Origin: Thermoplasmatota archaeon
Lineage (GTDB): Archaea > Thermoplasmatota > Penumbrarchaeia > Penumbrarchaeales > Penumbrarchaeaceae
Direction of reading: 5' to 3'
Assembly: GCA_029762535.1 (NCBI GenBank)
Contig: JARVGK010000010.1
Location: forward strand, 4,602-68,601
Length of the DNA: 64,000 nt
Part shown: positions 1-64,000 of the stretch, one piece after another
Position numbering within the stretch: position 1 is the stretch's first letter
Layout: the number at the start of each line of letters is the position of its first letter
Notes under the pieces: model-generated
The model's input: only the letters and a program-made list of their open reading frames with translations
Databases searched by the model: none
Told to the model about the DNA's origin: nothing
Program-made: the position numbers and the translations under genes

Positions 1-1
1 A

Positions 2-3000
2 GGTTTATCGGACGCGTTCGTCATGAAGATGGATACGACAACGGGAGATCTCATCTATTCCACCCTGATAGGAGGCGATCTTTGGGACGGGATACACGAT
101 ATGATCGTTGACGAGCAAGGCTGGGTGTACGTCTGCGGCGGGACCTACTCCTCGAACTTCCCGACCACTCCGGGGGCATACTCCCGTTCACGAAAAGGGG
201 AGACGGACGCATTCGTCCTGATCCTGAACGAAAACGGCAGCGACATCATCCACTCGACATTGGTGGGAGGATCGACGCATGACCGCTTCTACGGTATCCG
301 CAGGAACAGGGAGGGTAATGTCATCGTTTCGGGACACGCCGAGGACAGCGATTATCCGACAACGCCCGGAGCCTTCGACCGGACCTATGCGGGAGGGGGA
401 GATATCGTCGTTACCATCCTGGACCCCGAGCTTTCGAGCATCCTCTTCTCCACCTACGCCGGGGGCGCCGGCCGGGAAGCCGTCGAGGCGATCGATATCG
501 ACTCCCTGGGGAACATATACCTCTGCGGTTTCACCGATTCCGACGATCTGCCGACGACCTACGGGGAATACGATACCTACGGCGGGAACCGGGACGCCTT
601 CTTCATGGTCTTCGAACCCGATCTTGGCTCGCTCAAGAGGTCGACCTACATCGGCGGATCCGACATCGATGAGGCAAAGCATGTGGCGCTGGACGGATAC
701 GGCTCGGTGATGGTATCCGGGATCACGCAGTCATCTGATTTTCCCGTTACGGGATCGGGTTTCGGCCCCGGCGGAGGACGGGACCTCTTCCTGAGTGTAT
801 TCAGGGACGAGATAGGCACGAATCCCATCAGGTTCGATCCCGCCATCCCCCGAACGGGAGAAGAGCTCAGGATCTCCCTGGATGCAGTGGACATCGATCC
901 GGATACCGCCCTGTTCCACTACAGCGTCGATGACGGTCCGCTCAGTACGATCGAGGCGATCAAGGTCGGAGAGGGCCGGTTCCGCCTCCGCTTCGACGTT
1001 CCCAATGATGCCGTTCTCATTGACCATTATCACGAGTACCTGATAGCCGGAAATGTCGTGAGGCGCTCCTCGGTCGAAATGCTGCCGGTTATTGACGATG
1101 AGCCTCCCATCCTCGTCGCCGATCGATCGGACCGGATCGCGAGCATGGGCTCACACTACGCTTTCGAGTTCACCGTATCCGACAACGTTGGGATCTCGTC
1201 CGCCAGCGTCGAATACAATCTGGACGATGGGACGCCAAAGACGATGGCCCTGACGGGAAAGAACGACCTTTCCGGCAGCATAACGATACCCTATGCCGCA
1301 AGGACCCTCGCCTATCGTTTGATCGCATCGGACGCCTGGGGCAATCATGCCCGGGTCGATACCATTCGTGTTGAGGTCGTGCCCCCCAGCTACGAGCTTA
1401 TCTATTCGGCGTACATGGATGATGATCCCGAATGGCGCAGGGAGGGTGACGGCTTCTTCTGGAGCGGAAGCTCATACCGAATTGAGGGCGGATACGGCTA
1501 TGCCGGCGCCGATGTGGATGGCATCGAGGGATCGTTCGTCCTCGAGTACGATATCGGGATCGATGTCCTGGAGATGGGCTCATCGCTTTCTTTCGGGCTG
1601 CGGGACGCAGATATGAGCGGGGCCGGCCAGATGGCGGAGATCGCCTTCGGTTCCGGATCCTTCACGGACTACGTCGAGCTGAGAACGATCGACGTGAATG
1701 GGAAGTCAAAGGAGGTGCGTGCGGCTCTGGACATCCCTGAAGGGGAGCTCTACAGGTGCAGGATACGATACGACCCCCAAGTCGAGGCGGTGTATGGTAC
1801 CGTGATAAAGCTCGATGGCTTTACGGAGGCTTCGTCCTTGGTTATTGAGGACGTGAAGGCTTTCGATGACCTGTCCACCGTATGTTCCTCGAACCTCGGA
1901 TCCGATGCCACAGGAGAATCGTCCGGTCGGATCGACGACGTACTGTTGTTCAAGGAGCGAAGGACCGCCCTTATAGCGAGGGACCTCGGCCCGGATAACG
2001 CGACCACTGGCGACCCCGTGTACCTCTCTGCGCTGCTATCCGATCCCGCGAGGATCTCCTCCGCAGTATTGGAATACGGTTTCGATGACGGAACACCGAT
2101 GAGGACTGCGCTCGTCGTCGATCAGGTGGTCGGCCTGCATGTCGCGGTTCCTCCCAACGCCTTGGAGATAAGCTACCGCTTCCTTGTCACGGACCTTTAC
2201 GGGATCGGTGACGCCTCAGCTCTCAGGGCCATACCCGTCATGGACAACGATCCACCCGAGATAATTGAGGACAGGACCGCGGAGATGGCCCAAGCGGGTG
2301 CGAACCTCAGCATATCCGTGATGGTCGAGGACAACATAGGCGTGGAGGAGGTATGGGTCGAATACAGCATCGACGGTTCAGCTCCTTCAATTGTGGCTCT
2401 CTCCGGAGATCGCGAGTTCTATGGGCAGATCCGGGTCCAGGGCGGATCGCTTCTCCGATACGGTATCCATGCCAGGGATACATCGGGTAACGTCGGGAAG
2501 GGGCCGCTGCGCACACTCGAGATCATCGATGCGCATCCACCGTTCCTTTCAAGGGACAGAACACCTGTAAAAGGAGTTGTCGGGGAGGTCTTCAGGTTCG
2601 AGATCGAGGCGAACGACAACAGCGGGGCCTTCACCGCCTGGGTCGATCTCAGCCTCGGAGGAAGGGACAGGCAACGCATCATCATGGATGGTGAGGGCGG
2701 GATCCGCTATGCGGAAGTATCTATATATGCATCCCTCGCCCGATCGATCAACTACACGATATTCATATCGGATATGAGCGGCAACTCGATCTCGATCGGA
2801 CCGAAGTTCGCGACATTGGAGAACCCTTTCATCAACGCCCTGCCTTCGGGTTCGGTCATGCTTTACGAGGGGGAGAACTTAGAGGACCTGATGCGCCTGC
2901 CGCCCTTCGTCGTGACATCCTCCCTCTCGCACATTAGAGGAGGGCGCATTGTCCAGGGCGTGCCGTCGGATCCCGGGTTATATACGATGCATGTAAGATT

Positions 3001-3697
3001 GACCGACGTGTACGGGATCGAACACTCTTTCTCTCTTCAAATGACGCTGCTCCCCGAGGAGCATGATTCGGACGGGGACGGTATGCCCGACCTGTGGGAG
3101 AGGCGATACGGCCTGGATCCCCTTGACCCCCTTGACGGTTCGGAGGACTCCGACGAGGACGATCTGACCAACTATCAGGAATACCTCAACGGGACCGATC
3201 CCTTCGATCCGGACACGGACAAAGACGGCATGCCCGACGGTTGGGAGGTCAGGTACGGGCTGGACCCGCTTCGGTTCTCCGCCCTGGACGATACGGACGG
3301 GGACGGCAGAACGGATCTCGAGGAGTACCTTTCAGGGTCGGATCCCACGGTCAAGGACGTCGCAAGGTCCAGAGGTATCAGGATCTCATTTGCCGTCGTC
3401 GTTATCGTGGCATTGCTATTCCTCATCCTCATCGCTGTAGTGATGTCGCTCGCCATGAGCCTTGGAAAGGTCAGCAGGAGGATAGTTGATCCGAACGGTG
3501 AAGGGGAAATGGACATCAAGAACGGGGACAACGGGATCGCTCAAAACGGGGTCAGATACATGGATCCCATGGACCCCATGAACATGGGTATCCCGATCCC
3601 CGACGTCGAGGAGAAGGCGATCCAATCTGATGTAAAGGACGGCGAGGTAAATGGGAGAAAGCCACCTCAGAAGAGATACCCCGTCTATGTCCTTTGA
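2..3697 (+). CDS. Giant surface protein, 5'-truncated at window edge. Contains beta-propeller (SBBP-like) repeats with recurring NFPTTPGAY / DAFV motifs, two thrombospondin type-3-like Ca-binding modules (DxDGDGMPDxWExRYGLDP...EYLxGTDP), a C-terminal TM anchor and a ~80 aa cytoplasmic tail.
   Basis: The reading frame is open back to nt 2 (GLSDAFV matches the internal repeat motif), so the gene starts upstream of the window. Recurring repeat motifs, an Asp-rich TSP3-like module, and a hydrophobic stretch FAVVVIVALLFLILIAVVMSLAM near the C-terminus. Confidence 0.7.
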   Translation, partial: GLSDAFVMKMDTTTGDLIYSTLIGGDLWDGIHDMIVDEQGWVYVCGGTYSSNFPTTPGAYSRSRKGETDAFVLILNENGSDIIHSTLVGGSTHDRFYGIRRNREGNVIVSGHAEDSDYPTTPGAFDRTYAGGGDIVVTILDPELSSILFSTYAGGAGREAVEAIDIDSLGNIYLCGFTDSDDLPTTYGEYDTYGGNRDAFFMVFEPDLGSLKRSTYIGGSDIDEAKHVALDGYGSVMVSGITQSSDFPVTGSGFGPGGGRDLFLSVFRDEIGTNPIRFDPAIPRTGEELRISLDAVDIDPDTALFHYSVDDGPLSTIEAIKVGEGRFRLRFDVPNDAVLIDHYHEYLIAGNVVRRSSVEMLPVIDDEPPILVADRSDRIASMGSHYAFEFTVSDNVGISSASVEYNLDDGTPKTMALTGKNDLSGSITIPYAARTLAYRLIASDAWGNHARVDTIRVEVVPPSYELIYSAYMDDDPEWRREGDGFFWSGSSYRIEGGYGYAGADVDGIEGSFVLEYDIGIDVLEMGSSLSFGLRDADMSGAGQMAEIAFGSGSFTDYVELRTIDVNGKSKEVRAALDIPEGELYRCRIRYDPQVEAVYGTVIKLDGFTEASSLVIEDVKAFDDLSTVCSSNLGSDATGESSGRIDDVLLFKERRTALIARDLGPDNATTGDPVYLSALLSDPARISSAVLEYGFDDGTPMRTALVVDQVVGLHVAVPPNALEISYRFLVTDLYGIGDASALRAIPVMDNDPPEIIEDRTAEMAQAGANLSISVMVEDNIGVEEVWVEYSIDGSAPSIVALSGDREFYGQIRVQGGSLLRYGIHARDTSGNVGKGPLRTLEIIDAHPPFLSRDRTPVKGVVGEVFRFEIEANDNSGAFTAWVDLSLGGRDRQRIIMDGEGGIRYAEVSIYASLARSINYTIFISDMSGNSISIGPKFATLENPFINALPSGSVMLYEGENLEDLMRLPPFVVTSSLSHIRGGRIVQGVPSDPGLYTMHVRLTDVYGIEHSFSLQMTLLPEEHDSDGDGMPDLWERRYGLDPLDPLDGSEDSDEDDLTNYQEYLNGTDPFDPDTDKDGMPDGWEVRYGLDPLRFSALDDTDGDGRTDLEEYLSGSDPTVKDVARSRGIRISFAVVVIVALLFLILIAVVMSLAMSLGKVSRRIVDPNGEGEMDIKNGDNGIAQNGVRYMDPMDPMNMGIPIPDVEEKAIQSDVKDGEVNGRKPPQKRYPVYVL

Positions 3698-3802
3698 TCG
3701 CTCCCAGGTGCGACAGGGAACAGGCAATATCCCTGAAATACTTCAGGTGTGATACCACGGATCACCATGCGATTGATATATCGAAGGGACATATCAGGTG
3801 AG

Positions 3803-4420
3803 ATGGCCCCGAAGAAGTACTACGTCGTGTGGATCGGGAGATCCCCCGGGATCTACGCTACCTGGAGCGAATGCCGGGAGCAGGTCCATAACTACAAGGA
3901 TGCCAGATACAAGGCCTTTCTGGGCCTTGAAGAGGCACGAGAGGCGTTCTCCGAAGGTTGGCAGAAACACTACCGACGGGGATCGAATGTCAAAAAGATG
4001 CCCTTGACGGGCAGCGGACCCGTTCCCGACAGCATCTCGGTGGATGCGGCCTGTTCCGGGAATCCTGGGCCTACCGAGTACAGAGGAGTGCATACTAAAA
4101 GCGGGGATCCCCTCTTCGAGGGGAGGTTGAGATTCGCGACGAACAACATCGGGGAGTTCCTCGCCATTGTAGAAGCGCTGAGGATCCTCAAAGGGAAGAG
4201 ATCGGATATGCCGATATATTCCGATTCGGGAACCGCCATAACATGGGTCCGGAAGAAAAGGTGCAACACCGCCCTGAGGGGATCCGCTTCGACTAAGGAG
4301 GCCTTCGAAAGGATCGAGGGGGCCGAGAGATGGCTCGAGGAGAACGACTACCCCAACCCGATCCTGAAATGGGACACCCGGCGCTGGGGGGAGATCCCCG
4401 CGGACTATGGGAGGAAATGA
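3803..4420 (+). CDS. rnhA: Ribonuclease HI with an N-terminal hybrid-binding (caulimovirus viroplasmin-like) domain.
   Basis: N-terminal YYVVWIGRSPGIYATWSECREQVHNYKDARYKAF matches the HBD/Cauli_VI domain. It is followed by an RNase H core (ISVDAACSGNPGP...EFLAIVEAL...SDSG). A GGTGA RBS-like motif lies just 5' of the ATG at 3803; the ORF track start at 3749 is probably too long. Confidence 0.75.
   Translation: MAPKKYYVVWIGRSPGIYATWSECREQVHNYKDARYKAFLGLEEAREAFSEGWQKHYRRGSNVKKMPLTGSGPVPDSISVDAACSGNPGPTEYRGVHTKSGDPLFEGRLRFATNNIGEFLAIVEALRILKGKRSDMPIYSDSGTAITWVRKKRCNTALRGSASTKEAFERIEGAERWLEENDYPNPILKWDTRRWGEIPADYGRK
4388..4419. repeat. Left copy of a 32-bp direct repeat GGGGAGATCCCCGCGGAYTATGGGAGGAAATG; it forms the last codons of rnhA.
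   Basis: 31/32 identical to 5904-5935. The two copies flank the ATPase gene. Confidence 0.85.
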
Positions 4421-4490
4421 TCGCATGTCGATCCATCCCCCCCTTCTATCCCAGCGGGATCTCTCCTTCGGATCATTCGTTATTCCTGTG

Positions 4491-4520
4491 GGAAAAATAA
4501 TATACCATATCGGTTATAAA
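4491..4520 (+). promoter_or_regulatory. AT-rich BRE/TATA-like element (aaaaataatata...ttataaa) 16-45 nt upstream of the ATPase ATG; fits a leaderless archaeal promoter.
   Basis: TTATAAA at 4514-4520 and AAAATAATATA at 4494-4504 in an otherwise GC-rich region, immediately 5' of the ATG at 4536. Confidence 0.4.
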
Positions 4521-4535
4521 CCATAATGGTGTAAT

Positions 4536-5900
4536 ATGTCGTTCTTCGACAGATCGGACGAATTGGAGATAATTGGAAAGGCCCTTAAACGCCCATATTG
4601 TTTCGTCGTAATTACTGGAAGAAGGCGTATCGGCAAGACCAGGCTCGTGCGGGAGGCCCTCGCCGGGACCGATCACATCGAGCTGTTCATCCCCAGGAAG
4701 AGGAGGAGCCAGGTCCTTGAACAGCTGAGGTCATCCATAGCAGAGCAGACCGGATTCTCCCCGGACTTTTCCGATCTCGGGACACTCCTGGAATATCTTT
4801 TCAGAAAGGAGAAAAGACCGGTCTTCATCGACGAGATCTCGAATGTACAAAAGGTGGATCCTGGATCGTTCTCCGACATACAGAGGATATACGACCGTTA
4901 CAAGGAGGAATGCGGAATACACCTCATAGTCGACGGATCGTATGTTGGCGTTATGAAGAGGATATTCCAGGACAGGAAGGAGCCACTCTTCGGCAGGGCG
5001 ACGGATGTCATACAGTTGAGGCCGCTGCCCATAAAGGATTCCATTGGAATGGCCATGGAGCAGGGTTTCGGTCCCGTCGATTCCCTCGAGGCCCGATCCA
5101 TCCTCGGGGGAGTACCTCGTTACCTCGAACTGATCCACGGATACAGGGACATGAGGGATCTCAAGGAGAGGGTATTCGATCAGGGTTCCATCTTTCCAAC
5201 CGAACCGGAGAACATTCTCATTCAGGAGTTCGGAGCATCCTGGGAGACGTATTTCTCCATACTCGAGGTGATAGCCGCAGGCGCGACCGGGCCCTCGGCG
5301 ATCGCCAACGAGCTCGATATGAACGCACAGATGGTGCCGAAGTACCTGAACAGGCTCATCGGGATCGGGATATTGATGAAGGAGAAGCCGCTATTCGGAA
5401 AGAAGAAACAGGTCCGATATTCTATATGCGACCCCTATCTTGATATCTGGTTCGGGGTTTACTATCCGAGGATAGAACTCTACAGGGAGGGGGTGTCCAG
5501 GGTTCCGCTGGAAACGATCGATTCTGCCATCGGCCGGGCCATGGAGCGAACGATAAGGGAGATCGTCTCATTAGGTGGGGTTGTGCCTTTTAATATCGAC
5601 GGGATCGGATCATGGTGGAATCGCTCAGGAGATGAGATAGATATCGTGGCCTTCAACAGGAAAGGGAGCCATATTGCCTTCGGGGAGGTGAAATGGGGAT
5701 CGCACATTGTAGGACCCGATGTCGTATCCAAGCTGATCGAGAGATCGGCGATGGTGCAATGGAATCAGAAGAAGAGGAGCGAAACGTTGTTCATCGTCTC
5801 CAGGTCCGGTTTCAACAAGAAAGCGATGGAATTGATGGAGCAACACGGTATAGCCGGCATGGATACGGCTCGATTGATGAGGATCGTGCTTAATCCGTAG
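4536..5900 (+). CDS. Archaeal ATPase family protein (AAA-like P-loop NTPase with a C-terminal DUF234-type domain).
   Basis: Walker A motif VVITGRRRIGKTRLV, a Walker B-like region VFIDEISNV, and a C-terminal region typical of DUF234-containing archaeal ATPases. The gene sits between the 32-bp direct repeats. Confidence 0.7.
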   Translation: MSFFDRSDELEIIGKALKRPYCFVVITGRRRIGKTRLVREALAGTDHIELFIPRKRRSQVLEQLRSSIAEQTGFSPDFSDLGTLLEYLFRKEKRPVFIDEISNVQKVDPGSFSDIQRIYDRYKEECGIHLIVDGSYVGVMKRIFQDRKEPLFGRATDVIQLRPLPIKDSIGMAMEQGFGPVDSLEARSILGGVPRYLELIHGYRDMRDLKERVFDQGSIFPTEPENILIQEFGASWETYFSILEVIAAGATGPSAIANELDMNAQMVPKYLNRLIGIGILMKEKPLFGKKKQVRYSICDPYLDIWFGVYYPRIELYREGVSRVPLETIDSAIGRAMERTIREIVSLGGVVPFNIDGIGSWWNRSGDEIDIVAFNRKGSHIAFGEVKWGSHIVGPDVVSKLIERSAMVQWNQKKRSETLFIVSRSGFNKKAMELMEQHGIAGMDTARLMRIVLNP

Positions 5901-5903
5901 GGC

Positions 5904-5935
5904 GGGGAGATCCCCGCGGATTATGGGAGGAAATG
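5904..5935. repeat. Right copy of the 32-bp direct repeat. In the rnhA frame it would encode GEIPADYGRK and then continue WGE-stop (ending ~5945), i.e. a plausible ancestral rnhA C-terminus.
   Basis: Read directly at 5901-5945: ggcGGGGAGATCCCCGCGGATTATGGGAGGAAATGgggggaatga. Confidence 0.85.
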
Positions 5936-6014
5936 GGGGGAATGAAAATTGTATTTTCCTTCGTTGCATACCCAACAGTCACGATTTAATATATCCTCGC
6001 GTTGAGGGGGGTCA

Positions 6015-7379
6015 ATGGCGGATCCCGTCTTCGCGATACTGTTGATATCATATCTTTTAGTCCTTCTGTTCATAGGATACAGGAGCCGGACGAAGAGCGG
6101 GGACGCCCACTTCTTCATCGCCGACAGGAAGCTGGACCGAAGGTCGGTGGCGTTCACATTAGGGGCGACCGTCGTAGGAGGATCCGCCGTCATCGTGACG
6201 GGATCCCTCGTCTTCGAGCACGGGACCTCCGGGCTATGGTACGATATCGGTGGGATCCTGGGGCTTATCTTTCTGGGCATCTTCGTCGCCCCGAGGATCA
6301 GGAGGACCAGAGCCCACTCCCTACCGGACCTCATCGGGATCCACTACGGCGAAACGGGGAAGGTCGCCTCGTCCTTGGTCCTGGTCCTTGTGGAGATCGG
6401 ATGGATCGCGCTGCTCCTGCAGGCGTCCAGATATGTCCTCTCAGAGGCGGCGGGAATATCCCCCGAGATCGCACTGCCCCTGGCAGCGGCGGTGTTCATA
6501 GCATATACCATTATGGGGGGGCAGAGGGCCGTCGTGATGACGGACAAGGTGCAGATAGTATTGTCCATTCTCGCATTGATATTGATATTCTTCGGCATGG
6601 CATCCCGGGGCGGCGGGATCGATCCCTCATCGCTCTCATTCCCAGTATCCAAGGGGATCGGACCAACGCTTGCGATCTCGGCGTTCCTCATAATGTTCCT
6701 GTCGCACGCGGTGGGACCGGACATCTACTCGAAAGTATTCTCCTCCCGTTCAGGGACCGAGGCGCGCTGGGGCGTCATAGGAGGTGGGCTCCTGAAGCTG
6801 TTCGCCTCGGTACTGGTGGCCTCCATCGCCCTTCTGGGGATCTCCATGTACGGGGATTCGATCTCCGGCGGGGCTCTTATACCGACCGCTGCGAAGGATG
6901 TGCTGCCTGGGGCCCTGTTCTATGTCGCTATGATCGGCCTTCTATCCGTTATGCTATCCTCCGCCGATTCCTGTCTGTTATCCGGGGCCACGTTCATATC
7001 CTGGGACCTCCTGAAGGCAAAGGACGGCAGATGGACCCGCTCCATATCCATAGCAGTCCTGGGGATCGTCTCATACATTGTGGCTTTTCACAGCCCCGGC
7101 ATATTGGAGACCCTCACTTTGACATATACCTTCTTCTCGGCCAGCATGGTCCCCTCCGTGATCGCGATCCCCTGGAAGGATAGGCTGGGGATCGACAGGA
7201 AGGGTGCGATCTCCTCCTTCATCGTTGGTGGAGGAGGAGTCCTCCTCTTGTATATCTTGACAACTATGGAGATCTGGAGCGGAAGCCTTCTGTTCCTCCC
7301 GCTGACACTCTCCTTCCTGATTCTCTTTGCTGTGTCGAGGATCCCGACAGGGAACCACGGGATCGGAAATTCTATCTGA
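6015..7379 (+). CDS. Sodium:solute symporter family (SSF) transporter.
   Basis: Polytopic membrane protein. The N-terminal region (FFIADRKLDRRSVAFTLGATVVGGSAVIVTGSLVF) and overall architecture are typical of SSF (PutP/PanF-like). The overlapping 6002-7183 ORF in another frame is Arg/Pro-rich and judged spurious. Confidence 0.7.
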   Translation: MADPVFAILLISYLLVLLFIGYRSRTKSGDAHFFIADRKLDRRSVAFTLGATVVGGSAVIVTGSLVFEHGTSGLWYDIGGILGLIFLGIFVAPRIRRTRAHSLPDLIGIHYGETGKVASSLVLVLVEIGWIALLLQASRYVLSEAAGISPEIALPLAAAVFIAYTIMGGQRAVVMTDKVQIVLSILALILIFFGMASRGGGIDPSSLSFPVSKGIGPTLAISAFLIMFLSHAVGPDIYSKVFSSRSGTEARWGVIGGGLLKLFASVLVASIALLGISMYGDSISGGALIPTAAKDVLPGALFYVAMIGLLSVMLSSADSCLLSGATFISWDLLKAKDGRWTRSISIAVLGIVSYIVAFHSPGILETLTLTYTFFSASMVPSVIAIPWKDRLGIDRKGAISSFIVGGGGVLLLYILTTMEIWSGSLLFLPLTLSFLILFAVSRIPTGNHGIGNSI

Positions 7380-7399
7380 GCAACTCATTTCTGCGTTGT

Positions 7400-10258
7400 T
7401 CATTCCTCGGCTTCCCATTCGGAGGATCCCTTAGATCTCCTAATGACGAACATTATAAGGACAAGGATAGCCAGGATGACCATCACCGCAGCGAGTATCA
7501 CGAAAGCTATCCATGGATCGCTGCTCTCTTTCTTGTCCGACACTCCCGGATCCGTCCCTTTCAGATACTCCTCCAGATTGGTGTATCCATCCCCGTCGGG
7601 ATCGAGACCTGCATCGTCGGGATCGGAATCGGATAACCCGTATCTCTCCTCCCAATCCATGGGGATCCCGTCGCCGTCGTGGTCCTTCGTTCTATCGATC
7701 CCCACAAGAATGGTCCAGTTCAACACCGTTATGCCACCCTCCCCGTCATCTGCGCTGAGGGTTATGAAATAGGAACCGGCCTCGTCGAAGATCATCGAGA
7801 ACCCCTCATCGGTCCTGGTGACCTGCGCTCCCTCGGCGGATATGGAGACCTCTACCTCATCCGAAGGGTCAGAAGCCTCATCTATCTTCACTAGAAGCGT
7901 CTGGTCCTCGAGCATGGTCCCATCGGAGTTTGGATAGACGAGAGACGCCCTGAGAGTCGGTTCGACGTTATAGGCGATCAACGTGAGGTTGGAGTAGGTC
8001 ATGCCTCCGTCATCATCCCTCACCGCTGCATGAACCGTATAGTTCCCATCGTTCGGGAGAACGAATGCATACGAAGAATTCTCCAATGTCAGGTTCGACC
8101 ACTCCGAGAACACACCATCCAATGACCATGATATCATCATCGGATCGTGAGGAGCATCGGTCGCTTCCACGCTGATGATGACAGTATCGCCCTCGTTCAC
8201 CTCGACCGCGCTCGCCTCGATCGACACCACGGGTGCCCTGTTGAGGACCGAAACGATCGCATTATATGAGACGGTCCTTCCGAACCCGTCATTTACCGTT
8301 ACGGAAACGTTGTATTCCCCGTCATCCATGAATGTGTGTTCGATAGATGAGGACGATGTGTTGATACCCGAACCGTCGATCATCCAGGAGAACTCATAAG
8401 TGTTGTCCGGGATATGGTCGAGTATGTTGGATGTGAACATCGCGCTCTCGTTCTCGAATATGGTTTCCGGGCCCGTGAAGTTAACTGTGAGCTCATCCTT
8501 GTAAAAGACCAATGTCACGAACTCCCCTGTTACATCATCGTCGGGGTCCGGGTCCTGTCCGGGCATCATGGTAACGGTCCCGTTCTCATAGGAGACAGTG
8601 ACGTTCTCGGCTTCATATCCCGTCATCATCCACCCTCCCGGTATTACTGCGCTGCCTATTGTTTCCTCGAACATATCATCGTATGTCATATTGAATACAA
8701 GGGAGCGTAATGCCGAGTCATCCAAGGTTCCGTTCAGCACATATCTACCGCCGACCCTCAACTCCATCGGGACCATGAGGTCCACAGGGCCCGTGAGGTT
8801 AATGAAATCGAAATATCCATCGACCCTGTCATAGTAAAGGCCGTCAAGGGTGATGTTCCCGGTGGTATTGAAGCCGAAAGGTGCCGATGCCATCTCATCG
8901 TCATCCTCCATGGCCATCGCGAGGAAATCCTCCAATTCCTGATCGTTGAGAACCTGATCACCATCCCCCATCATTAGGTCCATGAACAGCCTCATGTACC
9001 TGGTGGAGTTGACGTGAGTTTTCATCACACCATCCACTTCGAACGCCTCCCAGCCATCGAAGGATATGATGTTGGTGGCCGTGCTGTTCTTCGAATCCCT
9101 CAAAGAAATCTCGAGTTCCATGTCCTCATCAACGGTAATGGGTGCGAAATACGTCTCGTACTCCCAGCCATCGAACGGGTCCTCCCCGCCGATGATGAGA
9201 TGGCCCGGCACGTCGGACACGATCATGGAAAAGTGTCCCTTATCATCCGTCCTTAATGCGTTCTGGTCCGGGAAAACCTTCGATTGAATGAAGTTCACAG
9301 CGATGTCCTCGAGCGGATCCCCGGCTTGGTCCGTTAAGGCCCCCGACAGTTCATACTGCCTGTATCCAAGTGTGATATTGTACCAGAATACCCCCCCTTC
9401 CGGGATATCGACCCTGGAGAAGTGGAAATCATAGTCATCCGACATGGTGATGATCATATGCATCCCTTCCCAGAACTCGAACTCGTAATATCCAGCCTCA
9501 TCGACCATGGCCATGAGCTGGAAATCCAGGTACTGGTCGAATATTATGACGAGTATCTCCTCAAGCGCTGAGGCCCCGTCGGTGACGTATCCTTTGACCG
9601 TTGTCCTCATCTCCGGGATCATGGGGATCCCTATGTCGAGTTCATAGGGGCTCATCTCCTCCTCGAAGGATGAGTATTCCTCATGAACGATCAGTCCCCT
9701 GAAAAAAAGGCGGAAAGAGTAGAATGCCGGGAATATCTCAAGGGAGAACTCTCCCGATGCATCGGTCATGGCCTCGTATTCGTAATGGTCGGATCCTGAG
9801 AAAGAGGCGTATTCGAGAACGACCCTGACCCCCTGGGCGTCATCCCCGCCCTGGACGAAATGAACGTGTCCATTGATCTCCACGGTCTCGTTCGGGCGGT
9901 TGGACAAAGTGACGTTGTGAACGTTGGTCCCAACATCCAGTATCAGGCCCTTGCTCCGATAGAGCAGGTAGCCGTCCTTCACAACCTCGACGATGACGTG
10001 GCTCGTCATATCGAGGTAGAACGAGTAATGGCCGGTCCCGTTCGTGATCGTGCTGTTGAGGAATTCCATGTCGGTACTCATGACCCTTACAGAAGCTCCC
10101 TCAACAGGCGCTTCGGAGGCGTAAGTGATGTAACCTTCGATCCAGTATTGGGGTTTTCTTGTATATCCCTCCGCTTCCGAAGATGCGAAAAGGGGGAACA
10201 ACAAGGCCAAGGCGATCGCTATACCGATGGTTGATCTGAGGATAGAATTCCCATACAT
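7400..10258 (-). CDS. Giant surface protein with signal peptide, carboxypeptidase-regulatory-like/PKD beta-sandwich domains, one thrombospondin type-3-like module, a C-terminal TM anchor and a short tail ending EWEAEE.
   Basis: N-terminal hydrophobic signal [20 protein letters not shown]-like block ([11 protein letters not shown]...[10 protein letters not shown]). [47 protein letters not shown]-terminus [37 protein letters not shown]. Confidence 0.7.
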
Positions 10259-10385
10259 GGAGGGGAGCAGTTTTTCTACCTTTATTTATCTTTATTGCGG
10301 TCCTTTCTATTTAATAAAATTCATGGACGATCCCCGGATCGATCCATATCCTTTAGAATCGTGTATCCAACCCCTTATCCTCAGG

Positions 10386-13300
10386 TTACTCTTCCCATAC
10401 CTCGTTGGTCCTATCCGTTCTCTTGTTCCGATTAAATATAAGGATTATCATAGCTGCGATGATGATGATCAAGAGAATGATCGATGCGAGGGCAATAAAG
10501 GGCATCATACTGTGACCTTTATCATATGCCGAGATATCGAAGCGAATGGATCGGTTCACATGCTCGGAGGAGGCCTCAAAGATCAGAACATGGATCCCGG
10601 CCTCCCCCTGGGGGACCTCCACCTCGATGATGACCGATTCGGTCCCACCCGGCAGGATCTCGAGCCGCTCGACGCTCAGACCGCACCAGGAAGGGGGCAG
10701 GCCATTTATCTCCAGCTCCACGACGATGGGGATGTTGCCCTTATTCGTCACATTGACGATGAACTCGAACTTCTCCCCCGTTCTGACCCTGCTCTTGTTC
10801 TCCGAAGGGCTCAGATCAAAGTCGTATAGAGTGAGGACGGTCACATTCACGGATCTTGAGATCACCAGCTTCCCGTCGTTCATATCGACCTCGAACAAGA
10901 GCGTATCGACGACCCCCGGAGGGATCCCCTCCGGGATCCTGATTGATATGCCCATGGCAGCGCTCCTACTGGATCCTATCCAGCCCCTTTCACCGCTCAA
11001 TATCCTTATGGATAGGTCCACGGATGATGATGCGCTGAGGCGATAGTCGAACGGCATGTTCCCGGCGTTGATCAACTCGAGGTCCAACGTCATTTCCTTA
11101 CCGGGCGGACCGGAAACGATCATCGGATAGAGCAGGTCCGCTCTAAGAATTTCCAGGATATTCAGATCTATCGACAAGGAGGCCGAAGCGTTGTTCAACG
11201 ACATGGCCCTCAGAATGAACGCAACGGATGAGGGAGGCAGGGCCTCGTTCAAAGCTACGTTCAAGGTAGCTGTCCTCTCCTCGAACGGCGCCATACGAGA
11301 ACCGTTGAAGGATATACCGAACTCCCACTGACCAACGGGCTCGACCGTATCGAAGACCACATCGTCAATGATGTTGCCCGTGTTCCGCACCGATACGCTG
11401 ATCGTGATCGTGGAATACGGCTCGATCCCGACCTCCTCCTCGGGCCCTTTCAGAGATATACCGTGGATCGATCTCGCTATCAATGTCAGGTTGATCGTGT
11501 CCAGAAGCCCCTCTGACGTGAAGGCACCGAGGACAACGCTGCACCATTCTCCGGCGAGAGTCGTTGGCGGGGCGGTCATTTTGAACGATATGGAGGCCTC
11601 CTCACCATACTGTACCTGTGTGCTGTTGACGAAAGAATGGTCCCAGATCGTTCCTTGTACGGACAGGACCTCGATCGACGTATTCAACATCACATTGCCC
11701 GTGTTCCTCAACAGAACTGTGAAAGGGATCTCCTCCCCCGGATCGGCGTGAAGCGTCACGACCTCCGATATGAACTCGGCCCTGAGGACGTTCCCAACCA
11801 ATACCGCAGCCTCCGTTTCAGCTGATATATATGGATCCCTCAAGGAGAACGCAGTGATGATGAGGTCGTATGCATTTCCCCCTGAAGCGTTCTCGGGAAC
11901 TATGAAATGCAAGAGGGCCCATCTTTTCTCATTCGCGATCATCTTAGAGCCGTTGAACTCGATCGTGATGGGAGACTTCAAGGATCCGCATACGGCCTGG
12001 ATGCTGATATCATCGAGGTCGTTCCCGGTATTGGTGATGTTAACATCGATCAAAGTACGCTCGCCAGGGTCATAGGATGATCCCCGAACCGTCGCATCGA
12101 TGAGGATCCCTCTTACCGTCGATGCGATGGTTTCGACCTCGATCTCGGTGAATATCGAGGGATCGCCTTCCATCTCTAATCTTACCAGCAACACCATGAT
12201 GTCTCCGGATAGGGCATCATCGGGAACAATGACGCTCAGTGATAGATCCCTCTTGATGCCGGGTTCGATCCCTGTCCCGTCGAAGGAGGCGTTCCATACC
12301 CATGACGGATCGTCCGATGCGATGATGACATCGAGATCCGATTCTGAGCTTCCATGGAACAATACATCGATCAGATATCCGACGCTCTCTCCGGGATCGG
12401 CGTATCCGATCCGGTTCCCCCCCGGGACCTCTATTCTATCCGGGGGGGTCCAATGCTCGGACATCCCTATCAGGAACTGCCCGATCCCGGCCGCCCCCCA
12501 GTACCATCCGGGGCAGTATTCGGCGGTATCATCGATATCCTCCTTGTAATTCCATCTCCTGACCCCGGGAGAGATCTCCTCCGACATGTTCATGACCCAG
12601 TTCGCGGACCTTACGGCGTGGTCAAGATAGGTCTCGTTGCCGGCCATCTCATAAGATGTCATGAAGGCGTATCCTATGCCGGAATTGCCCATGAGAAGCC
12701 CGGTAATGTATTCGCTTCCTCCTATAAGGTGCGGCCATTTGAGCTCGTCCTCGTTCACCTCGACCCGCTGGTATATTATCCAATTCATTATCCTCTCGGC
12801 CGCATCAAGGTATTTCGGATCACTCGTTGCCTTATGGAGCGAGAACAGAACGATGGCATGGCTGGGATCCCCGTGGCAGAGGATATTGGTATGATCTATG
12901 CTCATCATCCCCTCCCCCATCATCGTCCCCTGACCTACGGTCCAATTGGCCCCGGCCATGGCATTCTCGAGGTATGTCGAGTTACCGGTAGCCTCCCACA
13001 TTCGAATGAAGAACTGGACGATCCCGATGGTGCCCCCGCACCAGGACCGGTCCGGGTCCGGATCCCCCTCCACTCTCACCCACGCCTTCTCCCCCGGACC
13101 CATGTCCATTCCCATCGAGATGAGCCATCCGGCGCCTCCAAGGGCGTAGTCGAGATAAGCCGTGTTTTGAGTGTCCGAGTGGATCTCCATAAGGACATGG
13201 GACAGCCCAGCCGTGCCGTGGTACCATCCCGTCATGTTGTGATCTATCGTCGAGAACGACTTCCATTTGTAACCCCCTGGCGCGGGCACGGCCTGATCAA

Positions 13301-13841
13301 CGAGCCAGTTGGCGCCTTTTACCGCATAGTCAAGATATGTGGAGTTCCCGGTGGAGCGATACAGCATCGAGAGGTATTCCATCGTCGAGCCTATGCCCCC
13401 TAAATAGTCGGGGTCGTATATGCCCCATCCCTCATATTTGGACCATCTGCATGAGTTCGGACCAACCCCCTCGGCAATGGATATGAGCCATCTGCCCGTT
13501 CCTTCGGCAAACTCCAGATATGTCCCGTTCCCGGTGGCATGATAGAGCTCCAGGAAGAACTTGCCCACACCGACCGCGCCCATGGACTGCTCTGTCATGA
13601 AACGATCGCTCTCGAGATCGGAATTGTACCACTTGTACTGCCCGGGAGCGGGCTCCATCGCGATCGACATCAGCCATCTGGCCGCGGATTCGGCATGGTT
13701 TAGGTATGGATTGTCGTAGGGTTCGAGAGCTGGCGCGTCCCTGGTCGGCTCGACCCATCCGGAAGGCACCTGGATATGGAGCGTGAAGATCAATGAAAGA
13801 ACAACAAGAGAGGTGGCCCATCTCACGTTCATTCCTCCCAT
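10386..13841 (-). CDS. Giant surface protein with signal peptide, an N-terminal LanC-like (lanthionine synthetase C-like, alpha/alpha-toroid) domain, multiple CARDB/NEW3-like beta-sandwich domains, a C-terminal TM anchor and a tail ending VWEE.
   Basis: About seven ~55-aa repeats with G-x-A/G-G and GN-x-TYL-x-x-A-x-x-x-x-W-L signatures. The LanC zinc-ligand triad is in order: HG (GWYHGTAGL), WC-x-G (SWCGGTIGIVQFF), CHG (ILCHGDPSHAI). Downstream there are NTGN-type beta-sandwich repeats. C-terminus FIALASIILLIIIIAAMIILIFNRNKRTDRTNEVWEE. The start may instead be Met4 (13832), giving an ATGA overlap with the upstream gene's stop. Confidence 0.65.
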   Translation of the reverse strand: MGGMNVRWATSLVVLSLIFTLHIQVPSGWVEPTRDAPALEPYDNPYLNHAESAARWLMSIAMEPAPGQYKWYNSDLESDRFMTEQSMGAVGVGKFFLELYHATGNGTYLEFAEGTGRWLISIAEGVGPNSCRWSKYEGWGIYDPDYLGGIGSTMEYLSMLYRSTGNSTYLDYAVKGANWLVDQAVPAPGGYKWKSFSTIDHNMTGWYHGTAGLSHVLMEIHSDTQNTAYLDYALGGAGWLISMGMDMGPGEKAWVRVEGDPDPDRSWCGGTIGIVQFFIRMWEATGNSTYLENAMAGANWTVGQGTMMGEGMMSIDHTNILCHGDPSHAIVLFSLHKATSDPKYLDAAERIMNWIIYQRVEVNEDELKWPHLIGGSEYITGLLMGNSGIGYAFMTSYEMAGNETYLDHAVRSANWVMNMSEEISPGVRRWNYKEDIDDTAEYCPGWYWGAAGIGQFLIGMSEHWTPPDRIEVPGGNRIGYADPGESVGYLIDVLFHGSSESDLDVIIASDDPSWVWNASFDGTGIEPGIKRDLSLSVIVPDDALSGDIMVLLVRLEMEGDPSIFTEIEVETIASTVRGILIDATVRGSSYDPGERTLIDVNITNTGNDLDDISIQAVCGSLKSPITIEFNGSKMIANEKRWALLHFIVPENASGGNAYDLIITAFSLRDPYISAETEAAVLVGNVLRAEFISEVVTLHADPGEEIPFTVLLRNTGNVMLNTSIEVLSVQGTIWDHSFVNSTQVQYGEEASISFKMTAPPTTLAGEWCSVVLGAFTSEGLLDTINLTLIARSIHGISLKGPEEEVGIEPYSTITISVSVRNTGNIIDDVVFDTVEPVGQWEFGISFNGSRMAPFEERTATLNVALNEALPPSSVAFILRAMSLNNASASLSIDLNILEILRADLLYPMIVSGPPGKEMTLDLELINAGNMPFDYRLSASSSVDLSIRILSGERGWIGSSRSAAMGISIRIPEGIPPGVVDTLLFEVDMNDGKLVISRSVNVTVLTLYDFDLSPSENKSRVRTGEKFEFIVNVTNKGNIPIVVELEINGLPPSWCGLSVERLEILPGGTESVIIEVEVPQGEAGIHVLIFEASSEHVNRSIRFDISAYDKGHSMMPFIALASIILLIIIIAAMIILIFNRNKRTDRTNEVWEE

Positions 13842-16800
13842 ATCGAGGTCTCCTGCCTCCGTTTAAGGACGAATGCGGCACCTGCGATGATCACAGCGAG
13901 CACGAGGATGATCGCTATGACCACCAGAACGGGCGATAGCCCCCTCTGGTTCGAGTCCCGTTCGACAACGTTGAGCTTCAGGAGGATCGTGCTGGTGGAG
14001 GACCCGTCCGATGCGCTGACCTGTATCGTATGAGGGCCGGGGGCGAGGTCCTGGGTCGGCACCGAGAGCGTCAGGTCCCTTGATGAGTAGGGGCCCATAT
14101 CTACCGGGGACGGAGGGTCCACCTCGCATTCGATCCCTGCGTATACCGAGGCGGATACAACGCCGTTCCCCGCATTCTCAAGGATCAGCCTGAATACGGC
14201 AATGGAGCCGCTCTTGACTTCCACATCGGTGTTATCGCAGGTCAATTCCAGATCGGAGACCCTCTCCGGGGACACCTTCATGGACAGGTATGTCGCCGGA
14301 CCGCCGTCCACAACGGACACCGCCCTCAGCATGACCGCCTCTTCGGACCCCAAGAGCATCGATCGCGGCAATTTGACCTGGAATATGTGCCATTTGGTTT
14401 CCCCGGGACCGATCCGGACCGTCGAGTTCGGGGACAGTATAACCAGAGCGCTCCCGGATGAGACATTGACGGAGATCTCGTCCAATCCGTTACCCGTGTT
14501 CACTATCTCCACCTCGACCTCGACCGTCGATCCGGGGAGCGCCGAGATGTTAGAGGGGAGGTGGCACTCGAATCCAGGCATCCGGTCCACGGTGATGTGT
14601 ATGCCGAGATCGGATCGGCTCGACGGATCCCCCGCGGATATGCAGCTGACGTTGATCTGCTCGGTATCCCCCTCGAGGGAATCAACAGGGACCGAGATGT
14701 TAAGGTGGAGCATCCAGCTCTCTCCCGGGAGGACGCTCGCGCCCTCCGTGAAAAGGACTGCCTCCCAACCCGATCGGTTCTTCAACACGAGTTCCAGTTC
14801 GTCGGGGGCGTTCCCGGTGTTGACCACGGGGATGGCAAAGGATAGCATCTCTCCGGGTTTGGCGAAGGCGCGCACCTCGTCGTGGACCACGGTCAGCGAA
14901 TGGAGAGCCCCGACGCTAATGCGGACCTCGAGCGGGTCCGAGGCGTTCCCTGAGGATGATGCCATCAATGAGACGAGGTCCGTTTCGCCGAACGCAGCAT
15001 CGTCCGGGACAAGTAAGGTCACCGCTCCCGCCCTTTTCTCTGCCGGCACCATGCCCGTCCCGTTGAAATCGATATCACCGCTCCAGTTCACGAATGCGGC
15101 ATCCAGTGTGATGTCGTCCATGCCGTTGCCCGAGTTCTCCACGGTGATCATTATTTCCACGATATCGCCGGGTAGGGCATTCCGGTGAACATCATCCTCA
15201 AGTATCCTCACGCCGAAAAGGTGCCCCACTTCTGTCTCTATCGCGACCGTGACGCTCTTTTCGGGATCGCTCGCGGAGGTGAAGGACAAGAGAGCGGTGA
15301 ACGTCTCGTGATGCATGGAACCGTTCGGCGTCCTCACGATGACCTCAACCGCTCTGCTCCCTCCCGGTGGGACATCGGACCCGTCAAGGTCAAGGCTCAG
15401 ATCCCATCCTTGGGGAGGCGTGGCGTGTTCGAGGACTATGTCATCCACGATATCGCCGGTGTTGAACACATCGAATGAGTAAGAGGCGCTCTCCCCGGGA
15501 AGGGCGATCCCTTTGAGTTCCGATGCGGAGGATCCCACGCCAAAGGTAGGGTTCCGCGTCAATCTGATGGTCAGATTGTAATATGTCACATCGTACATCG
15601 ATACCTCAGGGAGGCTGGCCTGGATGTGGAGCCTGGTCTCGCCGTCGAAGCGCTCCAGCACGTGAAAGACCCCGAGCGAGGGCTGCTCCTCAAAAACCAA
15701 CTCAACGCTGAGCGGATCGGTGTAATCGTGAGGCAGGACGATGGGCTCGTAGAACAGGTCCTCTCCATGATGGTACATATCCCAGTTGGGGAACCACGTG
15801 TCCACGGAAGGCGGCCGATGGTAGCTGATGTTGAGCTCCATGGTCGCCCCATCGACCCTTTCGAACTCTACCCTTGTCAGGTTCAGCCCAGGGTCATGAT
15901 CGTTCCTGAAAGGGTCGTGCATAGGATCCCCATAATAGACCCTATTGGATTTACCCCCAAGCATGGCGGCCGCGGAAGGCCATTCCACGGGATCGAAATC
16001 CCCGGAGGGCAGTATGTCCGGAAGGTAGGCGCTCTCCCCCTCATTGTAAAGGCGTAGGTTCGGGCTGTTTCCCATGAACCCCATCACGACCTGGTCCAGG
16101 GATCTCTTGTATATGTCGCCCATGGGCTCATGGTATCTAAGAGCGTTCCACTGGTCGAAATAGCTGTTGTATCCGTGGTTCGCCCCGATGGGTGCAAAAT
16201 ATCCCGTGGCGTTGTCACCCAAAATCCTGTTGAAGAAAGCGAAATCATCTGACATCTCGTAGAATCTCACAACCCCTTCCGTGTTGCCGAAGGTCGCTGC
16301 GATATCCCCCTCGACCAGGGCCCTCTTGGGCACTCCTGAATGGCATGTCCCCGCGAACACGACCGCGGGGTAGAGATCTATCCCGCTCAGGTTCTCGGGT
16401 GTCAATCCCATCCGGGCATGGGCGGGATCCTCGATCTTCGCAGGGTCGTAGGTCCATACGGGCGGGTCAGGGTCGAGGTTCCCTCCTTTGAATAGCCATG
16501 TCATATGTGGATCCCCGTCCCCGCTGATGGTAACCATCCTCGATCCTTCGAGGTCCGCCGCGTTATCGAGGAAGAAGTCCCTTCCGGAACCAGTGTCGTT
16601 GACCTCCATATACAGGTGGACCTCCGAGTCCCTCACGATCTTGTGGAAGCTGTTCGAGCCGGTCACCCTCCAGTTCAGGGAGCTTGCGGAATATCCGGAC
16701 ACTTTCATAGGGAGCAGATGAGCCTCTTCCTCCTCCGCCCTGATGATGTTCTCGACGAAGGAGAGGGCGTCAGCGGGCGTCGCCCCGGTTATGTATCCCC

Positions 16801-17188
16801 ATGAGAAGTCAGGGAAGGGATCGTCGTCCAGCGTTGTCGAGTTCATGACGAAGGACCTGTGGAAGTTGATGTCCATCTCCAGGGGTCTGACGACCACGGC
16901 GACGTATCTGGCATCCATCTCCTTCAGGCCCTCCATGAGAGATGGGAGATCGTCCACGGAGAACTCGATCACGGTCCCGCCCCTGAATAGCGCCAATGCC
17001 TCGGCGGCATCCCTGTAGGGATCCGTCGAGTTCGCCGTTGTCGCAATGACGTACGTCGATGGCACATCCAACACATTAGGCGTCCCTTCGACGTTACCGC
17101 CTGAGATAAATGAATAAGGAAAAGAGGGGCCTGCTATGAGGAGAAGGACGACGATCGAGATCATACCAGGAACGTTTAGAGAATGCAT
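13829..17188 (-). CDS. Giant surface protein with signal peptide, an N-terminal clan-CD peptidase C25 (gingipain)-like domain, at least five CARDB-like domains, a TM anchor and a tail ending SIWEE.
   Basis: The N-terminal region (YVIATTANSTDPYRDAAEALALFRGGTVIEFSVDDL ... SGDGDPH ... AVVFAGTCHSG) resembles the C25 propeptide/catalytic region, with a His-then-Cys order. CARDB-like repeats: FDVFNTGDIVDDIVLE, VENSGNGMDDITLD, VVNTGNAPDELELV, IVNTGNGLDEISVN, ILENAGNGVVSASV. C-terminus VLVVIAIILVLAVIIAGAAFVLKRRQETSIWEE. Confidence 0.6.
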   Translation of the reverse strand: MHSLNVPGMISIVVLLLIAGPSFPYSFISGGNVEGTPNVLDVPSTYVIATTANSTDPYRDAAEALALFRGGTVIEFSVDDLPSLMEGLKEMDARYVAVVVRPLEMDINFHRSFVMNSTTLDDDPFPDFSWGYITGATPADALSFVENIIRAEEEEAHLLPMKVSGYSASSLNWRVTGSNSFHKIVRDSEVHLYMEVNDTGSGRDFFLDNAADLEGSRMVTISGDGDPHMTWLFKGGNLDPDPPVWTYDPAKIEDPAHARMGLTPENLSGIDLYPAVVFAGTCHSGVPKRALVEGDIAATFGNTEGVVRFYEMSDDFAFFNRILGDNATGYFAPIGANHGYNSYFDQWNALRYHEPMGDIYKRSLDQVVMGFMGNSPNLRLYNEGESAYLPDILPSGDFDPVEWPSAAAMLGGKSNRVYYGDPMHDPFRNDHDPGLNLTRVEFERVDGATMELNISYHRPPSVDTWFPNWDMYHHGEDLFYEPIVLPHDYTDPLSVELVFEEQPSLGVFHVLERFDGETRLHIQASLPEVSMYDVTYYNLTIRLTRNPTFGVGSSASELKGIALPGESASYSFDVFNTGDIVDDIVLEHATPPQGWDLSLDLDGSDVPPGGSRAVEVIVRTPNGSMHHETFTALLSFTSASDPEKSVTVAIETEVGHLFGVRILEDDVHRNALPGDIVEIMITVENSGNGMDDITLDAAFVNWSGDIDFNGTGMVPAEKRAGAVTLLVPDDAAFGETDLVSLMASSSGNASDPLEVRISVGALHSLTVVHDEVRAFAKPGEMLSFAIPVVNTGNAPDELELVLKNRSGWEAVLFTEGASVLPGESWMLHLNISVPVDSLEGDTEQINVSCISAGDPSSRSDLGIHITVDRMPGFECHLPSNISALPGSTVEVEVEIVNTGNGLDEISVNVSSGSALVILSPNSTVRIGPGETKWHIFQVKLPRSMLLGSEEAVMLRAVSVVDGGPATYLSMKVSPERVSDLELTCDNTDVEVKSGSIAVFRLILENAGNGVVSASVYAGIECEVDPPSPVDMGPYSSRDLTLSVPTQDLAPGPHTIQVSASDGSSTSTILLKLNVVERDSNQRGLSPVLVVIAIILVLAVIIAGAAFVLKRRQETSIWEE

Positions 17189-17414
17189 CGAATGAGAACA
17201 ACACGTTAGAGATACTAATATTATTCTCGATAGATATCGCTGGGACGGACTGGTACGGATGTGAGATATGGGGTCGATTCAGCCCATACTCGGCCATTGT
17301 ATGGATACCTGACCTCTTGCCGATCCTGCTCCGATCGATCGAATCTTGCTATGCTATGGATCTGAGAACGAAGGAGGTTGAAAAACCTTTAGGCAGGCAC
17401 GACCTATTGTCGTT

Positions 17415-18920
17415 TCACCTGTTCCTCATCATCGAGTAATACCCGATCACGTCACCGTCATATCCAAGCCTGTTGAGGATCTCCCCCTTCAGCTCGAGCG
17501 ACCTCTTGAAGAAAATGAAGTTATCAAGGATCCAACCCGCTGCTGACTCCGTCAGGCCTCCCTGAAGCCATCTTTTTAGGAAGAATCCTTTCGATGTCAG
17601 ATAATATTTGTAGTACTTCTCGGCCTCCTTCCTCTTCCCTGGGGTGGAATACAGCATCATGGTGAGATTGATGTAGCTCTCGGGATAGTCCGGGTTCCTG
17701 TTTATCGCCTCCAGAAAGGCCTTGATCGCTTCAGGGTACTTCCCTTGAGAGGCGAGTACCTTCCCTCTCTCGTTGAAGGCGATCTCGTATTCCCCCGGTT
17801 CAAAGATGATCTCCCTGAGGGACCTTCCACGATCCATTTTAAAGAGGATGTTGTCAGAACCGCTGGACATCCCGAACCCGTTCACTGGATTCAATTCGAT
17901 GGCACGATCCACTTGTTGCAATGCATAGTGATCCTTACCGCTCCTGTGCATATCATCCGCCCTGATCAACGCTCTGCTGACCGCTTTGAGTTCGTGCTGC
18001 ATCTTCAGGTCCAGCGATCTCAAGGATACGATCGACCCCATGCCAGCAATGAGCAATAGAATTCCTGCCGCAGCGGAGATCTCGAACACCCTTATCGGAC
18101 CTACAATTCGAAGAGTGCACAAAGATACCGCTGAAACCAAGACCCCTGAGGACCAGATAAGAGAGGGCATCGATCTCCTCAAGGGGAACGCCGAAGAGCT
18201 CATATTTATCGCCATGATCGAGAAGGTCATCACCATCCCGATCAATAATAGGGTCTCATTTCGGAGCATCCAGTGATCGACGATGTCGGGTTTATCCAAC
18301 ATTATACGTGTGAGCCCGAAAAAAGAAGGCATGAATCCCAAAACGGGCAGAAAGAGACGATCTATCCGCACCTTCTTTATACCCAGGGCCGAAGCTATGA
18401 CCGCGGCCAAGCCCGATATGAGAAAGATTATGGCGATGGTCGAACTATCGGCCCGCGGCTTCGCGTTCAAAACATAGGATAGCGATGACGATACGACAAG
18501 CATGCCCATGATGAAGGAGAGAGTGAGCATAGGCTCCTTTCCAAAAGAAAGGGCCCTCGTCTGATAGATGATCGCTCCCGAACCCAGTAGGGAGAGGAAT
18601 AGCATAGGGAACACCATCCATGATGACCTCTCCATCGTCTCCGAATAGTGATCTCCCATTATCGGACCCGACGCATGGATGAAAAGAGATATCGCCATAC
18701 AGAATGTGGCGATCAGGAAGATCGTGTTGATGCTCGTCAGGTCATCCCTGGGAAATTTCCCCACACACCCCTCGCAAACAGGTCCGGAAGGGCTACTTGA
18801 ACCGCACATAAGGCATCCTCCTCCCTCCTCAAAGGGGGGATCCTTACGCGATGTCCTGCCGCCCTCCATTGTACGCTCCTTCAAGAGGTTCAATGGACCA
18901 CCACCCTTCGATGACCCCAC
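17415..18920 (-). CDS. Polytopic membrane protein with an N-terminal Cys4 zinc ribbon, ~8 hydrophobic segments and C-terminal TPR repeats.
   Basis: CLMCGSSSPSGPVCEGCVG near the N-terminus. About eight hydrophobic stretches counted by eye. The C-terminal ~180 aa carry TPR-like repeats (ALQQVDRAIELNP..., AIKAFLEAINRNPDYPESYINLTMMLY..., EAEKYYKYYL). Confidence 0.55.
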   Translation of the reverse strand: MGSSKGGGPLNLLKERTMEGGRTSRKDPPFEEGGGCLMCGSSSPSGPVCEGCVGKFPRDDLTSINTIFLIATFCMAISLFIHASGPIMGDHYSETMERSSWMVFPMLFLSLLGSGAIIYQTRALSFGKEPMLTLSFIMGMLVVSSSLSYVLNAKPRADSSTIAIIFLISGLAAVIASALGIKKVRIDRLFLPVLGFMPSFFGLTRIMLDKPDIVDHWMLRNETLLLIGMVMTFSIMAINMSSSAFPLRRSMPSLIWSSGVLVSAVSLCTLRIVGPIRVFEISAAAGILLLIAGMGSIVSLRSLDLKMQHELKAVSRALIRADDMHRSGKDHYALQQVDRAIELNPVNGFGMSSGSDNILFKMDRGRSLREIIFEPGEYEIAFNERGKVLASQGKYPEAIKAFLEAINRNPDYPESYINLTMMLYSTPGKRKEAEKYYKYYLTSKGFFLKRWLQGGLTESAAGWILDNFIFFKRSLELKGEILNRLGYDGDVIGYYSMMRNR

Positions 18921-20269
18921 CGCAGCTCGATCCCCCTGCGAGTAACGTACATGAAATATAGATATGCAGTGTGGAATCCATTGATCAGATCGTAAACGGT
19001 CTTAAGTGGCAGATACTGGACGAGGCCCCTAGTCTCTTTATACTGGACGAGGATCAAGACCCTCATAAGGAAATAGAACGCTACGAGAATGACGCTCCGC
19101 AATGCGATGAACTCGAGGAGCGAGTGATAGGACAAACCCGTAAAAAGCAACGTTATGGTAAGTAAGAACGATACAAGGAAAATAAGGGCGGACAATGTCG
19201 TGGAGATCCATGTGAAATAAGTGTACAACGCCCAGGGATTTCGCCAGAGATGCCATTTGTTCTCCCTCCACGCCTGGAACTGACCGAAAATCCATCTCCT
19301 TCTCTGATTGAACCATCCGGTCCATGAGACCGGCGCTTCGGTATACGACCTGGCACCCGGTGCGGCCCTCGTCGTATATCCGGTGGACAGGATCGACATG
19401 GTCAGGTCGCAATCCTCAACGACCGTTCTATCCAAAGGCGGATACATACGAGCAAGGTCCGTTCTCATGCCGAATATCGGGCCAGGGGCTATAAGGACGG
19501 ACCCATCCTCGCTCTGGCACGTCCTTATCACATGCTGGGTGATTATGTATTCGAGCTGCTGAAGCTTCGTTAGGGTTCCGGCAAAGGTGTTCCTTATCGT
19601 CACGAAACCGCCAACAATCCCGGCGTCCGGGTATGCCCTGAAGGTCTCTACTATCTCGGAGACGGCGTTCTTGTCCATCGTGCTGTCCCCGTCGGTCATA
19701 AGTACGATAGGCCCCGTGGCTTTTTGGATCCCGTAGGTGAGGGCCGAGGCCTTGCCCCCGTTCTCTTTATGATATATCTTAAGGTCCCTGCGTCCCGATC
19801 CGCCCTTGAATATACTGGATACAGACCATGTATTGTCCCTGGACCCATCGTCGATCACCAATACCTCTATCTCTCCCCGATAGGTCTGATCGTAACAGTT
19901 CAGTATCGCCCTGCCCACGTTGAGCCCTTCGTTGTAGCAGGGAATGATGATTGATACCTTTGGATATCTCGATCGGGCGAAGGGATCCGGTCCTGAACCC
20001 GTTCCTGTCCTCTTTCGGAACTTCCCGGAAAACGCCTTTGAAATGGTCGAACGTACCGCCAGATATGTGAACGGGAAGACGTTCGCTAGAATGAAGAACG
20101 TGTAGTATAGGTCCAAAATGAGATAGAGGGGGCCCCCTTGATGGATCTCCTCGGCGTCAAGGACCAATTTTCCGTTGCCTATGGAAAGACCCAGATGTGC
20201 GGGGATAGCGATAAGGGGCAGTGTCAATACCATTGCAAGCATTAGGCATACAACGATGGATATCCTCAT
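18890..20269 (-). CDS. Membrane-integrated processive family-2 glycosyltransferase (cellulose/chitin/PNAG-synthase-like).
   Basis: GT2 signatures: IIIPCYNEG, VLVIDDGSRDNT, MTDGDSTMD, and the processivity motif Q-x-x-R-W (NQRRRWIFGQ). TM segments flank the catalytic domain. The start is probably Met9 at 20269 (MRISIVV...), which gives an ATGA overlap with the stop of the upstream GHL10-like gene. The ORF-track start is 20293. Confidence 0.75.
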   Translation of the reverse strand: MRISIVVCLMLAMVLTLPLIAIPAHLGLSIGNGKLVLDAEEIHQGGPLYLILDLYYTFFILANVFPFTYLAVRSTISKAFSGKFRKRTGTGSGPDPFARSRYPKVSIIIPCYNEGLNVGRAILNCYDQTYRGEIEVLVIDDGSRDNTWSVSSIFKGGSGRRDLKIYHKENGGKASALTYGIQKATGPIVLMTDGDSTMDKNAVSEIVETFRAYPDAGIVGGFVTIRNTFAGTLTKLQQLEYIITQHVIRTCQSEDGSVLIAPGPIFGMRTDLARMYPPLDRTVVEDCDLTMSILSTGYTTRAAPGARSYTEAPVSWTGWFNQRRRWIFGQFQAWRENKWHLWRNPWALYTYFTWISTTLSALIFLVSFLLTITLLFTGLSYHSLLEFIALRSVILVAFYFLMRVLILVQYKETRGLVQYLPLKTVYDLINGFHTAYLYFMYVTRRGIELRWGHRRVVVH

Positions 20270-23200
20270 GGAAGGACCACCCCGTCCGACCATTCGATAT
20301 CCTCCTCGAGTAACTCCTCGAACTCCACTTCTTCGTCCCAGATGATCTCCTCTTCCAGCTTCGGGGCCAGCTCATCGGGCGTGTCGATCATGTCCATGAC
20401 GGGATCGTCCACATCTTCCGGGGCGGATATCATGGACACGTATTCGTCCAGGTCCTCGTCCATCTCCATAACATCCTCGTAGAGAGAGCCGTGTATCGTT
20501 CGATGCGAACTGCCATCGTTCACGCGAGGGACGCTCATCGAAGGGTATCTCGACATCAAAGGAAGGGGTCCGCCGCCCATGTTACTGGAGAGGATCCTGA
20601 GCCTACTGCCCATATCCGCAGTCCCGGATGGGTACAGATCACCACATGTATCGATGCAGAATTCATCATCTTCTGCGTCGGCAGGGTTCTTGGGCCCTCT
20701 CCTATATCTTATGATCAGGATCGCGATCGATGCTGCCGTGACAAGGAATGACATTACCAAAAGGGAGAATATGGAGGCCAGTAAGAGGGACGAGGCGGTC
20801 TGTACCTCCTCGATAGAGGTCCGGTTGGCATCATCGGGCGGTGCGATTATTACGACCTGGGTCACCGTAACGTTCTCTATCGGCGGAAGGAATACATCCA
20901 CTTTGGAGAGGTCCGTGAGATCCCTTGCCAATCCGGTGTTGAGGTCCGTCGAAACGGTCGCATGCGTCTCCGCGTAGGAGAAAATGCCGTGATCGTCGCT
21001 TACCCAAAGACCGATCCGATAATGACCCGGATCAAGGGTGAGCGAGATCGATGGAAGGTTCGAGATGTTCACACCATCCAGGGACCATGTCGTTCCCATC
21101 ACCCATCCGTCCGCATCGAACGAACCAGAGGATGAGAGTTCTAAGGATCCCCCACGATAACAATCGATATTACCCGTGATCACGGGGATAGGGGCCATGT
21201 TGCTCGATGATATCTCAGCGGAGAAGCCCCCGACATGCCCAGCCCTATCCACGGCCCTAACTTTTATACTGATGGTGCGTCCGGGGTCCCTTCTCATCCA
21301 GGTCCAGTTCCGATCGGTCGTTCCCGTCATTTCCCAATACGGACCTCTGAGGGACCATACCTCGTAATGGTCTATGCCGGAACCGGGGAGGTCCATGGAC
21401 CGCTTCCAACTTATGTTGTATTCGAGGTTGGTATTATTCCTCACCGATATCATGGTTTGAGATGGGGCGGTCGGGGCATTGAGGTCCACCAATACTGGAA
21501 CGCTATCCTCTTCTGTGCTCAGACCCGCGTTGCTCTCAACGGTTAGCTTCAATGTGTATCGGCATCCCTCGGTCAGTGACCCCTGGTAGGTAAAAGATGT
21601 GCCGTTGACCATAATATTTTTGAAGACCACGCCTCTGTTTCCGTTACCCGCATCGTATAACAGTGTCGCGAGGGAACCCTTGATCCCCGAAACCGGAACG
21701 AAGGTCTCCTTCCATCTCCATGTGATTTGTTCCTGAGTGATGATGGAGGATCCCGCATCTGGCGTGGATATCCTTGGATTGGACCTGTCAAGGCACAGTT
21801 CGACCCGCCCGAACTCGCTTCGCGAACCGAACTCATCCACCGCTCTAACCTCGATCAAGTGTTCTCCTTCAACGAGTCCCTCCATCGTAAGGACTGTCGA
21901 ATCTGTGACGGATATATCCCCCCCGTTCAACCTCCATTCGTAGAACGAGATCCCCGCCAGACCCTCGATCGGATCCCAGATGATATCGACCGGATCCGAG
22001 GAGGTCCAACCTTCAGGTGCACCATACGGCTGCGGAGTTGATGGAGGCGGTATATCGCTGTGATATCGAAGGTCCTCGACCGTCCTGTTATTCTGTGTGG
22101 TGAACCGGAGGAAGAATGACATGTCGTGATCGAGCACCACGATCTTCAGCAGCACCCTGTTGATGCCATGCTTCAAACTCACCATTGTGGTGTTCTGGTC
22201 CGGTCCGACATCCCGTTCTTCATCGATGACAAGTGCGACCTCTCCGTTGATCCACACTTTGATCGCATCCGAGCTCCCTATCCTCATTTGGACATCCATA
22301 TCACGAGGGGATATGACGAACATATGGGAATACGCGACCGAATAAGATGTGTGACCGTACACAAGGTCCAGGTCGATGAGGTCCCTGTCCATGGTGGCGT
22401 CGGTCCACGGCCTTCCTCCGGTTATCGTTCCCGCTCGGGGCACTATTTCCGCCTCGTTCTCGAAGAACGTCCTTTCGAGAAGGCCCTTGGAATGACCTGT
22501 AAAGAACGTTCCTGCGGAAAGCCATGTCCTGACGCTGTAAGGCATCCATGAAAGGTGTATGGACCCAATGGTTATGTTCGATGCATCTTCGAACCTGGGG
22601 ACCACCCGGATGTATCTTATGTTCCCCAACCATTCGGGATGATCGTCGAGATGGATCGAAACTATGCCCCACCTGGCCTCCTTCATGACCTCTGTACGGA
22701 CCATCATCGGCTCCGAAAAACGCGTATGATCGTTGGACCAGTAGACATCGATGAAACAACTCTCATCATCTATGGCCGCGTCGATCTCGATAACGTTGAT
22801 ATCCTTCGCATTGATGCCCAATAGCGGCGACATAAGCCCGGCTTCCTTGGAATTCGCTATCGTCCATCTACCGCCTCGGGGGTAATGATGGCCCGAATCG
22901 GTAAGCCTCCAACCTTCCCTGTCTTGGTCATGCTCGAAATCCCATTTCAGATCGGTCACTGCCGTGGTCTGGTTCTTGAGCGGACAACTGGCATATTCCT
23001 CAAAGGGGTCTCCGACGAGGGCCTGACCATAGGACGGATAGCTCCTGAGGAACTTGTAAGAGAAGAGACATACGCCCAATGCGTTGCTGGACAGTGCGTA
23101 GTTGACCTGCGCGTTCATGGTCTCGATCCCGACGGTCTCGTTCGGGACCGAGCCATGGGCGGTGTTCCCAGGCACATATACGTAAGTGCCAGCAACGACC

Positions 23201-24138
23201 GGGCAGGAATGTTGATCGATGTTGAGATCGATCAACTGTCTATAGGTATCAAAAGAGGTCGTATATGTCATGGGGGTCACGAAATCGACCAAGCCCGTCT
23301 GCGACCAAAGCTCAGAATCCTGAAAGATGGAGTACTGCCTGCTGTAGCTGTTGGTGAATATGTCGGCTCCTATCCAAGCATAAGGACGAACCTCATTTAT
23401 CGCGTCGGATATTGCCATCATGCACTCCGTTATCTGCTGCCTTCTGAAAGCGTTGAAATCCGTCCAATTCTCCTCGTAGTAGATCTGGATGGAATACTCA
23501 TCGTAGCCGTAGTTCGATCCGGGATAACGGATCGTATCCAATTTTATCCCATCCAAGGGGTAATCGGCCATGAGCTGTCCGGTGACGTTTGCGAGATAAC
23601 TCTGGACCTCGGGCAGGGTGGGATTGAGCCACGAGGGGCTCCGATAACCGCTGCTGCTGACGCATCCCCATTCCGGGTGTTCTCTCAAGACTATGGGATC
23701 GATCAAGGTATGGAACCAGGGCATCACATGTATACCGTACTTGTGAGCCTCTCTTATGAGGTCCATGAGAGGATCGAAATCCCAGGCGAGCTCGCTGAAC
23801 CTCGGGTGATAGGACGAATTGTAGAAGACACCGAGATAGTTGCCGTTTATCAAGGGGCTCAGGCAGTTCACGTTGGAGCTTCTGGCGGTTTCGACGACCT
23901 TCAATACCTCGGAATGGTTGATGATCTGATATCCCTCGAGCCACATGGACCGATACTGGAACAGCCTTGTATCGTTCCCGCCGTCCTGCTGGCCGTAGCC
24001 TCCCGGGGAGAAGGTATCGTGGACGGGTTCGTCCCTTTCTGCATCGGCGAGTGATGTGAAGGGGCCGATGAGCGAGGACAATGACAACAATACGATCGTG
24101 AACTGAAAGCACATCGCCCCCCTCATTCTATCTCTCAT
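20266..24138 (-). CDS. Giant membrane-anchored protein with an N-terminal GHL10-type (family-10-like TIM-barrel glycosidase-like, DUF187-type) domain. This is followed by lectin/ConA-like, FN3/PKD-like beta-sandwich domains, a TM anchor and a ~200-aa acidic cytoplasmic tail.
   Basis: N-terminal region (YRSMWLEGYQ...FDPLMDLIREAHKYGIHVMPWFHTL...DGIKLDTIRYP) resembles GHL10/YngK-like hydrolases. Hydrophobic anchor LLLASIFSLLVMSFLVTAASIAILII followed by an Asp/Glu-rich tail ending EELLEEDIEWSDGVVLP. Confidence 0.5.
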   Translation of the reverse strand: MRDRMRGAMCFQFTIVLLSLSSLIGPFTSLADAERDEPVHDTFSPGGYGQQDGGNDTRLFQYRSMWLEGYQIINHSEVLKVVETARSSNVNCLSPLINGNYLGVFYNSSYHPRFSELAWDFDPLMDLIREAHKYGIHVMPWFHTLIDPIVLREHPEWGCVSSSGYRSPSWLNPTLPEVQSYLANVTGQLMADYPLDGIKLDTIRYPGSNYGYDEYSIQIYYEENWTDFNAFRRQQITECMMAISDAINEVRPYAWIGADIFTNSYSRQYSIFQDSELWSQTGLVDFVTPMTYTTSFDTYRQLIDLNIDQHSCPVVAGTYVYVPGNTAHGSVPNETVGIETMNAQVNYALSSNALGVCLFSYKFLRSYPSYGQALVGDPFEEYASCPLKNQTTAVTDLKWDFEHDQDREGWRLTDSGHHYPRGGRWTIANSKEAGLMSPLLGINAKDINVIEIDAAIDDESCFIDVYWSNDHTRFSEPMMVRTEVMKEARWGIVSIHLDDHPEWLGNIRYIRVVPRFEDASNITIGSIHLSWMPYSVRTWLSAGTFFTGHSKGLLERTFFENEAEIVPRAGTITGGRPWTDATMDRDLIDLDLVYGHTSYSVAYSHMFVISPRDMDVQMRIGSSDAIKVWINGEVALVIDEERDVGPDQNTTMVSLKHGINRVLLKIVVLDHDMSFFLRFTTQNNRTVEDLRYHSDIPPPSTPQPYGAPEGWTSSDPVDIIWDPIEGLAGISFYEWRLNGGDISVTDSTVLTMEGLVEGEHLIEVRAVDEFGSRSEFGRVELCLDRSNPRISTPDAGSSIITQEQITWRWKETFVPVSGIKGSLATLLYDAGNGNRGVVFKNIMVNGTSFTYQGSLTEGCRYTLKLTVESNAGLSTEEDSVPVLVDLNAPTAPSQTMISVRNNTNLEYNISWKRSMDLPGSGIDHYEVWSLRGPYWEMTGTTDRNWTWMRRDPGRTISIKVRAVDRAGHVGGFSAEISSSNMAPIPVITGNIDCYRGGSLELSSSGSFDADGWVMGTTWSLDGVNISNLPSISLTLDPGHYRIGLWVSDDHGIFSYAETHATVSTDLNTGLARDLTDLSKVDVFLPPIENVTVTQVVIIAPPDDANRTSIEEVQTASSLLLASIFSLLVMSFLVTAASIAILIIRYRRGPKNPADAEDDEFCIDTCGDLYPSGTADMGSRLRILSSNMGGGPLPLMSRYPSMSVPRVNDGSSHRTIHGSLYEDVMEMDEDLDEYVSMISAPEDVDDPVMDMIDTPDELAPKLEEEIIWDEEVEFEELLEEDIEWSDGVVLP

Positions 24139-26923
24139 TCGCTACCCCCTCCTCCATGACGGCTTTGTCGTTCCTCCTCCTCCTTTTGATAAGGGTCACG
24201 GTCTCCGCAATGGCGATCAGGACAATGACGACGACACAGGCGGACATCGCATAAGGCAGCCAACCCCAGTCCTTTCCCTCCGGCTCAACGGTCACGTTCT
24301 CCTCGTAAGGCACGGTGACGTTCTCGATGATCTGGATGTCCTCATATGTCCGATGTTCGATGATCACCGTCTCAAAGGTGGGAAGGACAACGATCGATAT
24401 TTCCTGTACCATGATGTTCCCCCAAACATCGGTGATGGTCAGGACCACCTTGTAAACACCGACGGACCCGTAACTGTGATAGACAGACTCGCCCTCGGCG
24501 CGACAGCCGTCCCCGAACGACCATGAGATGCCGAAAATTCCGGAATCGTCATTTATATCGCATGCGGAAAACCTTATTGTCTCGTTAACGAGATAGCACC
24601 CTATCAGATCGTCGGGGATCGACATCCTATCGAGCAATTCCGTCCCCGCCAGATACGTCTCGTTGAGGGGGAGCGGATCGGGATCGTATGATATCGAACA
24701 CGTAGGGGGGGTGATATCGAGTACGTCGACATGGACGGTCGTGGAGTTCGAGTTTCCCTCGAGATCGAATAACTCCAATGTGAAATAGTGCCTTCTTGCC
24801 CGAGGCTCCCCGATGACCAGGACGCTCTCTCCGATAACCAACGTGTCATCATCCAGATGCCACAGTATCCGGTCCAGACCGACATTGTCGCAGGATGCGG
24901 AGGCATCAAGGACGATATCCTCACCCAGAACGATACTGTTCTCGTATTCGATCATCAGGACCGGAGCGGTCCTGTCCCTGACGGTGACGTTCACGACATC
25001 GAAACCCCGGTTCCCGGACCTGTCGGTCACCGTGAGATGAACCGGGTAGAACCCCGGGTCCTCGAAAACGTATCTGAGATACATCCCGTAAAGTGTCCTC
25101 TCCTCTACCCTCCAGGTGTAGTTAAGGCCGAGATCGTTATCGTGGCTTTTCGATGCGTCCAGATAGACGATGCTGTCCTCCCATACGATCATATCCTCTC
25201 CACCGATGGCGACCGGGGGCATATCGTCCTTGATCACGACCTGCATTTCTGAAATGTCGCAAAAACCCAGGCTGTTGATGACGGTCAGGGTCACCTTGTA
25301 GATCCCGGGATAGAGATAAGTGTGCTCGGCGATCGGCGTGTGATGGAACAGATATGTCCCGTCGCCGAAGTCCCATGAATAGGAGACGATCCCGTGAATA
25401 TCCCAGGATCCCGATCCGTCGAACGTTATCGGCTCACCCTCCATCGCCTGAATGGTGCCCGAAAGCGATGAGAACGGAGCGACCCTTACGGTCTTCGTCC
25501 TCATCACGACCGATCCTGCGTCATCGGTGACCTTGAGGGATACGTTGTAATATCCGCCCCTCTCATAGACATGCAACGGGTCGATCTCATTGGAATGGGA
25601 TCCGTCCATTAGGTCCCAATCTATGGAGGCGATATGTCCATCGATATCGTAGATATATGCTGGCCCAATCCTAATAGCGGTCCCTATCATGCCCTGGACA
25701 TCGTCACCGATCCTCACGAAGGGGGGGAGATCGCCCACGGGCCCATCCCTGACCAGATCCACGTAGGATCGGGACAGGGGGTCGTCCTCTCCGAGCCTCC
25801 ATATGCTTATCCCGCCGATCATATGCCTCCTGACGATATCCATCTGATGGAGAAGGCTCTCCGAATCGGTGTAATGATGGGCCCTCAGGGACCCGGACCT
25901 GTCCCTGTACACGAAGTAGGGCGTTCTCGATGTCACGTTCCACGATCGCTCGATATCAAATTCCCGAATCAAGTTGCGCGTCGATCTGTATGTGTGGTTC
26001 TCCGCCGTTCCGGTAGTGGTCCCGTCGTTATTTATGGGCCAATCATAGCCGAACTGCGCTATGCCGAGTATCAGTTTTTCCGGGTCGATAACGGAAGCGG
26101 CATAGGAAACGACCTGGTCCATCCATTCGTAGGAGGTCACCGGGCCCGACACCTCACATGTGGACCAGTGCAGGTTGTAGGCCATCAATCGGATGAAATC
26201 CGCCCTCTCCCCCAGACCCGGATAATCGTATCCGGCAGGACCGTATCGATCATCGGACCCTGAGGTCTTCGGGAAGACCGAAACGTGAAGGACCTTGCCA
26301 TAGATGTGCATGGCCTCCGTCAGGTTGCCTATGAAATCGACAAATGCGTCGCGGTCCTCGGTGTAGAGGGATTCGTAGTTGATCTCGAGTCCGGAGTAAC
26401 CATTTTCCAGGGTGAGCCGGACCAGATCGTCTATGTGGGCCGTCCGTATCGATGCGTTCCTGACGATGTTTCGGACCGTTTCGGGATCGTGCAGGTTCGA
26501 GACCAGGGGGATCACTTCGATATCGTTCTCATCACAGAGGTCCATGTATGCTTCGTGATGTGACGGGGTGAAGACCCGAACGATGCTACCGTCCTGCATT
26601 GTCCGATACCAGAAAGGGGACAGGGAATCCAGAGTGTCCGCCCATTCCTCCATTCCCGACCAGGACGATGCCTCCCATGGAATGGTCCATCCGGATACCG
26701 TGAATGGGGGATCCCCGGCCCTTGTCAACAATTCATTTTGATCTTCATTTAGACCGGTGACATCCACCATGGACGATATGAGGATCAAGGCGAGCAAGGT
26801 ATATGTCAGGGATAGGACGACTTTCTCTCTTTCTCTGAAATTCTTCAGGAGTCGGATTCGGGACATATACCCTCGTAATTTTATAGCTCTGGGTATGTAT
26901 ATAAGAGTGCCGTCCTCTTTCAA
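24128..26923 (-). CDS. Membrane-anchored protein with an N-terminal GH18-like (chitinase/YaaH-type TIM-barrel) domain, several PKD domains and a C-terminal TM anchor.
   Basis: GH18-like catalytic block ENGYSGLEINYE, a variant of DGxDxDWE with the terminal Glu retained. Classic PKD domain SYSWDFGDGTY...YKVTLTVINSLG plus at least three more PKD-like repeats. N-terminal TM/signal VVLSLTYTLLALILISSMV and C-terminal anchor MSACVVVIVLIAIAETVTLIKRRRRN. Confidence 0.55.
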   Translation of the reverse strand: MKEDGTLIYIPRAIKLRGYMSRIRLLKNFREREKVVLSLTYTLLALILISSMVDVTGLNEDQNELLTRAGDPPFTVSGWTIPWEASSWSGMEEWADTLDSLSPFWYRTMQDGSIVRVFTPSHHEAYMDLCDENDIEVIPLVSNLHDPETVRNIVRNASIRTAHIDDLVRLTLENGYSGLEINYESLYTEDRDAFVDFIGNLTEAMHIYGKVLHVSVFPKTSGSDDRYGPAGYDYPGLGERADFIRLMAYNLHWSTCEVSGPVTSYEWMDQVVSYAASVIDPEKLILGIAQFGYDWPINNDGTTTGTAENHTYRSTRNLIREFDIERSWNVTSRTPYFVYRDRSGSLRAHHYTDSESLLHQMDIVRRHMIGGISIWRLGEDDPLSRSYVDLVRDGPVGDLPPFVRIGDDVQGMIGTAIRIGPAYIYDIDGHIASIDWDLMDGSHSNEIDPLHVYERGGYYNVSLKVTDDAGSVVMRTKTVRVAPFSSLSGTIQAMEGEPITFDGSGSWDIHGIVSYSWDFGDGTYLFHHTPIAEHTYLYPGIYKVTLTVINSLGFCDISEMQVVIKDDMPPVAIGGEDMIVWEDSIVYLDASKSHDNDLGLNYTWRVEERTLYGMYLRYVFEDPGFYPVHLTVTDRSGNRGFDVVNVTVRDRTAPVLMIEYENSIVLGEDIVLDASASCDNVGLDRILWHLDDDTLVIGESVLVIGEPRARRHYFTLELFDLEGNSNSTTVHVDVLDITPPTCSISYDPDPLPLNETYLAGTELLDRMSIPDDLIGCYLVNETIRFSACDINDDSGIFGISWSFGDGCRAEGESVYHSYGSVGVYKVVLTITDVWGNIMVQEISIVVLPTFETVIIEHRTYEDIQIIENVTVPYEENVTVEPEGKDWGWLPYAMSACVVVIVLIAIAETVTLIKRRRRNDKAVMEEGVANER

Positions 26924-27068
26924 CCCTTTATATAATAATAATAATCAAAGCATCACGTTCCCTTGATGCGGGATTGTATAGGGATCGGACGCTTGCCGAT
27001 GAAATACCCTCCGGCCGCCTGGAGGATCACCAGAAGGATGACCAACAACGATCGTTCATTTTACAGGG

Positions 27069-28532
27069 CTACTTCCTCTCCGGGGGAGGGATCTCCTCCT
27101 TGATGTTGGCGACCTTCCTCGCCAGAGCTATCAGCGACTCTATGTCCGATGTCGATCCAATCACCAATTTGGCCCCGTCGGGGGATCCTCCTCCGTGCAT
27201 GCACCCCGGGACACCCGCCCCTATTGTGAGCCACTCGATGAGCCTCGCGATCCTGGCCCGGGTCTCACCGGAGCATTTGGCGCTGAGGTATTTCTGCAAG
27301 AGCTCCCCGTAAACGGGGGAGTGGATGTCCTCGCAGGAGGGCATGCACCCCGTCTCTGCGATCCCTCCGGCGATGTCCTGGGCGAGCCTCTTGGTCTCGT
27401 AGGGCAGTGTCGCGACATGCACCTTGTTCACGTTCGAGAGCTTCCCGTCGGGGATCCAAACCCCGGAGGGGTGGAGCTTTCCAAGTACCGAGGCGGCGAT
27501 CCCCATGCCGAAGGTGGTCTCGTTGTTTATCGTCATCTTGGTCAGCTTATCTCGAAAGACCTTCTCGCTCAGGCCATTGGCTCTGGCCATAAGGGCGGAC
27601 GCGCCCATTATCACATCGCCCTGGCCGGCGACGCATCCTCCGATCGCTGAACGGTACGGGGCTATGAAGTTCAACACCGCCTTCATGGAGTATTTCCACT
27701 CACCGGCCATGAACACCCTGTCCGCCGGGATATGCACGTCCTGGAACAGCAGGTATCCCTGGGTTATGCCCCCGTAGTCCACCGGGTTGTCGAAACCGCA
27801 TTCCGCGTCTCGTCCGTCGGAGGGATGCCTGGCCTCGATCACGGTGAGGCCCTCGATGTCCCGCGGCACTGCAAAAGATAGGGCGTAGTCCGCATCCGGC
27901 TCCTTATAGCCGGTCCCCGGAAGTATGAACACCTCGTTCGCGGCGGCGACGCCCGCTATCATCACCTTCGCCCCCCTGACCACTACCGATCCGTCGTCGT
28001 TCCTCTTGACGATGCGCAGGGACAGGTCTGGATCACTTTGTTCGGAGGGTCGCTTGGACCTGTCCCCTTTGGGATCCGTCAGCGCCCCGGCCACGGTTAT
28101 ATCCTCCTTCTGGGCTTTCCTGAGCCATTCGGTAAGCCTTTGATGATATTTCGTCCCGAATTCCGCGTCCATGTCGTAGGTGGTGGCCCACATGGAGTTC
28201 AGGGCATTGAAACCGACGCATCTCCCACCCGTGCACGTGCCGGTTATGTTGAACATCAATCTCTTCATCCTGACATTCTTGACCATGTCCTCGGCGGATC
28301 CGACGATGGAGAGGTAGCGGGAGATCCTCTCCCCGCTCAGATGCGAAGTCGTCGTTAGAAGGTCCTTGTGCTCCTCGGTCCGGGCGGCGTCGAAGATCTG
28401 GGCGTGGCCCTCCACCGTCCTTCTGGTGGACGGATGCATCGTGACGTCCTCTATCAGCTCGCCGAACTTGTAGACGTTCGGCCTCATTTTCCTCAGGCTT
28501 TCCCTGTAATCTTCAGATGTCCTCAATATCAT
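27069..28532 (-). CDS. abfD: 4-hydroxybutyryl-CoA dehydratase / vinylacetyl-CoA delta-isomerase (AbfD, HpaB superfamily).
   Basis: Close similarity along the full length to Clostridium AbfD as recalled from memory. Examples: SEDYRESLRKMRPNVYKFGELIEDVTMHP; TDPKGDRSKRPSEQSDPDLSLRIVKRNDDGSVVVRGAK; YAxSFAVP. Start chosen at Met12 (28532), which forms an ATGA overlap with the upstream gene's stop. The ORF-track start is 28565. Confidence 0.8.
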   Translation of the reverse strand: MILRTSEDYRESLRKMRPNVYKFGELIEDVTMHPSTRRTVEGHAQIFDAARTEEHKDLLTTTSHLSGERISRYLSIVGSAEDMVKNVRMKRLMFNITGTCTGGRCVGFNALNSMWATTYDMDAEFGTKYHQRLTEWLRKAQKEDITVAGALTDPKGDRSKRPSEQSDPDLSLRIVKRNDDGSVVVRGAKVMIAGVAAANEVFILPGTGYKEPDADYALSFAVPRDIEGLTVIEARHPSDGRDAECGFDNPVDYGGITQGYLLFQDVHIPADRVFMAGEWKYSMKAVLNFIAPYRSAIGGCVAGQGDVIMGASALMARANGLSEKVFRDKLTKMTINNETTFGMGIAASVLGKLHPSGVWIPDGKLSNVNKVHVATLPYETKRLAQDIAGGIAETGCMPSCEDIHSPVYGELLQKYLSAKCSGETRARIARLIEWLTIGAGVPGCMHGGGSPDGAKLVIGSTSDIESLIALARKVANIKEEIPPPERK

Positions 28533-29134
28533 ACCTCCCTCATCCTGAAGACCCATTCGCACCATTTGCCTTCCTCGAGATCGTCAGGAGGACACTGGAT
28601 GCAGTCCACGACTATGTCCTCCGAGAACTCCTTCGCGAAGGATTTGAGGAATCCGTAGCGGACCTTCTTGCATGGGAACACCGGGAGATCGTCTTTTTGG
28701 CGGGTGTTCTGCACCCTGCATTCCACGTTCCGGAGAAGGACCCTTCCGGGATGGTATTCCCATTCCTTGTCCTCTAGGTCCATTGCCCATCCGGACATTT
28801 TCAATCCCCTCACCATATCATCCAGGGATCCCGCGAGGCCGAATAGCTTCTTGATCTTGCGGGCCTCTATCTTGCCCATCACTCGCCATACGTTCGCGTC
28901 GATCTCGGTGGCGGCCTCGGTCCCGAACCTCTCCTCGATCCCGAGATAGTACAATCCATCAACGGCCCACATGTTCCGAAGATGCATGAACATCAGATCG
29001 GCACGGCGTTCATCGTCCATTCCCGAAAGCATATCCCTTTCCTCCTGGCGATCGATCATGAAGACACCCTTGTCGGGGGTATCGCGTGATGGACCATAAT
29101 GTTTTTCACGGGATCCCCCCTCCAGTTCATTCAA
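28529..29134 (-). CDS. Conserved hypothetical Cys-containing cytoplasmic protein, translationally coupled to abfD.
   Basis: The ORF-track start at 29134 is a TTG, so the real start may be the ATG near 29059 (MIDRQEERD...). Several Cys residues are present (CRVQ, CKKV, CIQCPPDD, CEW). No family was confidently recognised. Confidence 0.45.
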   Translation of the reverse strand: MNELEGGSREKHYGPSRDTPDKGVFMIDRQEERDMLSGMDDERRADLMFMHLRNMWAVDGLYYLGIEERFGTEAATEIDANVWRVMGKIEARKIKKLFGLAGSLDDMVRGLKMSGWAMDLEDKEWEYHPGRVLLRNVECRVQNTRQKDDLPVFPCKKVRYGFLKSFAKEFSEDIVVDCIQCPPDDLEEGKWCEWVFRMREV

Positions 29135-29142
29135 TGAACTGG
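29122..29142. promoter_or_regulatory. Perfect 10-bp inverted repeat CCAGTTCATT-c-AATGAACTGG in the divergent intergenic/5' region; candidate operator.
   Basis: Read directly in the sequence. It lies between the divergent genes 28529-29134 (-) and 29199-30512 (+), whose operon ends with a wHTH regulator. Confidence 0.4.
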
Positions 29143-29198
29143 AAAGTTTTTATACGAGTGCAGGGCCTAACACCCTTATCGGGTATGGTGGTATCAAA

Positions 29199-30512
29199 AT
29201 GGAATTGAAAGGATCGATCCACGGGATCCCCCTGATATTGATATTGATATTGATATTCTCGAATATTGGATCCCTGGCGAACGGCACCATCGAGGCGAAT
29301 TTCACAGGTACATGGACCGAATCCCTCGAGGACCGGGACGGGGACGGATCGGCGGAAGCTCTTGTCATAGGGGTCGATATCGACGTTTACGTCCCCGGGT
29401 CCTACGGCATTTTCGGGTCCGTGAACGACGGCGAGATCGTATCGAACTCGGGACTGGTCTCTCTGGGATTGGGAAGGCATCGGATCGATCTCAAGTTCCC
29501 CGGCGCCGATATCATCACCAGAGGCACCTCCGGACAGTACGACATCAAGCTCGAGCTCTACACCTCCGATCCCGGCTCCAACGCCCGGAGCAGGGAGATA
29601 AAGACGAAGGAAAGCTACGACCCGACCGATTTCGAAAGGGGTGAGGGCTTCCCCGGCACGTCCGTCACTGTCGAGGGCCCCGAGGTCCTGATCAACAACC
29701 CCCTGGTCGAGATAAGGATCAACACCACCAGGCCCCTTCTCGTCTTCTCGTATCCCGGCGAGCTCTCGAAAACGACGAGGGCCGCCCTCGAGTGCATCAG
29801 CCTTGTAGCGTACGACGATCAGGACGGGAACACGGCCTACGACCCCGGGGTGGACACCGTGAAGTACAGTACCGATCTGGCCCGGGACGTGGACTGGAAA
29901 ATGAACCTGGACCTCTCCAGGGGGTTCAGGATCGACCTCCAGGGCATGGCCCCGATGCGCAGGACCGGTTCCCCATCCCTCGTCGCCTGGGCGTCCCTGA
30001 CCATCACCATGGACTCGACGACGATAGATCCCCAGGGAAGCTCTCAGAAGTTCGACATAGACATAGAGCTGTTCCAGCCACTCGACTCCGACGGGATCGC
30101 CATAGTCCAGGAGCTCCGCGACGAGAGCGGCGGCCATGAGTTCCAGTATTCGGAATCCGATCCCTACAAGACCATCTCCCTCGTGGACCCATCGGGCAAG
30201 GTCAACGGCATGTACACCTGGGTGGACGAGATACTCATAGGGGAGGCGTCGGCGGACACCCTTTCATCCGCCAAAACTGGCCACAGGCTCGATGAGGACA
30301 CCGCCATGGTCGTTTTCAGCTATCCGCTCAACGGGGACACGCTGCAGGTGTTCCACGATCCAAGGGTGGGCATGGACCCTAAGATGCCCGAAATACGGGG
30401 CGAGGACCCGTTCCTCTCGAACAGGCCATTGCTGATGGGCGCGGGCTTTCTGTTGGGGGCCTCTCTGGTCATAGGGGCCGTAATCATAACACGATTGCGG
30501 AGGAGGTGGTGA
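29199..30512 (+). CDS. Secreted/membrane-anchored hypothetical protein with an N-terminal signal peptide and a C-terminal TM anchor.
   Basis: N-terminus MELKGSIHGIPLILILILIFSNIGSLANG. C-terminus PLLMGAGFLLGASLVIGAVIITRLRRRW. No recognised catalytic motifs. Confidence 0.55.
   Translation: MELKGSIHGIPLILILILIFSNIGSLANGTIEANFTGTWTESLEDRDGDGSAEALVIGVDIDVYVPGSYGIFGSVNDGEIVSNSGLVSLGLGRHRIDLKFPGADIITRGTSGQYDIKLELYTSDPGSNARSREIKTKESYDPTDFERGEGFPGTSVTVEGPEVLINNPLVEIRINTTRPLLVFSYPGELSKTTRAALECISLVAYDDQDGNTAYDPGVDTVKYSTDLARDVDWKMNLDLSRGFRIDLQGMAPMRRTGSPSLVAWASLTITMDSTTIDPQGSSQKFDIDIELFQPLDSDGIAIVQELRDESGGHEFQYSESDPYKTISLVDPSGKVNGMYTWVDEILIGEASADTLSSAKTGHRLDEDTAMVVFSYPLNGDTLQVFHDPRVGMDPKMPEIRGEDPFLSNRPLLMGAGFLLGASLVIGAVIITRLRRRW
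29234..29257. repeat. Hexanucleotide microsatellite (TGATAT)x4 inside the signal-peptide coding region; it encodes LILILILI.
   Basis: cctgatattgatattgatattgatattctc read directly in the sequence. Confidence 0.8.
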
Positions 30513-30515
30513 GAC

Positions 30516-30821
30516 TTGGACTGGGTGGAGACCGCATCCATACTCAAGGACGTCCTCGTGGGGATACTGATCATTCTCTCCATGGCCCTGACGACGATAG
30601 GAGCCCTGGCATGGAGGAGGAAAAGGGCGACGAGGCTTCTCTGGGTCACGATCGCCTTCGCGCTGTTCCTGGTCAAGGGGGTCTCCCTTGCCCTTGGGTT
30701 GTACGTGCTGGGGATGATCTCGGTCCCCAGGGGTTTCGCGGGGACCTTCGACCTGATGCTGATCCTCGATGTGCTGATACTGGTGATACTCTACCTCGCC
30801 CTCTTCAGGAGGACGGGCTGA
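30516..30821 (+). CDS. Small integral membrane protein with three predicted TM helices.
   Basis: Three hydrophobic segments. There is a 3-nt gap to the upstream gene and a 18-nt gap to the downstream regulator, which suggests an operon. Confidence 0.5.
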   Translation: MDWVETASILKDVLVGILIILSMALTTIGALAWRRKRATRLLWVTIAFALFLVKGVSLALGLYVLGMISVPRGFAGTFDLMLILDVLILVILYLALFRRTG

Positions 30822-30839
30822 AAAAGGGCCGGACTGATC

Positions 30840-31361
30840 GTGATGCGGGAAAAGGACCCGGACCTGGACATGAAGAAGAGGATCTTCGACCTCATCTCCC
30901 AGAGCCCGGGCGTTCACTTCAGGGAGATCTCGCGAAGGCTCGATGCCCCCACCGGCGCCCTGGAATACCATCTGCATCAGATGGAGAAGCGCGATATGAT
31001 AGTCGCGAAGCAGGAGGGCAAGTACAAGAGGTACTACGCCGAGGGCAAGGTGGGGTCCGCCGAGAAGCGCCTGCTGTCCTATCTGAGGAAGGACATACCG
31101 AGAGGGATACTCATCCATCTGATGCTGCACCCGGGAGCGAGGCATCGCGATATCAAGGAAGCCCTCTCTGTCGGTGGGCCCATACTCTCCTTCCACCTGC
31201 GCAAGATGGTCAGGGACGGGCTGGTTAGGGAGGTGGATGAAGGCACGAAGAGGCTCTTTGTCGCGGACCCTGACGCGGTCTCGAAGAGCCTGATAATGTA
31301 TAAGAGGTCCTTCATGGACGATCTGGTGGACTCCTTCGCCGACACATGGCTCGACATGTGA
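30840..31361 (+). CDS. Transcriptional regulator with tandem winged-helix (ArsR/TrmB-like wHTH) domains.
   Basis: Two wHTH-like blocks: KKRIFDLISQSPGVHFREISRRLDAPTGALEYHLHQMEKRDMIV and RGILIHLMLHPGARHRDIKEALSVGGPILSFHLRKMVRDGLV. Confidence 0.6.
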   Translation: MMREKDPDLDMKKRIFDLISQSPGVHFREISRRLDAPTGALEYHLHQMEKRDMIVAKQEGKYKRYYAEGKVGSAEKRLLSYLRKDIPRGILIHLMLHPGARHRDIKEALSVGGPILSFHLRKMVRDGLVREVDEGTKRLFVADPDAVSKSLIMYKRSFMDDLVDSFADTWLDM

Positions 31362-31363
31362 GC

Positions 31364-31825
31364 TCATTCGCGGCCGAGCTTCTTCATGGTCCTGTTCACG
31401 CTCTTTGACACATCGTCCTTCGTCGATCCCGTCCCATTGAAGAAACGCTCCCAGGTCGGCGTGTCCCAGTAAGGGCTGTCGAGCGGGTCCCTGTCAAGGG
31501 CATCCAACATGTCTTTAACCTTTTGGGCGCCACCCTCCCCGAATCGAAGCCTGAATATGGACCTGAACGTCGAGCCGCCGGCCCATACCGCCTCCATGTT
31601 CAGCTCGATCTCACCCTTCAACCTGGCGTTCCACGGATACGGCAGCCTTACGTCCCTCAGTTCTATATCTCCTCCGTCATTCAGGTGAGGGACTATCAGG
31701 GCCTCGCCGACATCTGTGAGGTTGAGGCGGTCCAGCCCGTTAAGTGGCCTCTTTACGCTCCCCTTCCTCAGCATCTCGTAGGACACCACGGGAGCGACCC
31801 TCAGGGGCATTATCCACATTGTCAT
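31364..31825 (-). CDS. Hypothetical protein downstream of nadE.
   Basis: 153-aa ORF with a 12-nt gap to nadE on the same strand. No recognised motifs. Confidence 0.4.
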   Translation of the reverse strand: MTMWIMPLRVAPVVSYEMLRKGSVKRPLNGLDRLNLTDVGEALIVPHLNDGGDIELRDVRLPYPWNARLKGEIELNMEAVWAGGSTFRSIFRLRFGEGGAQKVKDMLDALDRDPLDSPYWDTPTWERFFNGTGSTKDDVSKSVNRTMKKLGRE

Positions 31826-31837
31826 CTCGCCCAGATC

Positions 31838-32698
31838 TCACCACCTCTCCCTGAGATCGATCCCCACGGTCCAGGCCCCCACTTTGGGTATTATCAGCGG
31901 GTCCCTCTTGTGCCTTGAACCCTCGATCATCGAGAAGATCCGCTCGACGGAGTCCAGGGTTAATCCGCCGGGGCCGCCCGATGCATCGTCCTCCAATTCC
32001 CCTTCCATCATATCGAACACCTTCCGGGGCGCATACCCGGTGAGATACCCAATGACGACCCGATCGATGAGGGGATATGGAAGGCCTATGTCGCCCTCGT
32101 CGGTCTGGCCCGGGATGAGGCCTGCGGTCGGGACCCTGTCGATCAACGGCCTGGGCACTCCCAGTTCCGACGCGAGCGCCCTGACCTGGGTCTTGTAAAG
32201 GTCGCCGATGGGGCAGATATCGGAGCCTCCGTCGCCGTGCTTGGTGAAATATCCCAGCATTATCTCGGTCTTGTTCGAGGTTCCGAGGACCAGCAGGTCC
32301 TCCTCGTTGGCTATCGCGTAAAGCACCGCCATCCTCATCCGGGCCTGCAGGTTCGCGTTGGCGGACCTGCCCAACTCGAAGGGGAACGCCTCGATTAGAG
32401 GTGATATGTCGTGCTCCCTGAGATCACAGCCCGCGTCCCGGGCCGACATCGATGCGAGATCCCTATCCGGGGATGATAGTTCACCGTAGGGTAGGAAAAC
32501 AGGAAGCACACGGTCGCTGCCAAGGGCGATGGAGGATAATTTCAGGACGAGCGCGGAGTCCAGGCCTCCGGAGAGCCCCAGGACACAGCCCCTGCAGCCC
32601 GATGATGCGAACCTCTCCCTGATGAACTCCGATATTATCGTGCCCGTCTCGGGCCTCAGGCGAGGAACGGCCATCATCTGCACACCCCGAAGGTTCAA
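31838..32698 (-). CDS. nadE: NH3-dependent NAD+ synthetase.
   Basis: PP-loop motif SGGLDSALV. Overall NadE-like length and composition. Confidence 0.8.
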   Translation of the reverse strand: MNLRGVQMMAVPRLRPETGTIISEFIRERFASSGCRGCVLGLSGGLDSALVLKLSSIALGSDRVLPVFLPYGELSSPDRDLASMSARDAGCDLREHDISPLIEAFPFELGRSANANLQARMRMAVLYAIANEEDLLVLGTSNKTEIMLGYFTKHGDGGSDICPIGDLYKTQVRALASELGVPRPLIDRVPTAGLIPGQTDEGDIGLPYPLIDRVVIGYLTGYAPRKVFDMMEGELEDDASGGPGGLTLDSVERIFSMIEGSRHKRDPLIIPKVGAWTVGIDLRERW

Positions 32699-32732
32699 GG
32701 TTGATTATCTTTGAAGGTAACGGTCGGCAAAA

Positions 32733-32743
32733 GATTAAATTAT
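32733..32743 (+). promoter_or_regulatory. TATA-like box (GATTAAATTAT) ~24 nt upstream of ATG 32762; consistent with a leaderless transcript.
   Basis: AT-rich element preceded by AAAA (BRE-like). The ATG at 32762 is the first ATG downstream; the ORF-track start at 32711 is a TTG. Confidence 0.45.
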
Positions 32744-32761
32744 CCCCGGCCCACTCAAGTC

Positions 32762-33127
32762 ATGGGTATCATCTTGATCAGCTACAAGATAGAGAACATA
32801 ATCGCCTCGGCGAAGATCAACACACCCATAGACCTGGATGCTCTTGCGGCCAAGCTCGAGAACGTCGAGTACAAACCGGAGAACTTCCAGGCGGCCATAT
32901 GGAGGCCCTCGAACAGCTACGGGGTGGCCCTGGTCTTCAGCGACGGGAGGCTCATGTGCACCAACATGAGAAGCGTCCAGGACGTCGAGAACATATTCAA
33001 GAAGCTTGTCAAGAGGCTCGAGGAGCTCGAGATGATCAACCCCAGGGTGGCTTGCCCGCACTGCGGCGCCGCCATAGATACCGAGGATATGGTCTGTATC
33101 GAATGCGGCGGCCTCATAAACAAATAG
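32762..33127 (+). CDS. Single-repeat TBP-fold (TATA-binding-protein-like half domain) protein with a C-terminal C4 zinc ribbon.
   Basis: IENIIASAKINTPIDLDALAAKLENVEYKPENFQAAIWRPSNSYGVALVFSDGRLMCTNMRSVQDVENIFKKLVKRL aligns with one TBP repeat (IENIVASVDL...LDLE...KYNPEEFPGII...VALLIFSSGKLVVTGAKS...). It is followed by CPHCG...CIECGG. Confidence 0.6.
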   Translation: MGIILISYKIENIIASAKINTPIDLDALAAKLENVEYKPENFQAAIWRPSNSYGVALVFSDGRLMCTNMRSVQDVENIFKKLVKRLEELEMINPRVACPHCGAAIDTEDMVCIECGGLINK

Positions 33128-33133
33128 GCCCTT

Positions 33134-34459
33134 TCACAGGTCCTCGAGGACCCTCGATGCGGCATCGCGGACCGGTGCCACCTTCTCCTCGGGGCAGGAT
33201 ATCATCATGCACCAGGGGACCGTGGGCCTGTGCTGCAGGCTCCTGGCTATCGATGAGAGCTTGGACAAGGGGGTCGGCCTCTCCGACATAACCTTTATAT
33301 CCGTCCTCTTGAGCCTCGGCTCCGAGAGCGTGAGAGCCGGATCGGGGACGTCGATTATCACCTGTCCCTCCTTGACCCCTGCCCTTCTGGCTATCCTGTC
33401 CTCCATTACCGTCCTCGCCCTGTCGTCGGATGCCTCCCGGACGATCTCCCTGGTCCTCAATGAAAGCTCGTCATCCCCCAGGGCGTCCTCGGATTCGATC
33501 CGGAACGCGGCCTTGAAGAGCCTTCTCATCCTCAGCCTTCTTACGATATCTCCGGTCAGGCCCTCCTCCTTCCTCAGGGTGAACAGGACCTCGGCGTCCG
33601 AGAGGTTCCAGATCCCGAGGAGCCTGTCATCGTTCAATCCCGAGACCGCCCTGCAGAGCATGGATTCCGCAATTCGGGCCGTCTTGTGGAAGTACACGGA
33701 CGAATACATCAGTGATCGCGCCACGAGCATGCCCTCAAGGGCGGAGATCCCCCTCTTGTGGATCATAAGCTCGCCGTTTACGAGGACCGCCGTCTGGACG
33801 ATCCTGTCGATGTCTATGGTCCCGTGGGCGGCCCCCGTGTAATGGGAGTCCCTGAGAAGGAAGTCCAGCTGGTCCGCGTCCAGGGCCGAGTGGATTATCT
33901 GGCGCATGTACTGCGGCGTATCATCCCCCGCCTCCACCTCAAGAGGGAGCCTCAGTTCCACAATGCCCCCGTTCTTCTCCTGGCATACGAGAGAGGCGAT
34001 GTATCCGGGGTCCAGCCCGTGCCTCTCGAGTATGTCCGGGATCCTCCGCGCCTCCCAGGACGGGTCCGTCCACTCGCTGAGGTCCAGGTCCACCATGCCT
34101 GTTATCAGGTCCCGGGTCAGCTCCATGTGGTCGAGCCCGATCCTGTCGTGGAATATGCCCTCCAGAGTGTGCGAGAAGGGGCCGTGGCCCACGTCGTGTA
34201 GCAGTCCAGCCGCCCTGAGTATCGCGGCCTCCTCCTCGCCAAGGCCCAGCTCCCTAGCGAGCAGCCCGGCGACGAAGGATACGCCCATGGAATGCTCCAA
34301 TCGCGTGTGCTGTGCCCCCGGAAACACCAGATAGGCCAATCCCAGCTGCTTTATCTGGTTCAGCCGGATGATCTGAGGGGATCCCAGAAGCTCGAGAAGG
34401 GCTCCCTCGAACCTGATCGTCCCGTGGACCGGGTCGTTTATGGTCTTGATCTCTCCCAT
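33134..34459 (-). CDS. HD-domain dNTP triphosphohydrolase (dGTPase/SAMHD1-like).
   Basis: HD motifs RLEHSMGV and LLHDVGHGPFSH. Length and overall organisation are typical of dGTPase-family triphosphohydrolases. Confidence 0.7.
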   Translation of the reverse strand: MGEIKTINDPVHGTIRFEGALLELLGSPQIIRLNQIKQLGLAYLVFPGAQHTRLEHSMGVSFVAGLLARELGLGEEEAAILRAAGLLHDVGHGPFSHTLEGIFHDRIGLDHMELTRDLITGMVDLDLSEWTDPSWEARRIPDILERHGLDPGYIASLVCQEKNGGIVELRLPLEVEAGDDTPQYMRQIIHSALDADQLDFLLRDSHYTGAAHGTIDIDRIVQTAVLVNGELMIHKRGISALEGMLVARSLMYSSVYFHKTARIAESMLCRAVSGLNDDRLLGIWNLSDAEVLFTLRKEEGLTGDIVRRLRMRRLFKAAFRIESEDALGDDELSLRTREIVREASDDRARTVMEDRIARRAGVKEGQVIIDVPDPALTLSEPRLKRTDIKVMSERPTPLSKLSSIARSLQHRPTVPWCMMISCPEEKVAPVRDAASRVLEDL

Positions 34460-34526
34460 GGAAAGGGGTCATGCGACGGAAGGGTATATGATTTTTCACT
34501 TCAGGTCGCAAGATCGAAGACCGCGT

Positions 34527-35735
34527 TCATATGGACCCGAACTCGATCGCTATCTTTTTGCCGTATCCCCTGCATTCTTCGAGGGAGGCCTCATCGGGGT
34601 TCCAGAGGGCCTTGACGCCGTCGTCGATCACTTCGAGACCAGCATTCTCAAGAAGGCCCTTGAGCATCGACGGGGATTCCCCGCTCCATCCGTAGCAGCC
34701 GAACACGGCCGCCTTCTTCCCCTTGAAGCCAAGGCCGCGTACCTCCTCCATTATCCCGGCGACCGCGGTGAGGATCCCCCTGTTGATGGTCGGGGATCCC
34801 ACAACGACCCCCTTGGACCTGAAGATCTCGGTTATCACGTCGTTCTTGTCGCTCTGGGAGAGGTTGAACAGCTTCACCACAACCTCCGGGTCCTCCAACG
34901 TCGCTCCCTTGGCGATCTCCTCGGCCATCCTTCGGGTCCCGCCCCACATGGTGTCGTACAGGATGGTTATCTGGTCCTCTTTGTAGGCCTGGGACCATTC
35001 CATGTATCTATTGACGATCTGTATCGGGTCCTTCCTCCAGATCACCCCGTGGCTGGTGCATATCATATCGAGGGGGACGTTCAGAGATACGAACTCCTCG
35101 ATCTTCCTCTTGACAAGGGCGGAGAAGGGCGTGAGTATGTTGGCGTAGTATTTCATGCACTCCGTCCACAGCTCGCAGGGGTCAACGAGATCGTTGAACA
35201 TCTTCTCCGAGGCGTAGTGCTGGCCGAAGGCATCGTTGCTGAAAAGAACGTTGTCCTCCGTCATATAACAGAACATGCTGTCGGGCCAGTGCAGCATCGG
35301 GGCCTCGATGAAGATGAGCTTCTTCCCGTTGCCCAGATCGAGGGTGTCCCCGGTCTTGACCGGATGGAAGTCCCAGTCCTTGTGATAATGACCCTTAATC
35401 GATCTGATCCCGTTCGCAGTGCAGTATATCGGGACGTCGGGGATCTCCTCCATGAGCCGGGGTAATGCCCCGGAGTGGTCTATCTCCGCGTGGTTGGCTA
35501 TGATATGATCTATCCTCGAGAGATCGATCTCCTTCTTCAGGTTCTCTACATACTCATCGGCAAAAGGAGCCCATACCGTATCGATGATCGCCACCTTCTC
35601 CTCCTCTATCAGGTAGGAGTTGTAGGTGGATCCCTTGTGGGTAGAATATTCGTCACCGTGGAACTTCCTGAGCTCCCAGTCTATCTTCCCGATCCAGCTT
35701 ATGTTGTTCTTTACCTTGAGCCTCATTTCGGCCAC
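34527..35735 (-). CDS. fprA: Flavodiiron protein (FprA-type O2/NO reductase) with a metallo-beta-lactamase-like domain and a flavodoxin domain.
   Basis: Diiron-site motif region HAEIDHSGALP and a C-terminal flavodoxin fold (AAVFGCYGWSGES). The start could be GTG 35735 or ATG 35726. An AT-rich element lies ~20-30 nt upstream. Confidence 0.75.
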   Translation of the reverse strand: MAEMRLKVKNNISWIGKIDWELRKFHGDEYSTHKGSTYNSYLIEEEKVAIIDTVWAPFADEYVENLKKEIDLSRIDHIIANHAEIDHSGALPRLMEEIPDVPIYCTANGIRSIKGHYHKDWDFHPVKTGDTLDLGNGKKLIFIEAPMLHWPDSMFCYMTEDNVLFSNDAFGQHYASEKMFNDLVDPCELWTECMKYYANILTPFSALVKRKIEEFVSLNVPLDMICTSHGVIWRKDPIQIVNRYMEWSQAYKEDQITILYDTMWGGTRRMAEEIAKGATLEDPEVVVKLFNLSQSDKNDVITEIFRSKGVVVGSPTINRGILTAVAGIMEEVRGLGFKGKKAAVFGCYGWSGESPSMLKGLLENAGLEVIDDGVKALWNPDEASLEECRGYGKKIAIEFGSI

Positions 35736-35744
35736 CTTCTGATC

Positions 35745-35777
35745 AAAGGTATATATTTTATACTATATCACATGTGG
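35745..35777. promoter_or_regulatory. AT-rich near-palindromic element (aaaggtatatattttatactatatcac) in the divergent intergenic region; candidate bidirectional TATA/BRE region for fprA and the FN3 surface-protein gene.
   Basis: It is the only AT-rich stretch in the 287-nt divergent spacer. Confidence 0.35.
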
Positions 35778-36022
35778 AGTTTCAAATTGTATAGCGAGGG
35801 CCGGATAAGATAGCATTTGGCCTTGATCCCGGCGCTCCCAAAGCATGGAGAGGATATGGCGGGGTAGGAAGCACTTCTTCTTTACAGTGATCCGATCGAT
35901 CTTCCGTGATGTCCGTACTTCTATGGATCCCTCGTAAAGTTAATTACGGTGTAAAGGGCCTTAAGGTAGTGTTCCTATAGGGAACATGACAGCTCGGAAG
36001 CGGGCCTTGAGGAGGCAGAAAA

Positions 36023-39000
36023 ATGGGATCGTCGTATGCCAGGGCATTGATGGCCGCGATAGCGATGACGCTGTTCTTCGTCCCATCGGGGATGATCAGC
36101 GGCTCGGAGGATGATGTGTACGAGGCGCCCTTTGATGTTATCCAACTTACCATCGAAGGCGGCCTCGATGCGGTCTTCATCGAGAACAGGGGACAGTGGG
36201 ATCCCGAGGTCATGTTCGTGGCGAGGACGGGATATGGCCAGGTCGGATTCACGAAAGACGGAATATACCACAACGTTGTGATTGTCGAGAGGACCGAGCC
36301 TGAACGAAGGGGCATGACCGGGGCGGCCTCGGCCGACTCATGCCTGGTTGGCATCGGGTTCTCGGGATCCAACCCCGCGACCCCAGTGGGCGTCGATGTT
36401 CTCCCGACCGAATACAATTACTTCCTCGGGTCCGATCCCTCAAGATGGGCCTCGGGGGTAAGCGCCTACTCGTCCATTGTTTACAGGGATCTCTGGGACG
36501 GGATCGATCTGATATACAAAGGGGGTCCGGACGGCCTCAAGTACGACATCGTCCTTCGCCCGGGGGCGGATCCCGACTCCGTCCGGTTCGAGGTGGATGA
36601 TTCGACCCTCCTCTCGGTCCGGGGAGATTCCCTCCACATAGGTACCCCTCTCGGAATGGACCTCGTCGATGGCGGGCTCAGGACATTCTACATGGACACC
36701 ATGGAGCCGATCCCTTCCTCATTTTCGTTGGATGGGGGCCTCTTCGGATTCTCGCTCTCATCCTATGATAAGGACAGGAGCGTCGTCATCGATCCGACCG
36801 TGAACCTCCTGGCCCTGAACTTCTCCACGTTCATCGGAGGAAGTAGTAGCGACTACCCTTACGAGATGGACGTGGACGCATCGGGGAACGTCTTCGTGTG
36901 CGGAGCGACATACTCTACGAACTTCCCCACCATCAGGGGGCAGTCTTACCAGGAGAGGATCAATGGATACGGCGACGCCTTCGTACTCAAGCTCGATTCC
37001 GCCGGCAGGAGCCTGCTCATCTGCACCTACATCGGAGGCTCCAGCTCTGATGAGGCCACGAGCATCAAGGTCGATGATAACGGCGACTGCTACGTCGCCG
37101 GTGTCACGACCTCGGAGGACTTCCCCACGACGAAGGACGCCTACAACGACACCCTCTACAGCAGTTCACTGGACCTATTCATACTCAAGCTCAACAGCAG
37201 GGGCAGCGATCTCATTTACTCCACGTATCTGGGCGGAGCGGATTATGATTATTTTCCCAGGATCGATATCGATGATTCCGGGAACGTCTACCTTGCAGCC
37301 TCGACAATATCCGATAATTTTCCCATTACCTCAAATGCTTATCAGAACACGCTCATCCCCGACCCGTGGGGGGGGTGGGCCTGGGACATGGTGTTCCTCA
37401 AGATGGACCTCTCGAAAATGGATCTGATCTATTCCTCTTACCTCGGTGGCGAAGGTTCCGACATCTCCACTTCGATACGATACGACGATGCCGGCAGCGT
37501 GTACATGGGTGGCTACACGGATTCCTCGGACTTCAATGTTACCAGCGGAGCTTATCAGGGAACAATTAATGGAAGGACGGACGGATTCGTCTTCAAGTTC
37601 GACATGACGGCAAAAAGCATGACCTACTGCACCTACTTCGGAGGGACCAGCGGTAGTACATACATCAGCGACATGGACATCGACGAGTCGGGAAACGTCT
37701 ATGCATGTGGTGAGACAGATTCTCAAAACCTCCCCGTTACCATCGGTGCGTACGACGCCCAGATGGACGGAGGGGCTGACGCGTTCGTCATGCGCCTCAA
37801 CTCCGCAGGGAGCGGGCTAGTATTCTGCACCTTCGCCGGCGGTTCGGGATACGAAAGCTTCCAGGGCATAAGCCTGGACGATGAACTGGACATCCATCTC
37901 TCGGGGTATATCTACGACACCTTCGATTTCCCCATGCCGAACGGCGTGTTCCAGCCTTCGGCCGGTGGCGGATTGCAGGAGGGTGTGTACATGAAGCTCT
38001 CGAACGACGGCAGCGAGAACCTCTACTCAACGTACGTCGGGGGGGTCAGCTATGATGAATGCACGGATGTGGTAGTGTGCCCGAACAGCCAGGAGCCGAT
38101 CGTACTCGGGTCCACATCTTCCTCCGACTTCCCGACCAAGGGCGGGTCCTACGACACCACCCACAACGGGGCCGACGATATCTTCGTGCTCAAGCTCATA
38201 CTCTCCCTGCCCCCGGACCCGCCGGGGACCCCTGTCGCGTCAGCGGGCGATTCCTTCGTCAACCTCTCATGGGATCCCCCCGCCATCGACGGAGGGGCTC
38301 CTGTCACCGATTACGAGGTGCATCGAGGGACCAAGTCCGGATCCCTCTCGAGGATCGCCTTCACGGAAGGGAACAGCTCGTACAACGATACCTCCGTCAC
38401 CAACGGGATCAAGTACTACTATGCCGTCCTCGCCGTTAACAGGATGGGGCCGGGAAAGCTCTCCGACGAGATCATTGCCCTGCCGGCGACCGTTCCCACG
38501 CCTCCCCGTAACGTCGTGGCAAGATACAGCAACAGGTTCGTCAACCTGACGTGGATCGCTCCGGAGGACGACGGAGGCCTCGTGCTTCAGGGCTTTTATC
38601 TCTACAAGTTCACCGGGTCATCGCAGACCCCCGAGGTCTCCACGATAGAGCCCTACATCAAGACCTATTCCGACGAATCGGTCACGAACGGCATCAACTA
38701 CCGCTATTTCCTCACCGCCTTCAATACCATGGGGGAATCCCCGCCCTCGATCGAGGTAAACGCGACCCCGAGGACAAGGCCGGGGATGGTGGAGGACGTG
38801 GTCATAAGTACGGGACCTGAGTTCATCAGCCTGAGATGGAGCGCCCCTGAATGGGACGGCGGCAGCCCGATCCTGAACTACACCATATTCAGGGCGGTCC
38901 AGAGCGGGTCCTTCGCGAGATACGTCACCCTCCCGGCGATGCCGAGGATCTTCAACGACACGGGGCTGGAGAACGGCCTCAGATATCGATACAAGCTCAT

Positions 39001-40657
39001 AGCCCTCAACTCGGAAGGGTCGGGCGATCCCACGGACGAGGTCTCGGCCGTTCCTCTTGATCGGCCCTCCATGCCAACGAACTTCGAGGTGGAGGCGTTC
39101 TCCAACTCCGTCAAGATAACGTGGGGGCAGCCGTTGAGGGATGGTGGCACCCCGGTGCTGGGCTTCAACATCTACCGCGCGGAAAAGAGCATGATATGGA
39201 GCAACATTCGAGAGCTAGACGTACTGGACGAGTCCTACACGGACAACAGCGTCATCAACGGAAGGACGTACATCTACAGGATGACGGCCCTAAACGATGT
39301 GGGCGAATCGGAACACACCGAAGAGATCAACGTAACGCCCCTCGGCAGGCCCGGATCGCCGATGGGTTACAACATAGAGGCCGGGGACAGGTTCGTTATC
39401 CTGAGCTGGGAGACGCCCCTCGACCACGGAGGGACCCCCGTCACCGGATTCAAGGTGTTCAGGGGCGAGTCCTCGCAGGAGATGGGGCTATACGCAACCA
39501 TTGAAGGCCCGGAACACACCTACAACGACACAAAGGTCAAGAACGGCCTCACATATTATTACAAGGTAGCGGCGACGAACGCCGTTGGCGACGGGCCCTT
39601 CACGGAAGCGAAGAGCGCAAGGCCCGCTTGGGTCCCGTCCCCTCCGTCGAACGTTCAGGTGACACCAGGGGACGGATTCGTGGACATATCCTGGGGACCT
39701 CCCATGAACGACGGCGGTGACCCGGTCACCGAGCTCAGGATTTTCAGGGGAACTGACCCGAACTCAAGCGTCCCCCTCCTTACATCCAGCGTCCTAACCG
39801 GATCCTACAGGGACACGACGGTGACCAACGGTGTGGAGTATTATTACAGCATGTCCTCATCTAATTCCATAGGGGAGAGCATCAGGACCACTCCGGCTCC
39901 CGCGATGCCCTCGGGCAAACCCACTGCGCCCAGGAACGTCATCTCGACCGCAGGTTCCGGGTCAGTTAGGGTGACCTGGGATGCGCCATCCAGCACGGGC
40001 GGTCTTCCCCTCACTGGCTACAATATATACAGGACATCGACCACGAAAGGCAGCATTCTCATCGGGGACGTCGGCCCGGATGTTCTGGAGTACAGCGACC
40101 GCAACGTTGTCTCCGGTGGGACGTATCTTTACAGGATCTCCGCGGTGAATGCGAACGGCGAGGGCCCGCAGTCAGAGTCCGTAGAGGCCTACATCACCGA
40201 AAAAGCGGACCACACTCTGGTCATCGTCGTCGCTTCCATGATCGTCCTGGTAATGATCATACTCGCCATCGCGCTCGCGGTCTTCCTATCGAGGAAAAAG
40301 AAGAAACAACAGCAGATGCCGCAGCAGGCCCCTGCCCCTGGCATGATGGCGCCTCCGCCTTACCCGCTCGCCGCGGGCCAGGCGTACCCGGGGATGATGA
40401 TGCCCGCCCCGTCCACGCCCCTCCCGCCCGGCACCCCGCAGGAAGGGCTGCCTCCCAGCGAACCGCGGGTATCCCTGCCCGTGTATCAAAATGAGGAGGC
40501 CCCGGTGGAGGACGAGCCTGAGAAGAGCGATCCCGGGGAACATGTCCAACAGGAAGAGAACGAGGGAACATCCGTCGAACCTCCGATCGATGCATCGCCA
40601 GAGCCCGAGGTCCAGGACGACGACCCGTTGAAGGGTTTCTACAACGAGGAGCAATAA
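36023..40657 (+). CDS. Giant surface protein (1544 aa) with signal peptide, SBBP-like beta-propeller repeats and about seven fibronectin type-III domains. It also has a TM anchor and a Pro-rich/acidic cytoplasmic tail.
   Basis: Signal peptide AMAAIAMTLFFVPSGMISG. Recurring NFPTIRG / DFPTTKDAY / NFPITSNAYQ motifs as in ORF 2-3697. Repeated FN3 signatures (P-x-x-P-x-N...S-V-x-L-x-W-x-x-P...DGG-x-P-I-x-x-Y). TM anchor LVIVVASMIVLVMIILAIALAVF followed by KKKKQQQMPQQAPAPGMM.... Confidence 0.75.
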   Translation: MGSSYARALMAAIAMTLFFVPSGMISGSEDDVYEAPFDVIQLTIEGGLDAVFIENRGQWDPEVMFVARTGYGQVGFTKDGIYHNVVIVERTEPERRGMTGAASADSCLVGIGFSGSNPATPVGVDVLPTEYNYFLGSDPSRWASGVSAYSSIVYRDLWDGIDLIYKGGPDGLKYDIVLRPGADPDSVRFEVDDSTLLSVRGDSLHIGTPLGMDLVDGGLRTFYMDTMEPIPSSFSLDGGLFGFSLSSYDKDRSVVIDPTVNLLALNFSTFIGGSSSDYPYEMDVDASGNVFVCGATYSTNFPTIRGQSYQERINGYGDAFVLKLDSAGRSLLICTYIGGSSSDEATSIKVDDNGDCYVAGVTTSEDFPTTKDAYNDTLYSSSLDLFILKLNSRGSDLIYSTYLGGADYDYFPRIDIDDSGNVYLAASTISDNFPITSNAYQNTLIPDPWGGWAWDMVFLKMDLSKMDLIYSSYLGGEGSDISTSIRYDDAGSVYMGGYTDSSDFNVTSGAYQGTINGRTDGFVFKFDMTAKSMTYCTYFGGTSGSTYISDMDIDESGNVYACGETDSQNLPVTIGAYDAQMDGGADAFVMRLNSAGSGLVFCTFAGGSGYESFQGISLDDELDIHLSGYIYDTFDFPMPNGVFQPSAGGGLQEGVYMKLSNDGSENLYSTYVGGVSYDECTDVVVCPNSQEPIVLGSTSSSDFPTKGGSYDTTHNGADDIFVLKLILSLPPDPPGTPVASAGDSFVNLSWDPPAIDGGAPVTDYEVHRGTKSGSLSRIAFTEGNSSYNDTSVTNGIKYYYAVLAVNRMGPGKLSDEIIALPATVPTPPRNVVARYSNRFVNLTWIAPEDDGGLVLQGFYLYKFTGSSQTPEVSTIEPYIKTYSDESVTNGINYRYFLTAFNTMGESPPSIEVNATPRTRPGMVEDVVISTGPEFISLRWSAPEWDGGSPILNYTIFRAVQSGSFARYVTLPAMPRIFNDTGLENGLRYRYKLIALNSEGSGDPTDEVSAVPLDRPSMPTNFEVEAFSNSVKITWGQPLRDGGTPVLGFNIYRAEKSMIWSNIRELDVLDESYTDNSVINGRTYIYRMTALNDVGESEHTEEINVTPLGRPGSPMGYNIEAGDRFVILSWETPLDHGGTPVTGFKVFRGESSQEMGLYATIEGPEHTYNDTKVKNGLTYYYKVAATNAVGDGPFTEAKSARPAWVPSPPSNVQVTPGDGFVDISWGPPMNDGGDPVTELRIFRGTDPNSSVPLLTSSVLTGSYRDTTVTNGVEYYYSMSSSNSIGESIRTTPAPAMPSGKPTAPRNVISTAGSGSVRVTWDAPSSTGGLPLTGYNIYRTSTTKGSILIGDVGPDVLEYSDRNVVSGGTYLYRISAVNANGEGPQSESVEAYITEKADHTLVIVVASMIVLVMIILAIALAVFLSRKKKKQQQMPQQAPAPGMMAPPPYPLAAGQAYPGMMMPAPSTPLPPGTPQEGLPPSEPRVSLPVYQNEEAPVEDEPEKSDPGEHVQQEENEGTSVEPPIDASPEPEVQDDDPLKGFYNEEQ

Positions 40658-40683
40658 GGGCTTCCTCCATCTATTTATCCGAA

Positions 40684-41568
40684 ATGGGCCATACATGTGC
40701 CATGACGGACCTGACCGATGAGGAGCGAACCCTGCTCCGCTCCTATCTGACATACGATTCCGGCCGAGGGGATCCCTCGACGATGCCCCTTGAAGGCCTC
40801 TCGGGAAAGGCGATGGTCCTGGCCGAGGGTGACTGCTTGCTCTCTGGGCTGGAGGCGGCCGTTCACCTCTTCGAGATCTCGGGCTGCGAGGTCATTGTTC
40901 CAGAAGGCATGGAAAGCGGCGGAAAGGTGGTCGATGGGTGGACGGTCCTCGAGGTGAGGGGGCCACTGCCGGGGATGCTCCGGTGCGAACGGACGGCGCT
41001 AAACGTCCTTTCCAGGATGTCATCCATAGCGACATACGCCTCCGAGCTGGTCGATATGGTCCGTTCCTCTGGGTCCGACTGCCGCCTGGCTGGAACGAGG
41101 AAGACCACCCCGGGCTTCGGACCATTCGAGAAGCGCGCCCTCATCGACGGCGGTGCACTGCCGCACAGGATGACCCTCTCCGATGCGTGCATGTTCAAGG
41201 ACAATCACATTGCGTCCCTCAAAGTGAACGGTTCGAGCCTGAAGGAAGCTTTGGAGGCCGTTCGAAAAATGCGGGGTCCCTATCTTCTCATCGAGGCGGA
41301 GGCCGAGGATGGGGAAACGGCCATGGAGGCTCTCACATCCGGTGCGGACGTTATCATGATAGACAACGCCACTATTGCGTCCTTCACAGACCTGGCAATG
41401 GAACTAAGGCAGAGGGCGCGCGAACTCGGAAGGAGCATCGTCATCGAGGCATCGGGAGGGATCGATGCTTCGAACCTGCTGGAATATACCCCCCACGCCG
41501 ATGTCGTTTCAATGGGCGCCCTAACCTATCCCCCGGTCCATGTCTCGTTCAGAATGGAGATCATCTGA
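40684..41568 (+). CDS. nadC: Nicotinate-nucleotide pyrophosphorylase (quinolinate phosphoribosyltransferase).
   Basis: QPRTase motifs ERTALNVLSRMSSIAT and LAGTRKTTPGF...KDNHIA. The precise start is uncertain (Met1 vs Met7). Confidence 0.75.
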   Translation: MGHTCAMTDLTDEERTLLRSYLTYDSGRGDPSTMPLEGLSGKAMVLAEGDCLLSGLEAAVHLFEISGCEVIVPEGMESGGKVVDGWTVLEVRGPLPGMLRCERTALNVLSRMSSIATYASELVDMVRSSGSDCRLAGTRKTTPGFGPFEKRALIDGGALPHRMTLSDACMFKDNHIASLKVNGSSLKEALEAVRKMRGPYLLIEAEAEDGETAMEALTSGADVIMIDNATIASFTDLAMELRQRARELGRSIVIEASGGIDASNLLEYTPHADVVSMGALTYPPVHVSFRMEII

Positions 41569-41683
41569 GCGCTCATGTGCACAAAAGTATTATTAAACAG
41601 TGCGTACATATTTCATCAGCGGCGGAGCGCAGAATGACTTCTTCATCCCCCAGAACCCCCCCTAATCACCCGCGCTCCGTCAA

Positions 41684-41705
41684 GGCGGGGAGAGGTCTCC
41701 CCGCC
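41684..41705. other. Perfect GC-rich hairpin GGCGGGGAGA-GG-TCTCCCCGCC between nadC and the flavodoxin gene. A T-rich tract (GTTTTTAT) lies ~25 nt downstream.
   Basis: Read directly in the sequence. Could be a transcript 3'-end or regulatory stem-loop. Confidence 0.4.
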
Positions 41706-41761
41706 GTACCCTCCTCTTGGCAAGGGTTAAGTTTTTATGCCTTTTCGCTTTGGGCGGGCAT

Positions 41762-42259
41762 GTGAAGGCACTCGTCGTCTATTACACCCGAACGGGAAGG
41801 ACCCAAGCAGCTGCGAGACAGGTCTCCGAGATCCTCAAATGCGATGTCGAAGGCATCAGGGAGGGTATGTCAAGAAAAGGGCTTCTCGGCTATCTTCGCT
41901 CGGGGATCGACGGCCTGTTGAAGAGGCGCTCACCGATAATCCCTCCCAGAAAGGACCCCTCCAAATACGATCTTCTGATACTCGGGACCCCACTCTGGGC
42001 GGGAAGGATATCCTCCCCGGCCCGCTCGTATCTGGCGGGATTCGCCAGGTCCCTACCCCCTACGATACTTCTGTGCACATCCTCGGGGACAGCGACGAAG
42101 GATGTATCCAGCGATTTCGAGGCGGAGGCCGGGAACGAACCTCTCGACGTCCATTTCGTAAGCGAGGAAGAGGCATCGGATCCAAGGACCATCGTCGGGT
42201 TGAGGATATTCCTCGACCGGGTCCTCGAAAGGTTCTCCACTGGTACGATGCCGGCATGA
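41762..42259 (+). CDS. Flavodoxin-like (FMN-binding) protein.
   Basis: N-terminal KALVVYYTRTGRTQAAARQVSE is a typical flavodoxin phosphate-binding loop. GTG 41762 is proposed as the start; the track start 41717 is a TTG. The overlapping 41737-42708 ORF in another frame is spurious upstream of 42307. Confidence 0.55.
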   Translation: MKALVVYYTRTGRTQAAARQVSEILKCDVEGIREGMSRKGLLGYLRSGIDGLLKRRSPIIPPRKDPSKYDLLILGTPLWAGRISSPARSYLAGFARSLPPTILLCTSSGTATKDVSSDFEAEAGNEPLDVHFVSEEEASDPRTIVGLRIFLDRVLERFSTGTMPA

Positions 42260-42306
42260 TAAGGTTTATCACCCAACAGGGCCTTCATGAGACCCGGGGG
42301 AATCAA

Positions 42307-42708
42307 ATGGCCAGGAGACGGACGTTCGGAAATTTCTTCACGTTCAGATGGATGATCACTCCGGGGATCATCAGAATATTCTACGTCATAGGACTGATAC
42401 TTGACAATCTGCTTCTGCTCGCGGCCACGATCGGAGGCATAGCCGCGATGATAATCATCGGAAGGGACCTGGAACTGGATACGCTCATCATCGTCGGTTC
42501 CATCGTTGGCATCCTGGTGCTGTCCCTCATCACGTTCATCATTATGAACCTGTTATGGAGGATGTTCTGCGAGCAGATCATACTCTTCTTCTCGTTGCAC
42601 GAGATGCTATCGACCATCGAGGGGGATGTCAGGGAGCGGATCAAGGAGCGTAAGAGAAAGGAGAAGGAGGAAAAAGAAGAAGAGGTCGCCTCCTCCGACG
42701 AAGAATGA
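42307..42708 (+). CDS. Small membrane protein (DUF4282-like) with a Lys/Glu-rich C-terminus.
   Basis: MARRRTFGNFFTFRWMITPGIIRIFYVIGLIL... with two or three TM segments, followed by a charged KERKRKEKEEKEEE tail. Confidence 0.5.
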   Translation: MARRRTFGNFFTFRWMITPGIIRIFYVIGLILDNLLLLAATIGGIAAMIIIGRDLELDTLIIVGSIVGILVLSLITFIIMNLLWRMFCEQIILFFSLHEMLSTIEGDVRERIKERKRKEKEEKEEEVASSDEE

Positions 42709-42784
42709 ACGCCCTTCGCTTGCAAAAAAGGTTTTAACGGGCTTATCTTCACCCCATGGTACCGCTCGTCAAAGGTGATATGAG

Positions 42785-45682
42785 ATGGACGATCTCGATT
42801 CCGCCGCATTGGAGGCAAAATGGCAGAGGATATGGGAGGAACGCTCCGCCTTCAGTCCTAGGGGGCCCAACCCAGATGCCAATGGCAAGTTCTTCATGAT
42901 ATTCGCCTATCCAGGGATCTCCGGTTACCTCCACGTCGGTCACATGAGGGGGTTCACCTACACCGATGTGATGACGCGTTACAAGCGTTCCAGTGGCTAT
43001 GACGTCCTTTTCCCGGTAGGTTTCCACGCTAGCGGGATCCCCGCCATATCTCTGGCCAAACGCATCGAGAGGGGCGATGAGAGAACGATGGAGTACATGG
43101 TCAAGAACGGCGCCCCCAAAGACATCATCCCCACGCTTTCCGATGTCGATAATTTGATCGGTTTCTTCTCTAAGGTCTATATTGAAGATTACTGGAAGCG
43201 CTTCGGGTTCGGGATGGACTTCACCAGGTGCATGAGCACGATCTCCCCCGGCTACAACAGGTTCATCTCCTGGCAGTTCCGCAAGCTCAGGGACAGGGGC
43301 CTTCTCGTGACAAAGCCACATTATGCCCCTTACTGCCCGAGCTGCGGCCCCGTCGCAGTGGATGCCTCCATGACGGACATCCAATCCGGCGGTGGCGCGG
43401 AGATCCTGGACTTCACCGTTCTCAAATTTCGCCTCGAGGACGGCACCGTCCTCCCCGCCGCGACCCTGAGGCCCGAGACAGTTTACGGTGTCACGAACAT
43501 GTGGCTGCACCCCTATGTCGATTACGTTCTCGCCTCCGTCGGCCCCGAGAAATGGCTGATGTCGCGGGAGGGCATGGAGAAGCTTCTCCATCAGACCAAA
43601 GGGGAGATGGATGTCCGATCCATCTCAAGAGGCAAGGGCTCCGACCTGATCGGAAGAACATGCACGACGCCGCTTGGAAGGGAAGTGCCCATTCTTCCCG
43701 GGGATTTCGTCGATCCGGCCGTGGCGACGGGGGTCGTCATGTCCGTTCCGGCCCACGCCCCCTTCGACTGGATCGCCCTGAAGGACCTTCAGGGCACGGA
43801 CGTTGCGATCCCTGGCATATCGAGAGAGGAATTGGAGGGTATCCGGCCCGTCACCCTCATTAGGTCGGGGGCAAAGGCCCTCGAGGATCCCGCAGGGGTC
43901 CTGTGCCGGGAGATGGGCGTCCAGACCCAGCATGACTCCGGGAAGCTCGAGGAGGCCACCAAGCGCATCTACAAGGACGAGTTCCATTCCGGGATTCTCC
44001 TCGATATATGCGGCGAATACTCAGGCATGAAGGTGTCCCTTGCCAAGGACGCCCTCAGGTCCGACATGATCGCAAAAGGCGATGCCTCCGGGTTCCAGGA
44101 GTTCTCCGAGCCCGTCATATGCCGCTGCGGAGCGAAGGTGGTAATATCCAGGATACCCGACCAGTGGTTCATTCGCTACTCGGACGCTGATCTGACGCGA
44201 AAGGCCGTGGAGCACGCCTCCGAGATGGAGATCCTTCCGGATGAGTACAGGAAGGAGCTCCCATCCGTCCTGGAGTGGTTCGGCGACAGGGCCTGCATAA
44301 GACAGGGTTCCTGGCAGGGAACCGAGTTCCCATTCAAGAAGGGCTGGATAATCGAGCCCATATCCGATTCCACCCTGTATCCGGCCTACTACATCATATC
44401 CCCCTACGTCAATGACGGCTCCCTGCCGCTCGAGGACATGGACGACGACTTCTTCGACCATGTCCTTCTGGGGATCCCGCCCGGCAAGGACATCGATCCC
44501 CGGAGAAGGGAGCTTCAGGAGAAGATAAGGAAGGATTTCCTCTACTGGTATCCACTGGACTTCAACTTAGGGGGCAAGGAGCACAAGACAGTGCATTTCC
44601 CCGTGTTCCTGATGAACCACGTCGCCATCATGGATAGGGCGCACTGGCCCCGCGGGATCTACGTCCACTGGTGGGTCACTATGGGGGGCGGGGACAAGAT
44701 CTCCAAGACCAAGGGAGGCGCGGAGCCCATACCCGAGGCGATCGCCAAGTACGGCGTGGACGCGATGAGGCTATACTACTGCCACGTTGGATCGTCCAAT
44801 ATGGACGTGGAATGGGTCGAGGAGACCGTCTCCCATTACAGGGCGAGGACGAGAAGGATATTCGAACAGTTCCAGGACCTGCTTCGCCTCAAGGGGGGCC
44901 CGTCAACAATGGACGGGTACCTCAAAGCCGCGATGTCGAGAAGGACACAGGAGATCACCGCTTCCATGGAGAAGGGGGCCTTCAGGGACGCTTCCAACAG
45001 CGCCTATTTCGCGATCCCCGCAGACATGAGATGGTATGTCAGAAGGGGAGGGAACGACCCCGAGGCCGTGAGGGAGGCCCTCTCCGTATGGGCCAGGCTG
45101 TTACAGCCCGTCACCCCGCATATGGCGGAGGAGCTGTGGGAGATGATAGGGGGAGAGGGGCTGGTGTCGCTCGCTCCCTGGCCGGAGCCCTCTGACGGCC
45201 CGGAACTCGAAACGGCCTGGCTGAGGGAAGGTTACGTGTCCCAGCTGTTGGAGGACGCATCCAATATAATGAAGATGACGGGGATCGAAGCAAAACGCGT
45301 CTGCCTCTACGCTGCGCCCGATTGGAGATGGTATATGCTATCGGAGATGGTAGCGAAGGCGAGGGAGGGGGACGGGAGGCTCAACGTCGGCGACGTGATC
45401 AAGCATCTCATGGGCATCGAGACGATGAGGGCTCATGCCAAGGAGATCCCCAAGCTGGTGCAGAGGCTGGTAAAGGACGTGGTCAAGATGGGCGATGCCG
45501 AGTTCAGGAGGATAGAGCTCCTGCGCGACGAGGTCTCCCTCCTCAAGGGCATCGCGCCTTTCATGTCCGGGGAACTCGGCTGCCCCGTATCCGTCTTCGG
45601 CGAGGACGACCCGGACATATACGACCCCACGGGCAAGGTCAGGGGGGCCATCCCCCTCAAACCGGCCATCTACATGGAGTGA
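42785..45682 (+). CDS. leuS: Leucyl-tRNA synthetase (archaeal/eukaryotic type).
   Basis: Class I aaRS motifs HVGH (YLHVGHMRGF) and KISKTKG (KMSKS), a CP1 editing-domain region, and archaeal-type length (965 aa). Confidence 0.9.
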   Translation: MDDLDSAALEAKWQRIWEERSAFSPRGPNPDANGKFFMIFAYPGISGYLHVGHMRGFTYTDVMTRYKRSSGYDVLFPVGFHASGIPAISLAKRIERGDERTMEYMVKNGAPKDIIPTLSDVDNLIGFFSKVYIEDYWKRFGFGMDFTRCMSTISPGYNRFISWQFRKLRDRGLLVTKPHYAPYCPSCGPVAVDASMTDIQSGGGAEILDFTVLKFRLEDGTVLPAATLRPETVYGVTNMWLHPYVDYVLASVGPEKWLMSREGMEKLLHQTKGEMDVRSISRGKGSDLIGRTCTTPLGREVPILPGDFVDPAVATGVVMSVPAHAPFDWIALKDLQGTDVAIPGISREELEGIRPVTLIRSGAKALEDPAGVLCREMGVQTQHDSGKLEEATKRIYKDEFHSGILLDICGEYSGMKVSLAKDALRSDMIAKGDASGFQEFSEPVICRCGAKVVISRIPDQWFIRYSDADLTRKAVEHASEMEILPDEYRKELPSVLEWFGDRACIRQGSWQGTEFPFKKGWIIEPISDSTLYPAYYIISPYVNDGSLPLEDMDDDFFDHVLLGIPPGKDIDPRRRELQEKIRKDFLYWYPLDFNLGGKEHKTVHFPVFLMNHVAIMDRAHWPRGIYVHWWVTMGGGDKISKTKGGAEPIPEAIAKYGVDAMRLYYCHVGSSNMDVEWVEETVSHYRARTRRIFEQFQDLLRLKGGPSTMDGYLKAAMSRRTQEITASMEKGAFRDASNSAYFAIPADMRWYVRRGGNDPEAVREALSVWARLLQPVTPHMAEELWEMIGGEGLVSLAPWPEPSDGPELETAWLREGYVSQLLEDASNIMKMTGIEAKRVCLYAAPDWRWYMLSEMVAKAREGDGRLNVGDVIKHLMGIETMRAHAKEIPKLVQRLVKDVVKMGDAEFRRIELLRDEVSLLKGIAPFMSGELGCPVSVFGEDDPDIYDPTGKVRGAIPLKPAIYME

Positions 45683-45728
45683 TAGGAGCGCGGAGAACGG
45701 CCCAAATTTAATATGCGCAGGCATCCTT

Positions 45729-48245
45729 ATGGAGCCCATGCGGGACAGGGGCTCCGGATCCTTCAAAAAGTTCTGTATCGCGTTATATGCCCTGCTGCTG
45801 ATCGTCACCAGCCTGCCTTTTGAGAGCGGGGCCGAGCCCGAGGCCGCCTGGTCGTATCATACGTCCTACGAGATCGATTCGATACTCACCGACCTGGCAT
45901 CGAGCAGGCCTGACATCGCCATGAAAACGACTGCCTGGGAGCTTCTAGGGATCCCGGACGCCGAGGGAGGGCGCTCGATCCCCATACTGTTCATAGGCAA
46001 CATGTCGGACCCCTCTCGATCGAACCTGATGTTCATCGGGGCCCATCACGGCAACGAGCCCGACTCCGCCGAGGCGGTCCTGGCCTTCGCGAGCTACATC
46101 CTAGAAGGCGAGAACGACAGGGTCCGCTACGTCACATCAAGGCTGAACCTGATCGTCCTCCCGGTCGTCAACCCCTACGGTCTGGACATGGGCACCCGAT
46201 ACGATGAAACTGGCGAGGACCCGAACAGGGACTACCCGTTCATGGCCTCATCTTCCTCGGCATACTCGGACGGTATCCCCCTCAACACCGCCGGTGCGAG
46301 GACCGTCCATGAACTTGCGAGGATGTATCCAACGGATATCGCCCTGAGCTTCCATACGGGCTCCTTCGGAATATTCACGCCGTGGGGAGCGGCCTCCACC
46401 GGGAACATGACCCCGGACCATGTATGCTTCATGGAGCTCGCCTCCGCCATTTCCAGGGCGTCGGGCCTGAACATGCCCTACGGCCCAGCGAACGATTTCA
46501 AGGGCGTATCCTACCTGATGGGTGCCTTCGACGACCATCTCTACGGTTCATCCGTGTTCCCTGACCGCCTCTATTCCCAGGACATGATATTACCCTGGTC
46601 CTCGGCTTCCTTCACGGTGGAGCTCCGCACGGGTCTGGGAGAGGAGCCGGAAGGGCTCGGAACGCTTCATGGCGTGGACTCGGAACCCCCCTCGCTTCAG
46701 GTGATCCCCTCGGCCGTGAGGATGTGCCTGGCCGCGTGCATGATGGCGCGGGTCGATGCCTCCTATGATCTGGAGGTCACCGCGGGCGGGTCGACGGCGT
46801 CCTTCGAGGTGCGCGGCGTATCATCCATCGATGGATTGAACCTCGGGACGGACGAGGGCGAGGCCCTCGACCCGGACGATCTCAGGACCCATCCCAGGTA
46901 CCCGGAGATATCATTAAGCGCCACGCCTCCGGAGGGCGCGAAGGGTGTGAGGCTGTTCGGCGATCCGCGCGCCTCCTGGAGGGCCCACCTCGAGGGTTCA
47001 TACCCCAACGTATCCCCCAGATCGCTCCTGTCCGCGAGCTCGGTCGGCGGCATCGACGCTTGGGTCGGGCTCCCGTCGAGGGAAGAGGAAGCCCATATCG
47101 AGATAGTTGGCATAGATCCCATGATCGCGCAGGTCGGGAGCGGGGTCGAGGTCACGGTGATCATAGAGATGCCGGAGGGCGAACACATCAGCGGTCTTGA
47201 CCTCGTGACCATATCCAATGGCTTCGAGATGGCCCTTCCCTACACGGCTTGGGAGATAGTGAGCGGCGAGAACGTCCTTGAGGCATCCGCTGGCATCGTG
47301 GAGGGGTCGACCCGGCTCGAGGCGAGACTGCATACCAACAAGGGCACACATGTCAGGAGAGCGGCGTTTCACACGGCCCCCTGGATAGCTGTATCGGCGG
47401 AACACTATCCTGTCGATCACTCTCTCAAAGTGATCATGGGCCTCGAGGGTGCGAGGAAGCCCGCCTACGCCCATTTGACGCTATCCCCCGCCGGCGGCTG
47501 GGAAGGCCCCGTACTTGGGCCCTTCACCAGGCTCCTTCCCCAAGACGGTATAGAGATGTTCGAGATCGATGTATCCATGCTCGATGGAGAATACGAAATG
47601 CTCTCATGGACCGGAACTTTCGAGCCACGACCATACGACCGGTTCTTCTTCTATCCCCGTATTAGGGCATCGGAGCTGCCCCTGCGGATCGTCGGCACGA
47701 CGCTGATATTGGGCCCCCTCACGGTCTTTGAGGGGGATAGATGCGTGGAACACCAGGGAGCCGTCAGAGCGGTCGTTGTCCGACCCGACGGCTTCGAGAC
47801 ATGGATCGATATGCCTTTCGTCCCGTTCGAATCTTTGAACCCGGAGGACGCCCTGATAGCCCTGAACCAGGCCTCGAGGGCGGGTGTCACTGGCGAGATC
47901 GCGGGAGCCTACCTCCTCGCGATCGACCTGCCGTGGCCTGGAACATACGAGGTTATGGGATATGTTACCGGTCCCAACGGCCCTGTTCCATTCGGATCGG
48001 GGATCACGCCTCCGCAGATGGAGGCGCTCCGTTACGGCTCGTTCGAGGTCATGGAGACCAAAGAGCAGGAAAGGGGCTTCCCCTTCGCGCTCATAGCTCT
48101 TTTCACCGTTCTCATAATCATAATATCCGTTGTTACGTATCTCAGGTATCCGGCCAGGATGAGGCAGATAGCCGAAAGTATGTCCGAGAGACCAGATGGG
48201 CGTTCGAGAACGGCTTACGAAAAAAGAAGAGGTGGGAGGAGATGA
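45729..48245 (+). CDS. Membrane-anchored surface protein with an N-terminal M14 zinc-carboxypeptidase-like domain.
   Basis: Signal peptide FCIALYALLLIVTSLPF. HxxE zinc motif in FIGAHHGNEPDSAEAVLAF and a second His region LSFHTGSFGIFTPWG. C-terminal anchor FALIALFTVLIIIISVVTYL followed by a basic tail. Confidence 0.5.
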   Translation: MEPMRDRGSGSFKKFCIALYALLLIVTSLPFESGAEPEAAWSYHTSYEIDSILTDLASSRPDIAMKTTAWELLGIPDAEGGRSIPILFIGNMSDPSRSNLMFIGAHHGNEPDSAEAVLAFASYILEGENDRVRYVTSRLNLIVLPVVNPYGLDMGTRYDETGEDPNRDYPFMASSSSAYSDGIPLNTAGARTVHELARMYPTDIALSFHTGSFGIFTPWGAASTGNMTPDHVCFMELASAISRASGLNMPYGPANDFKGVSYLMGAFDDHLYGSSVFPDRLYSQDMILPWSSASFTVELRTGLGEEPEGLGTLHGVDSEPPSLQVIPSAVRMCLAACMMARVDASYDLEVTAGGSTASFEVRGVSSIDGLNLGTDEGEALDPDDLRTHPRYPEISLSATPPEGAKGVRLFGDPRASWRAHLEGSYPNVSPRSLLSASSVGGIDAWVGLPSREEEAHIEIVGIDPMIAQVGSGVEVTVIIEMPEGEHISGLDLVTISNGFEMALPYTAWEIVSGENVLEASAGIVEGSTRLEARLHTNKGTHVRRAAFHTAPWIAVSAEHYPVDHSLKVIMGLEGARKPAYAHLTLSPAGGWEGPVLGPFTRLLPQDGIEMFEIDVSMLDGEYEMLSWTGTFEPRPYDRFFFYPRIRASELPLRIVGTTLILGPLTVFEGDRCVEHQGAVRAVVVRPDGFETWIDMPFVPFESLNPEDALIALNQASRAGVTGEIAGAYLLAIDLPWPGTYEVMGYVTGPNGPVPFGSGITPPQMEALRYGSFEVMETKEQERGFPFALIALFTVLIIIISVVTYLRYPARMRQIAESMSERPDGRSRTAYEKRRGGRR

Positions 48246-48925
48246 TCAGGATAGCCCCGTCGATACTGTCGGCGAACATGTGCAGGCTGGAGGAGGACGT
48301 GAAGAGGGCCCTGTCCGCGGGGGCCGACATGGTGCACGTGGACGTGATGGACGGGCATTTCGTCCCCAACATAACGATCGGCATCCCCGTGGTCAGATCG
48401 CTCAGGGAATGCTGCGATGCGGAGTTGGATGTGCATCTGATGATAAGGGATGCCGAGAGGTACGCGCCATCCTTCGTCGAGGCGGGGGCCGACATCGTGA
48501 CCGTGCATGTCGAGGCCGCACCGCATCTGAACAGGGTACTGACATCCATACGCGAATCCGGGGGCCAGTGCGGCGTTGTCCTCAACCCGGCGACCCCTAT
48601 CTCATCGGTGAGCGAGGCATTGGAGATATCCGACATGGTCCTCCTGATGAGCGTGAACCCCGGGTTCGGTGGTCAGCGGTTCATAGGCCGTTCACTTGAG
48701 AGGATCTCGAAACTCAAGATGATGATCGAGGAGAGGGGTCTTGACATCCCGATCGAGATAGACGGGGGCATAGACCCGGGCAACGCGGCCGAGGTCGTCG
48801 AGGCTGGCGCGGACGTGCTCGTCGCCGGGTCATCGGTCTTCACCGCCAACGGAGGCGATGTGGAGAACAATATCGCGGCACTGAGGTCGGCGGCTATGCT
48901 GGGATCACAACGTAGGGGCCGATGA
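48242..48925 (+). CDS. rpe: Ribulose-phosphate 3-epimerase.
   Basis: MIRIAPSILSANMCRLEEDV...VHVDVMDGHFVPNITIG...VNPGFGGQ is a canonical Rpe sequence. The ATG at 48242 overlaps the TGA of the upstream gene (ATGA). Confidence 0.85.
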   Translation: MIRIAPSILSANMCRLEEDVKRALSAGADMVHVDVMDGHFVPNITIGIPVVRSLRECCDAELDVHLMIRDAERYAPSFVEAGADIVTVHVEAAPHLNRVLTSIRESGGQCGVVLNPATPISSVSEALEISDMVLLMSVNPGFGGQRFIGRSLERISKLKMMIEERGLDIPIEIDGGIDPGNAAEVVEAGADVLVAGSSVFTANGGDVENNIAALRSAAMLGSQRRGR

Positions 48926-50516
48926 GGGCCGTGTAATGTCCCGATGCTGTGAGTATCGAGAGCACTCTTCCGTTCGTCCCGTCCACAACGACGGCATGGA
49001 CCGTCTTGGGATCCCTCGCATCGTTGACGGAGGAGACGAAGAGGTCCGCGCCCTGGGCCCTGCTCAAGCCCAGAACGTTGAAGAGGAGGACCGAGGTCAC
49101 GTTCGCTCCGAGGCTGCGGGAAACGACCCTTAGCTCGTATGATGCGGCGTACTGTCCGCCTGCGAAGAACCTGCTCGAGTGAGGCGATGATCGAAGGACG
49201 GATTCATGGTCCTTGAGCGATATCAGGTCCCTTCCCCGGACCCCGTATTCGTTGGATGTGTGCCTGGCCGCAGATAGCAGACCGAGCCTTTTCATATCAA
49301 GACGGTCCCCGCCTGCTTGAGAGGCGACCTCGAAATTCACGGCGGGATGGTGATAGCCCGTATCCCTTCCGGAGGTAAGGGTGATGTTCCAGATCATCGA
49401 TCCGGAGGGACCGCGGCTCTCGTTGCGGTAATATCTCATATCGGTGAACGTCACGCCGGGCTCGTCCCGGACGAAGGCATCGATGAGGGGGCTGTTGGAC
49501 CTGGCGTGCTCAAGGGTTTCTTTTGGCGTGAACCTCAGGGAGGTCTCACCTCCGTCCCTGGGCACCTCAGCGACGGGGAGCGGGACCGTTGCCGTTGGGC
49601 GATCATCCCTTACGCTGGTTATCGTAGAGAAGCCAACGGGCGCCCCCTGACCAACGGTCCAATCGATGAGCCTTGTTCGCAGGGTCATATGAAAGCTCAG
49701 TTCACCCTCCGTGCTGGGATACGCACCGCTGCATTCCAGGTAATACTCCTCGGGCCATGGGGCCTTCTCCGTGAAGGCCGCGCTCATCACAAGGTGTAAG
49801 TTCGTATGGTTGGCCTTGGTACTGAACAGGATACTAGGGACGGGGCCTTCATAGGAGGTCCGGACCGAGTACTCCAACCTCGCGTCCTTTATGTTCAGCC
49901 CCAATTCGTCCAGGGACAGGTCCATATCGGTCTCGCCTGATACCCAGGACCCATCCCCCGAGTATAGTTCCGCCATCCTCATCCATATCATATCGGTCCA
50001 GAGCCCTCCGTGGTCCAGCAGTTCCAGATGTACCGATGATGCCGGGTAGGAACCAGAACCTGGCCGGTCCACGCTGACCTTCGTGTCCAATGTGGTGCCT
50101 TGAAGCGACGCTTCAGGATAACTTATCAGCCTCGACCTCTCTATGGACCCCGACAGGGGTTGTGAGGGTTTGGAGGAGGTTTCGTATCTGGTCTTGAAGG
50201 TGCCCGAGAGCGTCTGTTTGTATGCGTCACCGTATACCATATTGGTGGCCCTGGCATCCATCGAATACGATCCCGAGCTCGTTGTATCGGCCCTGCCGAT
50301 ATCAAGAGTTAGATTTTGCTCGGCTATGAAAAGCGATCCCGCCCTGAGATGGGGTATCTGAGGGAGATAAGGACCTCCATCTGGCATGCTTCCCTCCATC
50401 CAGGGTGGGACCGGGCCCTCGGTCAGATCGTTCTCGTACAGGGTCAGGGCTGCGTTTATCAGCACCGCGGCCGAAAGGAGTGCGTATATGGCGACCCTGG
50501 TTTCCAGTAGGACCAA
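48894..50516 (-). CDS. Secreted hypothetical protein (N-terminal signal/TM, no C-terminal anchor).
   Basis: N-terminal hydrophobic segment VAIYALLSAAVLINAALTLY. No recognised domain. Confidence 0.45.
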   Translation of the reverse strand: MVLLETRVAIYALLSAAVLINAALTLYENDLTEGPVPPWMEGSMPDGGPYLPQIPHLRAGSLFIAEQNLTLDIGRADTTSSGSYSMDARATNMVYGDAYKQTLSGTFKTRYETSSKPSQPLSGSIERSRLISYPEASLQGTTLDTKVSVDRPGSGSYPASSVHLELLDHGGLWTDMIWMRMAELYSGDGSWVSGETDMDLSLDELGLNIKDARLEYSVRTSYEGPVPSILFSTKANHTNLHLVMSAAFTEKAPWPEEYYLECSGAYPSTEGELSFHMTLRTRLIDWTVGQGAPVGFSTITSVRDDRPTATVPLPVAEVPRDGGETSLRFTPKETLEHARSNSPLIDAFVRDEPGVTFTDMRYYRNESRGPSGSMIWNITLTSGRDTGYHHPAVNFEVASQAGGDRLDMKRLGLLSAARHTSNEYGVRGRDLISLKDHESVLRSSPHSSRFFAGGQYAASYELRVVSRSLGANVTSVLLFNVLGLSRAQGADLFVSSVNDARDPKTVHAVVVDGTNGRVLSILTASGHYTALIGPYVVIPA

Positions 50517-50551
50517 CTCCTTGAGTGAAGATGCATATCATTTATTATTAA

Positions 50552-52342
50552 CTATCCTCCGAATACAGCTGCGAGCTGCGAACCCTCAACGGATGTGACG
50601 TAGAGCAGCTGCCCCGTGTTCGCGTCCACGGCCGCGGAGAAGGTCGATCCCGTGGTCCATACCTCGCCGTACTGCATCCCGAAGGCGTTGTCCGCCCCGG
50701 GGGTGGTGATGCCGAGTATCTGTTCGACCAGGGCAAGGGACGGTATCGCGTTCCGGGAGATCCCTACTATGCCGTAGTAGTACTTGACCCCCTCGTTGAG
50801 GGTGTTCCCCGTATAGGCGTTGGCCCTGACATCGGCATCGAGCTTGATGATCCTCTCAGAGGCGGTGAGCGTCAGGATCTCCCTGTCCAGGTTCATGCTG
50901 TCTATATCCAGGTAACCCCTGGTCCTGCCGTGCCTTTCATCGCCCTCGTCCCTTGAGATGAACGTCGATACAACGCTCCCCGAGAGCTTCTGGTCCACGG
51001 AGCGGGCAACGAGTATCCTGTACCTCCACTCGGGCCACTCCTCGGTCTCACGATAATGGTCCCTGGCCTCTTCCCCGGATGCTACCAGGGAGAACGTGAG
51101 GTTCCACCACTGCGTGGTGTTCCTGCCGAGCCTGTCCTCCTTGGAGATGTTGAATACGGAATCCTCTATGACGATCGATCCCTTGGACCCGTACTCGTCC
51201 ATGAAGGCGTTCAGTTCCACAGAGCGGTCCAATGCGAAATCCATCGCCTGGTTCAATGTCCATCCGCTGAACGATGAGCGGTCCACGGCGGACCCGTCCC
51301 GGGGAGCGATATCCCATTCGGCGAACTCCCCACCTCCGTGCCTGTCGACATACCCTTCATCGTTCGATGCGTCGCCCCATGATATGGCTCTGTCCCCTCT
51401 TATGAGTGACCGATCCCCCGGATAGAGGTCCATCCCGAATTCGAGAACGATGTAGAAGGTCTCGTCCTCGTCGCTGAAGCTGGTGTTGCTCCTGGTATTT
51501 CCCTTGATGTAGAATGGCGAATCACCGGAGACGTAGATCGATCTCTCGAAGTTGAAGAAATCCCAGAATCGGGTGGTGACGTTGATGAGGTATGTGTCGT
51601 GTTCGCCCACCCTGTACGCCCCGTCCACCTGCCAGTCGTATATCCAGGAGGTCTCCTGGGAGCTGGCTGGAGGTATATACTGGCCTTTGGAGCTCTTGTA
51701 CAATACCTGCCCGCTGCCGTATATGGCGTCGTCCATTGATACCGCAGCATCTGCATTCGGGTCAGGATACGTCCTGAGGTCGGCTATATACGAGACGTCG
51801 GCCGGGATATTTCCGAACGAGGACCCGAGGCCATTGATGCTCAGGGAGCCGCTGTTCGTCGCCATAAGCTGATGCCCGTCGAGCAGGTTGACGAAATCCG
51901 ATCGGTCCACCTCGATGTTCCCGGGTATGACCACGGTGTCCTTGTCGTTGCCCTCTATCCTCATCTGGAAATTCGCCCTCGTGGAATAAACGGTCTTTAT
52001 GGACATATGCGACTTGAGGAACCCGTCCTTGACGGTTTCCGGTTCGTCGATATACTGTAGGAACTCCCCCTCGCCCGTTAACGTGTACCGCTGCCACTCG
52101 CCGCTGGTGCGGTTCTCGTAGAACATCTGAGCGAATAGCTTGTAGGTGTACTTGGCCTGGTCGCCTATCATCATTTCCGGCACGGTAAGTGAGGAGGGCC
52201 CTTCTATGCTCACGATGGAATCCCCGCCTCCGCCACCGGGCCCGTTCCCGTGATCATCTCCGAATATCACAACGCCTGTCAGAACTATCCCCAGGTTAGC
52301 AAAAAGGGCTATGATCGCGACGATGATGGCCAGGAACCTCAT
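50552..52342 (-). CDS. Secreted hypothetical protein (N-terminal TM/signal followed by a Gly-rich linker).
   Basis: N-terminus MRFLAIIVAIIALFANLGIVLTGVVIFG then GNGPGGGGGDS. No recognised domain. Confidence 0.45.
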   Translation of the reverse strand: MRFLAIIVAIIALFANLGIVLTGVVIFGDDHGNGPGGGGGDSIVSIEGPSSLTVPEMMIGDQAKYTYKLFAQMFYENRTSGEWQRYTLTGEGEFLQYIDEPETVKDGFLKSHMSIKTVYSTRANFQMRIEGNDKDTVVIPGNIEVDRSDFVNLLDGHQLMATNSGSLSINGLGSSFGNIPADVSYIADLRTYPDPNADAAVSMDDAIYGSGQVLYKSSKGQYIPPASSQETSWIYDWQVDGAYRVGEHDTYLINVTTRFWDFFNFERSIYVSGDSPFYIKGNTRSNTSFSDEDETFYIVLEFGMDLYPGDRSLIRGDRAISWGDASNDEGYVDRHGGGEFAEWDIAPRDGSAVDRSSFSGWTLNQAMDFALDRSVELNAFMDEYGSKGSIVIEDSVFNISKEDRLGRNTTQWWNLTFSLVASGEEARDHYRETEEWPEWRYRILVARSVDQKLSGSVVSTFISRDEGDERHGRTRGYLDIDSMNLDREILTLTASERIIKLDADVRANAYTGNTLNEGVKYYYGIVGISRNAIPSLALVEQILGITTPGADNAFGMQYGEVWTTGSTFSAAVDANTGQLLYVTSVEGSQLAAVFGG

Positions 52343-52488
52343 TCTTTATCACCAATGGCTTTCATAAGGTTCCATTATTATATGATATTTTAGGGTGAAA
52401 TGTGATGTTCTATCCCGTTGAGCGTCCATCAACTGTTCGGGAAACCATATATCTACGTTCATTTCTCTCCCCCTGAAAAGGTGATGAG

Positions 52489-53412
52489 ATGACACAGGAA
52501 TTCGATCTCGCGATAATCGGGGGAGGACCGGCCGGTATGACCGCCGCCATATATGCGGGCAGGTCGGGGTTGAGGGCGGCGGTCCTGGAAAAGGCGATGG
52601 CCGGGGGCCAGATTGCGCTTTCGTATCTTATCGAGAACTGGCCAGGGGACGCCGAGATCTCCGGAGCGGACCTTAGCGCCAGGATGAGGGGCCATGCGGA
52701 GCGATACGCCTCCATCATCGAGTTCTCGGAGATCACCTCGATAGAAAAGGAGGATGTGTTCGTGATAGATACTCCCGAGGGGAAGCTGAGGGCGAGGGCG
52801 GTCCTTATCGCCACCGGGGCGGAGCACAGGAAGCTTGGGGTTCCGGGCGAGGAGGGGCTTGGCGGAAGGGGGGTAAGCTACTGTGCCACCTGCGACGGGT
52901 TCTTCTTCAAAGGGAAGAGGGTGCTCGTTGTCGGAGGCGGCAACACCGCCGTCGAATACGCCATATATCTGCACAACATCGGATGCGACGTGTCCCTGGT
53001 CCACCGCAGGGGCGAGCTCAGGGCCGAGATGAAGATGCAGGAGGAGCTCGGAAAGAGGGATATCCAGGTCATATGGAACAGCGTTGTCCTCGAGTTCAGA
53101 GGCGATGGAACTCTGAAGGAGGTCCTGCTCAGGGACAAGTTATCTGGCGTGGAGAGGACCGTTGAGGCGGACGGGGTGTTCGTAGCCGTAGGTGAGGTCC
53201 CCAACAACGAGATCCCGAAGAGGCTGGGTCTCGACCTCGACCCTGATGGATACGTGATCGTGGACAGGATGATGAGGACATCGATCCCGGGGATATACGC
53301 TGCAGGCGATGTTACCGGGGGATTGAAGCAGGTCGTGGTCGCCGCCGGGGAGGGGGCCATAGCCGCAACGACGGCCTTCGAGGACCTCAGGGAGCCTTAC
53401 TGGATAGGATGA
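52489..53412 (+). CDS. trxB: Thioredoxin-disulfide reductase.
   Basis: FAD motif FDLAIIGGGPAGMTAAIYAGRSG, redox-active CATCDG, and NAD(P) motif VVGGGNTAVEYAIYL. Confidence 0.85.
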   Translation: MTQEFDLAIIGGGPAGMTAAIYAGRSGLRAAVLEKAMAGGQIALSYLIENWPGDAEISGADLSARMRGHAERYASIIEFSEITSIEKEDVFVIDTPEGKLRARAVLIATGAEHRKLGVPGEEGLGGRGVSYCATCDGFFFKGKRVLVVGGGNTAVEYAIYLHNIGCDVSLVHRRGELRAEMKMQEELGKRDIQVIWNSVVLEFRGDGTLKEVLLRDKLSGVERTVEADGVFVAVGEVPNNEIPKRLGLDLDPDGYVIVDRMMRTSIPGIYAAGDVTGGLKQVVVAAGEGAIAATTAFEDLREPYWIG

Positions 53413-53745
53413 TCATTCCTCGTCCTCTTTGCCGCCGTCCATGAGGCGCTCGCCGAAGGCGATGGTCTCCAGCGTCCTTGCGACCCAAAGCCTGTTGGAA
53501 TGCCGGTCCACATCCTCCCTCATGCGTATCTCGGACTCGATCTGCATCCGCACCAGATGGTATCTGTACTTCTCGATCTCGGTATCCTCGACGATCTCCT
53601 CGACCATCATCGGAAGCGAATGCGGATCGTCCATGACCCGCGCTATCTTCTGAAGCAGGGGAGGGATCTTGGATGGTACCTCGCCTGCGCACAGGACCCG
53701 CAGGGTCCCGTCCTCGTTGGACCTCTTTCTTGACTGGGCATCCAT
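53413..53745 (-). CDS. Small hypothetical protein (110 aa) convergent with trxB.
   Basis: Non-repetitive composition, unlike the overlapping Arg/Pro-rich alternative frames. No recognised motif. Confidence 0.3.
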   Translation of the reverse strand: MDAQSRKRSNEDGTLRVLCAGEVPSKIPPLLQKIARVMDDPHSLPMMVEEIVEDTEIEKYRYHLVRMQIESEIRMREDVDRHSNRLWVARTLETIAFGERLMDGGKEDEE

Positions 53746-54734
53746 GTCATATCACCCGGGAACCATGTAATGAAAAGGTCGTATAACATACTTGGCATGG
53801 ACCCATTTGCCGGCTTGTAAAACATCGCCTCGGCCCTCCCGGAAAAGGCCGAAAAATCAATAGGAATAAATATGCGAACCCCCGCATTTCCGATGGAGAC
53901 GCCGTCCTCCCAAGTGCCCTTCGCGCTCGGATAGGACCCTGGACTTGGACCAACCCTTCCTCATACTGGCTGCGGTGTATGATGCGGCGATCCCCCTGAT
54001 ATGGAACATGGTTTCCATTTCCATTGGAACATCCGAAGAACCGTTATATAGCACCGGTTCCTCTACCATCTTTGCCTGGGACGGGTGAACTCCAACGGTC
54101 CACGTTGTCCGGATCGGAGCGACCCAACCCAACGCTATCAGGCACCCATCCGACCGGATCCCTTGGGGTCCAAACCGATGGGATGCGAAGCATACCAAAG
54201 ACCTGGGCTTCTGTCCTTGTCCAAGGTGATGCGAGGAAGTGCAGGGCCCCTTCGAAGCGCCCGCAAAATGATGCCTTCGGGCAACCTGATGCGAAGCCCT
54301 TCGATACCTTCCCTCCGGGGAAGGAGGCGCTGCCGCAGAGGCATGATCCCTCCGGGATCATTTCCCCCCCTGGGAAATGGTCACCACCGGAGATCCTCCC
54401 CGCAAGGGACGGATCACGGGATCCAAAGCGACCCAAAAGGAAGGAAACCTCGGTTTCCCGGACCTGGATCGAAAAGAAATGCAGGAAAGGTCGGCCCCGC
54501 CGATCCTCCTCTCTCCAACGATCCATCTTCGCGGGCCTTAAAAACCCGAACCCTATGGAAAGCTCGGATCCCTACGGGTGAAATACCTCATCCCGCATTC
54601 GCTTTCGCTTCCAGACCCCGTCTGGAACGCCTGGGGCTGTTCACACGGCCCGGAGCGTAGGGAGACCAGGCCGTTGGGGGAGGCGTCCTCGGACCCTCCC
54701 CCAACGTCATTTTTGGACGTTTTTCCTTGAACAT

Positions 54735-54750
54735 CTATTAATATATAATC
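54735..54750 (+). promoter_or_regulatory. TATA-like element (CTATTAATATATAATC) 15-30 nt upstream of the GTG start of the aminotransferase gene.
   Basis: AT-rich block read directly in the sequence; the only such element at the end of the 1-kb gap. Confidence 0.4.
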
Positions 54751-54764
54751 ATGATACATGCCCG

Positions 54765-55934
54765 GTGATCTCGACGTTCTCCAAGAGGATCCGGGAGCTC
54801 GCTCCCTCCGGTACCGTGATGCTTGCGAACAGGATTAAGAAGCTCAAATCCAAGGGAGTGGACATAATCTCCTTTAACCTGGGCGAGCCGGATTTCGACA
54901 CGCCACCCAAAGTGGTGGAGGCCGCGAAGCATGCTCTGGACCGCGGCGATACACATTACACGCCCTCCCTCGGGACAAACGAGCTGAGGTCCGCGGTGGC
55001 GGACCATGTATGGAACAAGAACGGGATCCCGGCAAAAGTTGACAATGTCATGATAATGCCGGCCAAGTTCGCCCTTTACGCGGCACTGCAGGCGCTTGTG
55101 GACGTCGGTGACGAGGTCATATACCCCGACCCTGGTTGGGTATCGTACGGCCCCATGGTGCAGCTGGCGGGAGGCGTCTGCCGTCCGGTCAGAATGATAA
55201 ACGACGGATATTGGCACTGGAGGCCAAAGGACATCGAGGACGCCATAAACGACCGGACCAGGGCCATCATCATCAACACGCCCTCGAACCCAACGGGCAG
55301 TGTGATGTCCTTGAAGGACCTGGAGCAGATAGCGGCCATCGCCAAGGACCACGACCTCTACGTCATATCCGATGAGATATACGAGGACCTGATCTACGAT
55401 GGCAAGCACTGCTCCATCGCATCTCTGTTCGGTATGGCCGATCGGACCCTCACCGTATCGGGTCTTTCGAAAAGCTATGCCATGACGGGTTGGAGGTTGG
55501 GGTGGCTCATCGCCGACAGGGAGATCATAAAGATGGTGAACAAACTGCAGCAGCATTCCCTCACTTGCCTTCCCGGATTCATCCAGCAGGCGGCGGTGAC
55601 CGCCCTTTCGGAGAGCGAGAGCGTGGAGGCCATGCGAAAGGAGTTCATGGAGAGGAGGGACATGCTCGTGCCGCTCATCAACTCGATACCCGGCCTCTCA
55701 TGCGAGACCCCCCAGGGCGCCTTCTACGCCTTCTTCAAGGCGGACCTCGGATACGATTCCATGACGCTCTCCGAGATGCTGATAGACAGGGCCAACGTCG
55801 CCCTTACGCCCGGATCCGCCTTCGGAGAGGGAGGGGAGGGTTACCTGCGCATGTCCTATGCCGCCAGCCGCGAGGACATAGCGGAGGGAATGAGGCGTAT
55901 CAAGGAGGTCGCTGAAGGTATAATGTCCGCTTGA
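54765..55934 (+). CDS. Aspartate/aromatic aminotransferase (class I/II PLP-dependent).
   Basis: ISFNLGEPDFDTP, the PLP-lysine region SKSYAMTGWRLGW, and an NTPSNPTG-type motif. GTG start at 54765. Confidence 0.8.
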   Translation: MISTFSKRIRELAPSGTVMLANRIKKLKSKGVDIISFNLGEPDFDTPPKVVEAAKHALDRGDTHYTPSLGTNELRSAVADHVWNKNGIPAKVDNVMIMPAKFALYAALQALVDVGDEVIYPDPGWVSYGPMVQLAGGVCRPVRMINDGYWHWRPKDIEDAINDRTRAIIINTPSNPTGSVMSLKDLEQIAAIAKDHDLYVISDEIYEDLIYDGKHCSIASLFGMADRTLTVSGLSKSYAMTGWRLGWLIADREIIKMVNKLQQHSLTCLPGFIQQAAVTALSESESVEAMRKEFMERRDMLVPLINSIPGLSCETPQGAFYAFFKADLGYDSMTLSEMLIDRANVALTPGSAFGEGGEGYLRMSYAASREDIAEGMRRIKEVAEGIMSA

Positions 55935-55936
55935 CC

Positions 55937-58900
55937 TCAATCGATCTCGTATGCCTCGACCGAAGCCCGATCCGCTGTATCCCTCTCCCTCCTCCTGATG
56001 ATGAAGAAGGCGGCGGAAGCGGCGGATGCTAATAAAAGGACCCCTGCCAGGACGAATATCCAAACCCGGCACTGTACCGAGAACGTCACGGATGCGGTTT
56101 CACGGTTCCCGGCGGCATCCCTCGCCTCCACCGTGAGATAATGCTTTCCTGTCCCTGCCTCGATCGTCCTTTCGGTCGCCGGCGACCAGTCGGAGAGGAC
56201 ACGTCCACCTTCGACCACCCTGTATTCCACGGGGAAAGCGTCATCGGTCCCGGCCATTGAGAGTATTAAGACGTTTCGCCCGACGCGGGACGTCTTCACC
56301 TCGAGTCGGGGCGCTAACACATCGTAGCGTATCTCCGAAAGACCTACCTCGCCCGCGTTCCCGGCCAGGTCCACAGCGAAATAGTTCAATAGGTATATTC
56401 CCTCCTCCCCTGGCATCGGGACGCTGCCTTCATAACGAACGGGATCCCCTCCGAAGTAGTAGAACAGTTCCACGTCCTCATCCGAGGACAAGGAAATGAC
56501 TGGTGCGGTCCTGAATATGCCGTTGGTCATATCCCCTGAAAGCTCCATTATAGCAATCGGGGGGTTCGTATCGACCTTGAGGGTGCGCCGGAACATCGGG
56601 CTTTGCCAACCCGCCGGATCGACGGCGTAGGCCTCCAGCTCGTGCTCGCCCTCATCGATACGTATGGAGGAGAAATATCCGGTCCAGGGGCCCTGATCGA
56701 TGCGGTACCGGACCTCGGAGGCGATGTTGTCGTAAGCCTTCATCTCGACTCTCGGGGAGGTGACGTGTATCCCGTTCCTGCCGTCCGGTTCGTCCGGATG
56801 GACGAATGCCTCCAGAACTGGCGGGGATGCGTCCACGAGAACGGGATAGGTGTGGACCAATCCGATGTTCCCTGCAGCGTCGAAAGCCCTGTATTGCAGC
56901 GTGTGGGAGCCTTCCGGCAGCCTTATGGGCGCAGAATACGGCTCGAAATCCGATCTCGGATCTAGCCTGAACTGAACTGAAGCCCCATCCTCCGAGCTCT
57001 CGAGGACCAGCAGGGGCCTCGTCCTGTACCAGCTGTCGAGGCCGTCCGGTGAGACGGGGGACAGCAGATGCGATGCCTCGGGCGGCGTGGAATCGATCAG
57101 GAAGGAGGTCTCGGTGACGTTCGATGACCTCCCCGAACCATCGACAGCATAAACCCTCAGGACATGGGACCCATCCGGTACGTAGAACGGACCGTCATAT
57201 TCTCGGTAAGGCCCCCCGTCAAGGGAGTGTAACGCCGCCACGGGCGCCCCCTCGTCATAAACCGGAGTTATCGTTATCATGGGCTCGGAGATATAATGTC
57301 CTCCCTTACCGTCCGGGGTCTCGGGGCTTGTATACATCTCGAAGGCGGGATCCTTCAGATCAATCCTTATCGTGTGATGGCGCTCCTGTTCCAGGTTCTT
57401 AGCTATGTCCTCCGCGAAGTAGTGCACCTGGAACTCACCCTCCTCCTCCAGAGTGAACGTGAAATCGTTCGTCTCGTTGAGCTCTATCGTCGTTCCAGCG
57501 CCTATCCTGGCATGGACCACCCCCTTCTCGTCGGGGGCGATCCTGACCGAGACAGGGGAATGGAACCATCCGTTCTCCCCTTCCGGTTCAGAGGGATCGG
57601 TCGTAAGGAACGATGTGGGAGGGATCGTGTCCGCCACTCTGAATGCCGTGACAACTGGCCTGTGATCGTGCTTGCGTGCGCTCACGTTGATCTCGCAGAA
57701 CCAGCGGATGGACAGGTCGAACGCCGCCTCCCCGAACTGATCGGTCACTCCGTTCGCGAATACCCCCATCTGGAAGTTCTCCAGCGTCACGTTCACGCCT
57801 GGTACGGGAAGGTTATCCCGGTCCCTGACCTCTACTATGACGTGAGGGTCCAGGTCGTTCTCGTGCCTGATCTCGACATCGAACGAATTTACCGGCCCGG
57901 TCCATAGCTCGAGTGCGGTCTCACCGAGCATGTTGTACTCGAGCCAGCACATCGACACCTCTGAGTTGCCGCTGTTCTTGAACTGTCCCCCCCAGACCTC
58001 GGCGTAATGACCCTTGGCGTCCTTGAACGCCCTGCCCATAACGTACTCGCCAAGGCTTCCGACCTGCCTCGCGAGATCCTCCTGCAGCCCGTTGACGTAG
58101 GGAAGATACCTGTTCATACCTATGATGCCCACCGAGGTCCTCGATGACCCGGCGTAACCCGCGGCCCCTCCGCGGACGTTCTCTGTAAAGGATTCACCTA
58201 TGCATTCCCCGAACCACTGGTCGCTGCCGGAGCTGTCGTCGAACCAGGTCGTCAGACATGCCAATGTGGAGACCAGGGGCATCATCGCATCGTTCTCGAG
58301 CTTCGAGGCGTCACGGTCCCTGTATATCACTCCAGAACCGTAATTGTCGCACCAGACCGTCGGTCCACCGTGGTCGATGAACTGCACGAAACCCGCCCCG
58401 GGAGCGAGCGCTGAGTCCACTGCATTGATGGTGAGGTCCATATCGCTCTCGTATAGCTCGACCTTGTCGCCGTAGTGCCCTGATAGATGTTTGTTCCAGA
58501 GGTATTCGGAATGTGCGGGCCCGTCACCCTCGCTGTGGGTGTGTGCCGCGATGAGTACGGCCCTATCGGACCATGCCAGATCGCCAGGCCCCATCTCGTA
58601 CTCGATGATCTGCTCCACCTTGGCCTCCCATACTGATCCCTCGTTGATCGCGAGCCTGGACACGGATATGTCCGGGACTATGTCCTCGAGATCGCCGATC
58701 TCCGCGAATATCCCGTCCCCGTCCAGGTCCCAGGTCCCGTCCAGGCATGCAAAGTAGAAGTCCGCCGGAAGGTATCCGTCGTCCCAACCCGGATAAGGGT
58801 TGGCATCCTGGACCCTCTTTGTCGGGACGATGTCCCAGTCCCCGGCCAGAAGGACGTGCTCCAGCACCCCCCATCCGTAGTGAACGTCGCGAAGGTATTC

Positions 58901-59755
58901 CCTTATCGCGTCGGCGGGATCCTCTCGTCCGGGATACGCTACAAGTATGTCCTCGACGGCTATTATCGAGGTCGGCAGGCCCCTGCCGCTCCTCCACCGG
59001 GCGAGAGGCTCGAGGGAACCTCTCAGGTACTCGCCGGTGACTATGATGTATGACGGAGGGACCTCCATATATGGGGTGACGGAAACGGTCCCGGGGACCC
59101 CCTCCGGGGACCCGGAGGACCGGGCCGGGATCGGGTCCTCTTCCCAGTCGATGTGTACCTCTGTCGTTGGGTGCGCCGTCGCCTCGCCGGACGAAGAAAG
59201 TGTCATCGGGCATATCCAGAGGGAATAGACGCTGAGGAGACGCCCCCCTTTCAATCGGTGACCGATATGGGAGAGGCGCAGCGGATCCGCGGGATAGGTT
59301 CCACTGCCTCTCCACGGTAGAATGGGATCCGCCTCCTCGTAGGGGGAGACGGCCCTGATCATTCCCATCACCGGGCGATCGAGCATCACTGTCCTGCCCG
59401 GGCCCCTTTCGAGCCTGATCGATCGTATGTGTCCCGGCACAGTGATGACCGTTGCGATCCAGTCCATCATGGGCGAACCTTCCTCAGGGTCCCTCACTAT
59501 GATGTGATCGTCCCCGGTCAAGAGGCCTACGGATATGTCGTTCCCCAATAGTTCCAGATCGGCCCGTACGACGTTCGTTCCATCGAACGACACCCGAACG
59601 GCGATGGTCGATGATGATAGCTCCTCGTTCTCCCCTTCTCCGGGCAGGGGCACGAGAAGGAGCAAGAGTATGACGGCCAAGTATCGCCATGAATTGGGCA
59701 TCTGACCGGGTATGAGGACATTCATTATTAATCTTGAGCGGTCATATGTCCGCAT
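55937..59755 (-). CDS. Giant surface protein (1272 aa) with signal peptide, a peptidase C25 (gingipain)-like clan-CD domain, multiple Ig-like domains and a C-terminal TM anchor.
   Basis: C25 hallmarks: SYIIVTGEYL...WRSGRGLPTSIIAVEDI; catalytic-like His-Gly FIDHGGPTVW; then Ala-Cys LVSTLACLTTWFDD ~45 aa later; DFYFACLDGTWDLDGDGIFAE. C-terminus VWIFVLAGVLLLASAASAAFFIIRRRERD. Confidence 0.65.
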   Translation of the reverse strand: MRTYDRSRLIMNVLIPGQMPNSWRYLAVILLLLLVPLPGEGENEELSSSTIAVRVSFDGTNVVRADLELLGNDISVGLLTGDDHIIVRDPEEGSPMMDWIATVITVPGHIRSIRLERGPGRTVMLDRPVMGMIRAVSPYEEADPILPWRGSGTYPADPLRLSHIGHRLKGGRLLSVYSLWICPMTLSSSGEATAHPTTEVHIDWEEDPIPARSSGSPEGVPGTVSVTPYMEVPPSYIIVTGEYLRGSLEPLARWRSGRGLPTSIIAVEDILVAYPGREDPADAIREYLRDVHYGWGVLEHVLLAGDWDIVPTKRVQDANPYPGWDDGYLPADFYFACLDGTWDLDGDGIFAEIGDLEDIVPDISVSRLAINEGSVWEAKVEQIIEYEMGPGDLAWSDRAVLIAAHTHSEGDGPAHSEYLWNKHLSGHYGDKVELYESDMDLTINAVDSALAPGAGFVQFIDHGGPTVWCDNYGSGVIYRDRDASKLENDAMMPLVSTLACLTTWFDDSSGSDQWFGECIGESFTENVRGGAAGYAGSSRTSVGIIGMNRYLPYVNGLQEDLARQVGSLGEYVMGRAFKDAKGHYAEVWGGQFKNSGNSEVSMCWLEYNMLGETALELWTGPVNSFDVEIRHENDLDPHVIVEVRDRDNLPVPGVNVTLENFQMGVFANGVTDQFGEAAFDLSIRWFCEINVSARKHDHRPVVTAFRVADTIPPTSFLTTDPSEPEGENGWFHSPVSVRIAPDEKGVVHARIGAGTTIELNETNDFTFTLEEEGEFQVHYFAEDIAKNLEQERHHTIRIDLKDPAFEMYTSPETPDGKGGHYISEPMITITPVYDEGAPVAALHSLDGGPYREYDGPFYVPDGSHVLRVYAVDGSGRSSNVTETSFLIDSTPPEASHLLSPVSPDGLDSWYRTRPLLVLESSEDGASVQFRLDPRSDFEPYSAPIRLPEGSHTLQYRAFDAAGNIGLVHTYPVLVDASPPVLEAFVHPDEPDGRNGIHVTSPRVEMKAYDNIASEVRYRIDQGPWTGYFSSIRIDEGEHELEAYAVDPAGWQSPMFRRTLKVDTNPPIAIMELSGDMTNGIFRTAPVISLSSDEDVELFYYFGGDPVRYEGSVPMPGEEGIYLLNYFAVDLAGNAGEVGLSEIRYDVLAPRLEVKTSRVGRNVLILSMAGTDDAFPVEYRVVEGGRVLSDWSPATERTIEAGTGKHYLTVEARDAAGNRETASVTFSVQCRVWIFVLAGVLLLASAASAAFFIIRRRERDTADRASVEAYEID

Positions 59756-59758
59756 ATC

Positions 59759-61708
59759 TCACGGCATATGGGGATCCTGCATCGCGAACGATTCGGCCGG
59801 GCACGGTCCGAGGCACGATCCGCAATGACGGCATTTCGCTCTATCGAGCCTGACGCGCCCATCACCGTCAATGGACAGCGCCCCGTGCGGACATCTTCCC
59901 ACGCACACCCCGCACCCGACGCATCCCTGCGCCCTCATCGCAATGGAGACGACGTTCCTGGACATCCTCCTGAGCTCTGGCTCGTCCCTGCCCCTGACGA
60001 TCAGCGCCCCGTCCCTGAAGGCCTCGAGGGCGCTTTTTCTCCATTCCCATCCATCGGGAAAGACATCGACGCCGGACCCGTCATTGATCTTGATCGTTTC
60101 CCCCAGAACGTTTAGGAGCTCCTCGAAGGCCTCCCAAGGGACGTTAGTGGAGATGGTGCCCTCCCTGGAGGATCCGGAGTCGCATGTGTTGTGCCCGTCC
60201 ACCAGCGAAACGGAGGCACTCCCGATGCGCCCTCGGCCGAACTCGATCCCCAGGGCCTGTTCGAGGTCTATCATGTACTGCGGAAGCCGCTTGAAACGGT
60301 GGAAACCGTATTTGGACCATTCGACGGGGTATCCGCTTTGGACCCTGTGCTCCTCAAGGAAGGAACTCCAATCCGAGATATCCAGCTCCGTCCCCTCCAT
60401 CAGGTCCCTCTCGTGGAGGTCGGTGGATGGGCAGAGGTAGCATCCTATCCTCGCGAACCCTTTGCCGTAGAGCGGATTGTACGGAACGCTGCTTCTGAAA
60501 ATGTAGAGCCAAACGTCAAGGGCGGTCCAATCCTGGATCGGGGACGCGCCCACCTGACCCGGCACCCACGGGTTCTTCCAGACCGCGCCCTTCCTCTCCC
60601 GTATGTCTGACTCGTACCTCCTCTGGCCGATGAATGTCAGCACGCCTTCGGGGAACATACCGCTTATGAGACGGGTCATCGGCCCCAGTTTGCATGTCTT
60701 GCAGCACCATCTGAAATCCCTGCCGGGCGGCCCGAACCTGCGCGCGTCCTCGAAGAAGGACGATGTCGGACGGGCCGTATGCAGTTCGAGGTCCATCTCC
60801 CGGGCGAGATCGGTCACGTAGGCCAGCGTCTCCGGGAACTCGATCCCGGTATCAACGAAGAGCACCGGGGGTCGGATCCCCGCGGCATGGACCAAAAGGA
60901 GCGTGGCGAGGGAGTCCTTGCCCCCCGAGAAGGAGACCGCCGTCGGCAGCCCATGACCCTCGTCCACTTCCTTTATGAAATCCACAGCGGATGCCTCCAG
61001 TGACGATATCGTATCCTCGTTCATTGTGACGGTCCTTTCCCAGGCCTCGGTCCATGAGGCCTGAGGGACATCGGGTGCGCTGTCCTCCAGAGAGCACCAT
61101 CTTACCTTGACCCCCATCCCTTTGGTCCCCACCATCTCCTGAGTGCTCTTCCTGGACAGGCCCGCACCTACTATTCCGTCCTCCTCCGTCGTGACGATGA
61201 TCTCGTCCCCGGGCCGTATGCCATCGCTTGCGCTTAAGATCCCCGGGGATAGGAGGCTCGCTCCTTCCAGCAGGAAGGGGAGCGCGCTCCTGTCGGATAC
61301 GACGAAACCTCTGCTCGGGAGAAAACCGGCCCTCCTGAGACGGGATCCTCCTTCTTTCTTGAGAATGAGCACGTCCTTGAGGTCCTCCAGCCGGAACGCG
61401 GCGGAGGCAACGGGCCTGCCCCCTACGATGATCTCGTCCATTCTATCAGGGGACGGCGCCGGATTGACGAGATGCGGGCCCCCGGAGGGGACCAAGGCCT
61501 CTCCTGCGCCTTCCCCCCACTGGGCATCGGCCATTCTACGGACCCCCTCCACATCGTGCGGGAAGGCGGGGCGCATGTCCCCCGGAGGTGTATGCTCTAT
61601 CCTCCTTGCTCCGGACCCGCATTCGGGGCATATGGATATCCTGATGAGAGGTACGGAGCAGGTATCGCACCAGAATATGTTCACCCGGCCGTGCCTCACT
61701 ATCGCCAT
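59759..61708 (-). CDS. PAPS-reductase-like PP-loop ATPase fused to an N-terminal zinc ribbon + PUA-like domain and a C-terminal 2x[4Fe-4S] ferredoxin domain.
   Basis: N-terminal CDTCSVP...CPECGS. PUA-like block GFVVSDRSALPFLLEGASLLSPGIL...GDEIIVTTEEDGIVGAGLS. PP-loop SFSGGKDSLATLLL. C-terminal CVGCGVCVGRCP...CRHCGSCLGPCP. Confidence 0.6.
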   Translation of the reverse strand: MAIVRHGRVNIFWCDTCSVPLIRISICPECGSGARRIEHTPPGDMRPAFPHDVEGVRRMADAQWGEGAGEALVPSGGPHLVNPAPSPDRMDEIIVGGRPVASAAFRLEDLKDVLILKKEGGSRLRRAGFLPSRGFVVSDRSALPFLLEGASLLSPGILSASDGIRPGDEIIVTTEEDGIVGAGLSRKSTQEMVGTKGMGVKVRWCSLEDSAPDVPQASWTEAWERTVTMNEDTISSLEASAVDFIKEVDEGHGLPTAVSFSGGKDSLATLLLVHAAGIRPPVLFVDTGIEFPETLAYVTDLAREMDLELHTARPTSSFFEDARRFGPPGRDFRWCCKTCKLGPMTRLISGMFPEGVLTFIGQRRYESDIRERKGAVWKNPWVPGQVGASPIQDWTALDVWLYIFRSSVPYNPLYGKGFARIGCYLCPSTDLHERDLMEGTELDISDWSSFLEEHRVQSGYPVEWSKYGFHRFKRLPQYMIDLEQALGIEFGRGRIGSASVSLVDGHNTCDSGSSREGTISTNVPWEAFEELLNVLGETIKINDGSGVDVFPDGWEWRKSALEAFRDGALIVRGRDEPELRRMSRNVVSIAMRAQGCVGCGVCVGRCPHGALSIDGDGRVRLDRAKCRHCGSCLGPCPAESFAMQDPHMP

Positions 61709-61788
61709 AGGGGCGGGTGACCCTTCCCTGACGATATATTGCTTGCGGTGGATACGGTTATATCGTATGTTTTCGATGCGGCCGAGTA

Positions 61789-63138
61789 GTGAAGGACTTG
61801 AGAACGCTCGATCTGTTCGTCCCGTACGAGTTCAGGGACCCGGTCACAAGGAGGTGGCTGGCCTCCCCGGGAACCCTCCTGCTCCTGATGGCGTGCGCGG
61901 CTGTCATCGTTATATGGGTGCTTCAAAAGCCCGCATCGCTCTCCGATCCCTGGAGGGCTCTGGCCAAGTTCAGCGCGTTCAACGCGATATCGCTTTTATC
62001 ACTCAACTTCGTGCTGTCGGTGAGGGCGCGATGGATGGAGAGGCTCTTCAACGGAATGGACAGACAGTATATAGTCCACCGCCTGACCGGAAGGGCGGCG
62101 GTGCTGTTCATGCTGCTTCACCCTATCTTCCTGCTCGCCCACAATTCCTTCTCCCTGGAAGCGCTCAGGACCTACCTCGTTCCGGGAGTCGATTGGCCGG
62201 TATCTCTGGGCACTTTGTCCTTCGTCATCGTATGCGTGCTGATCGCATTGACGATGATGTTCAGGATCCCTTATCACATCTGGTTCATCACCCACAGGTT
62301 CATGATTTTCGTCCTCGTCCTATCCTTCGTCCATGCCGTGCTTTCCGGATCCGACGTCGGAGCGTACCCCGTTATGATGGGAGCACTATCCATCCTCTTC
62401 GCCATGGGAGTGACCTCCGACCTGTACATGGCCTTTTTTTACAGACCTCTGAACTCGCGAAAGGTCAAGGTGCTGAGAAAAAGCTCGTTCTCGGACATAC
62501 TGGAGCTGAAGCTTATGAGGCCTCACGGGTTCAACATGGAGCCGGGACAGTTCATTTTCGTCCAGTTCCCGAAAGTGGCGAGATGCGAGTTCTTTCCCTT
62601 CTCGATATCCTCCGACCAGTACGAGGACCACATACGCATCTCGATCAAGGCGGCCGGGGATACGACTTCCAGGCTCAAGGACGCTGTGAGAAAAGATGAC
62701 GTTTTGAGGATATTGGGCCCCTACGGCATGTTCGGAAAGAATTACATGTCCCACGACAGGGACATGATATGGGTGGCGGGAGGGATCGGCATCACCCCCT
62801 TTTTGTCCATGGCGATGAACGAGTCGATACATCCCACTGGAAGGAGGATAGACCTGATCTACGCGATGAGGGGCATGGACGATGCACATTACGATCGCGA
62901 ATTGCACAGGGAATCATCCATAAATCGGCTTTTCAATTACATGCATTGGCTTTCGATGGAGCGTGGAAGGATATCGGCCGAAGGTATCGTAAGGGAGATC
63001 GAAGGGGACGTTCGCGACAGGGTCGTTATGATCTGCGGTCCGCCGGCGATGATGGAGGCGCTCTCCAGCCAGTTCAGGAAGCTCGGTGTCCCCACTCGCA
63101 ACATCATATACGAGGACTTCAATCTGCTGGGGCACTGA
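61789..63138 (+). CDS. Ferric-reductase/NOX-like membrane oxidoreductase (heme-binding TM domain + FAD/NAD(P)H-binding FNR-like domain).
   Basis: TM region with paired His (HRLTGRAAVLFMLLHP; ITHRFMIFVLVLSFVHAV). FAD motif region FPFSISS. NAD(P)H-binding GGIGITPF and CGPPAMM. GTG start. Confidence 0.6.
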   Translation: MKDLRTLDLFVPYEFRDPVTRRWLASPGTLLLLMACAAVIVIWVLQKPASLSDPWRALAKFSAFNAISLLSLNFVLSVRARWMERLFNGMDRQYIVHRLTGRAAVLFMLLHPIFLLAHNSFSLEALRTYLVPGVDWPVSLGTLSFVIVCVLIALTMMFRIPYHIWFITHRFMIFVLVLSFVHAVLSGSDVGAYPVMMGALSILFAMGVTSDLYMAFFYRPLNSRKVKVLRKSSFSDILELKLMRPHGFNMEPGQFIFVQFPKVARCEFFPFSISSDQYEDHIRISIKAAGDTTSRLKDAVRKDDVLRILGPYGMFGKNYMSHDRDMIWVAGGIGITPFLSMAMNESIHPTGRRIDLIYAMRGMDDAHYDRELHRESSINRLFNYMHWLSMERGRISAEGIVREIEGDVRDRVVMICGPPAMMEALSSQFRKLGVPTRNIIYEDFNLLGH

Positions 63139-63222
63139 TCGGGCGGACCGATGCGAATACCGGTGATAACTATACATACTAGTTCCGATTAGCTCAGCCC
63201 AATAACGATCGGAGCAAGTATA

Positions 63223-64000
63223 ATGGAATTCAAGGAATTGGGATTGAATGACAGGCTCGTTGCTACAGTCAAGGGCCTCGGATACACATCCCCAACGCAG
63301 ATCCAGGAACAGGCGATACCCATCGTGCTTCAGGGCAAGGACGTCCTGGGACAGGCACAGACGGGGACAGGGAAGACGGCGGCCTTCGCGCTGCCCATAC
63401 TTGATAGGCTTATGGAAGGTCCGCGCGGCAGGGTCCGCGCGCTGATCATCGCCCCCACCAGGGAGCTTTCGGAACAGATAGACTCAGCGATAAGGGAACT
63501 ATCCTCTGGGACCGGTCTGAGGTCAACGACGGTCTACGGCGGGGTAAGCATGGAAGGACAGGTCGCCCGACTCAGGGCAAGACCCGACATCGTCGTGGCC
63601 TGTCCGGGAAGGCTCTTGGACCACATGAACAGGGGCACCATAGACCTGAGAGGGATAGAGGTCCTTGTCCTCGACGAGGCGGACAGGATGCTCGACATGG
63701 GTTTCCTCCAGGATATTCGCAGGATAATGAGATCGCTGCCGGTAAAGAGGCAGACCATGCTCTTCTCGGCCACGATACCAGGGGACATCAAGAGGCTGTC
63801 CTTCGAGTTCATGAAGGACCCCGTCAGCGTGGAGATAGGGCACAGCGCTCCTGTCGAGTCGGTATCCCATGCCATATATCCGGTCCCTCATCACCTTAAA
63901 ACGAGCCTTCTGATGTCCATACTGAAGGGATGCGGATCGGGATCCGTTATCATATTCACCAGGACAAAGCACAGGGCCAAAAGGCTGGCATATCAGCTCC
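63223..64000 (+). CDS. DEAD-box ATP-dependent RNA helicase, 3'-truncated at the window end; not present in the supplied ORF track.
   Basis: ATG at 63223. Q-motif region GYTSPTQIQEQAIP, Walker A AQTGTGKT, PTRELA-like APTRELS, DEAD (VLDEADRML) and SAT. The frame is open to nt 64000. Confidence 0.85.
   Translation, partial: MEFKELGLNDRLVATVKGLGYTSPTQIQEQAIPIVLQGKDVLGQAQTGTGKTAAFALPILDRLMEGPRGRVRALIIAPTRELSEQIDSAIRELSSGTGLRSTTVYGGVSMEGQVARLRARPDIVVACPGRLLDHMNRGTIDLRGIEVLVLDEADRMLDMGFLQDIRRIMRSLPVKRQTMLFSATIPGDIKRLSFEFMKDPVSVEIGHSAPVESVSHAIYPVPHHLKTSLLMSILKGCGSGSVIIFTRTKHRAKRLAYQL

Follow-up and report, generated by a model that had tools for sequence, protein, structure and literature searches.

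A compact four-gene unit in the order GH18, GHL10, GT2 and gene 4 is conserved in an uncultured Thermoplasmatota group. We studied it in a Thermoplasmatota archaeon (GCA_029762535.1, contig JARVGK010000010.1, forward-strand positions 4,602 to 68,601; this 64,000-nt stretch is called the window below). The unit is probably an operon by which a beta-linked, GlcNAc-containing polysaccharide is made in a synthase-dependent manner and processed at the cell surface. A unit of this kind, coupling the synthesis of a GlcNAc polymer with its trimming at the surface, is so far undescribed for archaea.

Table 1. Features of the four-gene unit (window coordinates; topologies and domain functions are predicted).
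Feature	Position	Strand	Basis
Candidate promoter of the unit (inferred)	26925..26950	-	AT-rich, TATA-like; ttgattattattattatataaagg; read from sequence
Gene 1, putative type I membrane protein, 912 aa	24128..26866	-	Pfam, hydropathy; NCBI MDG6224773
GH18 catalytic domain, aa ~60-385	25712..26689	-	PF00704; motifs SGLEINYE, MAYNLHW
PKD stalk of gene 1	24287..25711	-	PKD_4 at 7e-58, 4 stretches
Gene 2, putative type I membrane protein, 1290 aa	20266..24138	-	Pfam, hydropathy, AF2; NCBI MDG6224772
GHL10 TIM barrel, aa ~60-378	23005..23961	-	
Two beta-sandwich domains after the barrel, aa ~393-690	22069..22962	-	AF2 secondary structure; without known family
Ig-like stalk, about four domains (Big_13, FN3, PKD)	20869..22041	-	
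TM anchor of gene 2, aa 1125-1143	20710..20766	-	Hydropathy analysis
Acidic cytoplasmic tail of gene 2, about 147 aa	20269..20709	-	Composition, hydropathy
Gene 3, membrane-embedded GT2 synthase, 459 aa	18890..20269	-	Pfam, NCBIfam, HAS1 match, invariant motifs
QRRRW motif of GT2, aa 322-326	19292..19306	-	Translation and orthologue alignment
Gene 4, 484 aa	17415..18869	-	ORF, hydropathy, predicted helices, TPR_11

Gene layout and conservation of the unit

The initial annotation described a module of three co-directional genes with overlapping ends. The ORF listing and translations bear out these genes on the minus strand (24128-26923, 20266-24138 and 18890-20293), but a fourth coupled gene at 17415-18869 had been overlooked. 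NCBI gene models of this MAG favour shorter starts, with 912 aa for GH18, 459 aa for GT2 and 1290 aa for GHL10. The 931 aa first given for the GH18 protein match the full ORF, whereas the NCBI model starts at ATG 26866 and not at TTG 26923.

The junctions overlap or almost abut, which supports one unit. The GH18 stop (TAG, 24128-24130) lies within an 11-nt overlap with the GHL10 gene, which starts at ATG 24138; an alternative GHL10 ATG is found at 24126, 1 nt past the GH18 stop. The GHL10/GT2 junction reads ccATGAgg, with the GT2 ATG at 20269 overlapping the GHL10 TGA at 20266-20268. This is the ATGA junction that had been foreseen for a GT2 start at 20269, the start of the 459-aa NCBI model. 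The gene 4 ATG follows 20 nt past the GT2 stop and is preceded by GGAG. An AT-rich, TATA-like stretch located ~60-85 nt upstream of ATG 26866 is likely the promoter of all four genes.

Checked in related Thermoplasmatota, the gene order is kept across species representatives and metagenome contigs, the latter showing the same four-gene arrangement. The unit, composed of GH18-PKD, one to three copies of GHL10, GT2 and gene 4, recurs with different flanking genes; in loci with enough flank, the order persists down to 40% GT2 identity among unrelated neighbours. A GHL10 gene lies directly upstream of GT2 in 14 of the 15 GT2-bearing GTDB species representatives, a GH18 gene is present in all ten representatives whose sequence extends beyond the GHL10 gene(s) on the upstream side, and gene 4 comes after GT2 in 12 of the 13 genomes with downstream sequence. 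Overlapping junctions also occur elsewhere (4-nt overlaps in L001 and L004), and a single 2117-aa ORF in L017 combines GH18 and GHL10. Because the arrangement recurs in independent genomes, it is not a product of chance.

Two glycosidase-type proteins with predicted surface anchors

For the gene 1 protein, a signal/TM segment is predicted at the N-terminus, ahead of the GH18 domain; four to five PKD domains connect this domain to a C-terminal TM anchor, behind which lies a short basic tail. The GH18-like barrel with a SGLEINYE variant motif and at least four PKD domains proposed for this protein earlier are indeed found: Glyco_hydro_18 (PF00704) scores 94 bits against a Pfam cut-off of 29.6, the motif is present and PKD_4 matches four stretches. 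The top PDB matches are YdhD (3cz8, 2.7e-27), SleL (4s3j) and YaaH (4s3k). Judged by sequence, the domain is a member of this spore-cortex-lytic group, and its nearest solved relatives are hydrolases of beta-1,4 GlcNAc/MurNAc glycan. The motifs [DE]-I-N-Y-E and MAYN[LE]HW are invariant among orthologues, as is the catalytic Glu. Asn occupies both classic Asp positions (N-x-E for D-x-E and Y-N for Y-D). LysM-containing GH18 proteins of Firmicutes also show the N-x-E variant, which is therefore a natural form.

In the gene 2 protein, a predicted signal peptide precedes the GHL10 TIM barrel, which is followed by two predicted beta-sandwiches and a stalk of FN3/Ig/PKD type; a TM anchor then leads to an acidic tail that is probably cytoplasmic. 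Its assignment as a 1290-aa protein with a GHL10-type hydrolase-like domain holds (79.6 bits against a Pfam cut-off of 27.9), as do the FN3/PKD domains and the anchor. The lectin-like domains described initially do not; the region instead holds the two beta-sandwiches, for which the Pfam search gave no match even at E<=1 and which are kept in orthologues at 24-59% identity. The barrel is the best-conserved part of the protein, with up to 73% identity. By predicted fold, the barrel is most similar to Cwp19 (20% identity) and next to the PNAG hydrolase domain (GH153) of PgaB/BpsB (PMC5933820). Asp196, the proposed key residue of Cwp19, is a Thr here and Ala or His in paralogues. Several acidic residues at the barrel end are invariant, among them an Asp at the end of beta-5. 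Glycoside hydrolase activity has been shown for Cwp19 (PMC5765458), which another report terms a peptidoglycan lytic transglycosylase (PMC6016235). For GHL10 elsewhere, conversion of starch to maltose is reported (PMC9967864), and substrate specificity is unsettled in the literature.

By Pfam, PDB and fold comparison, both hydrolase-like domains thus belong to enzymatic families and not to non-enzymatic ones. Catalysis by the two domains is plausible from their sequences; we put it no higher because Asn replaces two Asp residues in GH18 and Thr replaces the Asp196 of Cwp19 in GHL10.

These anchored glycosidases might serve foraging, digesting chitin of foreign origin or the peptidoglycan of bacteria in sediment, while GT2 and gene 4 would be linked to them for another reason, for example a protective coat. 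The closest characterised relatives of both domains act on peptidoglycan (for Cwp19, as reported in PMC6016235), and the window is rich in giant surface hydrolases (C25 peptidase, M14 peptidase, GH127-like barrel), which fits a polymer-degrading lifestyle. We nevertheless consider foraging unlikely. The hydrolase genes show strict linkage to the synthase, with overlapping ends, across 40-93% identity, in none of the loci does the cassette include a regulator, a sugar transporter or a GlcNAc kinase/deacetylase, and the two Asp-to-Asn changes in GH18 are unlike efficient chitinases.

The GT2 synthase

GT2 passes the Pfam cut-offs for Glycos_transf_2, Glyco_tranf_2_3 and Glyco_trans_2_3. The D, DxD, TED-like and QxxRW motifs ascribed to it in the initial annotation correspond to DDG (140-142), DGD (193-195), ED (285-286) and QRRRW (322-326). 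Residues D140-D141-G142, D193-G194-D195, E285-D286, Q322, R323, R325 and W326 are invariant in 22 orthologues, with R or K at position 324, and the C-terminal TM helices are likewise invariant. The best NCBIfam score is obtained for PgaC_IcaA (129.8 bits, residues 105-418), followed by NodC (95.4 bits), with CelA far lower; GT2 is well under the equivalog cut-offs (129.8 vs 422 for PgaC_IcaA, 95 vs 550 for NodC). Pfam Chitin_synth_2 reaches 21 bits, which is under its cut-off. Over the QxxRW-containing region, the best solved match is HAS1 (8smm, 1e-14, residues 171-381).

The nearest relatives of GT2 outside its orthologues are bacterial, and all three that were looked up adjoin CE4 deacetylases. 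In two of these loci there are also genes for large TPR proteins, that of L025 being BcsC-like, and a BcsE_N-domain protein is encoded in L024; on account of these neighbours, the bacterial loci look Pga-like. Several GT2 relatives are fusions with CE4, and in a rough NJ tree the archaeal clade sits among CE4-linked bacterial synthases.

The second-best score, for NodC, a protein of similar size, raises the question whether GT2 makes a short or non-polymeric product, such as chito-oligosaccharides, a glycolipid or a protein-linked glycan. In that case, binding or adhesion would be the role of the GH-like proteins, in keeping with their deviations at positions held catalytic in relatives and with their long PKD/FN3 stalks, which are typical of adhesins. 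Set against this are the invariant GH18 catalytic Glu and GHL10 barrel-end acidic residues, together with the strong conservation of the GHL10 barrel, and no Nod-type modification genes are present. We therefore rate this scenario as improbable, slightly more so than foraging. A dolichol-phosphate sugar synthase for N-glycosylation with a coincidental QxxRW is very improbable: many GT2 enzymes are similar to its GT-A half, Dol-P-Man synthase 5mlz among them (E 7e-8 by sequence, 2e-13 by profile), but such matches are limited to residues ~100-230 (sequence match 103-220), the Q-R-x-R-W, E-D and C-terminal helices are invariant, and NCBIfam gives a Dol-P hexose transferase 16 bits against 130 for PgaC_IcaA.

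Gene 4 and the acidic tail of GHL10

In the gene 4 protein, eight TM helices separate a CxxC...CxxC zinc ribbon at the N-terminus from a TPR domain at the C-terminus (TPR_11, 4e-10). Its structure model (pLDDT 43) is too poor for use beyond the helices, and about 15 full-length relatives are found among 1.84 billion representatives. The eight helices and the N-terminal Cys4 ribbon would place the TPR domain in the cytoplasm.

The acidic tail of the gene 2 protein, predicted to be cytoplasmic and initially given as 200 aa, is present but shorter (Table 1). It contains 27% D/E, has a net charge of -30 and ends in the Trp-acidic motifs IIWDEE and DIEWSD. The final 50 aa carry such motifs in the window tail and in 13 of the 14 tails from main-clade orthologues. 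In the distant clade, L005 and L020 have them at the C-terminus of gene 4 instead, and the GHL10 tails seen in this clade are devoid of them. The tail may still couple to the cytoplasmic face of the synthase, as first suggested, but the co-encoded TPR domain appears to be the more obvious partner. Based on composition and predicted topology, we propose a contact between the two.

Proposed mechanism

In the polysaccharide operon that we favour, GT2 would take up a UDP-sugar, most likely UDP-GlcNAc, at the cytoplasmic side of the membrane, polymerise it processively and pass the chain outward via its own transmembrane channel. The lineage-specific gene 4 protein may act as a membrane partner or scaffold of the synthase. 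The TIM barrels of genes 1 and 2 would be held above the cell surface on four to five Ig-like domains, where GH18 and GHL10 may cut, trim, release or transglycosylate the polymer. Docking of the Trp-acidic tail end on the gene 4 TPR domain could join the outside enzyme to the inside synthase.

The PNAG/chitin-like module of the initial annotation is partly supported. None of the three outcomes that it named as refuting came about, but PNAG and a chitin-like polymer are not separable, and the linkage signals conflict, with GH18 suggesting beta-1,4 and the GH153-like fold beta-1,6. A CE4 deacetylase, a PgaD/IcaD-like partner and a UDP-GlcNAc supply gene were found neither in the cassette nor among the window ORFs scanned.

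Comparison with known systems

Bacterial PNAG systems (PgaABCD, IcaADBC) share with the archaeal unit a PgaC/IcaA-like membrane GT2 by best family score, a TPR protein in the same operon and tightly coupled genes. Unlike them, the archaeal unit does not include a CE4 deacetylase, PgaD/IcaD or an outer-membrane porin, its TPR domain is part of an 8-TM protein and predicted to be cytoplasmic instead of periplasmic, and its GT2 is far under the equivalog cut-off. Giant size, cell anchoring and Ig-like stalks distinguish its hydrolases, which include a GH18, a family not known to act on beta-1,6 linkages.

Clostridioides difficile Cwp19 belongs to the same Pfam family as the archaeal GHL10 and is likewise an enzyme anchored at the cell surface, with its gene in a surface-polysaccharide locus (PMC5765458). 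In contrast to Cwp19, the distantly related archaeal barrel has Thr for Asp196 and an invariant beta-5 Asp instead, carries two extra beta-sandwiches and is anchored by a TM helix with an acidic cytoplasmic tail, not by CWB2 repeats.

TPR domains are known to bind acidic peptides, as in the recognition of the Hsp70/Hsp90 EEVD by Hop or CHIP and of Trp-acidic cargo motifs by kinesin light chain. By analogy alone, the archaeal TPR domain, co-encoded with tails ending in EEWEVEE, EWEVDD or DIEWSD, may resemble these systems; a difference is that in the distant clade (L005 and L020) the motif is on the TPR protein itself.

Finally, the QRRRW, ED and DxD motifs of the archaeal GT2 are common to CHS, NodC and class I HAS, and among solved structures HAS1 matches it best across the catalytic and interface region. 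The sub-cut-off Chitin_synth_2 score sets it apart from chitin synthases, and the spore-cortex-lytic affiliation of GH18, with N-x-E and Y-N, is unlike classic chitinases. The pairing of a GlcNAc synthase with GH18 enzymes mirrors chitin synthesis and remodelling in the fungal cell wall.

A four-gene cassette conserved in Thermoplasmatota

Three consecutive genes on the minus strand had been assigned to GH18, GHL10 and GT2 families by the initial annotation, with overlapping ends. Pfam matches above the curated cut-offs bear out all three families, and the DNA sequence itself bears out the junctions: the TGA of the GHL10 gene is overlapped by the GT2 ATG at 20269, in ccATGAgg, and the GH18 TAG at 24128-24130 lies within the GHL10 start or 1 nt before it. 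Downstream of the GT2 follows a further gene, gene 4 (Table). The four proteins are deposited at NCBI as MDG6224773, -772, -771 and -770, with shorter starts in the deposited gene models (GH18 912 aa, GT2 459 aa); their database names, like those of the GT2 relatives, are generic only.

Table. Coordinates of the cassette and of other features, in the window unless a locus (L-number) is named
Feature	Position	Strand	Remarks
Gene 1 ORF (GH18)	24128-26923	-	ORF scan and translation
Gene 2 ORF (GHL10)	20266-24138	-	ORF scan and translation
Gene 3 ORF (GT2)	18890-20293	-	ORF scan and translation
Gene 4 ORF	17415-18920, ATG at 18869	-	GGAG ahead of ATG; downstream of GT2 stop
TATA-like AT-rich stretch	upstream of gene 1		Sequence reading
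226-nt gap	after gene 4 (last gene)		
Three giant predicted surface proteins	7400-17188	-	Directly downstream of cassette
1544-aa protein	36023-40657	+	DUF7948, SBBP beta-propeller repeats, five FN3 domains
1272-aa Peptidase_C25 (gingipain-type)	55937-59755	-	CHB_HEX_C, Ig-like domains
ORFs of 336-596 aa	29127-30137, 30264-31367, 48894-50516, 50552-52342	-	No Pfam family at E<=0.001
L001, PKD-only 885-aa protein	520-3177		Directly upstream of GH18 gene
L002, tandem GHL10 duplication	2533-10001		
L017, joined GH18-PKD and GHL10 ORF	3651-10004		2117 aa
L023, lone GT2 homologue	8669-11143		CP070629.1
L005, distant-clade gene 4	3387-5975		Trp-acidic motifs in C-terminal extension
L020, distant-clade gene 4	11646-13616		Trp-acidic motifs in C-terminal extension
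L019, distant-clade gene 4	11607-13919		No Trp-acidic motifs seen
L035 (Firmicute contig), two GH18 proteins	6202-7488; 9608-10948	-; +	VNFE and DINYE motifs

About 37 GT2 orthologues share 42-93% identity, and every source-named one comes from a Thermoplasmatota MAG. Beyond them, similarity falls sharply, to bacterial proteins that share about 36% identity along 60% of the length. Among 185,579 GTDB species (one genome per species) there are 15 GT2 loci, all from Thermoplasmatota or an 'uncultured archaeon'. Conservation of the gene order had been proposed as a check, and the order holds: scored by tblastn with the window's domains, 14 of the 15 loci have a GHL10 gene immediately upstream of the GT2, all ten whose sequence reaches past the GHL10 gene(s) on the upstream side have a GH18-PKD gene, and 12 of the 13 with downstream sequence have gene 4. 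The exception, L023, is a GT2 homologue standing alone on a 3.58-Mb Thermoplasmata chromosome; it is 47% identical to the window's GT2, carries an N-terminal extension of ~450 aa without a Pfam match, and has no GH18, GHL10 or gene 4 neighbours.

Context look-ups at L001 (the closest genome representative to the window), L002/L003 and L004 show the GH18-PKD gene, one or two GHL10 genes, the GT2 and a TPR protein of ~500 aa, with the same short overlaps as in the window and unrelated flanks. A metagenome scan that took the GH18 motifs as seeds found further full copies, L026-L032. In L017, a single ORF spans both the GH18-PKD and the GHL10 gene; the junction runs from TM anchor through KKRGGKDKK to a signal-like helix, a topologically coherent order. 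Either the two genes are genuinely fused, or a stop codon was lost and translation restarts internally. L001 has a PKD-only gene ahead of its GH18 gene, which the window lacks.

Giant surface proteins are unusually plentiful in the window. The three encoded next to the cassette comprise a protein with CarboxypepD_reg and PKD domains, one with a LanC-like/GH127-like barrel and CARDB/Ig domains, and a choice-of-anchor T protein with Ig_VWA7; they are not kept beside the cassette in other genomes.

The GT2 synthase and its bacterial relatives

The GT2 matches Pfam Glycos_transf_2, Glyco_tranf_2_3 and Glyco_trans_2_3 above their curated cut-offs. The D, DxD, TED-like and QxxRW motifs claimed for it are all present (DDG 140-142, DGD 193-195, ED 285-286 and QRRRW 322-326), as in processive GT2 enzymes, and none of the 22 orthologues departs from the key residues of DDG, DGD, ED and Q-R-x-R-W. 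Hydropathy places TM segments at residues 3-21, 361-379 and 390-408, plus weaker ones. The best-scoring NCBIfam family is PgaC_IcaA (TIGR03937; 129.8 bits, residues 105-418), followed by NodC (95.4 bits) and CelA (25 bits). All NCBIfam scores are far under the equivalog cut-offs, and with a curated cut-off of 422.3 bits for PgaC_IcaA, the GT2 is not an equivalog of PgaC/IcaA. Of the solved structures, only the HAS1 chain (PDB 8smm; 1e-14, residues 171-381) gives a match that spans the QxxRW region.

CE4 deacetylases adjoin all three of the nearest bacterial GT2 relatives that were looked up, and large TPR proteins adjoin two of them, including a BcsC-like one in L025; a BcsE_N-domain protein is found at the bacterial locus L024, and several GT2 relatives are themselves fused to CE4. 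In a rough neighbour-joining tree without canonical CesA, CHS or NodC references, the archaeal GT2 clade is monophyletic, has a long stem and falls among these bacterial proteins. This answers in part the phylogenetic check proposed in the initial annotation. The relatives speak for GlcNAc as the sugar used by the GT2. Because GT2 enzymes are inverting, a beta-linked product is to be expected.

Two predicted surface-anchored proteins

By hydropathy, each GH-like protein has a signal-like segment at its N-terminus and a single TM helix in its C-terminal part, after which basic residues come, so that the GH18 and GHL10 barrels should be located outside the cell. There, a stalk built from four to five Ig-like domains is predicted to carry each barrel at its tip.

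The GH18 domain (Pfam PF00704, 94 bits against a gathering cut-off of 29.6) is accompanied by four PKD_4 stretches. Its closest solved relatives, YdhD (3cz8, 2.7e-27), SleL and YaaH, are spore-cortex peptidoglycan hydrolases. The domain departs from the classic GH18 motifs DxxDxDxE and MxYD. In 12 of 12 orthologues the first reads x-G-x-[DE]-I-N-Y-E, with the catalytic Glu retained and the preceding Asp invariantly replaced by Asn, and the beta-6 motif reads MAYN(L/E)HW, where relatives carry Y-D. Two GH18 proteins of a Firmicute contig (L035; metagenome scan), which also have LysM or peptidoglycan-binding domains, read VNFE and DINYE. N-x-E, thus found in the subgroup's Firmicute members too, is a natural form and no sign of decay, and the archaeal GH18 may derive from this spore-cortex-lytic subgroup. 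The idea of an inactive lectin was dropped on the same grounds, together with the invariance of the catalytic Glu. N-x-E is the form used by GH85 enzymes, and the engineered D-to-N chitinases ChiA D313N and ChiB D142N reportedly favour transglycosylation; by analogy with both, the GH18 could possibly act as a transglycosylase.

The GHL10 domain (Pfam PF02638, 79.6 bits, above the gathering cut-off) is the best-conserved part of the gene 2 protein, at <=73% identity. The protein also has weak FN3 and PKD matches in Pfam, and its two predicted beta-sandwiches match no Pfam family even at E<=1, which leaves the lectin-like domain claimed for it unsupported. The predicted fold resembles Cwp19, the GHL10 enzyme of Clostridioides difficile, and then PgaB, with GH29, GH42, GH5 and other barrels as the next neighbours; PgaB is likewise among the top structural neighbours of Cwp19 (PMC5765458). 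No sequence relationship to PgaB or GH153 was detected, and the likeness is one of fold only. Cwp19 Asp196 has been put forward as a key residue equivalent to PgaB Asp466, its catalytic role being a proposal only (PMC5765458), and GH153 relies on one Asp, located where beta-4 ends (PMC5933820). In a profile alignment, the archaeal L-D-T aligns with F-D195-D196 of Cwp19; the first Asp is invariant, and the Asp196 position at the end of beta-4 is held by Thr, Ala or His. The archaeal family has a different invariant Asp, in GAD at the end of beta-5. GHL10 genes are duplicated in tandem in L002, L013, L018, L020 and L021, and L020 possibly has a third. Within each pair, the beta-4 motif of one copy deviates (HLDAC, RMDHL or KLDHI versus KLDTI), which suggests that the copies are paralogues with diverged function.

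Gene 4 and the Trp-acidic tails

The gene 4 protein begins with a CxxC...CxxC motif and ends in a TPR region (TPR_11 at 4e-10). Hydropathy gives seven hydrophobic segments plus an eighth at about residues 173-192, and eight long helices appear in a low-confidence AF2 model (pLDDT 43) built from a four-sequence alignment and used for the helix count only. From the eight helices, the positive-inside pattern and the Cys4 ribbon, we infer that both termini should be cytoplasmic. The TM block has no Pfam match, even at E<=1. Word-indexed searches returned 4 proteins for gene 4 and 8 for the N-terminal part of GHL10. Searched exhaustively with HMMER, 1.84 billion representatives yielded no more than about 15 full-length relatives of gene 4, at 25-32% identity, and all remaining matches were generic TPR proteins; the membrane part of gene 4 therefore falls in no described family.

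The cytoplasmic tail of the window's GHL10 protein comprises 147 aa with a net charge of -30, and has no Pfam match even at E<=1. Such tails are unalignable between orthologues (tblastn with the window tail gave no match), yet those of the main clade are acidic. Trp-acidic ends such as EEWEVEE, EWEVDD and DIEWSD are found on the window's own tail and on 13 of the 14 tails from main-clade orthologues. In the divergent loci of the distant clade, the GHL10 tails (L019-L021) are short, basic or near-neutral and without this motif, and the gene 4 protein is longer, at 656-862 aa, with a long C-terminal extension that bears Trp-acidic motifs in L005 and L020 (Table). The motif appears to have shifted between the GHL10 tail and the gene 4 protein, and thus seems to belong to the cassette. 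TPR domains elsewhere bind EEVD or W-acidic peptides; by analogy, the TPR domain of gene 4, predicted to be cytoplasmic, would be the most obvious partner.

Discussion

The most economical reading of the cassette is a synthase-dependent system for a beta-linked, GlcNAc-containing surface glycan, in which two anchored enzymes would process the polymer and a membrane protein would serve as scaffold. For the linkages in the polymer, the GH18 argues for beta-1,4 and the GH153-like fold for beta-1,6.

A more specific version, which taken as a whole we regard as a long shot, is that the product is a structural envelope glycan, resembling chitin or peptidoglycan strands and remodelled in an autolysin-like manner, in this Thermoplasmatota clade. 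A synthase of the bacterial PNAG type would be combined with two membrane-anchored remodellers, a spore-cortex GH18 and a Cwp19-type GHL10, both descended from peptidoglycan hydrolases of bacteria. Their Trp-acidic cytoplasmic tails would be held by the TPR of the lineage-specific 8-TM partner, and this contact would tie the remodelling enzymes outside physically to the synthase inside. If true, archaea would have in this cassette an analogue of complexes that pair cell-wall synthesis with autolysins. Cultured Thermoplasmatota are mostly wall-less.

Alternatively, the surface glycosidases may forage on foreign chitin or peptidoglycan. The closest solved relatives of the GH18 do act on peptidoglycan, but both glycosidase genes keep their place ahead of a synthase from locus to locus, and we consider foraging unlikely. 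Readings of the cassette as an adhesin, or as the source of a short-oligosaccharide product, seem rather improbable. A Dol-P-sugar synthase is very unlikely and was rejected, as the GT2 scores 16 bits against the NCBIfam Dol-P hexose transferase versus 129.8 for PgaC_IcaA, matches Dol-P-Man synthase (PDB 5mlz) and other GT-A enzymes in its N-terminal half only, and has an invariant QxxRW.

To our knowledge, synthase-dependent polysaccharide systems have been described almost entirely from bacteria, and we found neither this cassette nor an archaeal PNAG, chitin-synthase or synthase-dependent system in the literature. The surface-glycan system proposed here looks like a reuse of bacterial cell-wall and biofilm enzymes by archaea, and bears on the making of the cell surface in uncultured Thermoplasmatota from sediments. 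The four genes are a concrete target for expression, with which one could test if archaea produce a GlcNAc polymer in this way, and if extracellular enzymes can be tied to an intracellular synthase through a TPR domain and a short motif in a tail. The actual function of GHL10 enzymes, and of GH18 in its N-x-E form, could be approached with it as well.

The cassette unites a synthase, putative polymer-modifying or -cleaving enzymes and a putative TPR scaffold in one operon, the set that defines synthase-dependent systems. Domain scans of its genes found no PilZ, GGDEF-I-site or porin domains; a porin is not expected, since the archaeon has a single membrane. Polysacc_deac_1 (CE4) is absent from the cassette genes and the larger window ORFs scanned, and UDP-GlcNAc genes from the latter. 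A CE4 deacetylase is also missing from L001, L002/L003 and L004, whereas it is present beside the bacterial GT2 relatives. With a GT2 under the equivalog cut-off, no CE4, no PgaD/IcaD and the TPR across the membrane, the cassette stands outside the Pga/Ica family. The predicted cytoplasmic location of its TPR differs from that in the Pga, Bcs, Pel and Alg systems. In its overall logic, however, the cassette would work like the Pga, Bcs or Pel systems, and like a fungal chitin synthase paired with GH18 enzymes.
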